From positions 1-24,887 of the forward strand of contig JBIOTN010000195.1 in assembly GCA_044866005.1 (NCBI GenBank): 24,887 nucleotides of DNA. The letters are read 5' to 3'. Made by a program: the position numbers and the translations under genes. This DNA comes from Candidatus Rokuibacteriota bacterium (lineage in GTDB: Bacteria > Methylomirabilota > Methylomirabilia > Rokubacteriales > DASRDR01). A model generated the notes under the pieces. It did no database searches. It was not told where the DNA came from and was given only the letters and a program-made list of their open reading frames with translations. How positions within the stretch are numbered: the stretch's first letter is position 1; each line of letters starts with the position of its first letter. Below, piece after piece: positions 1-24,887 of this stretch.

Positions 1-1
1 T

Positions 2-232
2 CGAGGCCTGGGCGGGGCTCAAGAGCTTCACGCGCAGGGGACGGTCGGGGCGCCCCCGGACGACCCCGGCAATCCCACCGTGAACTTTCACGGGGAGCGC
101 CGCAGTAACGCCACGCATGCCTCGACCGATCCCGAGGCCCGGCTGGCGCGGAAAGGTCACGGTTATGAGGCCAAGCTGGCCTATCAGGGCCATGTGCTGA
201 TGGAGAACCGCCACGGGCTGGTGGTGGAGACC
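2..232 (+). pseudogene. Internal fragment of an IS5/IS1182-family DDE transposase. It is open from the window edge in frame 2 and loses similarity after ...NRHGLVVET.
   Basis: Frame-2 translation reads ...[50 protein letters not shown]. This matches the conserved TDPEARL-x-RKG...Y-GH-LMENR-GL-V block of DDE_Tnp_1 transposases. There is no start codon, no C-terminal DDE portion and no inverted repeat in the window. Confidence 0.5.
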
Positions 233-240
233 TGCCAGAT

Positions 241-669
241 GCCCAGACGACCCTGCGGAGCGTGCTCGGCCAGGTCGAGTTGGACGACCTTCTGGCCTCG
301 CGCGACAAGATCAACCAGCAGCTCCAGCGGATCATCGACGAGCACACGGATCCCTGGGGGGTGAAGGTGACGACGGTCGAGGTGAAGCACGTGGATCTGC
401 CGCAGGACATGCAGCGGGCGATGTCGAAGCAGGCCGAGGCCGAGCGGGAGCGGCGGGCGAAGGTGATTAACGCCGAGGGGGAGTACCAGGCGGCGGAGAA
501 GCTCGCGCAGGCCGCCCAGGTCCTGGCCAGCACGCCCGTCGCCATCCAGCTCCGGTTCCTTCAGACGATGCGGGAGGTCGCTTCGGAGCGGAACACGACC
601 ACATTCTTTCCCGTGCCGATCGATCTCTTCGGGCCCTTCCTGACCGCTCGCCAGCCGCTGCCCCCCTGA
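241..669 (+). pseudogene. C-terminal fragment of an SPFH/band-7 (stomatin/HflKC-like) protein. The N-terminal membrane anchor and the first half of the SPFH domain are missing.
   Basis: Frame-1 translation reads [92 protein letters not shown]. This is the typical stomatin C-terminal signature. Upstream, frame 1 is closed by a TGA at 166-168 and has no plausible start. Confidence 0.55.
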
Positions 670-769
670 TCTCGCGCCCCAGTTGCCGGCGCCGTGGCCG
701 TCTCGGCTTGCGGACGGGGGGGCGGTGGGCTGGGCCCAATTTCCGCTAATGGAGCCAGGGCTCGACAAC

Positions 770-801
770 GGCCTCCGAGGGAAGGCCCCCGGAGGCCGTT
801 T
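770..801. terminator. GC-rich hairpin GGCCTCCG-N12-CGGAGGCC followed by GTTT. It is a candidate bidirectional terminator between the stomatin fragment and groEL.
   Basis: Perfect 8-bp inverted repeat at 770-777 and 790-797, lying in the convergent intergenic gap between 669 and 843. Confidence 0.35.
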
Positions 802-842
802 CGCCGAGGAAGACGCGGTCGGTCTCGCCTGACCGCCTCGGT

Positions 843-2465
<1,623 letters not shown>

Positions 2466-2515
2466 GAAGTCCTCCTAAGTTGTCCAGAAATGGTAGTGAC
2501 GGCTGAGCCGTTCCT

Positions 2516-2824
2516 TCACGCGCCGAGGATACCGAGGACGTCCTCCTCCTTCATGATGAGGTACTCGTGATCGTCGATTTTGACCTCGCTGCCGGAGTAC
2601 TTTCCGAACAGGATGCGGTCCCCCGCTTTGACGTCCAGCGGGATCTTCTTGCCGTCCTCGGTCACCTTGCCGGTGCCGACGGCCATGACCTTGCCCTCTT
2701 GGGGCTTCTCCTTCGCGGTGTCCGGGATGATGATGCCGCCGCGGCGGACTTCCTCTTCCTCGACGCGCTTGACGAGGACGCGGTCGTGGAGCGGACGGAG
2801 CTTCGTCTTCGTTGCCTGAGCCAT
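2516..2824 (-). CDS. groES: Co-chaperonin GroES (Cpn10).
   Basis: The 102-aa product begins [25 protein letters not shown] and contains [34 protein letters not shown] ribosome-binding site lies 7 nt upstream of the ATG on the minus strand. The gene sits 50 nt upstream of groEL. Confidence 0.95.
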
Positions 2825-2882
2825 AGTACGGGCGCCTCCTTCGGCGAGGGTTATGTGACGTGGGTGACCCGACGCGACCCGG

Positions 2883-2911
2883 AGTGTACCATTAAACTAG
2901 TACACTAGCAA
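2883..2911 (-). promoter_or_regulatory. Candidate groES promoter (minus-strand sense: -35 TTGCTA, 17-nt spacer, -10 TACACT) overlapped by a perfect 7-bp inverted repeat AGTGTAC-N10-GTACACT. This is a CIRCE-like but non-canonical operator.
   Basis: The inverted repeat arms are at 2883-2889 and 2900-2906. The canonical CIRCE TTAGCACTC-N9-GAGTGCTAA is not present anywhere upstream of groES. Confidence 0.4.
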
Positions 2912-2978
2912 GCGATCGAAGCGTTTCCGGCGGCCGCACCACGAGCGGTGGAGACGCACGCCTCGCTCGTCAGGGGAC

Positions 2979-3007
2979 TTGACAGGACTGTTCTTGTGTA
3001 CTATTGT
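2979..3007 (+). promoter_or_regulatory. Sigma70-type promoter: -35 TTGACA (2979-2984), 17-nt spacer, -10 TATTGT (3002-3007).
   Basis: Exact consensus -35 with optimal spacing, divergent from groES. A downstream small ORF begins at 3030. Confidence 0.5.
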
Positions 3008-3029
3008 AGTCATACAGTGTGAAGAGGCG

Positions 3030-3317
3030 ATGCGCCTGCCAGTCGATGCGAACAGTCCGATCCCGGGCCGCCCACCACTGACGGAGCAGCTCGAGCACGT
3101 CACCGAGGGCGTGGGCGTCCGGCGGGCCCACGCGCTGTTCAGCGGGCGGGAGCTGACCGGCTTCCTCGATCCGAACACGATCACGCGCGCCATCGAGGAT
3201 CTCAAGCGGAGCGGATACCGGCCGCTCCACCCCCGGCCGGCGGCGCCTGAGTCCTCGGCCATCGAGTGGGCAGAATCGCTACAGGGCGCCCCGCGAGAGA
3301 CGGCGGCGGAGAAGTGA
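3030..3317 (+). CDS. Hypothetical 95-aa protein.
   Basis: ATG at 3030 lies 23 nt downstream of the -10 element. Codon usage is GC3-rich like its neighbours. I recognise no domain in MRLPVDANSPIPGRPPLTEQLEHVTEGVGVRRAHALFSGRELTGFLDPNTITRAIEDLKRSGY.... The TTG at 2979 called by the ORF track is the -35 hexamer itself. Confidence 0.35.
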   Translation: MRLPVDANSPIPGRPPLTEQLEHVTEGVGVRRAHALFSGRELTGFLDPNTITRAIEDLKRSGYRPLHPRPAAPESSAIEWAESLQGAPRETAAEK

Positions 3318-3359
3318 AGTCGTGCCGGGAGCCGGGAACCCGGTGAAGGAGGACGAGTC

Positions 3360-3620
3360 ATGAATCTCGTCATATTTGCGATGTGGGTGCTCGTAGGGCT
3401 GCTGGCCGGCTTGCTGGCCGAATCCGTCATAAAACGCGGGAGTTACGGGCTCGGGGTGGACGTCGTCCTCGGTGTCCTGGGGAGCCTCGTGGGAGGCTGG
3501 ATCTTCTGGACCATGGGGATCTCTCCGGGACCGTGGATGGTCGCGGTGGTGGTCGTCGCGATCGGCGGGGCGGCCCTCTCGATCGTCCTTCAGCGCAAGA
3601 TTTGGCCTGCGATCGCCTGA
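3360..3620 (+). CDS. GlsB/YeaQ/YmgE-family small membrane protein (transglycosylase-associated stress protein family).
   Basis: The 86-aa product has Gly-zipper TM helices (MNLVIFAMWVLVGLLAGLLAE...VVLGVLGSLVGGWIF...AVVVVAIGGAALSIV). A GAAGGAGGA ribosome-binding site lies 7 nt upstream. Confidence 0.8.
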   Translation: MNLVIFAMWVLVGLLAGLLAESVIKRGSYGLGVDVVLGVLGSLVGGWIFWTMGISPGPWMVAVVVVAIGGAALSIVLQRKIWPAIA

Positions 3621-3626
3621 GGGCGT

Positions 3627-3653
3627 GCCCCTCACCCGCCGCCGGGTGAGGGC
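3627..3653 (+). terminator. GC hairpin (10-bp stem, 7-nt loop) immediately after the GlsB-family gene. It is a factor-independent terminator candidate without a U-tract.
   Basis: GCCCTCACCC-GCCGCCG-GGGTGAGGGC, located 7 nt after the stop codon. Confidence 0.35.
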
Positions 3654-4238
3654 GAGCCCGCGCCCACTCCTTCACACTCCGGCGCGCGAAGGGCCAAGCT
3701 CTTCGCGAGGAGGAAGTCATGCTGCGTCGCGTAGACACTCACGTGAGGGTGATTCCTCTGATGGCGACTCGCGTGCCGGCTCATATGGCGACCACAGGAA
3801 TCCACCTGGTGCGCGGCGTCCCCCGCGCCCTTCCGGCGGGGGAGGGGCAGTTTCGCAGATTCGAATGCCATCCCGGCTTCGGGAAAGGAAGCCAGCATCC
3901 GGGGACTCCAAGATTTCCCGGTCGCACGGCTGCACGACGGCGACGGCGCAGAGCGCGATGAGGTAGGAGCCGTGTAGGGAAGGTGAAGTTCGGGAGTTCA
4001 CGATGCTCTGCGCCGACTCTGTCTCGGTGGAAGAGGAATGTTATGCCGGGCATCCAAGGAGGTTCCATGCGGCCTACCGATCTGGCCGGACTCCAATAAG
4101 CACGTCACCCCGCAATTCTATCTTCGCGGGTTTCGTGATCCGCGACAATCGGGAGGCGGCTATCCGCACGGTTGAGATGCGACACCGCCTGGAGGAAGCG
4201 ACCCCTAGCAGAAGCGTCAGTAGGGCGGCTGACACACG

Positions 4239-4754
4239 ATGAATGGTGCACAACGTAGGCATTGTGCCTCGGTGCTCCTTATTGTCGCGTCGATCCTGTG
4301 GTGGCATCGCTGGGTTCCGGCGCTTCTTTTGGCTGGGGTCGTGTCGTGGGCAATCCTCCACAGACGGCTCGAGGGGAATCTAGGCAGAATTCTGGGTCGC
4401 CTGTGGCGGCGGGCATGGCCGCCAAGAACCATTGCGCTGATTCCACTGCTCTCGGGCGGCACGCTCGCGTACTGGGTTACGGACGAACCCATCGCGCCGA
4501 AGGTCTTGCCGATCGCGCTCAACATAGTGGCGCTGTCGATCATGTTGTTCGGCGACTGGTGGACGTTGGCCGCTCACCCTCGGCGCTTCTGGACGGCAGG
4601 AAGGAGGGCCTGTCGGGTCCGTCGCGCGAAGTCTCAGTGGCCGGGTCCTGCGTACGCCCTGTCGCGATTGGCCGGCGCTGAGGCCGGAACAGATGCCGAG
4701 GCCAACTCGTTCATACCCGGCGTTGGGGCATCCGCGGAGACGGCCGGCCGTTGA
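4239..4754 (+). CDS. Possible 171-aa integral membrane protein, lying in the low-GC segment.
   Basis: Three hydrophobic helices are visible (ASVLLIVASILWWHRWVPALLLAGVVSWAIL; TIALIPLLSGGTLAYWV; VLPIALNIVALSIMLFGDWWTLAA). There is no Shine-Dalgarno sequence. Codon GC3 is lower than in neighbouring genes. Confidence 0.25.
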   Translation: MNGAQRRHCASVLLIVASILWWHRWVPALLLAGVVSWAILHRRLEGNLGRILGRLWRRAWPPRTIALIPLLSGGTLAYWVTDEPIAPKVLPIALNIVALSIMLFGDWWTLAAHPRRFWTAGRRACRVRRAKSQWPGPAYALSRLAGAEAGTDAEANSFIPGVGASAETAGR

Positions 4755-5261
4755 CGGCGACGCCACCGCCCGGATGTTCAAAGCCGAATGAGCTGACAAA
4801 ATCTGGAGCAAAGAGGCCGGATGCGGCCCACACTCGGGTCCTATGACGCAACGGCTACGATGCGTCATCCGGGGTAAGCCGCGTTCGAATGGGTACTCTG
4901 GACCGGACAAGCCAATAGCGCCGGCCACCATCATCCCTTCCGTCTGGCGCTTCGTGGTTGGAGCAGACACGCGCGAGGATCTGCGAATTGATGGGGCGGC
5001 GACAGGTAGAGAGGTTCACGCTGCCCCTGGGATCTTCCGATGCTTGCCCGGCTCCGTTTGATCCCCGCCCACGATAGCGCGCTCACCCCTCTCGTGCTGG
5101 GGCAAACGCTCAGTACCGAAGGAGGAACACGAAGTCCAATGCGGGTCCCTTCCACAATTCAAAGCGCGCCCCCGCAACCATACAAGGGTCAGGTTGGAAG
5201 CATAGGCTTGCCGCCACCGCAAAACTATGGGTCAAGTCACCCGGGCACCGCAAACCGGGGC

Positions 5262-5302
5262 TTGACAGGCTTCCCGGCAGTTTAGTATTCATTAAATATA
5301 GT
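5262..5302 (+). promoter_or_regulatory. Candidate promoter of the molybdoenzyme/box operon: -35 TTGACA (5262-5267) with weak -10 candidates TATTCA or TATAGT downstream.
   Basis: Consensus -35 hexamer 65 nt upstream of the GTG start at 5332. The -10 assignment is ambiguous. Confidence 0.3.
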
Positions 5303-5331
5303 TCACCTGGCCTAAACTCAGCTTTCGGGGT

Positions 5332-5817
5332 GTGCCGGTGCGCCAGCTCCTGTCGCTCAAGGTCAACGGCGAGACGTTCCAGGTCGCCGTGCCGGTCCAC
5401 AAGACGTTGCTCGAGGTCCTGCGCGAGGATCTCGGGTTGACCGGGACCAAGCACGGCTGCGAGCTCGGCGAGTGCGGGACGTGCACCGTGCTGGTGGACG
5501 GCCAGCCCGTCCTCTCCTGTCTCGCCCTCCCGATCGAGCACCAGGACGCCGAGATCCTGACCGTCGAGGGCATGAGCGGCCCGGGCGGCCTCCACCCGCT
5601 CCAGCAGGCGTTCGCCGAGCTGGGCGCCGCGCAGTGTGGCTACTGCACCCCGGGCATCCTGCTGACGGCCAAGGCCCTCCTCGAGGCCGCGCCGCGGCCG
5701 ACGCGCGACGGGATCCGGGCCGCGCTCGCCGGGAACCTCTGCCGCTGCACGGGCTACACGAAGATTCTGGACGCCGTGGAGCTGGCGGCCGGGCGGCTGG
5801 CTGCGCCGTGCCGATGA
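5332..5817 (+). CDS. [2Fe-2S]-binding small subunit of a xanthine-dehydrogenase-family molybdoenzyme (CoxS/HcrC-like).
   Basis: The 161-aa product carries a plant-type ferredoxin motif (GCELGECGTCTV) and a second cluster motif (QCGYCTPG...CRCTGY). GTG start. Confidence 0.9.
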   Translation: MPVRQLLSLKVNGETFQVAVPVHKTLLEVLREDLGLTGTKHGCELGECGTCTVLVDGQPVLSCLALPIEHQDAEILTVEGMSGPGGLHPLQQAFAELGAAQCGYCTPGILLTAKALLEAAPRPTRDGIRAALAGNLCRCTGYTKILDAVELAAGRLAAPCR

Positions 5818-5848
5818 CCGTCGGTTCTCGGCTCGGCGGGGGGGCGGG

Positions 5849-8278
5849 ATGATGGGCGCATCGCCCCCTCGCAACCTCGCCGTCGTCGGGAAGCCGCTCC
5901 CCAAGGTCGACGCCTGGGCCAAGGTGACCGGCGAGACGAAGTACGCGGACGACCTCTTCCTCTCGCGGATGGCGTACGCGAAGATCCTCCGGGCCCAGCA
6001 CCCCCACGCCCGCATCCGCGGGATCGACACGCGCCGGGCGGCCGCCGTGCCCGGCGTCTACGCCGTCCTCACCGGGAGCGACTTCGCGCCCGTGAAGTTC
6101 GGCATCCTGCCGGTCAGCCAGGACGAGGAGGCGCTCTGCCGCGAGAAGGTGCGCTACGTGGGCGACCCGGTCGCGGCCGTGGCGGCGGTGGACGAGGAGA
6201 CGGCCGAGCGCGCCATGCACCTGATCGAGGTGGACTACGAGCCGCTGCCGCCCGTCATGTCGATCGACCAGGCTCTCGCCGGCGGGAGCCACCGCATCCA
6301 CGAGTACGGCGACGGCCACAACATCCACAAGCTGGTCTCCCTCGAGTTCGGCGACGTCGAGGAGGGGTTCCGCGCCGCCGACCTCGTCCGCGAGGACGTC
6401 TTCTTCTTCGAGGGGAACACGCACCTGCCGATGGAGCAGCACGCGGCCGTCGCGCAGTGGAGCCCGGAGGGGAAGCTGACCCTGTGGTCCTCGACCCAGA
6501 CGCCGCATTACGTCCACCGGGCCCTCGGCAAGGTGCTGGGGCTGCCCATGAGCCACATCCGGGTCATCGCGACGCCGAACGGCGGCGGCTTCGGCGGGAA
6601 GTCCGATCCGTTCAGCCACGAGCTCGTCGTGGCGCGGCTGGCCCAGCGGATCGGCCGGCCGGTGAAGACCACGCTCACCCGCGAGGAGGTCTTCTACGCC
6701 CACCGCGGGCGCCATCCGGTCCTCATGTGGATCCGGAGCGGCGTGAGGATGGACGGCGAGATCCTGGCGATCCACTTCCGCTCCTACCTCGACGGCGGCG
6801 CCTACGGCTCGTACGGCGTGGCCTCGACCTTCTACACCGGCGCGCTCCAGACGGTCACCTACAAGGTGCCGCGCTACAAGTTCGAGGGCTGCCGCGTCTT
6901 CACGAACAAGCCCCCCTGCGGCCCGAAGCGCGGCCACGGCACCCCGCAGCCTCGCTTCGCGCTGGAAGTCCACCTCGACAAGGTCGCCGCGGAGCTCGGC
7001 CTCGACCCGGCGGAGATGCGGCGCCGACACGCCGTGGACGAGCACACGAAGACGGTGAACCACCTCACGATCACGACGTCGGGGCTGCGCGAATGCCTCG
7101 ACCGGGTCGTCGCCGCGTCCGGCTGGCGGGAGAAGTTCGGACGGCTGCCCGGCGGCCGCGGGATCGGCCTCGCCGCCTCCTCGTACATCTCGGGCGCGGG
7201 CCTGCCGATCTACTGGAACGACATGCCCCATTCCGGCGTCATGGTGAAGCTCGACCGCGGCGGCGGCGTCGCGGCCTTCTGCGGCTCCATCGACATCGGG
7301 CAAGGCTCGGACTCGATCCTGGCCTACGTCGTCGCGGAAGTGCTGGGCATCCGGCCCGAGGACATCCGCGTGGTGACGGCCGACACGGACCTGACCCCCG
7401 TGGACCTCGGCTCCTACTCCTCGCGCGTGACGCTCATGAGCGGTAACGCGGCGAAGGAGGCGGCCGAGAAGCTGCGCGGGCTGCTCCTCGACGTCGCGGC
7501 GAAGAAGCTCGAGGTCTCGCCCGCGGACCTCGAAGCGCGGGACCGCCGGATCTTCGTGCGCGAGGACCCGGGGAGGGGGCTGGCCTTCGACGAGGCGGCG
7601 CGGCTGGCCGAGGCCGCGTACGGGACGCTCGTCGCCGCGGGCTCTTACACGCCGCCGAAGCGCGCCGCCCGGTTCAAGGGCGCGGGCGTGGGGCCCACCC
7701 CCGCCTACTCCTACTCGGCGTGCGTCGTCGAGCTCGCGGTGGACCGGGAGACGGGGGAGATCCGCATCGAGCGGATCTGGATCGCCCACGACGGGGGGAC
7801 GGCGATCAACCCCCTCCTCGTCGAGGGGCAGGTCGAGGGCTCGGTGTACATGGGGCTCGGCGAGGCGGTGATGGAGGAGCAAGTGTTCCGGCACGGGCTC
7901 CACAAGATCCCCTCGATGCTCGAGTACAAGAGCCCGACGACGCTCGAGACGCCCGAGATCACGACCTTCCTCGTCCAGACCCACGACCCCGAGGGTCCGT
8001 TCGGCGCGAAGGAGGCGGGGCAGGGTCCGCTCCTGCCGGTGATCCCGGCGATCGCCAACGCGGTCCACGACGCCGTCGGCGTGCGGATCGACGAGATCCC
8101 CATCACGCCGGAAAAGATCCTCAAGGCCTTCGACCTCCGGGCCCAGGGCCGGCCGGCCCGGGTCGGCCCCGAGCGGCTGCCGGACGTCGCGTTCCCGGAT
8201 CCCATCCGCGTGCCGCCGCCCTGGGTGGACCCGGAGGGCCGCGCCGCCACGGCCGTCCACGGACGGGCGAAGTCCTGA
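5849..8278 (+). CDS. Molybdopterin-binding large subunit of the same enzyme (HcrA/CoxL-like), 809 aa.
   Basis: N-terminus reads KPLPKVDAWAKVTGETKYADD. Also present are NGGGFGGKSD, the AhYVHRALG region, and the C-terminal aldehyde-oxidase/XDH a/b-hammerhead and MoCo domains. Confidence 0.9.
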   Translation: MMGASPPRNLAVVGKPLPKVDAWAKVTGETKYADDLFLSRMAYAKILRAQHPHARIRGIDTRRAAAVPGVYAVLTGSDFAPVKFGILPVSQDEEALCREKVRYVGDPVAAVAAVDEETAERAMHLIEVDYEPLPPVMSIDQALAGGSHRIHEYGDGHNIHKLVSLEFGDVEEGFRAADLVREDVFFFEGNTHLPMEQHAAVAQWSPEGKLTLWSSTQTPHYVHRALGKVLGLPMSHIRVIATPNGGGFGGKSDPFSHELVVARLAQRIGRPVKTTLTREEVFYAHRGRHPVLMWIRSGVRMDGEILAIHFRSYLDGGAYGSYGVASTFYTGALQTVTYKVPRYKFEGCRVFTNKPPCGPKRGHGTPQPRFALEVHLDKVAAELGLDPAEMRRRHAVDEHTKTVNHLTITTSGLRECLDRVVAASGWREKFGRLPGGRGIGLAASSYISGAGLPIYWNDMPHSGVMVKLDRGGGVAAFCGSIDIGQGSDSILAYVVAEVLGIRPEDIRVVTADTDLTPVDLGSYSSRVTLMSGNAAKEAAEKLRGLLLDVAAKKLEVSPADLEARDRRIFVREDPGRGLAFDEAARLAEAAYGTLVAAGSYTPPKRAARFKGAGVGPTPAYSYSACVVELAVDRETGEIRIERIWIAHDGGTAINPLLVEGQVEGSVYMGLGEAVMEEQVFRHGLHKIPSMLEYKSPTTLETPEITTFLVQTHDPEGPFGAKEAGQGPLLPVIPAIANAVHDAVGVRIDEIPITPEKILKAFDLRAQGRPARVGPERLPDVAFPDPIRVPPPWVDPEGRAATAVHGRAKS

Positions 8279-8366
8279 TGCCCTCTCACGAGGTGGCAGG
8301 CCGGTGGGGGGGTCTGGGGGAGGAGCGTCGGTGGCTCCCCCCCGGCCGGAAGGAGCCGCCGCGGCG

Positions 8367-9407
8367 ATGATGCGGCTCCCGCCGTTCACGTATCTGGCGC
8401 CCCGGCGCCTCGACGAGGCGGTGCGCCTGCTCGCCGAGCACGGCGCCCACGCGATGGTCGTCGCCGGCGGGACCGACCTCTACCCGAACATGAAGCGGCG
8501 CCAGTTCGAGCCCCAGGTGCTCGTGGGGCTCCGCGGCCTGCGCGATCTCGCGGGGATCGCCGGGAGCGCACGGGACGGGCTGCGGATCGGCGCCGCCGCC
8601 ACGCTCACGCAGGTGGCGGAGCACCCGGAGGTCGCGACGTACTATCCCGCCCTGGCCCGCGCCGCGGGCGTCGTCTCCACCCCGCAGCTCCGCAACATGG
8701 GGACCCTCGGCGGGAACGTCTGCGTGGACACGCGCTGCAACTACTACAACCAGTCCTACGAGTGGCGGAAGGCGATCGGCTTCTGCATGAAGAAGGACGG
8801 GGACATCTGCCTGGTCGCCCCCGGCAGCCCGCGCTGCTGGGCGGTCTCCTCCTCGGACACGGCGCCGGTGCTGTGGACGCTCGGCGCGGACGTGACGCTC
8901 GTGGGTCCGGCTGGCGAGCGGCGACTGCCGATCCGCGCGCTCTACCAGGACGACGGCATCCAGTACCTCCGCAAGGCGCCCGAGGAGATCCTGACCGAGC
9001 TTCGCCTGCCGCCGGTGGACGGCTGGCGGGCGACCTACTGGAAGCTCCGCCGGCGGGGCGCCTTCGACTTCCCGGTGCTCGGGGTCGCCGCGGCGGTCCG
9101 GCTGGAGGGCGACGTCTGCCGCGAGGCCCGCATCGTGCTCGGTGCGGTGGCGTCCGAGCCGCGGGAGTCGGCCGACGCCGCGCGCTGCCTGGTCGGCGAG
9201 CGGCTCACGCCCGAGGTGATCGCGCGCGCCGCCGAGGCTGCGGCGCGGCCGTCCAAGCCGCTCGACAACACGGACATGGTCTACCACTACCGGAAGCGGA
9301 TGACGCGGGTCTACGTCGGTCGCGCGCTCCGCGAGCTGGCGGGCCTGCCCATCGACGGCCTCTGGCCGTCGGGCATGAGCGCCCGCGCCATCGAGGAGCG
9401 GAGCTGA
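8367..9407 (+). CDS. FAD-binding medium subunit with an inserted four-Cys loop. This is the architecture of the 4-hydroxybenzoyl-CoA reductase beta subunit (HcrB).
   Basis: PCMH FAD domain (MVVAGGTDLYPNMK...). Cys-rich insertion CVDTRCNYYNQSYEWRKAIGFCMKKDGDICLVAPGSPRCW with spacing C-x15-C-x7-C-x8-C. Start taken at MMRLPPF, which has an AAGGAG 10 nt upstream. Confidence 0.85.
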   Translation: MMRLPPFTYLAPRRLDEAVRLLAEHGAHAMVVAGGTDLYPNMKRRQFEPQVLVGLRGLRDLAGIAGSARDGLRIGAAATLTQVAEHPEVATYYPALARAAGVVSTPQLRNMGTLGGNVCVDTRCNYYNQSYEWRKAIGFCMKKDGDICLVAPGSPRCWAVSSSDTAPVLWTLGADVTLVGPAGERRLPIRALYQDDGIQYLRKAPEEILTELRLPPVDGWRATYWKLRRRGAFDFPVLGVAAAVRLEGDVCREARIVLGAVASEPRESADAARCLVGERLTPEVIARAAEAAARPSKPLDNTDMVYHYRKRMTRVYVGRALRELAGLPIDGLWPSGMSARAIEERS

Positions 9408-9411
9408 GGCG

Positions 9412-11091
9412 ATGAGCCTAGTGGGCGAGCCGGAGCGCACCGTGGTCGACTTCCGGACGGAGCCCGCCCGGTACCGGCACTGGACGCTCACCCTCGACGG
9501 CCGGGTGGCGACGCTCGCCATGGACGTCCAGGAGGACGGCGGGATCCGGCCCGGGTACGAGCTCAAGCTGAACTCCTACGACCTCGGGGTGGACATCGAG
9601 CTCGCCGACGCCGTCCAGCGCCTTCGGTTCGAGCACCCGGAGGTGGGCGCGGTCGTCGTGACGTCCGGGAAAGAGCGCGTCTTCTGCGCCGGGGCGAACA
9701 TCCGGATGCTCGGGCAGTCCAGCCACGCCTGGAAGGTGAACTTCTGCAAGTTCACCAACGAGACGCGGAACGCGATCGAGGAGGCGACCGCGGAGTCGCG
9801 GCAGACCTACCTCTGCGCGGTGGCGGGCGCCTGCGCCGGCGGCGGCTACGAGATCGCGCTGGCCACCGACTGGATCGTCATGGCCGACGACGGGAACACC
9901 GCGGTGTCGCTCCCCGAGGTCCCGCTCCTCGGCGTGCTGCCCGGGACGGGCGGGCTCGTGCGGCTGGTGGACAAGCGGAAGGTCCGGCGCGACCGCGCCG
10001 ACTTCTTCTGCACGGTCGAGGAGGGGGTCAAGGGCCAGCGCGCGCTCGACTGGGGCCTCGTCGACGAGCTGGTTCCCCGCTCGCGCCTCGCGGACGCGGC
10101 CCGGCGGCGGGCCGCGGAGCTGGCGGAGCGGAGCGACCGTCCGGCCGGCGCGCGCGGCATCCGGCTCACGCCGCTCGACCGGACGCTGGAGAACGATCGG
10201 ATCGCCTACCCGCACGTCGTGTGCGAGCTGGATCGCGGAGGAAACCGGGCCGAGATCACGATCACCGGGCCGGAGGCTCCGCCGCCGGCCGACCCGGCAG
10301 GCGTCCACGGCCTGGGGTGCGCGTTCTGGCCGCTGGCGGTCGCCCGCGCGCTCGACGACCTGATCCTCCACCTGCGCGTCAACGAGGAGGCCATCGGCGT
10401 CTGGGTCTTCCGCACGGTCGGCCGCGGCGACCTCGTCGAGGCCTACGACCGCCTGCTGGCGGCCCACGCCGCGGACTGGCTCGTCCGGGAGATCCGCCTC
10501 TACCTGCGCCGGACGCTCAAGCGTCTCGACGTCTCCTCGCGCTCCCTCGTGGCCCTCGTCGAGCCCGGCTCGTGCTTCGTCGGGACGCTGTTCGAGCTGG
10601 CCCTCGCCGCCGACCGGAGCTACATGCTGGAGGGGACCCGGGAGGGCGATGACCGGCCGCCGGCGGTGGTCCGGCTCGGCGAACTCAACTTCGGCGCCTA
10701 CCCGATGCCGAACGGCCTCACGCGGCTCCAGGGCCGGTTCCTGGGGGAGCCCGGCCGCGTGGACGAGCTGCGGGCGCGCCTCGGCGAGGAGCTCGACGCG
10801 GCCGCGGCCGACAAGGTCGGCCTCGTGACCTTCACCCCCGACGACATCGACTGGGACGACGAGGTGCGGATCGCCCTCGAGGAGCGCGCGGCGCTCTCGC
10901 CCGACGCCCTGACCGGCATGGAGGCCTCCCTCCGGTTCGGCGGCCCCGAGACCCAGGAGAGCAAGATCTTCGGCCGCCTCTCGGCCTGGCAGAACTGGAT
11001 CTTCCAGCGGCCGAACGCGGTCGGGGAGAAGGGCGCGCTGCGCGTCTACGGCAGCGGGCAGCGCGCCGAGTTCGATCGGAGGAGGGCCTGA
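9412..11091 (+). CDS. boxC: Benzoyl-CoA-dihydrodiol lyase / 2,3-epoxybenzoyl-CoA dihydrolase (BoxC), a crotonase-superfamily enzyme of 559 aa.
   Basis: Length and N-terminal motifs match BoxC (GYELKLNSYDLGVDIELADAVQRLRFEHPEV..VVTSGKERVFCAGANI; KVNFCKFTNETRN; LPEVPLLGVLPGTGGLVRLVDKRKVRRD). The start lies 4 nt after the stop of the preceding gene. Confidence 0.85.
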   Translation: MSLVGEPERTVVDFRTEPARYRHWTLTLDGRVATLAMDVQEDGGIRPGYELKLNSYDLGVDIELADAVQRLRFEHPEVGAVVVTSGKERVFCAGANIRMLGQSSHAWKVNFCKFTNETRNAIEEATAESRQTYLCAVAGACAGGGYEIALATDWIVMADDGNTAVSLPEVPLLGVLPGTGGLVRLVDKRKVRRDRADFFCTVEEGVKGQRALDWGLVDELVPRSRLADAARRRAAELAERSDRPAGARGIRLTPLDRTLENDRIAYPHVVCELDRGGNRAEITITGPEAPPPADPAGVHGLGCAFWPLAVARALDDLILHLRVNEEAIGVWVFRTVGRGDLVEAYDRLLAAHAADWLVREIRLYLRRTLKRLDVSSRSLVALVEPGSCFVGTLFELALAADRSYMLEGTREGDDRPPAVVRLGELNFGAYPMPNGLTRLQGRFLGEPGRVDELRARLGEELDAAAADKVGLVTFTPDDIDWDDEVRIALEERAALSPDALTGMEASLRFGGPETQESKIFGRLSAWQNWIFQRPNAVGEKGALRVYGSGQRAEFDRRRA

Positions 11092-12527
11092 TGGCCCCGG
11101 AGCGGACGATCGACTACGCCGAGCGGATCCCGAACAACGTCGGTCTGGCGGACAACCGCCGCCTGCTCCGGGCCCTCGAGGACTGGCAGCCGAAGTTCCT
11201 CCAGTGGTGGCACGAGATGGGGCCGGAGGGCTTCCAGGCCAAGGAGACGTACCTGCGGACCGCGGTGAGCGTCGACGCGCAGGGCTGGGCCCACTTCGAC
11301 TACGTCCGGATGCCCGACTACCGCTGGGGGATCTTCCTCGCCGAGGCCCAGCCCGGGCGGCTCGTCAACTTCGGCGCGCACAAGGGGCAGCCGGCCTGGC
11401 CGGACGTGCCGGGCGAGTACCGGGGCGTGCTCCGGCGCCTCATCGTCACCCAGGGGGATACCGAGCCCGCGTCGGTCGAGCAGCAGCGCCATCTCGGCCG
11501 GACCTGCCCGTCGCTCTACGACCTGCGCAACCTCTTCCAGGTCAACGTGGAAGAAGGCCGACACCTCTGGGCGATGGTCTACCTCCTCCACGCGCACTTC
11601 GGCCGCGACGGACGCGAGGAGGCGGAGGCGCTCCTCCAGCGCCGCTCGGGTGACCAGGACAAGCCGCGCATCCTGGGCGCCTTCAACGAGCGGACGCCCG
11701 ACTGGCTGGCCTTCTTCATGTTCACCTACTTCACGGACCGCGACGGCAAGTATCAGCTCTGCGGCCTGGCGGAGAGCGGCTTCGATCCCCTCGCTCGCAC
11801 CTGCCGGTTCATGCTGACCGAGGAGGCCCACCACATGTTCGTGGGCGAGACGGGCATCGGCCGGGTGGTCCAGCGCACCTGCGAGCTGATGCGCGAGCAC
11901 CGGACCGACGACGTCCGGAAGCACGGCGGGATCGACCTCCCGACCCTCCAGAAGTACCTGAACTTCCACTACTCGGTCTCGCTCGACCTGTTCGGGTCGG
12001 AGGTCTCCACCAACGCCGCCAACTTCTACACGTTCGGCCTGAAGGGGCGCTTCGAGGAGACGAAGCACGACGACGACCACGTGCTCAAGGACGCGATCTA
12101 CCCGGTCCTGCGCCTGGACGACGGGCGACTCGTGCCCCGGGAGGAGCCCGCCCTCGTCGCGCTGAACGAGCGACTCCGCGACGACTTCGTCGCCGACAGC
12201 CAGCGCGGGGTGGACCGCTGGAACCGGATCATCACGAAGCACGGCATCGACTTCGAGCTGCACCTGCCGCACAAGGCCTTCCATCGGGCGATCGGAACCT
12301 TCGCCGGTGCCCGCGTGTCGCCCGGAGGGGACGTCCTCCCCGAGGCGGAGTGGCAGGCCCGGCGCGACGAGTGGCTGCCGACGCGCGAGGACGAGGCCTT
12401 CGTGGCGAGCCTCATGACGCCGGTCGTCGAGCCCGGCAAGTTCGCGAGCTGGATCGCGCCGCCGCCGCGCGGGATCAACGGCAAGTCGATCGACTTCGAG
12501 TACGTCCGGCTCCGCGAGGCCGATTGA
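11091..12527 (+). CDS. boxB: Benzoyl-CoA 2,3-epoxidase (oxygenase) component BoxB, a di-iron enzyme of 478 aa.
   Basis: N-terminus IDYAERIPNNVGLADNRRLLRALEDWQPKFLQWWHEMGPEGF matches BoxB. The ATGA start/stop overlaps boxC. Confidence 0.9.
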   Translation: MAPERTIDYAERIPNNVGLADNRRLLRALEDWQPKFLQWWHEMGPEGFQAKETYLRTAVSVDAQGWAHFDYVRMPDYRWGIFLAEAQPGRLVNFGAHKGQPAWPDVPGEYRGVLRRLIVTQGDTEPASVEQQRHLGRTCPSLYDLRNLFQVNVEEGRHLWAMVYLLHAHFGRDGREEAEALLQRRSGDQDKPRILGAFNERTPDWLAFFMFTYFTDRDGKYQLCGLAESGFDPLARTCRFMLTEEAHHMFVGETGIGRVVQRTCELMREHRTDDVRKHGGIDLPTLQKYLNFHYSVSLDLFGSEVSTNAANFYTFGLKGRFEETKHDDDHVLKDAIYPVLRLDDGRLVPREEPALVALNERLRDDFVADSQRGVDRWNRIITKHGIDFELHLPHKAFHRAIGTFAGARVSPGGDVLPEAEWQARRDEWLPTREDEAFVASLMTPVVEPGKFASWIAPPPRGINGKSIDFEYVRLREAD

Positions 12528-12706
12528 CTTCGCCCAGCTTCGTCCTGCATCAGGGCCGGGACGCGCTCGGCCAGCGGCCTCGCGGCCGTCCCGGCCTGTG
12601 GGGTCGTCGTCGGCCCTCGACGCCGAACTCGTTCGCCGGGGGAGGCAGGCCCGAGCCGGTCGCTCGGGAGCGACCGGCCCGGCTTTGCCGGGAGGGCGGT
12701 CGGAGG
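12527..12706 (+). repeat. Copy 1 of a roughly 180-nt GC-rich structured intergenic element, sited directly after the boxB stop codon.
   Basis: About 55 nt are near-identical to 24724-24780 (GTCCTGCATCAsGGCCrGGACGCGCTCGGCCwGCGGCCTCGCGGCCGTCCCGGCC). The conserved GGGGGAGGCAGGCCCG block and two downstream hairpins are also shared. Confidence 0.6.
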
Positions 12707-12737
12707 GGGGCGTAGCCCCCCCTCCGAATTAGGGAAG

Positions 12738-13292
12738 ATGAGCCTGGGCGCGCGGATCAAAGGGCTGCGGACGGATCGCGGGATCCGGCAGAACGAGCTG
12801 GCGCAGAAGGCCGGCCTCACCCCGAGCCTCGTCTCCCAGATCGAGTCCGGCAAGCTCACGCCGTCGGTCCACACCCTGGGCCGGCTGGCGGGGGCCCTCG
12901 GTGTCCCCATCGGCGCGCTCTTCGACCAGAGCCCGAACGGCCGCCTCCACATCGGACGGAAGCGGGACTACGCCGTGGTGAGCTTCGAAGGGTCCGGCGA
13001 TCGCTGGGAGGTCCTGGCGGCCGGCCTCTTCCGCGGCAAGGTCCGCGCCGTCGTCTCGAGCCTCCGCGGTCGCGGCAAGAGCGTGCCGCCCGAGCGCGTG
13101 CTGATCGAGCCGGGGCAGATGAAGCTGATGTACGTGCTCCAGGGCAAGGTGGCGCTCCACTACGCAGGCGAGCGCCACCTCATGGCGCCCGGCGACTCGG
13201 CGTACCTGGACGGGGGCGTGCCCCACACCTGGGAGAACGTCGGGGCCGCCGAGGCCCGCACGCTCTGGGTCATCACGGGAAAGGACGAGTGA
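12738..13292 (+). CDS. XRE-family HTH transcriptional regulator with a C-terminal cupin sensor domain.
   Basis: N-terminal HTH_3 (LRTDRGIRQNELAQKAGLTPSLVSQIESGK). C-terminal cupin (LIEPGQMKLMYVLQGKVALHYAGERHLMAPGDSAYLDGGVPHTWENVG). Confidence 0.8.
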   Translation: MSLGARIKGLRTDRGIRQNELAQKAGLTPSLVSQIESGKLTPSVHTLGRLAGALGVPIGALFDQSPNGRLHIGRKRDYAVVSFEGSGDRWEVLAAGLFRGKVRAVVSSLRGRGKSVPPERVLIEPGQMKLMYVLQGKVALHYAGERHLMAPGDSAYLDGGVPHTWENVGAAEARTLWVITGKDE

Positions 13293-13445
13293 GCCCGCGC
13301 TGGAGGTCCGCCGGGTCGACGCCCCCGACCGGTCCACGAACGGCTCGCCGCGCTCGGCATCGGACGCTGCCGTGAGCCGTGGGATCGCGAGCGCGGCCGC
13401 GAGGGTCTTCGGCCGCGCCCGCGACACGGCCACCTAGGATGCCGG

Positions 13446-14480
13446 CTAGTTACAGGGTTTGTGCAGCTGGATGTTCCCGCCCTTGAGCATGCCGCCCGCC
13501 GAATAGCCGCTGCTCAACGTGATGCTGAACGTGTCGGACCCTACGCCGGGCTCGCCGTTGTCCGCCACGTCGATGGCGTAGGTGAACCCGGAGGCGCCGT
13601 TGACCTCGGCGCTTCCCTCGAAGTGCCGGCTCGTGCTCGTGGCGCCGACATCGTAGGCGGTGACGCTCGTCCCCTTCACCTTCATGCCGGTCTCGTGGTC
13701 GATGTAGGTCACGTGTCCGGTGGCCACGATCGCGCCGTCCTTCATCCCGGCGTGGAGGCCGAAGTTCGCCCGGCTGCCGGTGCCGATCCAGCCGCCACCC
13801 GTGACGAAGTCGTGACAGGGCCCGGTCTCGACGGGCGGCACGCAGCTGATGTCACTCTTGGCGCTGGACAGGATCACCTCGGCCACGCCCGGCACGACGA
13901 GGTGGATCGCGTTGACCCGGATCTCGCGGAACGTCCCGTTCACGGTGGTCGTCTGCTCGTTGATGATGAGGGTCGCGACGCCGGGAATCGTGACCGTGTG
14001 GTTCGCGGGGAACCCCCCGGGAGGCACCTGGATGGTCTGACCTCCGAAGGTGAGCTCGGCGATTTCGGTCTCCCCGCTGACGCCGTCGCACCTCGCCTCT
14101 GATTCGGCGCGGACGAAGGAGGCGGTGACCTGCGCCGCGTGGCCGGGAAGCACGACCACGTTGGCCAGGGACGCCGAGCTCTCGGCCTTGCCGCTGCCGC
14201 CGCTCGTGGAGGCGGTCAGGACCTCGGCCCTCAGCACGGCGTCCAGCGTGGCGAGGTGGAGATCCCGGGTGTCGAGGAGCGCGTCGTTGCGGGCGCCGCC
14301 GCTCGGCGGGAGCTCACCCGTGTCCGAGAGGAACATCGGGCCCGTGAGAGCCGTGTTGACGAATGCCGCGAAGGCGCGCCCGCTGAAGGTCGTCGTCGCT
14401 TCAGCCGGGGCAAGCCAGGCGAGCCCCGAGAGCAGGAGCACGACGGCGGCGCACGGAAGCTTCAGGTGCCGGATTCTCAT
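13446..14480 (-). CDS. Secreted hypothetical protein (344 aa) with a cleavable signal peptide and a Thr/Gly/Val-rich beta-type sequence.
   Basis: Start chosen at the internal Met (MRIRHLKLPCAAVVLLLSGLAWLAPAEA), which has an AGGAGG site 7 nt upstream. The ORF upstream of that Met is unconvincing. Confidence 0.55.
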   Translation of the reverse strand: MRIRHLKLPCAAVVLLLSGLAWLAPAEATTTFSGRAFAAFVNTALTGPMFLSDTGELPPSGGARNDALLDTRDLHLATLDAVLRAEVLTASTSGGSGKAESSASLANVVVLPGHAAQVTASFVRAESEARCDGVSGETEIAELTFGGQTIQVPPGGFPANHTVTIPGVATLIINEQTTTVNGTFREIRVNAIHLVVPGVAEVILSSAKSDISCVPPVETGPCHDFVTGGGWIGTGSRANFGLHAGMKDGAIVATGHVTYIDHETGMKVKGTSVTAYDVGATSTSRHFEGSAEVNGASGFTYAIDVADNGEPGVGSDTFSITLSSGYSAGGMLKGGNIQLHKPCN

Positions 14481-14721
14481 GGTGGTCCTCCTATGGTCGA
14501 CTGTCCCGATTCCATCGCTGGCGCACTGGCAGGGCAAAAGCGCGGCCGTGGCCGATCCACGGCATCGGCTCACCCCCAAGGACGCGGGAAGACAGCGCTT
14601 TCGAAGATCTGGCCGCGGCGCGGTCGCCCGCGACCCGGCGCAGGAGCGCGGCACCCGCTAGGGCAGACGGCTTGTTTTCCGAGGACTTCGCGGTGCCGCG
14701 ACGGCGCGGCGGCGCTGGCGG

Positions 14722-16083
14722 CTAGCCGACGCCGAGGTGATGCTTCCGCATGAGACGCTGCAGGGTGGAGCGGTGAATGCCGAGTACCCTGGCCGTCCGG
14801 GTGATGTTTCCGGCATGCTCCTCGAGCGCCCTTTCGAGGAATTCTTTTTCCAGGCGCTCCAGCATCTTCTCCTTCCACTCGTGGAACCGGTATCGGTCGG
14901 GCCGTTGGGCCCCCCTGAGGATGGTCTCGGGCAGGTTCTCCGGCGTGATCAGCGGTCCCTTCGCGTAGGCGGCGGCCCGCTGGACCGCGTTCTTCAGCTC
15001 GCGGACATTTCCCGGCCAGTCGTAGCGCGTCAGGAGGTCCAATGCGGCGCGCGTGATGCCCTCGAGCCTCCTGCCGTACTGCGCCCCGTGAGCCTCCAGG
15101 AAGTGCGCTGCGAGGAGCGGGATGTCCTCCCGCCGCTCCCGCAGCGGAGGCACTCGAATCTCGATGACGTCGAGCCGGAAGAAGAGGTCCTCGCGGAATC
15201 GCGCGCTGCGCAGCTCCTGCTGCATGTCGCGGTTCGTCGCCGCCATGAACCGAACGTCGAAGGGGATCGGCCTCGTCCCGCCCAGGCGGCGCACCGCCCC
15301 CTCTTCCAGGGCGCGAAGGAGCTTGGCTTGCAGATGAGACGTCAGCTCACACACCTCGTCGAGAAATACCGTGCCGCCGTTCGCGGCCTCGAGGAGCCCC
15401 GGCTTCGCGGCCTGGGCGCCTGTGTAAGCCCCCTGCTCGTACCCGAACAGTTCCGCTTCGAGAAGGGTCCCGGGGATCGCGGCGCAGTTGATCGCGAAGA
15501 AGGGCCTTTCCTGGCGCCGGCTGTTGTCGTGAATGGCCTGGGCCACCAACTCTTTGCCGGCCCCGCTTTCCCCGAGGATGAGGGTGTTGGCGTCCACCGC
15601 GGCAGCCATCCGAATCTCGTCGAACAGCTTGAGGACCGGCCTGGTCGCCCCCACGATGCCGCTGAGACTCATGGCGCGCCGGAGCTGGCTTCGCAGCACG
15701 CCGTGGGCTTCCTTCGCCCGCCGCTGCTCGAGCGCGCTCCCGACCACCGCGATCAGCTGCTGCGGTGAGAACGGCTTGACCAGGTAGTCGGCGGCTCCGG
15801 ACTTCATCGCCTGTACCGCGCTGTCCACCGTCGGGAAGCCGGTGATGAGGATCACGACGATCTCGGCATCCGTGTCCTTCGCGATCCTGAGCACCTCGAG
15901 GCCGCCGATCGCCGGCATCTTCAGATCGGTGACCACGACGTCGACGGGCGAGGCTCGCAGCGCGCTGGCGGCCGCCTTCCCGGAGTCCGCCTTGACCACC
16001 TCGTAGCCCGCGTGCGTCAGGATCTCGGCGCAGACGTCCAGGGTCCTGGGATCGTCTTCCACCAGCAGGACTCGCTCCGACAT
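14722..16083 (-). CDS. Sigma54-dependent Fis-family response regulator (NtrC-like enhancer-binding protein).
   Basis: Receiver domain (MSERVLLVEDD...VVTDLKMP). AAA+ sigma54-interaction domain (ILGESGAGKELVAQAIH; GAFTGA-type GYEQGAYTGA; ESELFGY-like AELFGY). C-terminal Fis HTH (RTARVLGIHRSTLQRLMRKH). Start taken at the internal Met MSERV. Confidence 0.9.
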   Translation of the reverse strand: MSERVLLVEDDPRTLDVCAEILTHAGYEVVKADSGKAAASALRASPVDVVVTDLKMPAIGGLEVLRIAKDTDAEIVVILITGFPTVDSAVQAMKSGAADYLVKPFSPQQLIAVVGSALEQRRAKEAHGVLRSQLRRAMSLSGIVGATRPVLKLFDEIRMAAAVDANTLILGESGAGKELVAQAIHDNSRRQERPFFAINCAAIPGTLLEAELFGYEQGAYTGAQAAKPGLLEAANGGTVFLDEVCELTSHLQAKLLRALEEGAVRRLGGTRPIPFDVRFMAATNRDMQQELRSARFREDLFFRLDVIEIRVPPLRERREDIPLLAAHFLEAHGAQYGRRLEGITRAALDLLTRYDWPGNVRELKNAVQRAAAYAKGPLITPENLPETILRGAQRPDRYRFHEWKEKMLERLEKEFLERALEEHAGNITRTARVLGIHRSTLQRLMRKHHLGVG

Positions 16084-16455
16084 CCGGGCCCTCCCGGAGG
16101 GGCGGCGGGGTGGACGCGTGGCCCCGTCCCGTGAAGGCATCGCCCCACCGTTGCCTGCAACAGTTAGCCGTTATTGTATTCAATCACCAATAATTAGCGA
16201 AAAGAAAAAAGGCGCCCCGGCGCGAGCCCGCGGGCTGCGGCCGTTCGGCGGTCCGGCGGCGCGGGCCGGGTGTCCCCCCGGGCGGGACGCCTCCCCGGGC
16301 CGGCCCGGGCGCCGGGCGCCGGCGCTGCACGGCCATCCACCGAGCTGCCGCGACCGAGGGCAGAGTCCATCGTGGCGAGCGCGTCCTTCTCCACGCCGGC
16401 CCGACCGGCTCGTCCGGAGTGGCTGTGCTACACTGCGATTCCACGAGGCGATGGC

Positions 16456-17817
16456 GTGCCGGCCGCGTTTCTCGACCCCGCCTTCTTCGATCGATCCTCC
16501 GAGACAGCGCCGGAGGAGCGCTTGCGCGCCCGCCAGTGGGAGCGCCTCGCGGCCGGCCTGCGCGAGGTGTGGGCGTCGAACCCCTTCTGGCGCGCGCGCC
16601 TGCACGCCGCCGGCCTCCGCGACGCGCGTGATCTCGCCTGCTGGGCCGATTTCGCCGCGCTTCCGCGCCTGACCAAGGCCGACCTCGTCCTCGACCAGGC
16701 CGCCCACCCGCCGTTCGGCACGAACCTCACCTATCCGCTCGACCGCTACGTCCGCCTCTTCCAGACCTCGGGCACGACCGGGCCGCCGCTCCGCTGGCTC
16801 GAGACCGACGACTCGTGGGCCTGGTGGGCCCGGTGCTGGGCCTTCGTCTACCGCGGGGCCGGCCTCGGGCCCGGGGACCGGATCTTCTTCCCATTCTCCT
16901 TCGGGCTCTTCGTCGGCTTCTGGGCCGGGCTGGAAGGGGCGCGCGCGCTGGGCGCGCTGGCGATCCCGGGCGGCGGCCAGGACTCGGCGACGCGGCTCCA
17001 CTGGATGCGGGAGCTCGGCGCCACGGCGCTCGTCTGCACGCCGTCCTACGCCCTCCATCTCGGCGAGGTGGCCGTGAGCCAGGGGTTCGAGCCCGCCAAG
17101 CTCGGGGTGCGGACGACGGTCCACGCCGGAGAGCCCGGCGCCGGGATCCCGGCCGTGCGGCAGCGGATCGAAGCGCTGTGGGGAGCCCGGGCGTTCGACC
17201 ACGCGGGGATGACCGAGGTCGGGGCCTACGGCTTCGCCTGCGGCGCGCAGGGCGGGCTCCACGTCAACGAGCTCGAGTTCATCGCCGAGGTGCTCGACCC
17301 GGACAGCGGCCGGCCCGTAGCCCCCGGAGAGATCGGGGAGCTCACGCTCACCAACCTCGGCCGCTGGGGCGCGCCCGTCCTGCGCTACCGCTCGGGTGAC
17401 CGCGTGCGCCTGGCCTCCGGGGCGTGCCCGTGCGGGCGGACGTTCATCGGCCTGGAGGGCGGGATCCTCGGGCGAGTGGACGACATGCTGATCGTCCGGG
17501 GCGTCAACGTGTTTCCCTCGGCGCTCGAGGGGATCGTGCGGGCGTTCGCGGCCGTGGACGAGTTCCAGATCGAGGTCTTCCGGCGGGGGGCCATGGACGA
17601 GGTGCGACTGCTGCTGGAGATCGACGGGACCGCGCACCCCTCCGACGCGGTGGGGCGGACGGTGCGAGACGTGGGCGAGGCGGTGCGCCGGGAGATCGGG
17701 ATCCGTGTGGACGTCGCCGCGGTCCCTGCCCGGAGCCTGCCGCGCTACGAGCTGAAGGCCCGCCGCGTCGTGCGGCGGAGAGACGAGGACGGCACGCGCA
17801 GCGAACCGACGGCGTAG
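16456..17817 (+). CDS. Phenylacetate-CoA-ligase (PaaK) family adenylate-forming enzyme, an aryl-CoA ligase of unknown substrate.
   Basis: PaaK-like N-terminal region (ERLRARQWERLAAGLREVWASNPFWRARL), the SGTTGPP P-loop, and a C-terminal VRGVNVFPS motif. The GTG start at 16456 is uncertain, and the ORF is open from 16270. Confidence 0.75.
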   Translation: MPAAFLDPAFFDRSSETAPEERLRARQWERLAAGLREVWASNPFWRARLHAAGLRDARDLACWADFAALPRLTKADLVLDQAAHPPFGTNLTYPLDRYVRLFQTSGTTGPPLRWLETDDSWAWWARCWAFVYRGAGLGPGDRIFFPFSFGLFVGFWAGLEGARALGALAIPGGGQDSATRLHWMRELGATALVCTPSYALHLGEVAVSQGFEPAKLGVRTTVHAGEPGAGIPAVRQRIEALWGARAFDHAGMTEVGAYGFACGAQGGLHVNELEFIAEVLDPDSGRPVAPGEIGELTLTNLGRWGAPVLRYRSGDRVRLASGACPCGRTFIGLEGGILGRVDDMLIVRGVNVFPSALEGIVRAFAAVDEFQIEVFRRGAMDEVRLLLEIDGTAHPSDAVGRTVRDVGEAVRREIGIRVDVAAVPARSLPRYELKARRVVRRRDEDGTRSEPTA

Positions 17818-17828
17818 AGGAGGACACC

Positions 17829-18032
17829 ATGGCTGTCGCACGCGTCACGAAGATCACCGCGGCCTCCACCCGGAGCTGGCAGGATGCGGTCACCGAGGGC
17901 CTGAAGCGCGCGAACAAGACGCTCCGCGGCATCACGGGTCTTCACGTCGTCGAGCACAAGGCGCACATCGAGAAGGGCAAGATCACGGAGTACCGCGTGA
18001 CCATGGAGATCACCTTCATCCTGGAGGATTGA
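17829..18032 (+). CDS. Dodecin-family small flavin/CoA-binding protein (67 aa).
   Basis: MAVARVTKITAASTRSWQDAVTEGLKRANKTLRGITGLHVVEHKAHIEKGKITEYRVTMEITFILED follows the dodecin pattern, as in M. tuberculosis Rv1498A (...VTMKVGFRLED). A GAGGAGG site lies 5 nt upstream. Confidence 0.7.
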   Translation: MAVARVTKITAASTRSWQDAVTEGLKRANKTLRGITGLHVVEHKAHIEKGKITEYRVTMEITFILED

Positions 18033-18037
18033 GCTCC

Positions 18038-18592
18038 ATGGAGAAGACGGCGCTCTTGATCATCGACGCCCAGCAGGAGTACTTCGCCCCCCTCGGCAAG
18101 CTCGTCTTGCCCGACGGCCCGAAAGCCGTCGCACGGATCAGCCAGGCGCTCGAGTGGGCCCGCGCGCGCGACGTGCCGGTGTTCCACGTCGTGCACGAGA
18201 GCCGCCGGCCCGGCGCGACGATCTTCGTGCCCGGCAGCCCGGCGCTGGAGATCCATCCCGCGGTGCGTCCCGCGCCGGGCGAGCCCGTGATCCGGAAGCA
18301 CCTGCCGGGCTCGTTCACCGACACGCCGCTCGAGACGGAGCTCCGGAAGCGCGGTGTCGAGCGGGTCATCGTCTCGGGCTTCATGACCCAGATGTGCTGC
18401 GACACGACGACGCGGGAGGCGGCGCACCGAGGCTTCAAGGTGACCCTGCTCGCCGACGCCACCGCGGCCATGGACGTGAAGGCGCCCGACGGTGAGCTGA
18501 TCCCGCACGACCAGGTGCACCGGACGCACCTCGCGAGCCTGAACGGCTTCCTCGCGGAGGTGAAGCGCACGGACGAAGTCACGGGCGCGTGA
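18038..18592 (+). CDS. Isochorismatase-family cysteine hydrolase.
   Basis: ALLIIDAQQEYF starts the sequence. The catalytic region VIVSGFMTQMCCDTT is present. The protein is 184 aa. Confidence 0.8.
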   Translation: MEKTALLIIDAQQEYFAPLGKLVLPDGPKAVARISQALEWARARDVPVFHVVHESRRPGATIFVPGSPALEIHPAVRPAPGEPVIRKHLPGSFTDTPLETELRKRGVERVIVSGFMTQMCCDTTTREAAHRGFKVTLLADATAAMDVKAPDGELIPHDQVHRTHLASLNGFLAEVKRTDEVTGA

Positions 18593-20259
18593 GCGGGGAG
18601 ACCGCGAGGGTGGCGAGCGCGACGGGCGTGGGCGCGTGGCCGGACGCGCCGGTCACCTACCAGGACGTCCCCGAGCAGTTCAACATGGCCACCGTGCTCG
18701 TGGACCGCCACCTCGCCGCGGGGCGCGGGGCGCGGCCCGCGATCCTCACGCCCGACGGCGCTCTCTCCTACGCGGCGGTCGGCGCCGGCGTCGCGCGCGC
18801 GGCGCACCTGCTGGCGCGCCTGGGCGTGCGGCGCGAGCAGCGGGTCGCGATCCTCCTGCCCGACTCCCCCGAGTTCGTCTACGTCTTCCTGGGCGCGATG
18901 AAGGCCGGCATGGTCCCCGTGCCCCTCTCCACGCTCGGCACGCCCGAGGACTACGACTACATGCTCCGGGACAGCCGGGCCGTCGCCCTGGTGGTCCATC
19001 GCGGGGTGGTTCGGGGCGTGGCGCAGCCGGGCAGTGCCCTGGCCGGCCTTTACGAGCGGGTCGAGCCCGTCTGGCGTGCGGTTCCGACGCTCGCCAACTG
19101 TCTCGTCGTGGGAGAGGCCCCGCCCGGCACGCTGCCGTTCGCCGCCGCGCACGCGGCGGAGGCCGAGGGCTTCGACGCCGTCCCCACCCACCGGGACGAC
19201 ATGGCCTACTGGCTCTATTCCTCGGGGACCACGGGCCGGCCGAAGGCGATCGTGCACCTCCACCACGACATGCTCTTCTGCGTGGAGCCCTACGCCCGCC
19301 ACGTCCTCCGGCTCACCGCGGAGGACCGGACGTTCGGCGTCCCGCGCCTCTTTTTCTCGTTCGGGCTCACCTCGTGCCTCTACCTACCGTTCTCCGTCGG
19401 CGCCTCCACCGTCCTCGTCGCCGAGCGACCTGATCCCGCCCGGGTGTTCGAGCTGTGCTCAAGGTTGCGCCCCACCATCTTCTTCTCGGTGCCAACCTTC
19501 TACGCGGCCCTCCTCCGCGACGCGGAGACGACCGCGCCCGACCTCTCCTCGCTCCGCCTCTGCGTCTCGGCCGGCGAGCCGCTGCCCGCGCCGCTCTACG
19601 AGCGGTGGGTCAGGCGGACCGGCGTCGAGTGCCTGGACGGCCTCGGCGCCACCGAGGTCGGCTACATCTACATCTCGAACCGGCCGGGCGCCGTCCGCCC
19701 CGGCTCCTCGGGGCAGCTCCTGCCGGGCTTTCGGGCGCGCGTCCAGGACGCCCAGGACCGCGAACTGCCGCCCGGCGCCGTGGGGGAGCTCTGGATGTCC
19801 GGCGAATCGGTCGCCGCGGGCTACTGGAACAAGCACGACAAGACCAAGGCGGCGTTCGTCGGGGAGTGGTTCCGGACCGGCGACCGGTACCGCGTGGACC
19901 CCGACGGCTACTACTTCTACGAGGGCCGCGCCGACGACCTCATGCGGGTCGGCGGGAACTGGGTCTCGCCGCTCGAGGTGGAATCGTGCCTGCTCGAGCA
20001 CCCGGCCGTGGCGGAGTGCGCCGTGGTCGGGGCCCGCGACGCCGATGGGCTCGAGAAGCCGCGCGCGTACGTCGTGCTGCGTCCCGGCGCGGCCGCCGCG
20101 GGACTCGAGGACGCGCTGCGCGCCCACGCCAAGACGCGGCTCCAGCCGTTCAAGGCGCCGCGCTGGGTGACGGTGGTCGCCGAGCTTCCGAAGACGGCCA
20201 CCGGCAAGGTGCAGCGCTATCGCCTCCGCGCCGGCTCCACCGGGCCGGAGGTGGTATAG
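18589..20259 (+). CDS. Benzoate-CoA-ligase-family AMP-dependent synthetase, a candidate (hydroxy)benzoate-CoA ligase.
   Basis: FNMATVLVDRHLAAGRGARPAIL is the benzoate-CoA ligase N-terminal signature. AMP-binding motif YSSGTTGRPKAIVHLHHD. The GTG start overlaps the upstream stop (GTGA). Confidence 0.85.
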   Translation: MSGETARVASATGVGAWPDAPVTYQDVPEQFNMATVLVDRHLAAGRGARPAILTPDGALSYAAVGAGVARAAHLLARLGVRREQRVAILLPDSPEFVYVFLGAMKAGMVPVPLSTLGTPEDYDYMLRDSRAVALVVHRGVVRGVAQPGSALAGLYERVEPVWRAVPTLANCLVVGEAPPGTLPFAAAHAAEAEGFDAVPTHRDDMAYWLYSSGTTGRPKAIVHLHHDMLFCVEPYARHVLRLTAEDRTFGVPRLFFSFGLTSCLYLPFSVGASTVLVAERPDPARVFELCSRLRPTIFFSVPTFYAALLRDAETTAPDLSSLRLCVSAGEPLPAPLYERWVRRTGVECLDGLGATEVGYIYISNRPGAVRPGSSGQLLPGFRARVQDAQDRELPPGAVGELWMSGESVAAGYWNKHDKTKAAFVGEWFRTGDRYRVDPDGYYFYEGRADDLMRVGGNWVSPLEVESCLLEHPAVAECAVVGARDADGLEKPRAYVVLRPGAAAAGLEDALRAHAKTRLQPFKAPRWVTVVAELPKTATGKVQRYRLRAGSTGPEVV

Positions 20260-20268
20260 TGTCCGACG

Positions 20269-20469
20269 ATGAAGGTGATCCTGCGCAACCAGGGGAGAGA
20301 ACTGGACCTCGCGGGCCGCCGGCGCGTCAAGGAGCTGCTGAGCGAGCTCGGCGTCCTGCCGGAGAGCGTGCTCGTCATCCGCGGGCGCGAGCTCTTGACG
20401 GTGGACGAGGTGGTGCGGGAGGACGACGTGATCGAGCTGCGCCCGGTCATCTCGGGGGGCCGCCGGTGA
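20269..20469 (+). CDS. ThiS/MoaD-like beta-grasp sulfur-carrier protein (66 aa) ending ...VISGG-RR.
   Basis: The 66-aa MKVILRNQGRELDLAGRRRVKELLSELGVLPESVLVIRGRELLTVDEVVREDDVIELRPVISGGRR follows the ThiS/TtuB pattern. The Gly-Gly is followed by two extra Arg residues. Confidence 0.7.
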   Translation: MKVILRNQGRELDLAGRRRVKELLSELGVLPESVLVIRGRELLTVDEVVREDDVIELRPVISGGRR

Positions 20470-21494
20470 AGTGCCGGAAGTGCGGCAGCCGCGCCGTGCT
20501 GGAGCTCAGGCGGCACAACCTCGCGCTCTGCGGGGAGGATTTCATCGGCTTCTTCCGCCACCACACGCTCGAGACCGTGCGGCGCTGGAAGATGTTCACG
20601 CCGGACGACCGACTGCTCGTGGCGGTGTCGGGGGGCAAGGACTCGCTGGCCCTCTGGGACGTGCTGCACGGCGCCGGGTACCGGACGGCCGGCCTCTACA
20701 TCGACCTCGGCATCTTCGACTACTCGCGCGAGTCGAAGGCCCGGTGCCAGGCGTTCGCCGCCGAGCGGGGCGTCCCTCTCCTCGTCGCCTCCGTGGCCGA
20801 CGAGGTCGGCGCCGGCATTCCCCGCGTCAAGGAGGTCACGCGGCGACCCACGTGCTCGGCGTGCGGACTCTCCAAGCGTTACATCATGAACCGGGCGGCG
20901 CTGGAGGGCGGGTTCACCGTCCTCGCCACGGGCCACAACCTCGACGACGAAGCCGCGACGCTGTTCGGCTCGACGCTGCGCTGGGACGAGTCCGCCCTGG
21001 CCCGACAGACGCCCGTGCTCGAGGCGACCCACCCCAAGCTCGTCCGGCGGGTCAAGCCGCTCTTCCGCACGAGTGAGCGCGAGACCGCGGCGTACGCCTT
21101 TCTGCGCGGCATCGACTACATCGTCGAGGAGTGTCCGTTCGCGCGCGGCGCGACCTCCATCGCGCACAAGGAGACCCTGAACCGGCTGGAGGACGCCTCC
21201 CCGGGCGCGAAGGCGACCTTCTTCCTGAACTACCTGGAGCATGGCCGTCACCGCTTCCAGGCGGGCGAATCGGTGGACCTGCGGGAGTGCGCGCGCTGCG
21301 GCCAGACGACGACGGGCGAGGTCTGCGCGTTCTGCAAGCTCGCCGATCACGTCCGCCGCGCGATGCCCGCGCCGGGCCCGGCAGGGGCGACCGCGCCGAC
21401 GGGGTCGGCGGTGCCCGCCGGAGCGGACGACCCGGAGCCGCTCCGCGGTCTGATCTCGGACCTGACCGCGGCCACCGAGATTCACGCGCCCTGA
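20465..21494 (+). CDS. TtuA/NcsA-family PP-loop ATPase (Fe-S-dependent 2-thiolation enzyme).
   Basis: N-terminal zinc finger (VKCRKCGSRAVLELRRHNLALCGEDF). PP-loop (AVSGGKDSLAL). Candidate Fe-S ligands (CSAC...EECPF). C-terminal zinc finger (CARCGQTTTGEVCAFC). The GTG start overlaps the ThiS-like stop (GTGA). Confidence 0.8.
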
Positions 21495-21510
21495 CGGGCG
21501 CCGTCCGACC

Positions 21511-22332
21511 GTGCCGCGTCCCGCGCCGCCCGCGCCCAACGCCGATCAGGTGATCTTCGTCGGGTCGGGCGGAGGCCGCATGACCACCGCCACGCAGGCC
21601 CGCGCCACCGGGGGGCTGTGGGTGGTCCTGGACGGCGCGCGGCTCCTGGTGGACCCCGGCCCGGGAGCGCTCGTCCACGTGCGGGGACGCGCGCTCGCGC
21701 TCGATCCCACGCGCCTCGACGCGATCGTCCTCACGCACAAGCACCTGGATCACTCGGGTGACGTCAACGCCATGATCGAGGCGATGACCGAGGGCGGCAC
21801 CCGACCGCGCGGGAGTGTGCTGGCGCCGCGCGACGCGTACGAGGACGATCCCGTCATCCTCCGCTACGTCCGGCCCTACGTCGGCAAGACCCTCGTGCTC
21901 GAGCCGGGCGGCCGCTACCCGATCGGCGACGTGATCGTGGAGACGCCGCTCCGGCTGCGCCATCCCGTCGAGACCTACGGCCTCAGGCTCACCGGCCGGC
22001 GTTACAGCGTCGGCCTGATCGCGTGCACGGGATACTTCCCGGAGCTCGAGACGGCGTTCCAAACGGACGTGCTGATCCTCAACGTCGTCTTTCGCGAGCC
22101 GCGCGACGACATCCACCTGGCGCTTCCGGACGCGCGGCGTCTGATCGGCGCCATCCGGCCGCGGCTGGCCGTCCTGACCCACTTCGGCCTCACCATGGTG
22201 CGCGCCCGGCCGTGGGAGCTGGCCGAGACGCTCAGCCAGGAGACCGGCGTCCGCGTGCTCGCCGCCCGGGACCGCTGGCGGCTCGTGCTGGACGAGGCCC
22301 TGCCGGACCGCGCGGCTACGGGGACGGCGTGA
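21511..22332 (+). CDS. MBL-fold metallo-hydrolase.
   Basis: VIFVGSGGG N-terminal strand and the THKHLDHSGD metal-binding motif. The start may be the GTG at 21550 rather than 21511. Confidence 0.75.
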   Translation: MPRPAPPAPNADQVIFVGSGGGRMTTATQARATGGLWVVLDGARLLVDPGPGALVHVRGRALALDPTRLDAIVLTHKHLDHSGDVNAMIEAMTEGGTRPRGSVLAPRDAYEDDPVILRYVRPYVGKTLVLEPGGRYPIGDVIVETPLRLRHPVETYGLRLTGRRYSVGLIACTGYFPELETAFQTDVLILNVVFREPRDDIHLALPDARRLIGAIRPRLAVLTHFGLTMVRARPWELAETLSQETGVRVLAARDRWRLVLDEALPDRAATGTA

Positions 22333-22948
22333 CGCCGCACGCCGCCAGGAGGGCGCCGAGGTCGTCGGCGCGGTCCATCCGGAAGTAGACGCCGCGCATC
22401 CCGACCCCCGTCGCGGCCGCCACGTTCCGCTCGTCGTCGTCCACGAACACGCACGTCTCGGGCGGCAGGTTCAGGCGCGCCGCGGCCAGCCGATAGATCG
22501 CCGGCTCCGGCTTCGCGATCCCGACCTCCGCGGAGCACACGACCGCGTCGAAGAGATCGCGGATCCCCAGACCCTCGCGCAGTCGCTGCGGCAGCGAGGC
22601 GTCGGCGTTCGACAGGATCGCCGTCCGGTAGGGCGGGCGGAGCGCTCGCACCAGGGCGACGTTCTCGGGGATCACGTGCTGGGCGGCGCGCCAGGTCTCG
22701 TGGAGCGGCGGCAGCGCGCGGCCGGCGCGCGCTTCGAGCAGTCGATGGGCCTCCTGGAGCCACGCCTGCCGCTCGCCGCGGCCGCACTGGATCGCGGCCC
22801 ACGTCGGCGTCCGGTAGAGCGTCTCGACGAGGGAGCCGGGCGGCAGGCCGTGGGCCTCCTCGAGCGCGCGGGCGACGTCCCAGCGCATGTCGTGGATCAC
22901 GCCGCCGAAGTCGAAGAGGATGCCCCGCACCGCGGCGGGCCCGGTCAC
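22316..22948 (-). CDS. HAD-superfamily hydrolase (subfamily IA-like).
   Basis: Motif I is ILFDFGGVI. The ILSNA and VFVDDDERN motifs are present. GTG start. Its stop overlaps the 3' end of the convergent MBL gene by 17 nt. Confidence 0.75.
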   Translation of the reverse strand: MTGPAAVRGILFDFGGVIHDMRWDVARALEEAHGLPPGSLVETLYRTPTWAAIQCGRGERQAWLQEAHRLLEARAGRALPPLHETWRAAQHVIPENVALVRALRPPYRTAILSNADASLPQRLREGLGIRDLFDAVVCSAEVGIAKPEPAIYRLAAARLNLPPETCVFVDDDERNVAAATGVGMRGVYFRMDRADDLGALLAACGVTPSP

Positions 22949-23343
22949 GACGCCGCGCTCTCCGAGACCGGCCTGATCCGGATCAACACGCTGGTGCGGT
23001 CCCGCAAGCCCCGGCGGATCCGTCGCCCCATGACGAGCGGGACGAGCAGCCAGTACTTCCGTCGGTAGGCGGCGAGGATCGCCTGCTCGAGATCGGGCCG
23101 GTCGTCCACCCAGTCAGCCCGGCCCTCGAAGGCGGGGCCGGCCTGCGTGCCGACGTGGACCGTGACGCGGCCGTTCCGGCGGATGCGGCGGGCCTTGAGG
23201 CTCGCCCGCTGCGTGGTGAAGTAGACGGCGCCGTCGTGGAGCCAGAGCCAGGTCGGGACACTGCCGGGTGTGCCGGCCTCACTGTAGGTCGTCAGGTACA
23301 TGTACTTGGCGCGGCGGAGCGCCTCGGCCAGCTCGGGGCTCAC
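22945..23343 (-). CDS. Pyridoxamine-5'-phosphate-oxidase-like FMN/F420-binding split-barrel protein.
   Basis: YLTTYSEAGTPGSVPTWLWLHDGAVYFTTQRASLKARRIRRNGRVTVHV follows the PNPOx-like pattern. The stop overlaps the HAD start (GTGA). Confidence 0.6.
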   Translation of the reverse strand: MSPELAEALRRAKYMYLTTYSEAGTPGSVPTWLWLHDGAVYFTTQRASLKARRIRRNGRVTVHVGTQAGPAFEGRADWVDDRPDLEQAILAAYRRKYWLLVPLVMGRRIRRGLRDRTSVLIRIRPVSESAAS

Positions 23344-23381
23344 CGGTCGTCCATGCTAACACGCCGCGCGGCGCGCCGCGG

Positions 23382-23410
23382 TTGCGGCCCGGCGACGCCG
23401 CCGGTATAGT
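23382..23410 (+). promoter_or_regulatory. Candidate thiolase promoter: -35 TTGCGG (23382-23387), 17-nt spacer, -10 TATAGT (23405-23410).
   Basis: Spacing is 17 nt and the -10 is good. It lies about 50 nt upstream of the ATG at 23462 in a divergent intergenic region, and is preceded by the 14-bp palindrome CGCGGCGCGCCGCG (23367-23380). Confidence 0.4.
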
Positions 23411-23461
23411 GAGGGCGGCGCTTGCCTGGATCGACCGCCGCGCGCTCGGAGGAGGCTCTGC

Positions 23462-24608
23462 CATGCCCGACGTCGTCATCGTCGAAGCCGTCCGCTCCCC
23501 GGTCGGCCGCAAGAACGGCCGGCTGGCGGCGGTCCGCCCGGACGACCTCGCGGCGCACGTCCTGCGGGCCCTCGTCGAGCGGGCGGGCATCGAGCCGGCG
23601 GTGGTCGAGGACGTGATCCTGGGATGCGTCGACCAGGTCGGCGAGCAGGGGTTCAACATCGCGCGTAACGCCGCGTTGATCGCCGGCTTCCCGCTCGACG
23701 TCTGCGGCGTCACGCTCGACCGCATGTGCGGCTCCGGTCAGCAGGCGGCGAACTTCGGCTTCGGCATGGTGGCGGCGGGACAGCACGAGTGCGTCATCGT
23801 CGGCGGCGTCGAGAACATGAGCCGCGTGCCCATGGGCGCGAACGGCATCGGCCCGGGGGACGGTCCCATCAGCCCGAGGCTCGCCGAGCGCTACGACATC
23901 GTGCCGCAGGGGATCTCGGCCGAGCTGATCGCCGAGAAGTGGGGCCTCGGGCGCGCGGAGCTCGACGAGTTCGCGGCCCGGAGCCACGAGAGGGCCGGCC
24001 GCGCGATCGCGGAGGGGCGATTCGCTCGGGAGATCGTGCCGGTGGGGCTTCCGGACGGCTCCGCGTTCGGCGTCGACGAGGGCGTCCGGGTCCCGGTGAA
24101 TCGCGCGAAGATGGCCGGCCTCCCCCCCGCCTTCAAGCCCGACGGCGTCGTGACGGCCGGCAACTCGAGCCAGATCTCGGACGGCGCGGCGGCGCTCCTG
24201 CTGATGTCGCGCGAGAAGGCCCGCGCGCTCGGCGTGCGCCCGCGGGCGCGCTTCGTCGCCACGGCGCTGGCCGGCGTCGACCCCACGATCATGCTGACGG
24301 GGCCCATCCCGGCCACCCGGCGCGTGCTGGAGAAGGCGGGCCTCGCCCTCGCCGAGATGGCCCGCATCGAGATCAACGAGGCGTTCGCCTCCGTCGTCCT
24401 GGCCTGGGAGCGCGAGCTCGGCCCCGACATGGCGACCGTCAACGTCAACGGTGGCGCGATCGCCCTGGGGCACCCGCTCGGCTGCTCGGGGGCCAGGCTC
24501 CTCACGACGCTCCTCCACGAGCTCGAGCGGTGCGGCGGGCGGTTTGGCCTGCAGACCATGTGCATCGGGTTCGGGCAGGGCATCGCCACCATCATCGAGC
24601 GGCTCTGA
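23462..24608 (+). CDS. Acetyl-CoA C-acyltransferase (thiolase II), a candidate beta-ketoadipyl-CoA thiolase of the aromatic lower pathway.
   Basis: MPDVVIVEAVRSPVGRKNG is the N-terminus. The active-site Cys is in DRMCGSGQQA, and NVNGGAIALGHPLGCSGARL and CIGFGQG are present. A GGAGGAGG site lies 7 nt upstream. Confidence 0.9.
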
Positions 24609-24612
24609 CACC

Positions 24613-24696
24613 ATGGCCGGGTACTACTGTCCCCGCTGCAAGAAGACCGCGCCGCTCCAGAAGGTGTGCTGCGGCCGTCCCATGAAGAAGGGATGA
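24613..24696 (+). CDS. Possible 27-aa Cys4 zinc-ribbon microprotein, translationally coupled to the thiolase.
   Basis: MAGYYCPRCKKTAPLQKVCCGRPMKKG, with CPxC...CC. The ATG is 4 nt after the thiolase stop. There is no independent ribosome-binding site. Confidence 0.3.
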   Translation: MAGYYCPRCKKTAPLQKVCCGRPMKKG

Positions 24697-24705
24697 GCCC
24701 GGGCC

Positions 24706-24887
24706 GACTCGCGTCGCCCCGGGTCGTCCTGCATCACGGCCAGGACGCGCTCGGCCTGCGGCCTCGCGGCCGTCCCGGCCTCCGCGGTCGCCGCCGGGCC
24801 TCGGTACCCGGCGTCGTCCCGGGGGGAGGCAGGCCCGGTCCGTTCGCGGGAGAGCGAACGGCGCGGCTTTGCCGCGAGGGCCGTGGG
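24706..24887 (+). repeat. Copy 2 of the roughly 180-nt GC-rich structured element, truncated by the window edge and lying directly after the microprotein/thiolase stop.
   Basis: Same conserved 5' block and GGGGGAGGCAGGCCCG block as copy 1. Hairpins CCGTTCGC-GGGAGA-GCGAACGG and GCGGC-TTT-GCCGC correspond to GCCGGTCGC-TCGGGA-GCGACCGGC and CCGGC-TTT-GCCGG in copy 1. Confidence 0.6.

Follow-up and report, generated by a model that had tools for sequence, protein, structure and literature searches.

The window, i.e. the whole 24,887-nt stretch of DNA analysed here, comes from a metagenome-assembled genome of an uncultured soil bacterium of the Rokubacteria/Methylomirabilota. On its plus strand, five co-directional open reading frames occupy positions 5332-12527. 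The first three encode the subunits of a molybdenum enzyme resembling 4-hydroxybenzoyl-CoA reductase (Hcr or 4-HBCR), i.e. a gamma-like small subunit that carries two [2Fe-2S] clusters (5332-5817; Fer2 and Fer2_2 domains), an alpha-like large subunit with the molybdenum cofactor (5849-8278; Ald_Xan_dh_C, MoCoBD_1 and MoCoBD_2) and a beta-like FAD-containing medium subunit with a five-Cys insert (8367-9407; FAD_binding_5 and CO_deh_flav_C). They are followed by boxC for 2,3-epoxybenzoyl-CoA dihydrolase (9412-11091; TIGR03222) and boxB for the diiron subunit of benzoyl-CoA 2,3-epoxidase (11091-12527; TIGR03225). A first-pass annotation of this DNA had described five co-directional genes with gaps of 4-88 nt, and all open reading frames, coordinates and gaps were recovered: 31 nt between gamma and alpha, 4 nt between beta and boxC, and 25 or 88 nt between alpha and beta, depending on whether beta starts at the GTG at 8304 (longest open reading frame) or at 8367, as in the public gene call of 346 aa. 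The overlap given as ATGA in that annotation is in fact a 1-nt overlap of the boxC stop and boxB start in TGATG (11089-11093).

Predicted transcription unit and downstream genes

None of the intergenic gaps in 5332-12527 contains a terminator-like site; the three such sites found all lie within coding sequence, and their number matches chance expectation. Similarly, a consensus scan found no internal promoter signal between the operon genes. Together, the short gaps, the overlaps and the lack of internal terminator and promoter signals imply a single mRNA, and the five genes form one predicted transcription unit. Ahead of the first gene, a putative promoter/operator on the plus strand (5263-5310) consists of TTGACA, 15 nt, TAGTAT and then the AT-rich patch TATTCATTAAATATAGTT, which stands in a genome of ~70% GC. 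This element was read by eye and was missed by the consensus scan because of its 15-nt spacer; we infer that it may act as the promoter of the operon. Downstream of boxB, three GC-rich stem-loops without a U-tract (12553-12727, plus strand; fold z = -1.9) are suggestive of a transcript end. The next plus-strand feature is a gene for a regulator with XRE-HTH and cupin domains (12738-13292; Pfam HTH_3 and Cupin_2), which in most relatives lies between the beta gene and boxC. This regulator travels with the module and probably controls it.

Two ligase genes lie further downstream on the plus strand. The first encodes a PaaK-like aryl/acyl-CoA ligase (16456-17817; AMP-binding and AMP-binding_C_2), with 2-hydroxyisobutyryl-CoA synthetase and PaaK as best PDB matches and scores below the PaaK cut-offs. 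The second encodes a benzoate-CoA ligase family protein (18589-20259; 568 bits to TIGR02262, above the cut-off of 375), for which anthranilate-CoA and benzoate-CoA ligases are the best PDB matches; its preferred substrate would be benzoate, 4-hydroxybenzoate or anthranilate, which the sequence does not separate. Two aryl-CoA ligase genes directly follow boxB in many relatives; the PaaK-like gene is directly after boxB in many relatives, and the benzoate-CoA ligase family gene likewise follows boxB in relatives. The ligases and thiolase that had been noted downstream are indeed present. However, in the window two genes on the opposite strand lie between the operon and these genes, and the thiolase, which ends at 24608, is of a generic type and 11 kb distant. 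The description of this neighborhood as a complete funnel was overstated, as the window contains neither boxA, boxD nor a specific 3-oxoadipyl-CoA thiolase.

Relationship of the molybdenum enzyme to 4-hydroxybenzoyl-CoA reductase

In anaerobes, molybdenum enzymes of the 4-HBCR type remove the hydroxyl group from 4-hydroxybenzoyl-CoA. An insert of ~40 residues in their beta subunit supplies the Cys residues that ligate an additional [4Fe-4S] cluster, and Unciuleac and co-workers reportedly described this insert in 2004 as the signature of an inverted, reductive flow of electrons. The Thauera enzyme requires reduced ferredoxin; the window encodes no ferredoxin and no enzyme that would reduce one.

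Domains and family scores agree with the gamma-alpha-beta order proposed previously. The alpha subunit matches Thauera HcrA (1RM6_A) with 659 bits and 43% identity, while the next PDB match scores 292 bits; beta is 43% identical to Thauera HcrB, and gamma has both four-Cys [2Fe-2S] motifs. The Cys insertion in beta, which had been taken as diagnostic, is borne out, as all five Cys residues of the insert in Thauera HcrB (1RM6_B) align in the window protein. The corresponding motif, CVDTRCNYYNQSYEWRKAIGFCMKKDGDICLVAPGSPRC, which would bind the additional [4Fe-4S] cluster, does not vary among 12 related loci, and an unrelated control trio of the xanthine oxidase family, encoded on the contig of a close relative (L081), lacks it. 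By contrast, all three subunits score below the NCBIfam equivalog cut-offs for 4-HBCR, i.e. 901.7 bits for alpha (TIGR03194; cut-off 994.55; next family XdhA at 556), 294.5 for beta (TIGR03195; 404.55) and 180 for gamma (TIGR03193; 257.8); a canonical representative (P0258) scored 1301.7. Based on these scores, the molybdenum enzyme is much closer to 4-HBCR than to other characterised members of the xanthine oxidase family. Its earlier designation as HcrCAB thus holds for its nearest characterised relative, gene order and insert, but orthology to HcrCAB is not established.

The grouping with CO, nicotinate or quinoline dehydrogenases that, according to the first-pass annotation, would refute its reading was not seen for the window enzyme. 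In a neighbour-joining tree, the alpha subunit belongs to a clade with 100% bootstrap that is separate from the clade of characterised enzymes, and neither this clade nor its sister clades contain sequences from cultured or characterised organisms. The sister of the window clade (98% bootstrap, 57% identity) is P0241, an uncharacterised Hcr-like gamma-alpha fusion from an Ignavibacteriales metagenome-assembled genome (locus L166), and the window clade, P0241 and the canonical Hcr clade form a joint superclade (78% bootstrap). The P0241 locus encodes a beta subunit with the five-Cys insert and lies directly downstream of genes resembling those for the benzoyl-CoA reductase subunits BcrB/A/D and of genes for a Had-like dehydrogenase and for an indolepyruvate:ferredoxin oxidoreductase; box genes are absent from this locus. 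The canonical Hcr genes of Aquabacterium also adjoin bcr-like genes. Because both P0241 and canonical Hcr are found beside bcr-like genes, the lineage is tied to benzoyl-CoA formation, and the gene context of P0241 supports that the window enzyme is a benzoyl-CoA-forming dehydroxylase.

Given the separate clade, and because the window alpha subunit keeps only 12 of 104 canonical-clade-specific residues, we infer that the substrate would be 4-hydroxybenzoyl-CoA or another para-substituted aryl-CoA. In the latter case, the same chemistry would act on 4-aminobenzoyl-CoA, protocatechuoyl-CoA or a methoxylated/hydroxylated lignin-derived benzoyl-CoA, and BoxB would still be supplied with benzoyl-CoA or a close analogue. 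The distinct clade and sub-cut-off scores fit such a shift, and the sequence does not reveal the substrates of the two ligases. There are also precedents: in Desulfatiglans anilini, Hcr-like paralogues induced by aniline and 4-aminobenzoate have been proposed to function as a 4-aminobenzoyl-CoA reductase (PMC7500099), and Ucdh of the xanthine oxidase family, which shares only ~33% identity with 4-HBCR, dehydroxylates urolithin C (bioRxiv 10.1101/2025.01.17.632430). Nevertheless, we regard a different substrate as unlikely: 4-hydroxybenzoate is the commonest such compound in soil, 4-HBCR is the nearest characterised enzyme, and the locus encodes no aminotransferase, demethylase or second hydroxyl-handling enzyme.

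Linkage of the molybdenum enzyme genes to boxCB

BoxC and BoxB are, based on sequence, clear equivalogs of the box-pathway enzymes. BoxC scores 910 bits against TIGR03222 (cut-off 712) and 714 bits against BoxC of B. xenovorans (2W3P), while BoxB scores 866 bits against TIGR03225 (cut-off 499). The suggested comparison of BoxB with the Azoarcus evansii protein (3PER) gave 743 bits, with the diiron motifs EEGRH and EEAHH retained.

The linkage extends well beyond the window. In a BoxB-anchored genome scan, boxCB is immediately preceded by hcrGAB in six Rokubacteria-like loci, while Hcr genes were found near none of the ~73 box loci of other groups. In an alpha-anchored metagenome survey, 33 of the 44 informative loci have box genes directly downstream, and these comprise all informative loci in the subclade to which the window belongs; the remaining 11 all belong to one separate subclade with beta subunits at most 61% identical. 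L081, a close relative with 79% alpha identity, has the molybdenum enzyme genes without box genes. Many Rokubacteria/Methylomirabilota contigs thus keep the molybdenum enzyme and boxCB linked in one operon, often with genes that overlap at the boundary between the two parts, and the invariance of this link within the subclade argues for selection on joint function. The arrangement had been thought uncharacterised, and we likewise found no published description of an Hcr-type enzyme with boxCB in the searchable literature.

The window and all of the Hcr-box loci lack homologues of boxD and of boxA, the gene for the NADPH-dependent reductase partner of BoxB. This absence raises the idea that the molybdenum enzyme substitutes for the missing proteins by oxidising the BoxC aldehyde in the role of BoxD, by delivering electrons to BoxB via its FAD/[4Fe-4S] subunit in the role of BoxA, or both. 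Aldehyde oxidoreductases belong to the xanthine oxidase family, and the likely CoA-ester binding of the enzyme would suit a CoA-linked aldehyde. The boxC-boxB gene order occurs in all 80 scanned box loci. However, boxA stands beside boxB in 40 of them, and among the ~73 non-Hcr box loci, 33 lack boxA within 10 kb, most lack boxD, and those without boxA have no other gene conserved beside boxCB. As box loci commonly have no boxA or boxD nearby, no local substitute is called for. Moreover, the sister clade is found beside genes of the anaerobic benzoyl-CoA reductase type without box genes, and the [4Fe-4S] insert is said to mark reductive electron flow. We therefore consider a substitute function highly improbable.

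Alternatively, the operon could be a benzoyl-CoA island whose parts do not work simultaneously, with the molybdenum enzyme functioning under anoxic conditions alongside a benzoyl-CoA reductase whose genes lie elsewhere, and the box genes serving under oxic conditions or in O2 scavenging. In Azoarcus, box genes are expressed anoxically and have been proposed to be an O2-scavenging system, according to a summary in PMC5852087, and canonical and sister-clade Hcr genes adjoin bcr-like genes. By contrast, the gaps of 4-88 nt and the 1-nt overlap in the window, overlapping genes across the molybdenum enzyme/regulator/box junctions in two relatives (L082 and L083), and the lack of internal terminator or promoter signals all imply one shared transcript, the invariant linkage in the subclade speaks for selection on joint function, and we find separate deployment of the two parts quite improbable.

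A proposed hybrid route and its relation to known systems

Based on these data, we suggest that the operon probably serves a hybrid route in Rokubacteria/Methylomirabilota in which para-hydroxybenzoyl-CoA, or a close analogue, is converted to benzoyl-CoA and then to the epoxide. In this model, a para-hydroxylated benzoate, most simply 4-hydroxybenzoate, would be activated by one of the two CoA ligases of the module. Low-potential electrons would then pass from [4Fe-4S] via FAD and [2Fe-2S] to molybdenum, and the molybdenum enzyme would reductively remove the para-hydroxyl group to give benzoyl-CoA. From orthology, BoxB would use O2 to epoxidise benzoyl-CoA, and BoxC would open the ring hydrolytically to give 3,4-dehydroadipyl-CoA semialdehyde and formate. 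Genes outside the operon would supply the reductase for BoxB, the aldehyde dehydrogenase and beta-oxidation. The hybrid route put forward in the first-pass annotation thus retains its two main elements, the Hcr-type enzyme and the conserved boxCB linkage, but not HcrCAB orthology or the complete funnel. If correct, the operon points to an undescribed mixed route of phenolic acid degradation that is fully CoA-dependent and combines an “anaerobic-type” peripheral step with “aerobic hybrid” ring cleavage by the box pathway. Such a route would plausibly be of use where O2 is low or fluctuates. Against this reading speak the oxygen sensitivity reported for 4-HBCR (bioRxiv 10.1101/2025.01.17.632430) and the lack of ferredoxin genes in the window, the sub-cut-off scores of all three subunits, the 43% identity to Thauera 4-HBCR as the only enzyme with a characterised structure, the few canonical residues kept, the lack of cultured or characterised members in the clade and its sister clades, the missing boxA and boxD, and the absence of box genes in L081.

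Several known systems share parts of this design. HcrCAB of Thauera aromatica (PDB 1RM6/1SB3) and HbaBCD of Rhodopseudomonas palustris have the same three subunits in gamma-alpha-beta order, a molybdenum subunit of the xanthine oxidase family, two [2Fe-2S] motifs in gamma and a Cys-rich insert in the FAD subunit. As expected of a 4-HBCR, the window enzyme also has a benzoyl-CoA-consuming pathway, in the form of boxCB, and aryl-CoA ligases in its gene neighborhood. However, the window enzyme is only 43% identical in alpha and beta, scores below the equivalog cut-offs and falls in a separate clade, and its partners are the O2-dependent boxCB pair, while those of HcrCAB and HbaBCD are genes for the ATP-dependent benzoyl-CoA reductase. 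XdhC or MocA maturation genes are not adjacent to the molybdenum enzyme genes in the window but are in locus L170. With the box pathway of Azoarcus evansii and Burkholderia/Paraburkholderia xenovorans (BoxABC, BoxD and benzoate-CoA ligase), the window shares BoxB and BoxC orthologues, the boxC-boxB order and a nearby gene of the benzoate-CoA ligase family. It differs in that boxD is missing and boxA does not follow boxB, in the Hcr-type molybdenum enzyme that precedes the box genes in the operon, and in its XRE-HTH/cupin regulator; betaproteobacterial box loci have a different regulator, divergent and upstream of boxC. P0241 shares sister-clade position and the beta insert with the window enzyme, but has fused gamma and alpha subunits in an anaerobic-type cluster without box genes, while the window has separate genes and boxCB. 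Finally, the urolithin C dehydroxylase UcdhABC of Enterocloster bolteae, also of the xanthine oxidase family, performs reductive para-dehydroxylation, but it acts on a non-CoA substrate, uses NADH and is far less closely related to the window enzyme than is HcrA. UcdhABC shows that para-dehydroxylation chemistry reaches beyond canonical 4-HBCR.

Gene content and putative boundaries of the operon

ORF and domain content at 5332-12527 (+) confirm the first-pass annotation as to the five genes, the order in which they lie and how closely they are spaced. Genes for the 2Fe-2S (gamma; 5332-5817), Mo (alpha; 5849-8278) and FAD (beta; 8367-9407) subunits of a molybdenum enzyme resembling the reductase of 4-hydroxybenzoyl-CoA (4-HBCR, Hcr), together referred to as hcrGAB, are followed by boxC (9412-11091) and boxB (11091-12527), all on the forward strand. 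The 88-nt gap before the beta gene fits a public gene call with a beta start at 8367; the boxC/boxB junction, described at first as an ATGA overlap, is in fact TGATG, in which a single base belongs to both the stop codon of boxC and the start codon of boxB. No terminator-like site was found in the intergenic gaps of the operon in a terminator scan, all matches of which lie within coding sequence and occur at chance rate. A sigma-70 scan reported no promoter, and a search 5' of the first gene found no inverted repeat or operator. Upstream of the first gene there is a TTGACA-15 nt-TAGTAT element as well as a patch rich in AT, and three GC-rich hairpins lie 3' of boxB. Together with the terminator-free gaps, the element and the hairpins are suggestive of the operon boundaries and no proof of them. 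A sigma-54 promoter (TGGCAC-N5-TTGC) was rejected, its match count being below chance expectation.

The GC content of the window is ~70%. Its 5' part contains groEL and groES (843-2465 and 2516-2824, both -). Between these genes and the operon lies a stretch of ~1.4 kb at about 3900-5330 that has a lower GC content (~63%) and contains no convincing ORF, none having a coding-like GC3 bias. Rfam and tRNA scans gave no matches in the window, this stretch included, and in the public record the stretch is free of gene calls; it could be a decayed gene, what is left of a mobile element, or a regulatory region of unusual length. Downstream of boxB are genes for an XRE-HTH/cupin regulator (12738-13292, +), a choice-of-anchor-P (post-COAP-1) protein (13446-14654, -) and a sigma-54 response regulator (14722-16140, -). 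These are followed on the forward strand by genes for a PaaK-like ligase (16456-17817), a dodecin (17829-18032), an isochorismatase-like protein (18038-18592), a benzoate-CoA-ligase-family protein (18589-20259), a TtuA-like protein (up to 21494) and an MBL-fold protein (21511-22332), and then by genes for a HAD hydrolase (22316-22948, -), a PNPOx-like protein (22945-23343, -) and a generic thiolase (up to 24608, +). An identical alpha protein is encoded on a public NCBI MAG contig (JBIOYM010000168.1, assembly GCA_044870165.1). The beta proteins of the two contigs (window 8304-9407 and L084:12456-13556) are 99.2% identical, differing for instance in GFCMKK versus GFCLKK, and the window is therefore a near-identical yet distinct assembly or strain.

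An Hcr-like molybdenum enzyme

All three subunits find their best profile matches in 4-HBCR models. The alpha subunit scores 902 bits on TIGR03194, the NCBI equivalog model for 4-HBCR alpha, versus 556 on XdhA; among solved structures, it matches HcrA of Thauera with 659 bits and the runner-up, a CO dehydrogenase, with 292. Profile and PDB scores thus favor Hcr and set the enzyme apart from the CO, quinoline, nicotinate and xanthine enzymes; grouping with these, which would have spoken against the initial assignment, is not seen. In the beta subunit, the insert specific to Hcr is present with its five Cys residues complete. This motif is invariant across every related locus, and an unrelated trio of XO-family genes on contig L081 lacks it. 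Gamma retains both [2Fe-2S] motifs.

While the best scores, the five-Cys insert and the [2Fe-2S] motifs uphold the proposed HcrCAB type, strict orthology is not upheld. Alpha, beta and gamma each score under the NCBI equivalog cut-offs for 4-HBCR, and identity to HcrA and HcrB of Thauera is 43% each. The canonical Hcr proteins, which NCBI names Hcr, group tightly, with 75-94% identity to those of Thauera; the Rokubacterial Hcr-like proteins have generic NCBI names only, and the nearest alpha homologues, none of them above 90% identity, bear the labels Rokubacteria/Rokuibacteriota or Methylomirabilota. We placed alpha in a neighbour-joining tree based on one alignment of 150 sequences, in which the window protein was combined with Rokubacterial homologues, with canonical Hcr and with representatives, at 50% identity, of the hits of an exhaustive HMMER search. 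In this tree, which is without reference HbaC, Geobacter Hcr and Ucdh, the Rokubacterial and the canonical Hcr proteins form separate clades, each with 100% bootstrap support. The Rokubacterial clade joins P0241, an alpha homologue in an Ignavibacteriales MAG, with 98% support, and a 30-leaf superclade containing both of these and canonical Hcr has 78% support. All scanned members of the superclade outside the canonical clade have sub-threshold scores of 770-933 bits on TIGR03194. Of the 104 canonical signature positions, defined as conserved to 95% or more within the canonical clade and shared to no more than 10% by outgroups, 12 are kept in the Rokubacterial clade. Because of this tree placement, the sub-threshold scores and the few signature residues, the Mo enzyme is, as judged from its sequence, Hcr-like rather than a demonstrated Hcr orthologue.

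Linkage of hcr-like and box genes

BoxC and BoxB score 910 and 866 bits against NCBI equivalog cut-offs of 712 and 499, respectively, and match the solved structures 2W3P (714 bits) and 3PER (743 bits). The diiron motifs EEGRH and EEAHH are intact in BoxB, and by these measures the two proteins are ordinary box-pathway orthologues. Some betaproteobacterial box loci have a second boxB paralogue just 3' of boxA, 62-63% identical to window BoxB at the protein level (L022:12866-14281, L037:12674-14074 and L070:4049-5452).

In a BoxB-anchored scan of 80 loci (one genome per GTDB species, 10 kb flanks on each side), hcrGAB lies directly 5' of boxCB in six loci, mostly labelled Rokubacteria or Methylomirabilota and one binned as Limnocylindria; it was found beside boxCB in none of ~73 loci from Proteobacteria, Binatia, Acidobacteriota, Dehalococcoidia and others within the same flanks. 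An alpha-anchored scan of JGI metagenome contigs gave 44 informative loci, for which 2.6 kb or more of sequence follows alpha, and box genes are present in 33 of them. The 11 without box genes form a separate subclade with beta at most 61% identical in all; the surroundings of L154 and L162, of the box-less subclade, gave no further clue. In the window's own subclade, no informative locus of this survey is without linked box genes. An exception from outside the survey is the close relative L081, where the Mo genes are present but box genes are not. On this contig, a second XO-family trio without Cys insert lies convergently and immediately 3' of the Hcr-like genes (L081:10371-14017, -). In most relatives, the XRE/cupin gene lies between the beta gene and boxC, and consecutive genes overlap in L082 and L083. 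The locus might be read as a benzoyl-CoA "island", the Mo and box parts of which act under different O2 regimes; because the genes overlap and the linkage is invariant, we consider this decidedly improbable.

In relatives, boxB is followed by RidA, benzoate-CoA-ligase-family and PaaK-like ligase genes. The window differs in that the two (-)-strand genes at 13446-16140 separate the operon from the ligases. Because the ligases directly follow boxB in most relatives, this pair has the appearance of an insertion or rearrangement splitting the module. Rokubacteria-like modules also occur in MAGs with other labels: a Limnocylindria MAG (Chloroflexota; L006) has a full hcrGAB-xre-boxCB-ligase-ligase module, and a short contig of a Dormibacterota MAG (L005) carries no more than boxC, boxB and the first part of a ligase gene. 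BoxB is 79-80% identical in these modules, which reflect either horizontal transfer or mis-binning; MAG taxonomy, that of the Limnocylindria bin for example, may be affected by mis-binning. In three related metagenome loci (L093:11188-13663, L096:11180-13672 and L108:7119-9561), boxC-boxB is replaced by genes for a short crotonase (262 aa, ECH_1) and a diiron protein (371-394 aa) with 37-38% identity to BoxB and a PaaA_PaaC Pfam match. Upstream of this pair is hcrGAB-xre, and downstream are RidA, benzoate-CoA-ligase-family and PaaK-like ligase genes; the pair may represent an undescribed second kind of epoxidase/hydrolase for aryl-CoA, with the same Mo-enzyme partner.

A possible route and its relation to known systems

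We suggest a route in four steps. First, a ligase would form the CoA ester of a para-hydroxybenzoate; the PDB relatives of the two ligases do not single out a substrate. Second, the Mo complex would remove the hydroxyl group reductively, with electrons passing from [4Fe-4S] via FAD and the [2Fe-2S] clusters to Mo, the path known from Thauera 4-HBCR. Third, benzoyl-CoA would be epoxidised by BoxB and its ring cleaved by BoxC. Fourth, the donors for both redox steps, an aldehyde dehydrogenase and beta-oxidation enzymes, none of which the operon encodes, would be supplied from elsewhere. On our best reading, only the third step rests on orthology, and we infer the other three. It is rather unlikely that the Mo enzyme acts instead on a different para-substituted aryl-CoA, for which there are precedents in Desulfatiglans anilini (PMC7500099) and in Ucdh. 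We consider it quite improbable that an O2-compatible 4-HBCR and the O2-dependent epoxidase function simultaneously within one cell, with the FAD/[4Fe-4S] subunit or the donor of the Mo complex possibly also feeding BoxB because boxA is missing. If so, this would amount to a third strategy for phenolic acids, one that depends on CoA throughout and does without a ring-hydroxylating oxygenase, and a donor shared with BoxB would mean that one low-potential electron input drives both dehydroxylation and epoxidation.

The missing boxA also bears on whether the Mo enzyme stands in for the BoxB reductase BoxA and/or the aldehyde dehydrogenase BoxD. In the BoxB-anchored scan, 33 of the ~73 Hcr-free boxCB loci (L008, L010, L011, L013, L015 and L016 among them), chiefly from Alphaproteobacteria, "Deltaproteobacteria", Binatia, Dehalococcoidia and Acidobacteriota, are likewise without boxA within 10 kb. 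ORF clustering in 23 of these 33 loci found no conserved neighbour or substitute besides a CoA ligase, and absence of boxD is also common in box loci without Hcr among the 80 compared. In the sister clade, P0241 is a gamma-alpha fusion accompanied by a beta with the Cys insert, and directly 5' of it are genes for BcrB-like and BcrA/D-like proteins, a Had-like dehydrogenase, an acyl-CoA dehydrogenase and an indolepyruvate:ferredoxin oxidoreductase. Except for the latter, the aromatic-pathway matches of this locus fall just under equivalog cut-offs. The whole forms a compact anaerobic-type cluster (L166:1-13833), in which a MocA-like gene is also present. Because of the boxA-less, Hcr-free loci and this anaerobic gene context, a stand-in for BoxA or BoxD is very improbable indeed.

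In the full-text literature, a scope that takes in few subscription journals, we found no paper on an hcr-box operon or on a route from 4-hydroxybenzoyl-CoA to the box pathway, and none discussing benzoyl-CoA metabolism in Rokubacteria beyond one incidental co-mention. 4-HBCR and box genes are mentioned together only in incidental gene listings for SAR324 bins and a benzene consortium, and a soil-MAG preprint merely counts 4-HBCR among "benzoyl-CoA pathway" genes. The component families are known; the novelty lies in their combination in a conserved operon within one phylum and in a distinct Hcr-like clade. 4-HBCR is taken to indicate anaerobic aromatic degradation and box genes to indicate the aerobic hybrid pathway, and metagenome surveys count the two separately. 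If a conserved operon joins both in a phylum that is abundant in soil and groundwater but uncultured, the presence of hcr-type genes in a soil metagenome need not signal anoxic metabolism. The suggested route would also provide an extra path for lignin-derived phenolic acids at low or fluctuating oxygen, and a natural test of a Birch-type, ferredoxin-dependent Mo enzyme functioning beside O2; at 7.2 kb, the operon is compact and directly clonable.

Bcr-like genes also adjoin the Hcr-like genes in an acidobacterial relative, and the canonical Hcr of Aquabacterium adjoins bcr-like, pad-like and PaaK-like genes. Because box, Bcr-like and bcr-like neighbours recur across relatives, the Hcr-like lineage is, by its gene neighbourhoods, repeatedly tied to dearomatisation systems that consume benzoyl-CoA. 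This partner system is O2-dependent only in the Rokubacterial clade.

Follow-up and report, generated by a model that had tools for sequence, protein, structure and literature searches.

A four-cysteine insert of the HcrB type in the flavoprotein subunit of a molybdenum enzyme encoded with boxC and boxB in Rokubacteria

[quoted passage not shown] The gene lies on contig JBIOTN010000195.1, in a stretch of 24,887 nucleotides (here called the window) on whose + strand all of the features described below are found. Judged by sequence comparison, the enzyme falls outside canonical 4-HBCR and belongs to a large and uncharacterised sister group, referred to here as the Gln clade from the residue that replaces the catalytic glutamate. 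Argued by analogy, the proposal as a whole, namely that a Gln-clade enzyme with an HcrB-type [4Fe-4S] loop dehydroxylates 4-hydroxybenzoyl-CoA and thereby feeds the Box pathway, appears a little likelier to be right than wrong.

The beta gene (8367..9407, 346 aa) is preceded by an AGGAG ribosome-binding site 8-12 nt upstream of its start, and its product, which begins MMRLPPF, has the Pfam domains FAD_binding_5 and CO_deh_flav_C. Searches of the PDB with phmmer matched the whole protein to HcrB of T. aromatica (1rm6_B, E=4e-61) and the loop region alone to the same chain without gaps (E=3e-23), and a Foldseek search with a model of beta likewise gave 1rm6_B as the top match. FAD_binding_5 covers 210 residues of beta against 167 profile positions, an excess of 43. 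Alignments with CoxM, CutM, NdhF, QorM, glyceraldehyde oxidoreductase and R. capsulatus XdhA fall into two pieces, breaking at residues 119/120 and resuming at about residue 162, which delimits the insert as residues 120-161 (8724..8849). CoxM/CutM, XdhA/XdhB, NdhF and QorM share the FAD_binding_5 and CO_deh_flav_C fold with beta (query-normalised TM-scores of 0.66-0.69 to the beta model), but have neither insert nor cluster, beta being 42 residues longer at this point. The original prediction had placed a Cys-containing insert of roughly 40 residues in the FAD domain at 8721-8837, with residues numbered from MMRLPPF, and codon mapping showed both the positions and the numbering to be exact. 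Its further claims, that the loop is of the HcrB type and is absent from ordinary CoxM and XdhA medium subunits, agree with the alignments and with HcrB being the best match both in sequence and in fold.

Four cysteines of the insert (8736..8837) are the proposed ligands of a [4Fe-4S] cluster: Cys124 (8736-8738), Cys140 (8784-8786), Cys148 (8808-8810) and Cys157 (8835-8837). In the ungapped alignment they fall column for column on HcrB Cys122, 138, 146 and 155, the residues that the original prediction had named, and which we take to be the [4Fe-4S] ligands of HcrB from the 1rm6_B chain sequence and from their conservation. The HcrB insert is likewise of 42 residues and at the matching site of the FAD subunit; the spacing of its cysteines is the same, and the flanking motif DTRC-x-[FY]YNQS..WR is common to both proteins. 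The fifth cysteine, Cys119 (8721..8723), aligns with HcrB Cys117. The complete pattern C-x4-C-x15-C-x7-C-x8-C is present exactly in 120/120 close homologues of beta and in 68 of 85 loci, and is identical in the HcrB proteins of Sedimenticola and Aquabacterium. The other 17 loci differ only in having Leu for Cys119, and the four remaining cysteines, at identical spacing, are invariant throughout the 120 homologues and 85 loci. Since Cys119 can be replaced by Leu where the other four are kept, and since its equivalent is missing from PaoB and 5Y6Q_B in alignments, it is probably not a ligand, which fits the earlier picture of four ligands and a spare. In view of the E-values against 1rm6_B and the conservation of the motif among homologues and loci, the resemblance of the insert is far beyond chance. 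An AlphaFold2 model of beta, computed free of cofactors from a 38-sequence alignment, had a mean pLDDT of 73.6 but fell below 50 over residues 120-162, too low for convergence of the cysteines to be checked.

Inserts with four cysteines at the matching site of the FAD domain occur also in E. coli PaoB (PaoABC, 5G5G) and in the medium subunit of a Methylobacillus aldehyde oxidase (5Y6Q). Only the first (TRC) and last of these cysteines coincide with those of the window loop, the alignment is gapped, and the spacing is C-x9/11-C-x8-C-x18-C rather than x15, x7 and x8. According to PMC13404670 the PaoB-type insert holds a [4Fe-4S] cluster, and the enzymes concerned are oxidative; they keep the catalytic Glu, and PaoABC is periplasmic. 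Conversely, the urolithin C dehydroxylase Ucdh/UcdCFO of Enterocloster, also of the xanthine-oxidase family, works reductively: it removes a phenolic hydroxy group para to a carbonyl and draws its electrons from NADH, and it has no [4Fe-4S] loop (PMC12771579, PMC11760930); unlike the window enzyme, it retains the catalytic Glu. Because oxidases of the PaoB type carry a related loop while loop-less Ucdh is a reductase, the [4Fe-4S] loop alone does not set the oxidative or reductive direction, and the original claim that the loop is what makes the enzyme a reductase finds no support in the form in which it was put.

The genes for the other two subunits lie immediately before that for beta, in the order gamma-alpha-beta that is also found in T. 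aromatica HcrCAB (PDB 1RM6/1SB3; TIGR03193-03195), which has the same three subunits, and in canonical hcrCAB loci generally. The small gamma subunit (5332..5817, 161 aa; Pfam Fer2 and Fer2_2) has two [2Fe-2S] motifs, Cys43/48/51/63 and Cys102/105/137/139, and starts at the conserved core without a leader, so that no Tat signal is present in it. The large, molybdopterin-binding alpha subunit (5849..8278, 809 aa; Pfam Ald_Xan_dh_C, MoCoBD_1 and MoCoBD_2) matches 1rm6_A with E=9e-197 and keeps the STQ, GGGFGGK and RGHG motifs, although it is longer than HcrA by a C-terminal extension of some 45 residues; the [2Fe-2S] and Mo-cofactor motifs of the enzyme are thus intact. [quoted passage not shown] Gln was found at this site in every alpha subunit of the related loci in which the motif was located, against Glu in 119/120 canonical HcrA sequences and, with few exceptions, in the other relatives. 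For hydroxylation, enzymes of this family depend on the Glu as a general base (PMC10420851), and its replacement by Gln therefore speaks for reduction rather than hydroxylation.

Among relatives with solved structures, HcrB and HcrA are by a wide margin the best matches to beta and alpha; beta is 38-42% identical to its canonical Hcr counterpart, alpha 44% and gamma 53%. The NCBIfam equivalog models for 4-HBCR have cut-offs of 404.55 (TIGR03195), 994.55 (TIGR03194) and 257.8 (TIGR03193), and all three window subunits fall below them, with 294.8 bits for beta, 901.7 for alpha and 180 for gamma. Canonical controls pass (HcrB 460 and 469, HcrA 1292), while the beta subunits of other Gln-clade members score 261-281 with TIGR03195. 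The 4-HBCR models are nevertheless the top NCBIfam models for alpha and beta, gamma being tied with other models. A neighbour-joining tree built from 100 alpha subunits puts the window protein within a monophyletic Gln clade, with canonical HcrA on a separate branch. The sub-threshold scores of the three subunits, the separate position of alpha and the presence of Gln725 are what set the enzyme apart from canonical 4-HBCR: the HcrB assignment of the original prediction holds for the type of loop and fails for membership of the 4-HBCR family. The Gln clade spans Rokubacteria, Chloroflexota, Acidobacteriota and others, with at least 600 matches among species-representative genomes.

In Rokubacteria the three genes are in one operon with boxC, boxB and the genes for two aryl-CoA ligases. 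In the window boxC, for 2,3-epoxybenzoyl-CoA dihydrolase (9412..11091; TIGR03222, 910 bits against a cut-off of 712), starts 4 nt past the beta stop codon, and its own stop is overlapped (ATGA) by the start of boxB, for the diiron subunit of benzoyl-CoA 2,3-epoxidase (11091..12527; TIGR03225, 866 bits against 499). Further downstream come a regulator with XRE-HTH and cupin domains (12738..13292; Pfam HTH_3 and Cupin_2), whose position beside the cluster is kept in about 30 loci; a PaaK-like aryl-CoA ligase (16270..17817; Pfam AMP-binding_C_2, below the PaaK cut-offs); and a benzoate-CoA ligase family protein (18589..20259; TIGR02262, 568 bits against 375), the two ligase genes also being syntenic in relatives. 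The genes boxA and boxD are missing from the Rokubacteria operon. The setting typical of the 4-HBCR family, though it does not strictly define it, is the anaerobic benzoyl-CoA pathway with a low-potential ferredoxin as donor, and the window differs: its enzyme adjoins O2-dependent boxC/boxB, whereas the neighbours of canonical hcr genes are benzoyl-CoA reductase and ferredoxin genes, as in Aquabacterium, where BcrAD/HGD-D and ferredoxin genes are close by and a similar PaaK-like ligase gene adjoins hcr. Domain and family profile searches found no benzoyl-CoA reductase gene within the window, and no ferredoxin-type CxxCxxCxxxC motif occurs in any of its frames; there were no matches to the sigma-54 promoter consensus ahead of the operon, and neither the Rfam nor the tRNA scan gave a match in the window.

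It is tempting to suggest, by analogy, that this is most likely an aroyl-CoA reductase feeding the aerobic Box pathway. The aroyl-CoA substrate, probably 4-hydroxybenzoyl-CoA, would be supplied by one or other of the neighbouring ligases. A one-electron donor, ferredoxin or similar, would then reduce a surface [4Fe-4S] cubane held near the FAD by Cys124, Cys140, Cys148 and Cys157, as in 4-HBCR, and electrons would pass to FAD and then, by way of the pair of [2Fe-2S] clusters in gamma, reach the Mo-MCD site in alpha. The enzyme is predicted to be cytoplasmic; the donor, the direction of electron flow and the substrate are here what we infer. At the Mo site the aroyl-CoA would be reductively dehydroxylated to benzoyl-CoA, which the co-transcribed BoxB and BoxC would epoxidise and ring-open. 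Support for this comes from the ungapped loop alignment with its four invariant cysteines and replaceable fifth; from HcrA and HcrB being the best relatives, with the same gene order and intact cofactor motifs; and from the tight coupling to boxC-boxB and two ligase genes, an hcr-like and box arrangement that is kept in about 33 genome loci and recurs, with another gene order, in an independent BoxB lineage. It is weakened by the scores below cut-off, by the position of alpha outside the canonical clade and by the loss of the Glu726 equivalent. It is weakened too by its O2-dependent partners, since 4-HBCR is an oxygen-sensitive, ferredoxin-dependent enzyme of anaerobes (PMC12771579), by the lack of a ferredoxin motif or benzoyl-CoA reductase gene in the window, and by the low confidence of the modelled loop. 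The choice of 4-hydroxybenzoyl-CoA as substrate is made less obvious by those members of the clade that adjoin paaA/paaC instead of box genes.

Among the alternatives, the least probable by our estimate is that the cysteines hold no cubane at all but bind zinc, form disulfides or are purely structural. The loop is modelled at low confidence and its occupancy by a cluster is something that we infer; yet the ligands are spaced exactly as in a [4Fe-4S] site defined by crystallography, the flanking motif is common to the two sites, and across phyla the four cysteines are strictly kept. It is also very unlikely that the insert is PaoB-like and serves an oxidative enzyme, a hydroxylase or aldehyde oxidoreductase acting on a CoA thioester, with electrons leaving Mo for an acceptor docked at the [4Fe-4S] cluster. 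PaoB and the Methylobacillus oxidase show that such an insert is compatible with oxidative catalysis under air, and the gene neighbourhood is indeed aerobic, but the cysteines are spaced as in HcrB; the window subunits stay far under the cut-offs of the NCBIfam Pao models (PaoC 285 against 1180, PaoA 153 against 322); the small subunit lacks the Tat signal that PaoA carries; and the catalytic Glu has become Gln. Rather unlikely, though deserving serious thought, is a third possibility that keeps the architecture and the [4Fe-4S] loop and changes the substrate or reaction. The enzyme might remove a 2-hydroxy, amino or halo substituent from an aroyl-CoA, or might act as a 'safety-valve' deoxygenase that abstracts oxygen from the reactive 2,3-epoxybenzoyl-CoA or 1,2-epoxyphenylacetyl-CoA formed by the diiron epoxidases encoded alongside. 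The separate clade, the scores and the altered catalytic residue all suit this, as does the variety of genes adjoining the clade: three types of aryl-CoA epoxidase (BoxB; a BoxB-like protein of 36% identity with a crotonase gene close by, in loci L008 and L052; and PaaA/PaaC) and, in Acidobacteriota, CoA-transferases and HpaB/AbfD-like genes. On the other hand, the nearest characterised enzyme is still 4-HBCR, a benzoate-CoA ligase family protein and a PaaK-like ligase accompany the canonical and Gln clades alike, and no direct evidence favours any one of these reactions.

A different kind of explanation makes the complex the redox partner of BoxB in place of BoxA, with electrons passing through FAD and the [4Fe-4S] cluster to the diiron centre, perhaps from oxidation at Mo of the aldehyde produced by BoxC, so that BoxD too would be replaced. 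BoxA, the reductase of BoxB, is a flavin and [4Fe-4S] electron-transfer protein encoded beside boxB; its cofactors, FAD and [4Fe-4S], resemble those of beta, although it has no sequence homology to the window enzyme and no Mo subunit. No BoxA or PaaE homologue was found in the window or in 83 Hcr-anchored loci. Among 80 BoxB-anchored loci, boxA directly follows boxB in 35 and Hcr-like genes are present in 7, and the two were never together beside boxB in either sample (0/80 and 0/83); in L126 and L150 the gamma-alpha-beta genes sit after boxB, the usual place of boxA. In the BoxB tree, however, Hcr-linked boxB genes are nested inside lineages already without boxA, so that ancestry explains the mutual absence, and nine BoxB-anchored loci (10 kb each side), like that of Nonomuraea, have neither boxA nor Hcr-like genes. 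About half of the Gln-clade loci, moreover, have no epoxidase gene close by. Against aldehyde or hydroxylase chemistry at Mo stand the Gln at the general-base position and the aldehyde dehydrogenase genes that accompany the Hcr-like genes in L126, L148 and L158; substitution for BoxD by aldehyde oxidation, considered as a main reading, was rejected on these grounds. Substitution for BoxA was kept as a minority reading, and a decidedly doubtful one.

The presence of 4-HBCR genes is read as a sign that phenolic compounds are degraded anaerobically, and close relatives of the window enzyme are annotated by JGI as 4-hydroxybenzoyl-CoA reductase. The loop that defines HcrB is found also in a very large and broad sister clade that falls under the family thresholds, has its Glu replaced and is repeatedly tied to O2-dependent CoA-epoxide pathways. 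Should members of this clade act as hydroxybenzoyl-CoA dehydroxylases in oxic or micro-oxic surroundings, they would define a hybrid route by which abundant soil phyla, as yet uncultured, bring phenolic acids into the Box pathway; should their reaction be another, a widely used annotation is mistaken. One bolder conjecture, which we think unlikely, is that the Gln clade is a new class of Mo enzyme working with diiron aryl-CoA epoxidases (BoxB, BoxB-like and PaaAC) in bacteria exposed to oxygen, and is not a 4-HBCR. Such enzymes could supply electrons by way of FAD and the [4Fe-4S] cluster in place of BoxA/PaaE or deoxygenate toxic epoxides at a base-less Mo site, and most '4-HBCR' genes in soil metagenomes would then have been misread as markers of anaerobic aromatic degradation. 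In the literature, searches turned up no hcr-box operon, no account of benzoyl-CoA metabolism in Rokubacteria and no link to furoyl-CoA dehydrogenase. One report on a SAR324 genome, which does not list BoxD, names BoxB and BoxC together with a '4-HBCR'.

The medium FAD (beta) subunit is encoded in an open reading frame spanning 8304-9407, in which the methionine of MMRLPPF (ATG at 8367), preceded 8-12 nt 5' by an AGGAG site, is the start in all homologues. [quoted passage not shown] The Pfam FAD_binding_5 match (residues 6-215) takes 210 residues to cover 167 profile positions. When beta was compared by phmmer with every chain in the PDB, its alignments to the medium subunits of CO dehydrogenase, nicotinate dehydrogenase, quinoline oxidoreductase, glyceraldehyde oxidoreductase and R. 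capsulatus XDH fell into two pieces, ending at residue 119/120 and restarting at about 162. Since these loop-less subunits stop and resume at those points, the insert is assigned to residues 120-161 (nt 8724-8849); the expected lack of the loop from CO dehydrogenase and XDH medium subunits was borne out by alignments that split exactly there.

The best PDB match to beta was 1rm6_B, the Thauera aromatica 4-HBCR beta subunit (phmmer, E=4e-61). The same chain headed a Foldseek search (E=2.4e-25) with an AlphaFold2 model of beta, whose pLDDT of less than 50 in the loop is too low to show the geometry of the cysteines. Alignment of the loop to HcrB was free of gaps and placed Cys119, 124, 140, 148 and 157 of beta on HcrB Cys117, 122, 138, 146 and 155 (counted from the printed chain coordinates). 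The last four of these are the residues anticipated, which we take to be the cluster ligands, an assumption with which the conservation pattern described below agrees. When the loop region alone was used as PDB query, only three families were retrieved: HcrB (E=3e-23, ungapped, with 24 of 43 motif positions identical), the medium subunit of Methylobacillus aldehyde oxidase (5y6q_B) and E. coli PaoB (5g5g_B). The two latter proteins require gaps and have their own cysteine pattern, C-x9/11-C-x8-C-x18-C, in which no cysteine but the first (TRC) and the last matches one of the beta loop, so that the loop is specifically of the HcrB type.

The motif GGNxC-x4-C-x15-C-x7-C-x8-C was exact in all 120 homologues among the matches listed. 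Of 85 loci retrieved, 68 also had it unchanged, two canonical HcrB genes among them. The remaining 17 (L046, L048, L051, L054, L060, L061, L063-L066, L068-L072, L080 and L083) read GGNLLLDTRC in the beta loop, with Cys119 replaced by Leu and the other four cysteines and their spacing unchanged. That only Cys119 is replaced in nature is consistent with the proposed four ligands and one spare cysteine, and these loci are a natural experiment that shows which cysteines of the loop can be dispensed with. PaoB and 5y6q_B likewise have no counterpart of Cys119. The loop is a known feature, and was correctly identified.

Upstream on the same strand lie the genes for the gamma subunit (5332-5817), which carries the eight cysteines of two [2Fe-2S] clusters in the canonical pattern, and for the 809-aa molybdopterin-binding alpha subunit (5849-8278), in the same gene order as in hcrCAB. 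The best NCBIfam model was the 4-HBCR equivalog, clearly so for alpha and beta and in a tie with related models for gamma. All three subunits scored below the curated cut-offs: beta 294.8 bits against 404.55, alpha 901.7 against 994.55, and gamma 180 against 257.8. Controls behaved as expected on these models (HcrB of Sedimenticola 460 and of Aquabacterium 469; HcrA of Sedimenticola 1292); four further beta subunits from the clade of the window enzyme scored 261-281. Compared with their canonical 4-HBCR counterparts, beta shares 38-42%, alpha 44% and gamma 53% identity. The window alpha is also about 45 residues longer at its C-terminus than T. aromatica HcrA (769 aa); this extension (8140-8278) is Pro/Arg-rich.

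The active site of alpha is altered. In the motif FGAKEAGQGPLL, Gln725 (codon 8021-8023) takes the place of Glu726 of T. aromatica HcrA; in alignments the same column is Glu869 in D. gigas aldehyde oxidoreductase, and Glu in nicotinate dehydrogenase, M. smegmatis CoxL and 6-hydroxypseudooxynicotine dehydrogenase. This conserved general-base Glu activates the Mo-OH group for hydroxylation in the xanthine-oxidase family (PMC10420851), where it is nearly universal. Gln was found in 73 of 77 alpha sequences of related loci, that is, in every one with a readable motif (four did not match the pattern), and again in alpha subunits of separate, independently gathered box-linked loci. Canonical HcrA has Glu in 119 of 120 sequences, as do nearly all of 150 cluster representatives from an exhaustive HMMER search. 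In a neighbour-joining tree the Gln-bearing alphas form one clade (the Gln clade), with a Glu-bearing closest outgroup and canonical HcrA on another branch. Because the other cofactor motifs (STQ, GGGFGGK and RGHG) are intact while the Glu is replaced, the site looks functional, although it is not that of a conventional hydroxylase; the substitution fits an enzyme in which the hydroxylase base is no longer needed.

The three genes are translationally coupled to boxC and boxB (5332-12527), encoding proteins of the O2-dependent benzoyl-CoA (Box) pathway. boxC lies 4 nt 3' of the beta stop codon (910 bits on TIGR03222, cut-off 712) and the boxB start overlaps the boxC stop (TIGR03225, 866 against 499). 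A gene of the benzoate-CoA ligase family (TIGR02262, 568 against 375) is present in the window, together with genes for an XRE-cupin regulator, a sigma-54 activator, a PaaK-like ligase, an isochorismatase-family protein and a thiolase. About 33 genome loci, mainly of Rokubacteria, share the arrangement gamma-alpha-beta-(regulator)-boxC-boxB-ligase-ligase. An enzyme type known from anaerobes is thus placed within the operon of an O2-dependent pathway. Canonical hcr genes, in contrast, lie near a ferredoxin gene and genes for class I benzoyl-CoA reductase in Aquabacterium; in Sedimenticola the genes that come after them are xdhC and one encoding a cytidylyltransferase. No aldehyde dehydrogenase fit for the role of BoxD was found in the window or the roughly 33 syntenic loci of the Rokubacteria type. 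In some Rokubacteria loci (L005:11082-11846, also L004 and L006) a nitroreductase-family flavoprotein gene lies between the beta gene and boxC, and another is close to the Hcr genes in L046. The 1.4 kb 5' of the operon (3900-5330) is of lower G+C without clear coding signal, and contains a possible small membrane-protein ORF (4239-4754) and a sigma-70-like TTGACA...TAGTAT element (about 5263-5293); no sigma-54 consensus, Rfam or tRNA match was found in it. A 402-aa protein is encoded on the minus strand (13446-14654) between the genes for the regulator and the sigma-54 activator; it has choice-of-anchor P and post-COAP-1 domains, is shared only with the near-identical contig L001, and is missing from the other syntenic loci. 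The benzoate-CoA ligase gene is followed by a TtuA-like tRNA 2-thiolation gene (20475-21494), the start of which is tentative because of a change of coding frame near 20500.

Searched with a reference from the canonical boxC-boxB-boxA cluster of Mycetohabitans, neither the window nor any of 83 loci contained a BoxA homologue, which raises the question of whether the complex replaces BoxA. In a sample of 80 metagenome loci for which BoxB, not Hcr, was the anchor, boxA lay directly 3' of boxB in 35 and Gln-clade Hcr genes were present in seven; none had both. In four loci of an independent BoxB lineage the order is boxC-boxB-(paaK-like)-gamma-alpha-beta, the Hcr genes lying directly 3' of boxB in L126 and L150 and beyond a PaaK-like ligase gene in L148 and L158, and they therefore occupy the canonical boxA position; all four have an aldehyde dehydrogenase gene upstream. 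The BoxB tree, however, places Hcr-linked boxB within lineages without boxA anyway, so that the mutual exclusion is explained by shared ancestry. Neither boxA nor Hcr genes were present in nine loci that extend 10 kb to either side (L097, L098, L104, L105, L108, L109, L112, L156 and L157) or near boxB of Nonomuraea (L087), and loci without either make up several deep BoxB lineages. Hcr-like genes have joined box clusters on two or more occasions, each time in a different arrangement; this supports a functional link without indicating its kind.

The most parsimonious interpretation is an aroyl-CoA reductase with the architecture of 4-HBCR. The [4Fe-4S] cluster of the beta loop would take up electrons, which would pass through FAD and two [2Fe-2S] clusters to molybdenum; there a para-hydroxy aroyl-CoA, made by one of the adjacent ligases, would lose its hydroxyl group and yield benzoyl-CoA as substrate for BoxB and BoxC. 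Several points argue against a plain 4-HBCR label: scores below the family thresholds, a position in a separate clade, the replaced active-site residue, partner genes that are O2-dependent and the lack of a linked ferredoxin gene. The proposal that the loop makes the enzyme a low-potential reductase rather than a hydroxylase proved too strong, since PaoB-type oxidases carry an analogous cluster loop (PMC13404670) and Ucdh, which uses NADH, is reductive without one (PMC11760930, PMC12771579).

Gln-clade genes also occur in other settings. A BoxB-like diiron protein that is shorter than BoxB, shares 36% identity with it and has a weak PaaA_PaaC Pfam match is encoded beside them at L052:3615-4802, L043:3714-4979 and L008:7098-8213, next to a crotonase gene in L008 and L052; the two may form an uncharacterised aryl-CoA epoxidase/hydrolase pair. 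Elsewhere they adjoin divergent paaA/paaC genes (about 25% identity to E. coli PaaA; L039:1115-6964, L048:14443-18008 and L051:11413-13929), to which L039 adds paaD, and both L039 and L048 a gene for an aldehyde dehydrogenase; no paaE reductase gene was found at these three loci. Further neighbours include CoA-transferases, an HpaB/AbfD-like gene, IclR regulators and Liv-type transporters. When each GTDB species was represented by a single genome, a scan retrieved at least 600 relatives. The best 80 of them (58-88% identity to the window beta) belong to Rokubacteria/Methylomirabilota, Chloroflexota, Acidobacteriota, Gemmatimonadota, Binatia, Myxococcota and two Thermoplasmata bins. Relatives of beta are named "4-HBCR beta" by JGI and merely "FAD binding domain-containing protein" by NCBI. 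The gamma-alpha-beta genes on the contigs binned as Thermoplasmata/Methanomassiliicoccales archaea (L076 and L081) reflect either horizontal transfer or a binning error.

Follow-up and report, generated by a model that had tools for sequence, protein, structure and literature searches.

Two similar GC-rich sequences lie at the ends of two operons in a stretch of 24,887 nucleotides from a Candidatus Rokuibacteriota bacterium, which is referred to here as the window. One lies between boxB and a gene for an XRE-cupin regulator and the other follows the stop codon of a microprotein gene in the thiolase operon. The question that they raise is whether they are RNA elements serving these operons, small RNAs, or copies of a dispersed repeat. 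All three had been proposed in an earlier note made from the letters of the sequence, where a cis-acting RNA under selection was the preferred reading.

Results

Two copies of one repeat

Positions 12518–12703 and 24702–24887 align without a gap, at a fixed offset of 12184 nt and with 79% identity over 186 nt, and the repeat pair described in the earlier note at two operon ends is therefore real. The repeat search of the window returned it as two segments, 12518–12619 / 24702–24803 with 84% identity and 12633–12703 / 24817–24887 with 82%, and found no second repeat of comparable strength; in blastn within the set of loci, copy 1 matches copy 2 with E = 8e-42. The near-identical block is present at 12541–12597 in copy 1 and encloses the long inverted repeat GGCCGGGACG (12554–12563) / CGTCCCGGCC (12587–12596); in copy 2 the left arm reads GGCCAGGACG, giving a single A.C mismatch. 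The conserved block GGGGGAGGCAGGCCCG was also found in both copies (12638–12653 and 24822–24837). The two downstream hairpins do change in sequence and keep their pairing: the first is GCCGGTCGC/GCGACCGGC (12655–12663 / 12670–12678) in copy 1 and CCGTTCGC/GCGAACGG in copy 2, the second is CCGGC-TTT-GCCGG and GCGGC-TTT-GCCGC, respectively, and such hairpin-preserving double substitutions are seen again in further copies.

Both copies begin close to a stop codon, the boxB TGA (12525–12527) being inside copy 1 and the microprotein TGA (24694–24696) immediately before copy 2. Copy 1 is longer than had been stated; its full extent is from ~12515 to 12726, where a terminal G/C hairpin, CGGAGGGGGG-CGTA-GCCCCCCCTCCG (12701–12726), ends 11 nt upstream of the XRE ATG. 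The linker between the two (Table 1) carries the sole Shine–Dalgarno-like purine run for the XRE-cupin gene. The end of the window truncates copy 2, and the source contig stops 10 nt further on, within the homologous G-run.

Table 1 Modules of the two copies of the composite repeat in the window
Feature	Position	Strand	Details
R1/A left end, copy 1	12515–12540	+	R1-left profile match 12515–12554; covers the last four boxB codons (R-E-A-D) and supplies the TGA stop (12525–12527)
A module, copy 1	12541–12597	+	GTCCTGCATCA, 10-bp inverted repeat (12554–12563 / 12587–12596)
A core, copy 1	12563–12586	+	24 nt, GCGCTCGGCCAGCGGCCTCGCGGC
D-module start (remnant), copy 1	12598–12637	+	GGGGTCGTCGTCGGCCCTCGACG...; matches L051:4720–4750 (GGGGTCGTCGTCGGCCCTCAACGTAC...)
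G1 module, copy 1	12638–12726	-	Inverted relative to boxB; along the minus strand: G/C hairpin (12726–12701), junction stem, CCCGGC-AAA-GCCGGG (12692–12678), CCGGTCGC-TCCCGA-GCGACCGG (12678–12655), then GGGCCTGCCTCCCCC (12653–12638)
Linker	12727–12737	+	AATTAGGGAAG, 11 nt, between the repeat and the XRE-cupin ATG at 12738
R1/A left end, copy 2	24697–24724	+	Directly follows TGA 24694–24696; R1-left profile match 24695–24739
A module, copy 2	24725–24781	+	Ungapped alignment with 12541–12597
D-module remnant, copy 2	24782–24821	+	Ungapped alignment with 12598–12637; stretch of highest divergence
G1 module, copy 2	24822–24887	-	Inverted; cut by the window end

The composite and its modules

The 180-nt element is not a single unit. 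It is a chimera of two modules that are found separately, nested or reordered elsewhere in Methylomirabilota, a truncated R1/A element (left end, A core and the start of D) being joined to an inverted, three-hairpin G1 at a motif common to both. The motif, within which the switch falls, is TCGGGCCGCCTCCTCCC in D and TCGGGCCTGCCTCCCCC in G1. Both window copies are without the R1 right end. At the other end of copy 2, the first ~12 nt of the R1/A left end (GCCCGGGCCG) are probably what is left of the beginning of the downstream gene that was displaced.

Twelve strong copies of the A module, at 10 loci, have a mutual identity of 90–95%. A occurs without G at six loci (L023, L024, L041, L046, L051 and L054), and in L019, L032 and L038 it is nested in the loop of the last hairpin of a sense-oriented G1. 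R1 in turn is found without A at L038:4267–4395, L024:1809–1937 and L065:13219–13460, and L051 has the arrangement A-D-A with two A units. The arrangement in the window, A (+) followed by G1 (−), is a mosaic with units in alternating orientation.

Filled and empty sites

The two window copies have been inserted at junctions where the genes of relatives overlap or are tightly spaced. The boxB–XRE spacer is 3 nt in L059–L062, 47 nt in one lineage (L056–L058) and 210 nt in the window, and the BoxB C-terminus is VRLD* in the orthologues versus VRLREAD* in the window. Copy 1 is an insertion that replaced the last boxB codon and the stop, and moved the XRE-cupin gene 210 nt off boxB. The site of copy 2 reads GGATGACGGGGCCCGGGCC in L069 and GGATGAGCGGGCCGCC in L072, where the ATG of a 2-hydroxyacid dehydrogenase gene overlaps the TGA. 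This overlap of the microprotein TGA with the next ATG is found throughout L069–71 and L072–74, and the gene tables give equally tight spacing at the site in the contigs with P0123 and P0126; counted together, four other lineages have the junction in this form. Outside the window, the rplC–rplD spacer of 4 nt in L023 compares with 210 nt (stop to ATG) in L054, where it is filled by an R1/A element, and in L064–68 an independent G2 insertion lies within the microprotein gene with a flanking duplication of 27/29 nt.

Direct repeats at the borders measure 14/14 nt in L046a, 27/29 nt in L064 and 11/12 nt around A in L019, and ones of ~8 nt also occur; they are partial in L051 and L054b, and none was found in window copy 1, L023a, L038b or L041. 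No target-site duplication of constant length emerged across the copies examined. Since the border repeats vary in length and are missing in several copies, including window copy 1, classical transposition is at most putative. Target-site duplications or terminal inverted repeats had been named beforehand as signs of a plain MITE; some copies do have direct repeats, and R1 has complementary ends, but the lengths of the repeats vary and the ends differ.

Distribution and orientation

The earlier note had also allowed that only these two copies might exist. This is not the case: genomes and metagenomes of Methylomirabilota have related modules at a minimum of ten further loci, the gene contexts of which are unrelated. 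We count ~25 module instances in the spacers of 12 loci, including those of ribosomal-protein operons, a figure that covers fragments of genomes and copies close enough to be met by the exact patterns of the two large DNA scans. L064 and L065 hold 3–4 elements per ~21 kb, and no elements were found in 92.8 kb from six sister lineages. The source names of the homologues are Methylomirabilota or Rokubacteria (L023 included). Exact-pattern matches were also obtained in other phyla, and many of these are due to chance in GC-rich coding sequence. Phage, plasmid and viral collections gave no match to the elements, and a phage or plasmid origin was rejected on this basis.

[quoted passage not shown] All 12 clear cases have the orientation of the upstream gene, and the one antisense instance is a degenerate fragment. 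The flanking genes of R1/A are on the same strand wherever both flanks are clear (for example, rpsJ–rplC, rplC–rplD, boxB–XRE and gatC–gatA), and the host operons are unrelated, encoding ribosomal proteins, ABC transporters and gatC–gatA. The G modules occur in both orientations (~6 sense and 4 antisense); those in sense orientation have hairpins that begin 6–8 nt after the stop codon in 5/5 cases.

Structure and compensatory change

Compensatory changes maintain the pairing of G1 and of the R1 terminal rod but not that of the long inverted repeat of A. In five copies of G1, 95.8% of the cells are paired and 4/19 pairs are compensated; the corresponding values for the end-to-end rod of R1 are 88% and 8/19, and for both the score was reached by 0/500 shuffles. 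Full R1 copies have complementary ends of 11–13 bp, the sequences of which differ between copies and covary. The inverted repeat of A (12 copies) has 91.5% paired cells, 0 compensated cells and 10 broken cells; there is no covariation in it and RNAalifold does not predict the stem. Compensation had been called the hallmark of selection on RNA structure. This applies to the two small hairpins (4/19 pairs, 0/500 shuffles) but not to the long inverted repeat with its 0 compensated cells. As regards an operon RNA, the compensation of the hairpins is real, but the G1 module to which they belong is antisense in the window and present in both orientations elsewhere.

Taken separately, the modules have exceptionally stable folds, with z = −4.3 and, for G1, −4.9. 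The whole composite gives z of only −1.2 and −1.4, and an exceptional fold of the entire composite was rejected.

Tests for known RNAs, signals and coding

The Rfam match that had been sought was not obtained: nothing in the window or in 9 related loci reached the gathering score, the best match, RF01736 (flg-Rhizobiales), having 28.7 bits against a gathering threshold of 55 with 42 model positions skipped. Permissive Rfam scans of the window stretch and the same number of related loci returned nothing usable, and a known RNA family was rejected. The proposal of a terminator fared no better, with 0 intrinsic terminator sites on both strands of 12300–12900; the hairpins are followed by GAAUUAGGG and no U run. 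No promoter-like site was found either, and both kinds of signal were rejected. Neither R'/R'' core sites, as in integron attC sites, nor regular spacing, as in CRISPR repeats, is visible in the elements.

Long open frames are present on both strands of the repeat, and annotators called a 90-codon minus-strand ORF over copy 2 at the contig end. Between copy 1 and copy 2, amino-acid identity in the six frames is 56–69% versus a nucleotide identity of 79%, and in every frame the non-synonymous codon changes outnumber the synonymous ones. A Pfam search with the minus-strand ORF of copy 1 gave no match. Coding on either strand was rejected from the substitution pattern and the lack of a Pfam match for the long minus-strand ORF.

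Discussion

We conclude, with a probability of about 0.78, that the two sequences in the window are copies of a composite non-coding interspersed repeat, which belongs to a modular, hairpin-rich intergenic family restricted to some Methylomirabilota (Rokubacteria) lineages. Among the candidates named earlier, this supports the REP/MITE-like dispersed repeat, with modules at 10 or more other loci and both window sites empty in orthologues. The composite would have formed once and then been copied to the second locus. Spread appears to be by copy-and-paste aimed at stop/start junctions, and copying may sometimes duplicate 12–29 nt of the target, by which both flanking genes would keep their signals. 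The elements are presumably co-transcribed with their host operons, and their effects would be by-products of stable hairpins. These would uncouple translation of the adjacent genes, may block 3' exonucleases and may stall terminating ribosomes, as has been reported for REP hairpins near stop codons (PMC12306157). That the elements evolved as a regulator of the box or thiolase operons is improbable. As a counterpoint, the strong compensation in the R1 rod and G1 and the strict sense orientation of R1/A also fit a selected RNA-level role.

Such a role would be that of a cis-acting structured RNA serving its operons, as a 3'-UTR or intercistronic stabiliser, a processing site or a U-less terminator. 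R1/A is sense-oriented and placed at the stop codon, compensatory changes are found in G1 and the R1 rod, the module folds are very stable, and the sense G hairpins, 6–8 nt past the stop in 5/5 cases, are within the range reported for ribosome stalling by REP (PMC12306157). However, the same junctions are without elements in close relatives, the host operons are unrelated (ribosomal proteins, ABC transporters, gatC–gatA), G1 is antisense in both window copies, a U-tract terminator is absent, the composite folds are no better than shuffles (z = −1.2 and −1.4) and there is no Rfam family. We therefore think a selected cis-acting RNA unlikely, and a 3'-UTR stabiliser in the sense of a dedicated operon RNA is not supported, the sites being empty in relatives and G1 antisense here. 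Survival inside operons would have another reason if R1/A were a translational coupler like MIRU, with a throw-away ORF that runs from the upstream stop to the downstream start and hands ribosomes over across the insertion. For MIRUs, insertion has been reported to occur at start codons, and the ORF inside them to be coupled at −4 nt (PMC12548453; PMC3184786). R1/A is sense-only, and a frame starts with ATG, GTG or TTG at −1 to +9 nt from the upstream stop in 9/9 complete spacers, the start contexts being TTGA, ATGA and GTGA overlaps or a conserved TAG-YGCC-RTG. In 7/9 spacers the frame is open to ~−25 to +10 nt of the next start, and it ends in an NTGA overlap with that start in L051, L038b and L065c and as TAG-4 nt-GTG in L046a. 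Yet open frames are expected from composition (A = 8%), 22/27 sense frames being open across the spacers, and any of 3/4 nucleotides preceding TGA gives a start codon by chance. Depletion of stops on the sense strand, looked for as a sign of translation, was not found (18 stop trinucleotides vs 22 expected, and 25 vs 27.7 on the antisense strand); across the copies, each of the three frames is used to read the A core, and in the window copies amino-acid identity is never above nucleotide identity in any frame. Coupling is accordingly a tentative reading that we doubt.

The interspersed repeat that we favour need not be a classical MITE, that is, a shortened (deletion) form of an insertion sequence that the transposase of the parent mobilises in trans, with inverted repeats at its ends and a target-site duplication of fixed length. 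The 11–13-bp complementary ends of full R1 elements, the existence of filled and empty sites and the direct repeats flanking some copies would be expected of one, but the terminal arms differ between copies and are kept complementary by compensation, where a sequence bound by a transposase would be conserved. The direct repeats are of 14, ~12, ~8 or 29 nt or absent, the window copies are without one R1 end and no parent insertion sequence is known, which makes a classical MITE rather improbable. We give similarly little weight to R1/A being an undescribed mobile class that seeks operon junctions without a classical transposase and is kept through its RNA rod and a throw-away ORF coupling the flanking genes. 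Such an element would insert a few codons into the downstream gene, a variable duplication of 10–30 nt would regenerate the overlapping stop/start, and spread might be, for example, via microhomology-driven template switching at hairpins or an unusual integrase. Least credible by far is a small protein gene or trans-acting small RNA gene in two copies: the annotated 90-codon minus-strand ORF over copy 2 and the long open frames on both strands suggest it, but the substitution pattern goes the other way in all six frames (an excess of non-synonymous changes, and amino-acid identity lower than that of the nucleotides), and Pfam gave no match for the minus-strand ORF of copy 1. Neither a promoter nor a terminator was found and the modules are shuffled between loci, so the small RNA put forward earlier is not supported.

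The interspersed repeat resembles MIRU, REP/BIME and BOX, and we regard it as a new example of the familiar bacterial 'junk-plus-side-effects' element. Mycobacterial interspersed repetitive units (MIRU; Supply et al. 1997, as summarised in PMC3184786 and PMC12548453), of 40–100+ nt, are likewise GC-rich, located in spacers between genes of one operon and, as R1/A, always oriented the same way with respect to transcription. At their ends they overlap the stop and start codons of adjacent genes, a given site may be filled in one species and empty in a related one, imperfect inverted repeats occur at the ends and internally, and tandem copies are sometimes found, as with the two A units of L051. 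The two families, however, share no sequence similarity and belong to hosts of different phyla; at 120–320 nt the present elements are larger, and they are mosaic with nested modules, the G-type modules are in both orientations, and the direct repeats are up to 29 nt or absent, where those of MIRU are tetranucleotides. As to the MIRU ORF, candidate stop/start-overlapping frames are present in 7–9 of 9 spacers here, as expected from composition, and coupling is putative.

REP/BIME elements of enterobacteria and pseudomonads share the extragenic GC-rich hairpins, often right after stop codons and within operons, the repetition of short imperfect palindromes (~25 instances in the spacers of 12 loci in the present case), the mosaics with units in opposite orientation and the absence from some orthologous sites. 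They differ in having a conserved GTAG-type head, whereas no such head was seen in the copies that were read. The present units are also longer than those of REP/BIME and include a class found strictly in sense orientation, and the copy number, judged from genome fragments, appears much lower. BOX of Streptococcus pneumoniae is also modular (boxA, boxB, boxC), with a variable number and order of modules, predicted stable RNA folds and an intergenic position with co-transcription, which is presumed here. Its sequences are unrelated, its host is of low GC, its order is fixed as A-Bn-C, and a mobilising insertion sequence has been proposed for it. Correia and ERIC-type MITEs have the length (100–200 nt), the complementary ends folding into a rod and the insertion beside genes with co-transcription (again presumed here), but conserved terminal inverted repeats and a fixed TA duplication take the place of the covarying ends and variable duplications seen here.

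To our knowledge, no interspersed repeat family has been described for Methylomirabilota, and none of the searchable literature was found to link Rokubacteria or Methylomirabilota with REP or MITE elements. With clean filled and empty sites in ribosomal-protein operons, covarying rods and long, variable duplications, the family would be a tractable example for studying how elements enter operon junctions without killing the adjacent genes. For annotation, spacers with these elements should not be made into gene calls, as was done with the 90-codon ORF over copy 2, nor should the elements be taken for riboswitches or terminators specific to an operon. Assemblies are broken by them as well, as in copy 2, where the source contig ends. 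Copy 1 is an example of an insertion that rewrites the C-terminus and stop codon of BoxB, and because it separates from boxB a regulator gene that is tightly coupled to it in relatives, regulation of the box pathway may differ in this lineage.

Repeat pair in the window

The two regions of about 180 nt that follow the boxB stop (copy 1) and the stop of the microprotein gene behind the thiolase (copy 2) form a true repeat: they align without gaps, always 12184 nt apart. A repeat search of the window gave 84% identity between 12518–12619 and 24702–24803 and 82% between 12633–12703 and 24817–24887, and found no second repeat of comparable level within the window; overall the copies are 79% identical over 186 nt (blastn E = 8e-42). 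As the earlier note had described, both contain a near-identical block of ~55 nt with a 10-bp inverted repeat, the conserved block GGGGGAGGCAGGCCCG and two small hairpins whose stems carry paired substitutions between the copies. Copy 1 reaches further than first thought, from ~12515, within the last boxB codons, to a G/C hairpin, CGGAGGGGGG-CGTA-GCCCCCCCTCCG (12701–12726), that ends 11 nt from the XRE-cupin ATG (12738). It is identical in three further assemblies (L002–L004) and is thus no assembly artefact. Copy 2 is truncated by the window end (24887). The source contig, JBIOYM010000168.1 (GCA_044870165.1; locus L001), stops 10 nt past the window, within a run of 11 G (L001:11425–11435) that belongs to the homologous terminal hairpin; assembly probably broke at the repeat or at the homopolymer. 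At this contig end, an ORF of 90 codons is annotated on the minus strand over copy 2.

By the source names of close homologues, the organism belongs to Methylomirabilota, alias Rokubacteria. The microprotein (MAGYYCPRCKKTAPLQKVCCGRPMKKG) lies 3' of the thiolase in every orthologous locus and was at no locus annotated as a separate gene by gene callers.

Positions of genes, modules, spacers and direct repeats (plain coordinates, window; L numbers, other loci in Methylomirabilota genomes and metagenomes, with a or b for separate elements in one locus)
Feature	Position	Details
Molybdenum hydroxylase, with FAD subunit	5849–8278	Pfam
Enoyl-CoA hydratase-type protein, boxC position	9412–11091	Pfam
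BoxB of the earlier note, 478 aa	11091–12527	no Pfam match
XRE-cupin regulator	12738–13292	Pfam
Sigma-54 activator		Pfam
Thiolase	23463–24608	Pfam
Zinc-ribbon microprotein, 27 codons, after thiolase	24613–24696; L069:11157–11240; L072:5153–5236	
Module A	12541–12597	
Module G1	12638–12726	right half of the element first described
R1 examples	L038:4267–4395; L024:1809–1937; L023:823–1006(-); L065:13219–13460	
boxB–XRE-cupin spacer	L059, L060, L061	boxB stop TAG; 3 nt
boxB–XRE-cupin spacer	L062	boxB stop TGA; 3 nt
boxB–XRE-cupin spacer	L056–L058	boxB stop TGA; 47 nt, unrelated sequence
boxB–XRE-cupin spacer	window	boxB stop TGA; 210 nt
Direct repeat	L046a	14/14 nt, CCGTGAGGGGCCGG, spans GTGA overlap
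Direct repeat	L064	27/29 nt
Direct repeat	L019, around nested A core	11/12 nt
Direct repeat	L051, L054b	partial

A mosaic of modules

The window pair are chimeric copies from a new, lineage-restricted mosaic hairpin repeat family in Methylomirabilota, and the last of the earlier candidates, a REP/MITE-like dispersed repeat, was the right one. An exact pattern scanned against the genome collection yielded L019, L024, L032 and L038 in one MAG and L023 in a Rokubacteria MAG, besides ~30 chance matches in other GC-rich phyla; a loop-placed pattern that left the stem arms free, run against metagenomes, gave four more loci with five copies (L041, L046, L051 with two copies, L054). From reading these loci, what had been taken for a single ~180-nt element is really two distinct modules, A and G1. 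Module A occurs without the remainder of the composite in L023, L024, L041, L046, L054 and, twice in tandem, L051, and in L019, L032 and L038 the orientation of G1 relative to A is opposite to that in the window, with A within the loop of the last G1 hairpin. A is mostly embedded in a larger backbone, R1, whose conserved left end (stop codon, YGCCGTGGCCGAT, CCCGTCGCATC, GCGTCCTC) pairs with a conserved right end (CCTGCGTCCT..GCTGCTCGGGTCTCGGCC...) and whose interior holds variable hairpin modules (A, a "D" hairpin and others). The window copies run from the R1 left end through A and the first part of D to an inverted G1, and the switch falls within a motif common to D and G1 (TCGGGCCGCCTCCTCCC / TCGGGCCTGCCTCCCCC). 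Since both copies have this junction without an indel, the chimera formed a single time and was copied afterwards. Another G subfamily, G2, is found in L046, L054 and L064. One R1 element in L065 holds a 49-nt palindromic module (GCGCGCCCCGGRCGGCGGGGCCCCAGCCCCGCGACGYCCGGCGGCGCGC) twice (13287–13335 and 13371–13419), so that further module types nest in the backbone. The 24-nt core of A, GCGCTCGGCCNNCGGCCTCGCGGC, also occurs in other repeat contexts on unrelated metagenome contigs (L042:10937–11016, with an inverted copy close by; L045:6966–6989; L049:1107–1170, twice in tandem units of ~45 nt), which may be other repeat families with a common motif, or chance.

Filled and empty junctions

Judged by orthologous junctions, both window copies are insertions. 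Box clusters reached through XRE-cupin protein homologues have short boxB–XRE-cupin spacers (Table), and their BoxB ends in ...DFEYVRLD* (or ...VRS*) against ...DFEYVRLREAD* in the window; the element has therefore replaced the last boxB codon and stop and provides a new TGA. The 3' end so made, CCGCGAGGCCG (12512–12522), is complementary over all 11 nt to the invariant segment CGGCCTCGCGG of the A core (12577–12587), in copy 1 only, and this pairing could sequester the stop-codon region in the mRNA. The 47-nt spacer of L056 (3805–3851), from a sister lineage, has its own small hairpin (GCGACA-ACCT-GTCGC) and a stretch, GCGAGGCCTGAC, similar to the left junction in the window, GCGAGGCCGATTGAC; the likeness may go back to a remnant of the ancestral spacer, or to chance.

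For copy 2, the orthologous loci reached via thiolase homologues (L069–71, L072–74) have a microprotein gene that ends GGATGA, its TGA overlapped by the ATG of a 2-hydroxyacid dehydrogenase, and gene tables give the same tight spacing on two further contigs. In the window the sequence after the microprotein ATGA (GCCCGGGCCG...) still resembles the dehydrogenase gene start (L072: ATGAGCGGGCCGCC) before the repeat begins; the downstream gene is beyond the contig end. Elsewhere, the rplC–rplD spacer is 4 nt in L023 and 210 nt (stop to ATG) in L054, where it holds an R1/A element. In L064–L068 the microprotein gene is interrupted by a G2 element, on either side of which the first 29 nt of the gene are duplicated (27/29 nt); an intact gene copy is thereby regenerated downstream.

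Distribution, position and orientation

The L064/L065 lineage has 3–4 elements in about 21 kb and there is none in 92.8 kb from six lineages chosen solely for an XRE or thiolase orthologue; the family is thus patchy and lineage-restricted. Viral contigs, phages and plasmids gave no match, and a literature search found no paper on repeats in Methylomirabilota.

R1/A elements start at the upstream stop codon. Seven begin with TAG, and in six of these YGCC-RTG-(G)CCGAT comes immediately after it (the exception, L024a, is diverged); five have TGA, with CCGGGCCGAY following within a few nt. By GC3, open frames and the gene tables, 12 clear cases run in the same sense as the upstream gene; the one exception, a degenerate A-like fragment directly upstream of tuf (L023:2549–2610), is antisense. 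Within this fragment GTCCTCCAT reads ATGGAGGAC on the tuf strand and puts a GGAGGA Shine-Dalgarno-like run ~9 nt ahead of the tuf ATG. Of the G modules, about six are sense, with a first hairpin beginning 6–8 nt past the stop codon, and about four, both window copies among them, are antisense.

Conservation of structure

The compensatory changes reported earlier hold for the G1 hairpins and extend to five copies, but are absent from the A inverted repeat. In G1, 95.8% of cells are paired, 4/19 pairs are doubly substituted (C-G, G-C and U-A states) and the covariation score was reached by 0/500 shuffles. The R1 end-to-end rod, predicted independently by RNAalifold, has 88% of cells paired and 8/19 pairs compensated in seven copies, a score again reached by 0/500 shuffles and far above slid controls. 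As the samples are small and made up of related sequences, this covariation is an indication, not proof. Across 12 copies, the A inverted repeat has 91.5% of cells paired, ten cells broken and no compensated pair, and RNAalifold did not choose its stem; the A core is kept as sequence, not structure, a conservation partly due to pattern-based copy finding, with unforced flanks nearly invariant too. Taken singly, modules fold much better than shuffled sequences (z = −4.3 and −4.9); the whole window composite does not (z = −1.2 and −1.4). The kept hairpins fit selection on RNA and selection on single-stranded DNA hairpins, of the kind used by hairpin-recognising transposases, equally well.

Other identities were rejected. 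Rfam, a check proposed at the outset, gave no family at threshold (best sub-threshold, flg-Rhizobiales, 28.7 bits against 55, with 42 model positions skipped), and no terminator-like or sigma-70-like site was found. The repeat is not coding: in all six frames the copies are less alike in amino acids (56–69% identity) than in nucleotides (79%), and more codon changes are non-synonymous than synonymous.

Spread and possible effects

At some copies, direct repeats on both sides take in the stop/start junction (Table); border comparison revealed none at other copies, including window copy 1. Being variable or missing, they differ from the constant-length duplication that a classical transposase leaves. 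In several cases the target looks like the left end of the element itself (L054b: TAGCGCCGTGCCGA vs TAGAGCCATGCCGA). We infer that the elements spread by copy-and-paste directed at gene junctions, their products surviving when both flanking genes retain their signals.

MIRUs are described as inserting at start codons and carrying a coupled internal ORF (PMC12548453; PMC3184786). Every complete spacer here has a frame starting at or beside the upstream stop, most reaching the downstream start, which recalls MIRUs; a base composition with A = 8%, however, leaves nearly all frames open, and sense-strand stops are not depleted, so that a coupled ORF across the spacer is possible but unsupported. 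By analogy with REP elements (PMC12306157), stable hairpins so near stop codons may stall ribosomes at termination or block 3' exonucleases. The mosaic family is closest in behaviour to MIRUs in its R1/A part and to REP/BIME or BOX in its G hairpins and mosaic build, with no sequence in common with any of them. Its main practical value is for annotation, and it also supplies operon junctions, filled and empty, that form a clean system. Three spacers with differently built elements (12528–12737, L054:822–1031 and L019) are exactly 210 nt and a fourth, rpsJ–rplC in L023, is 207 nt; six of the eight measured spacers are multiples of three.
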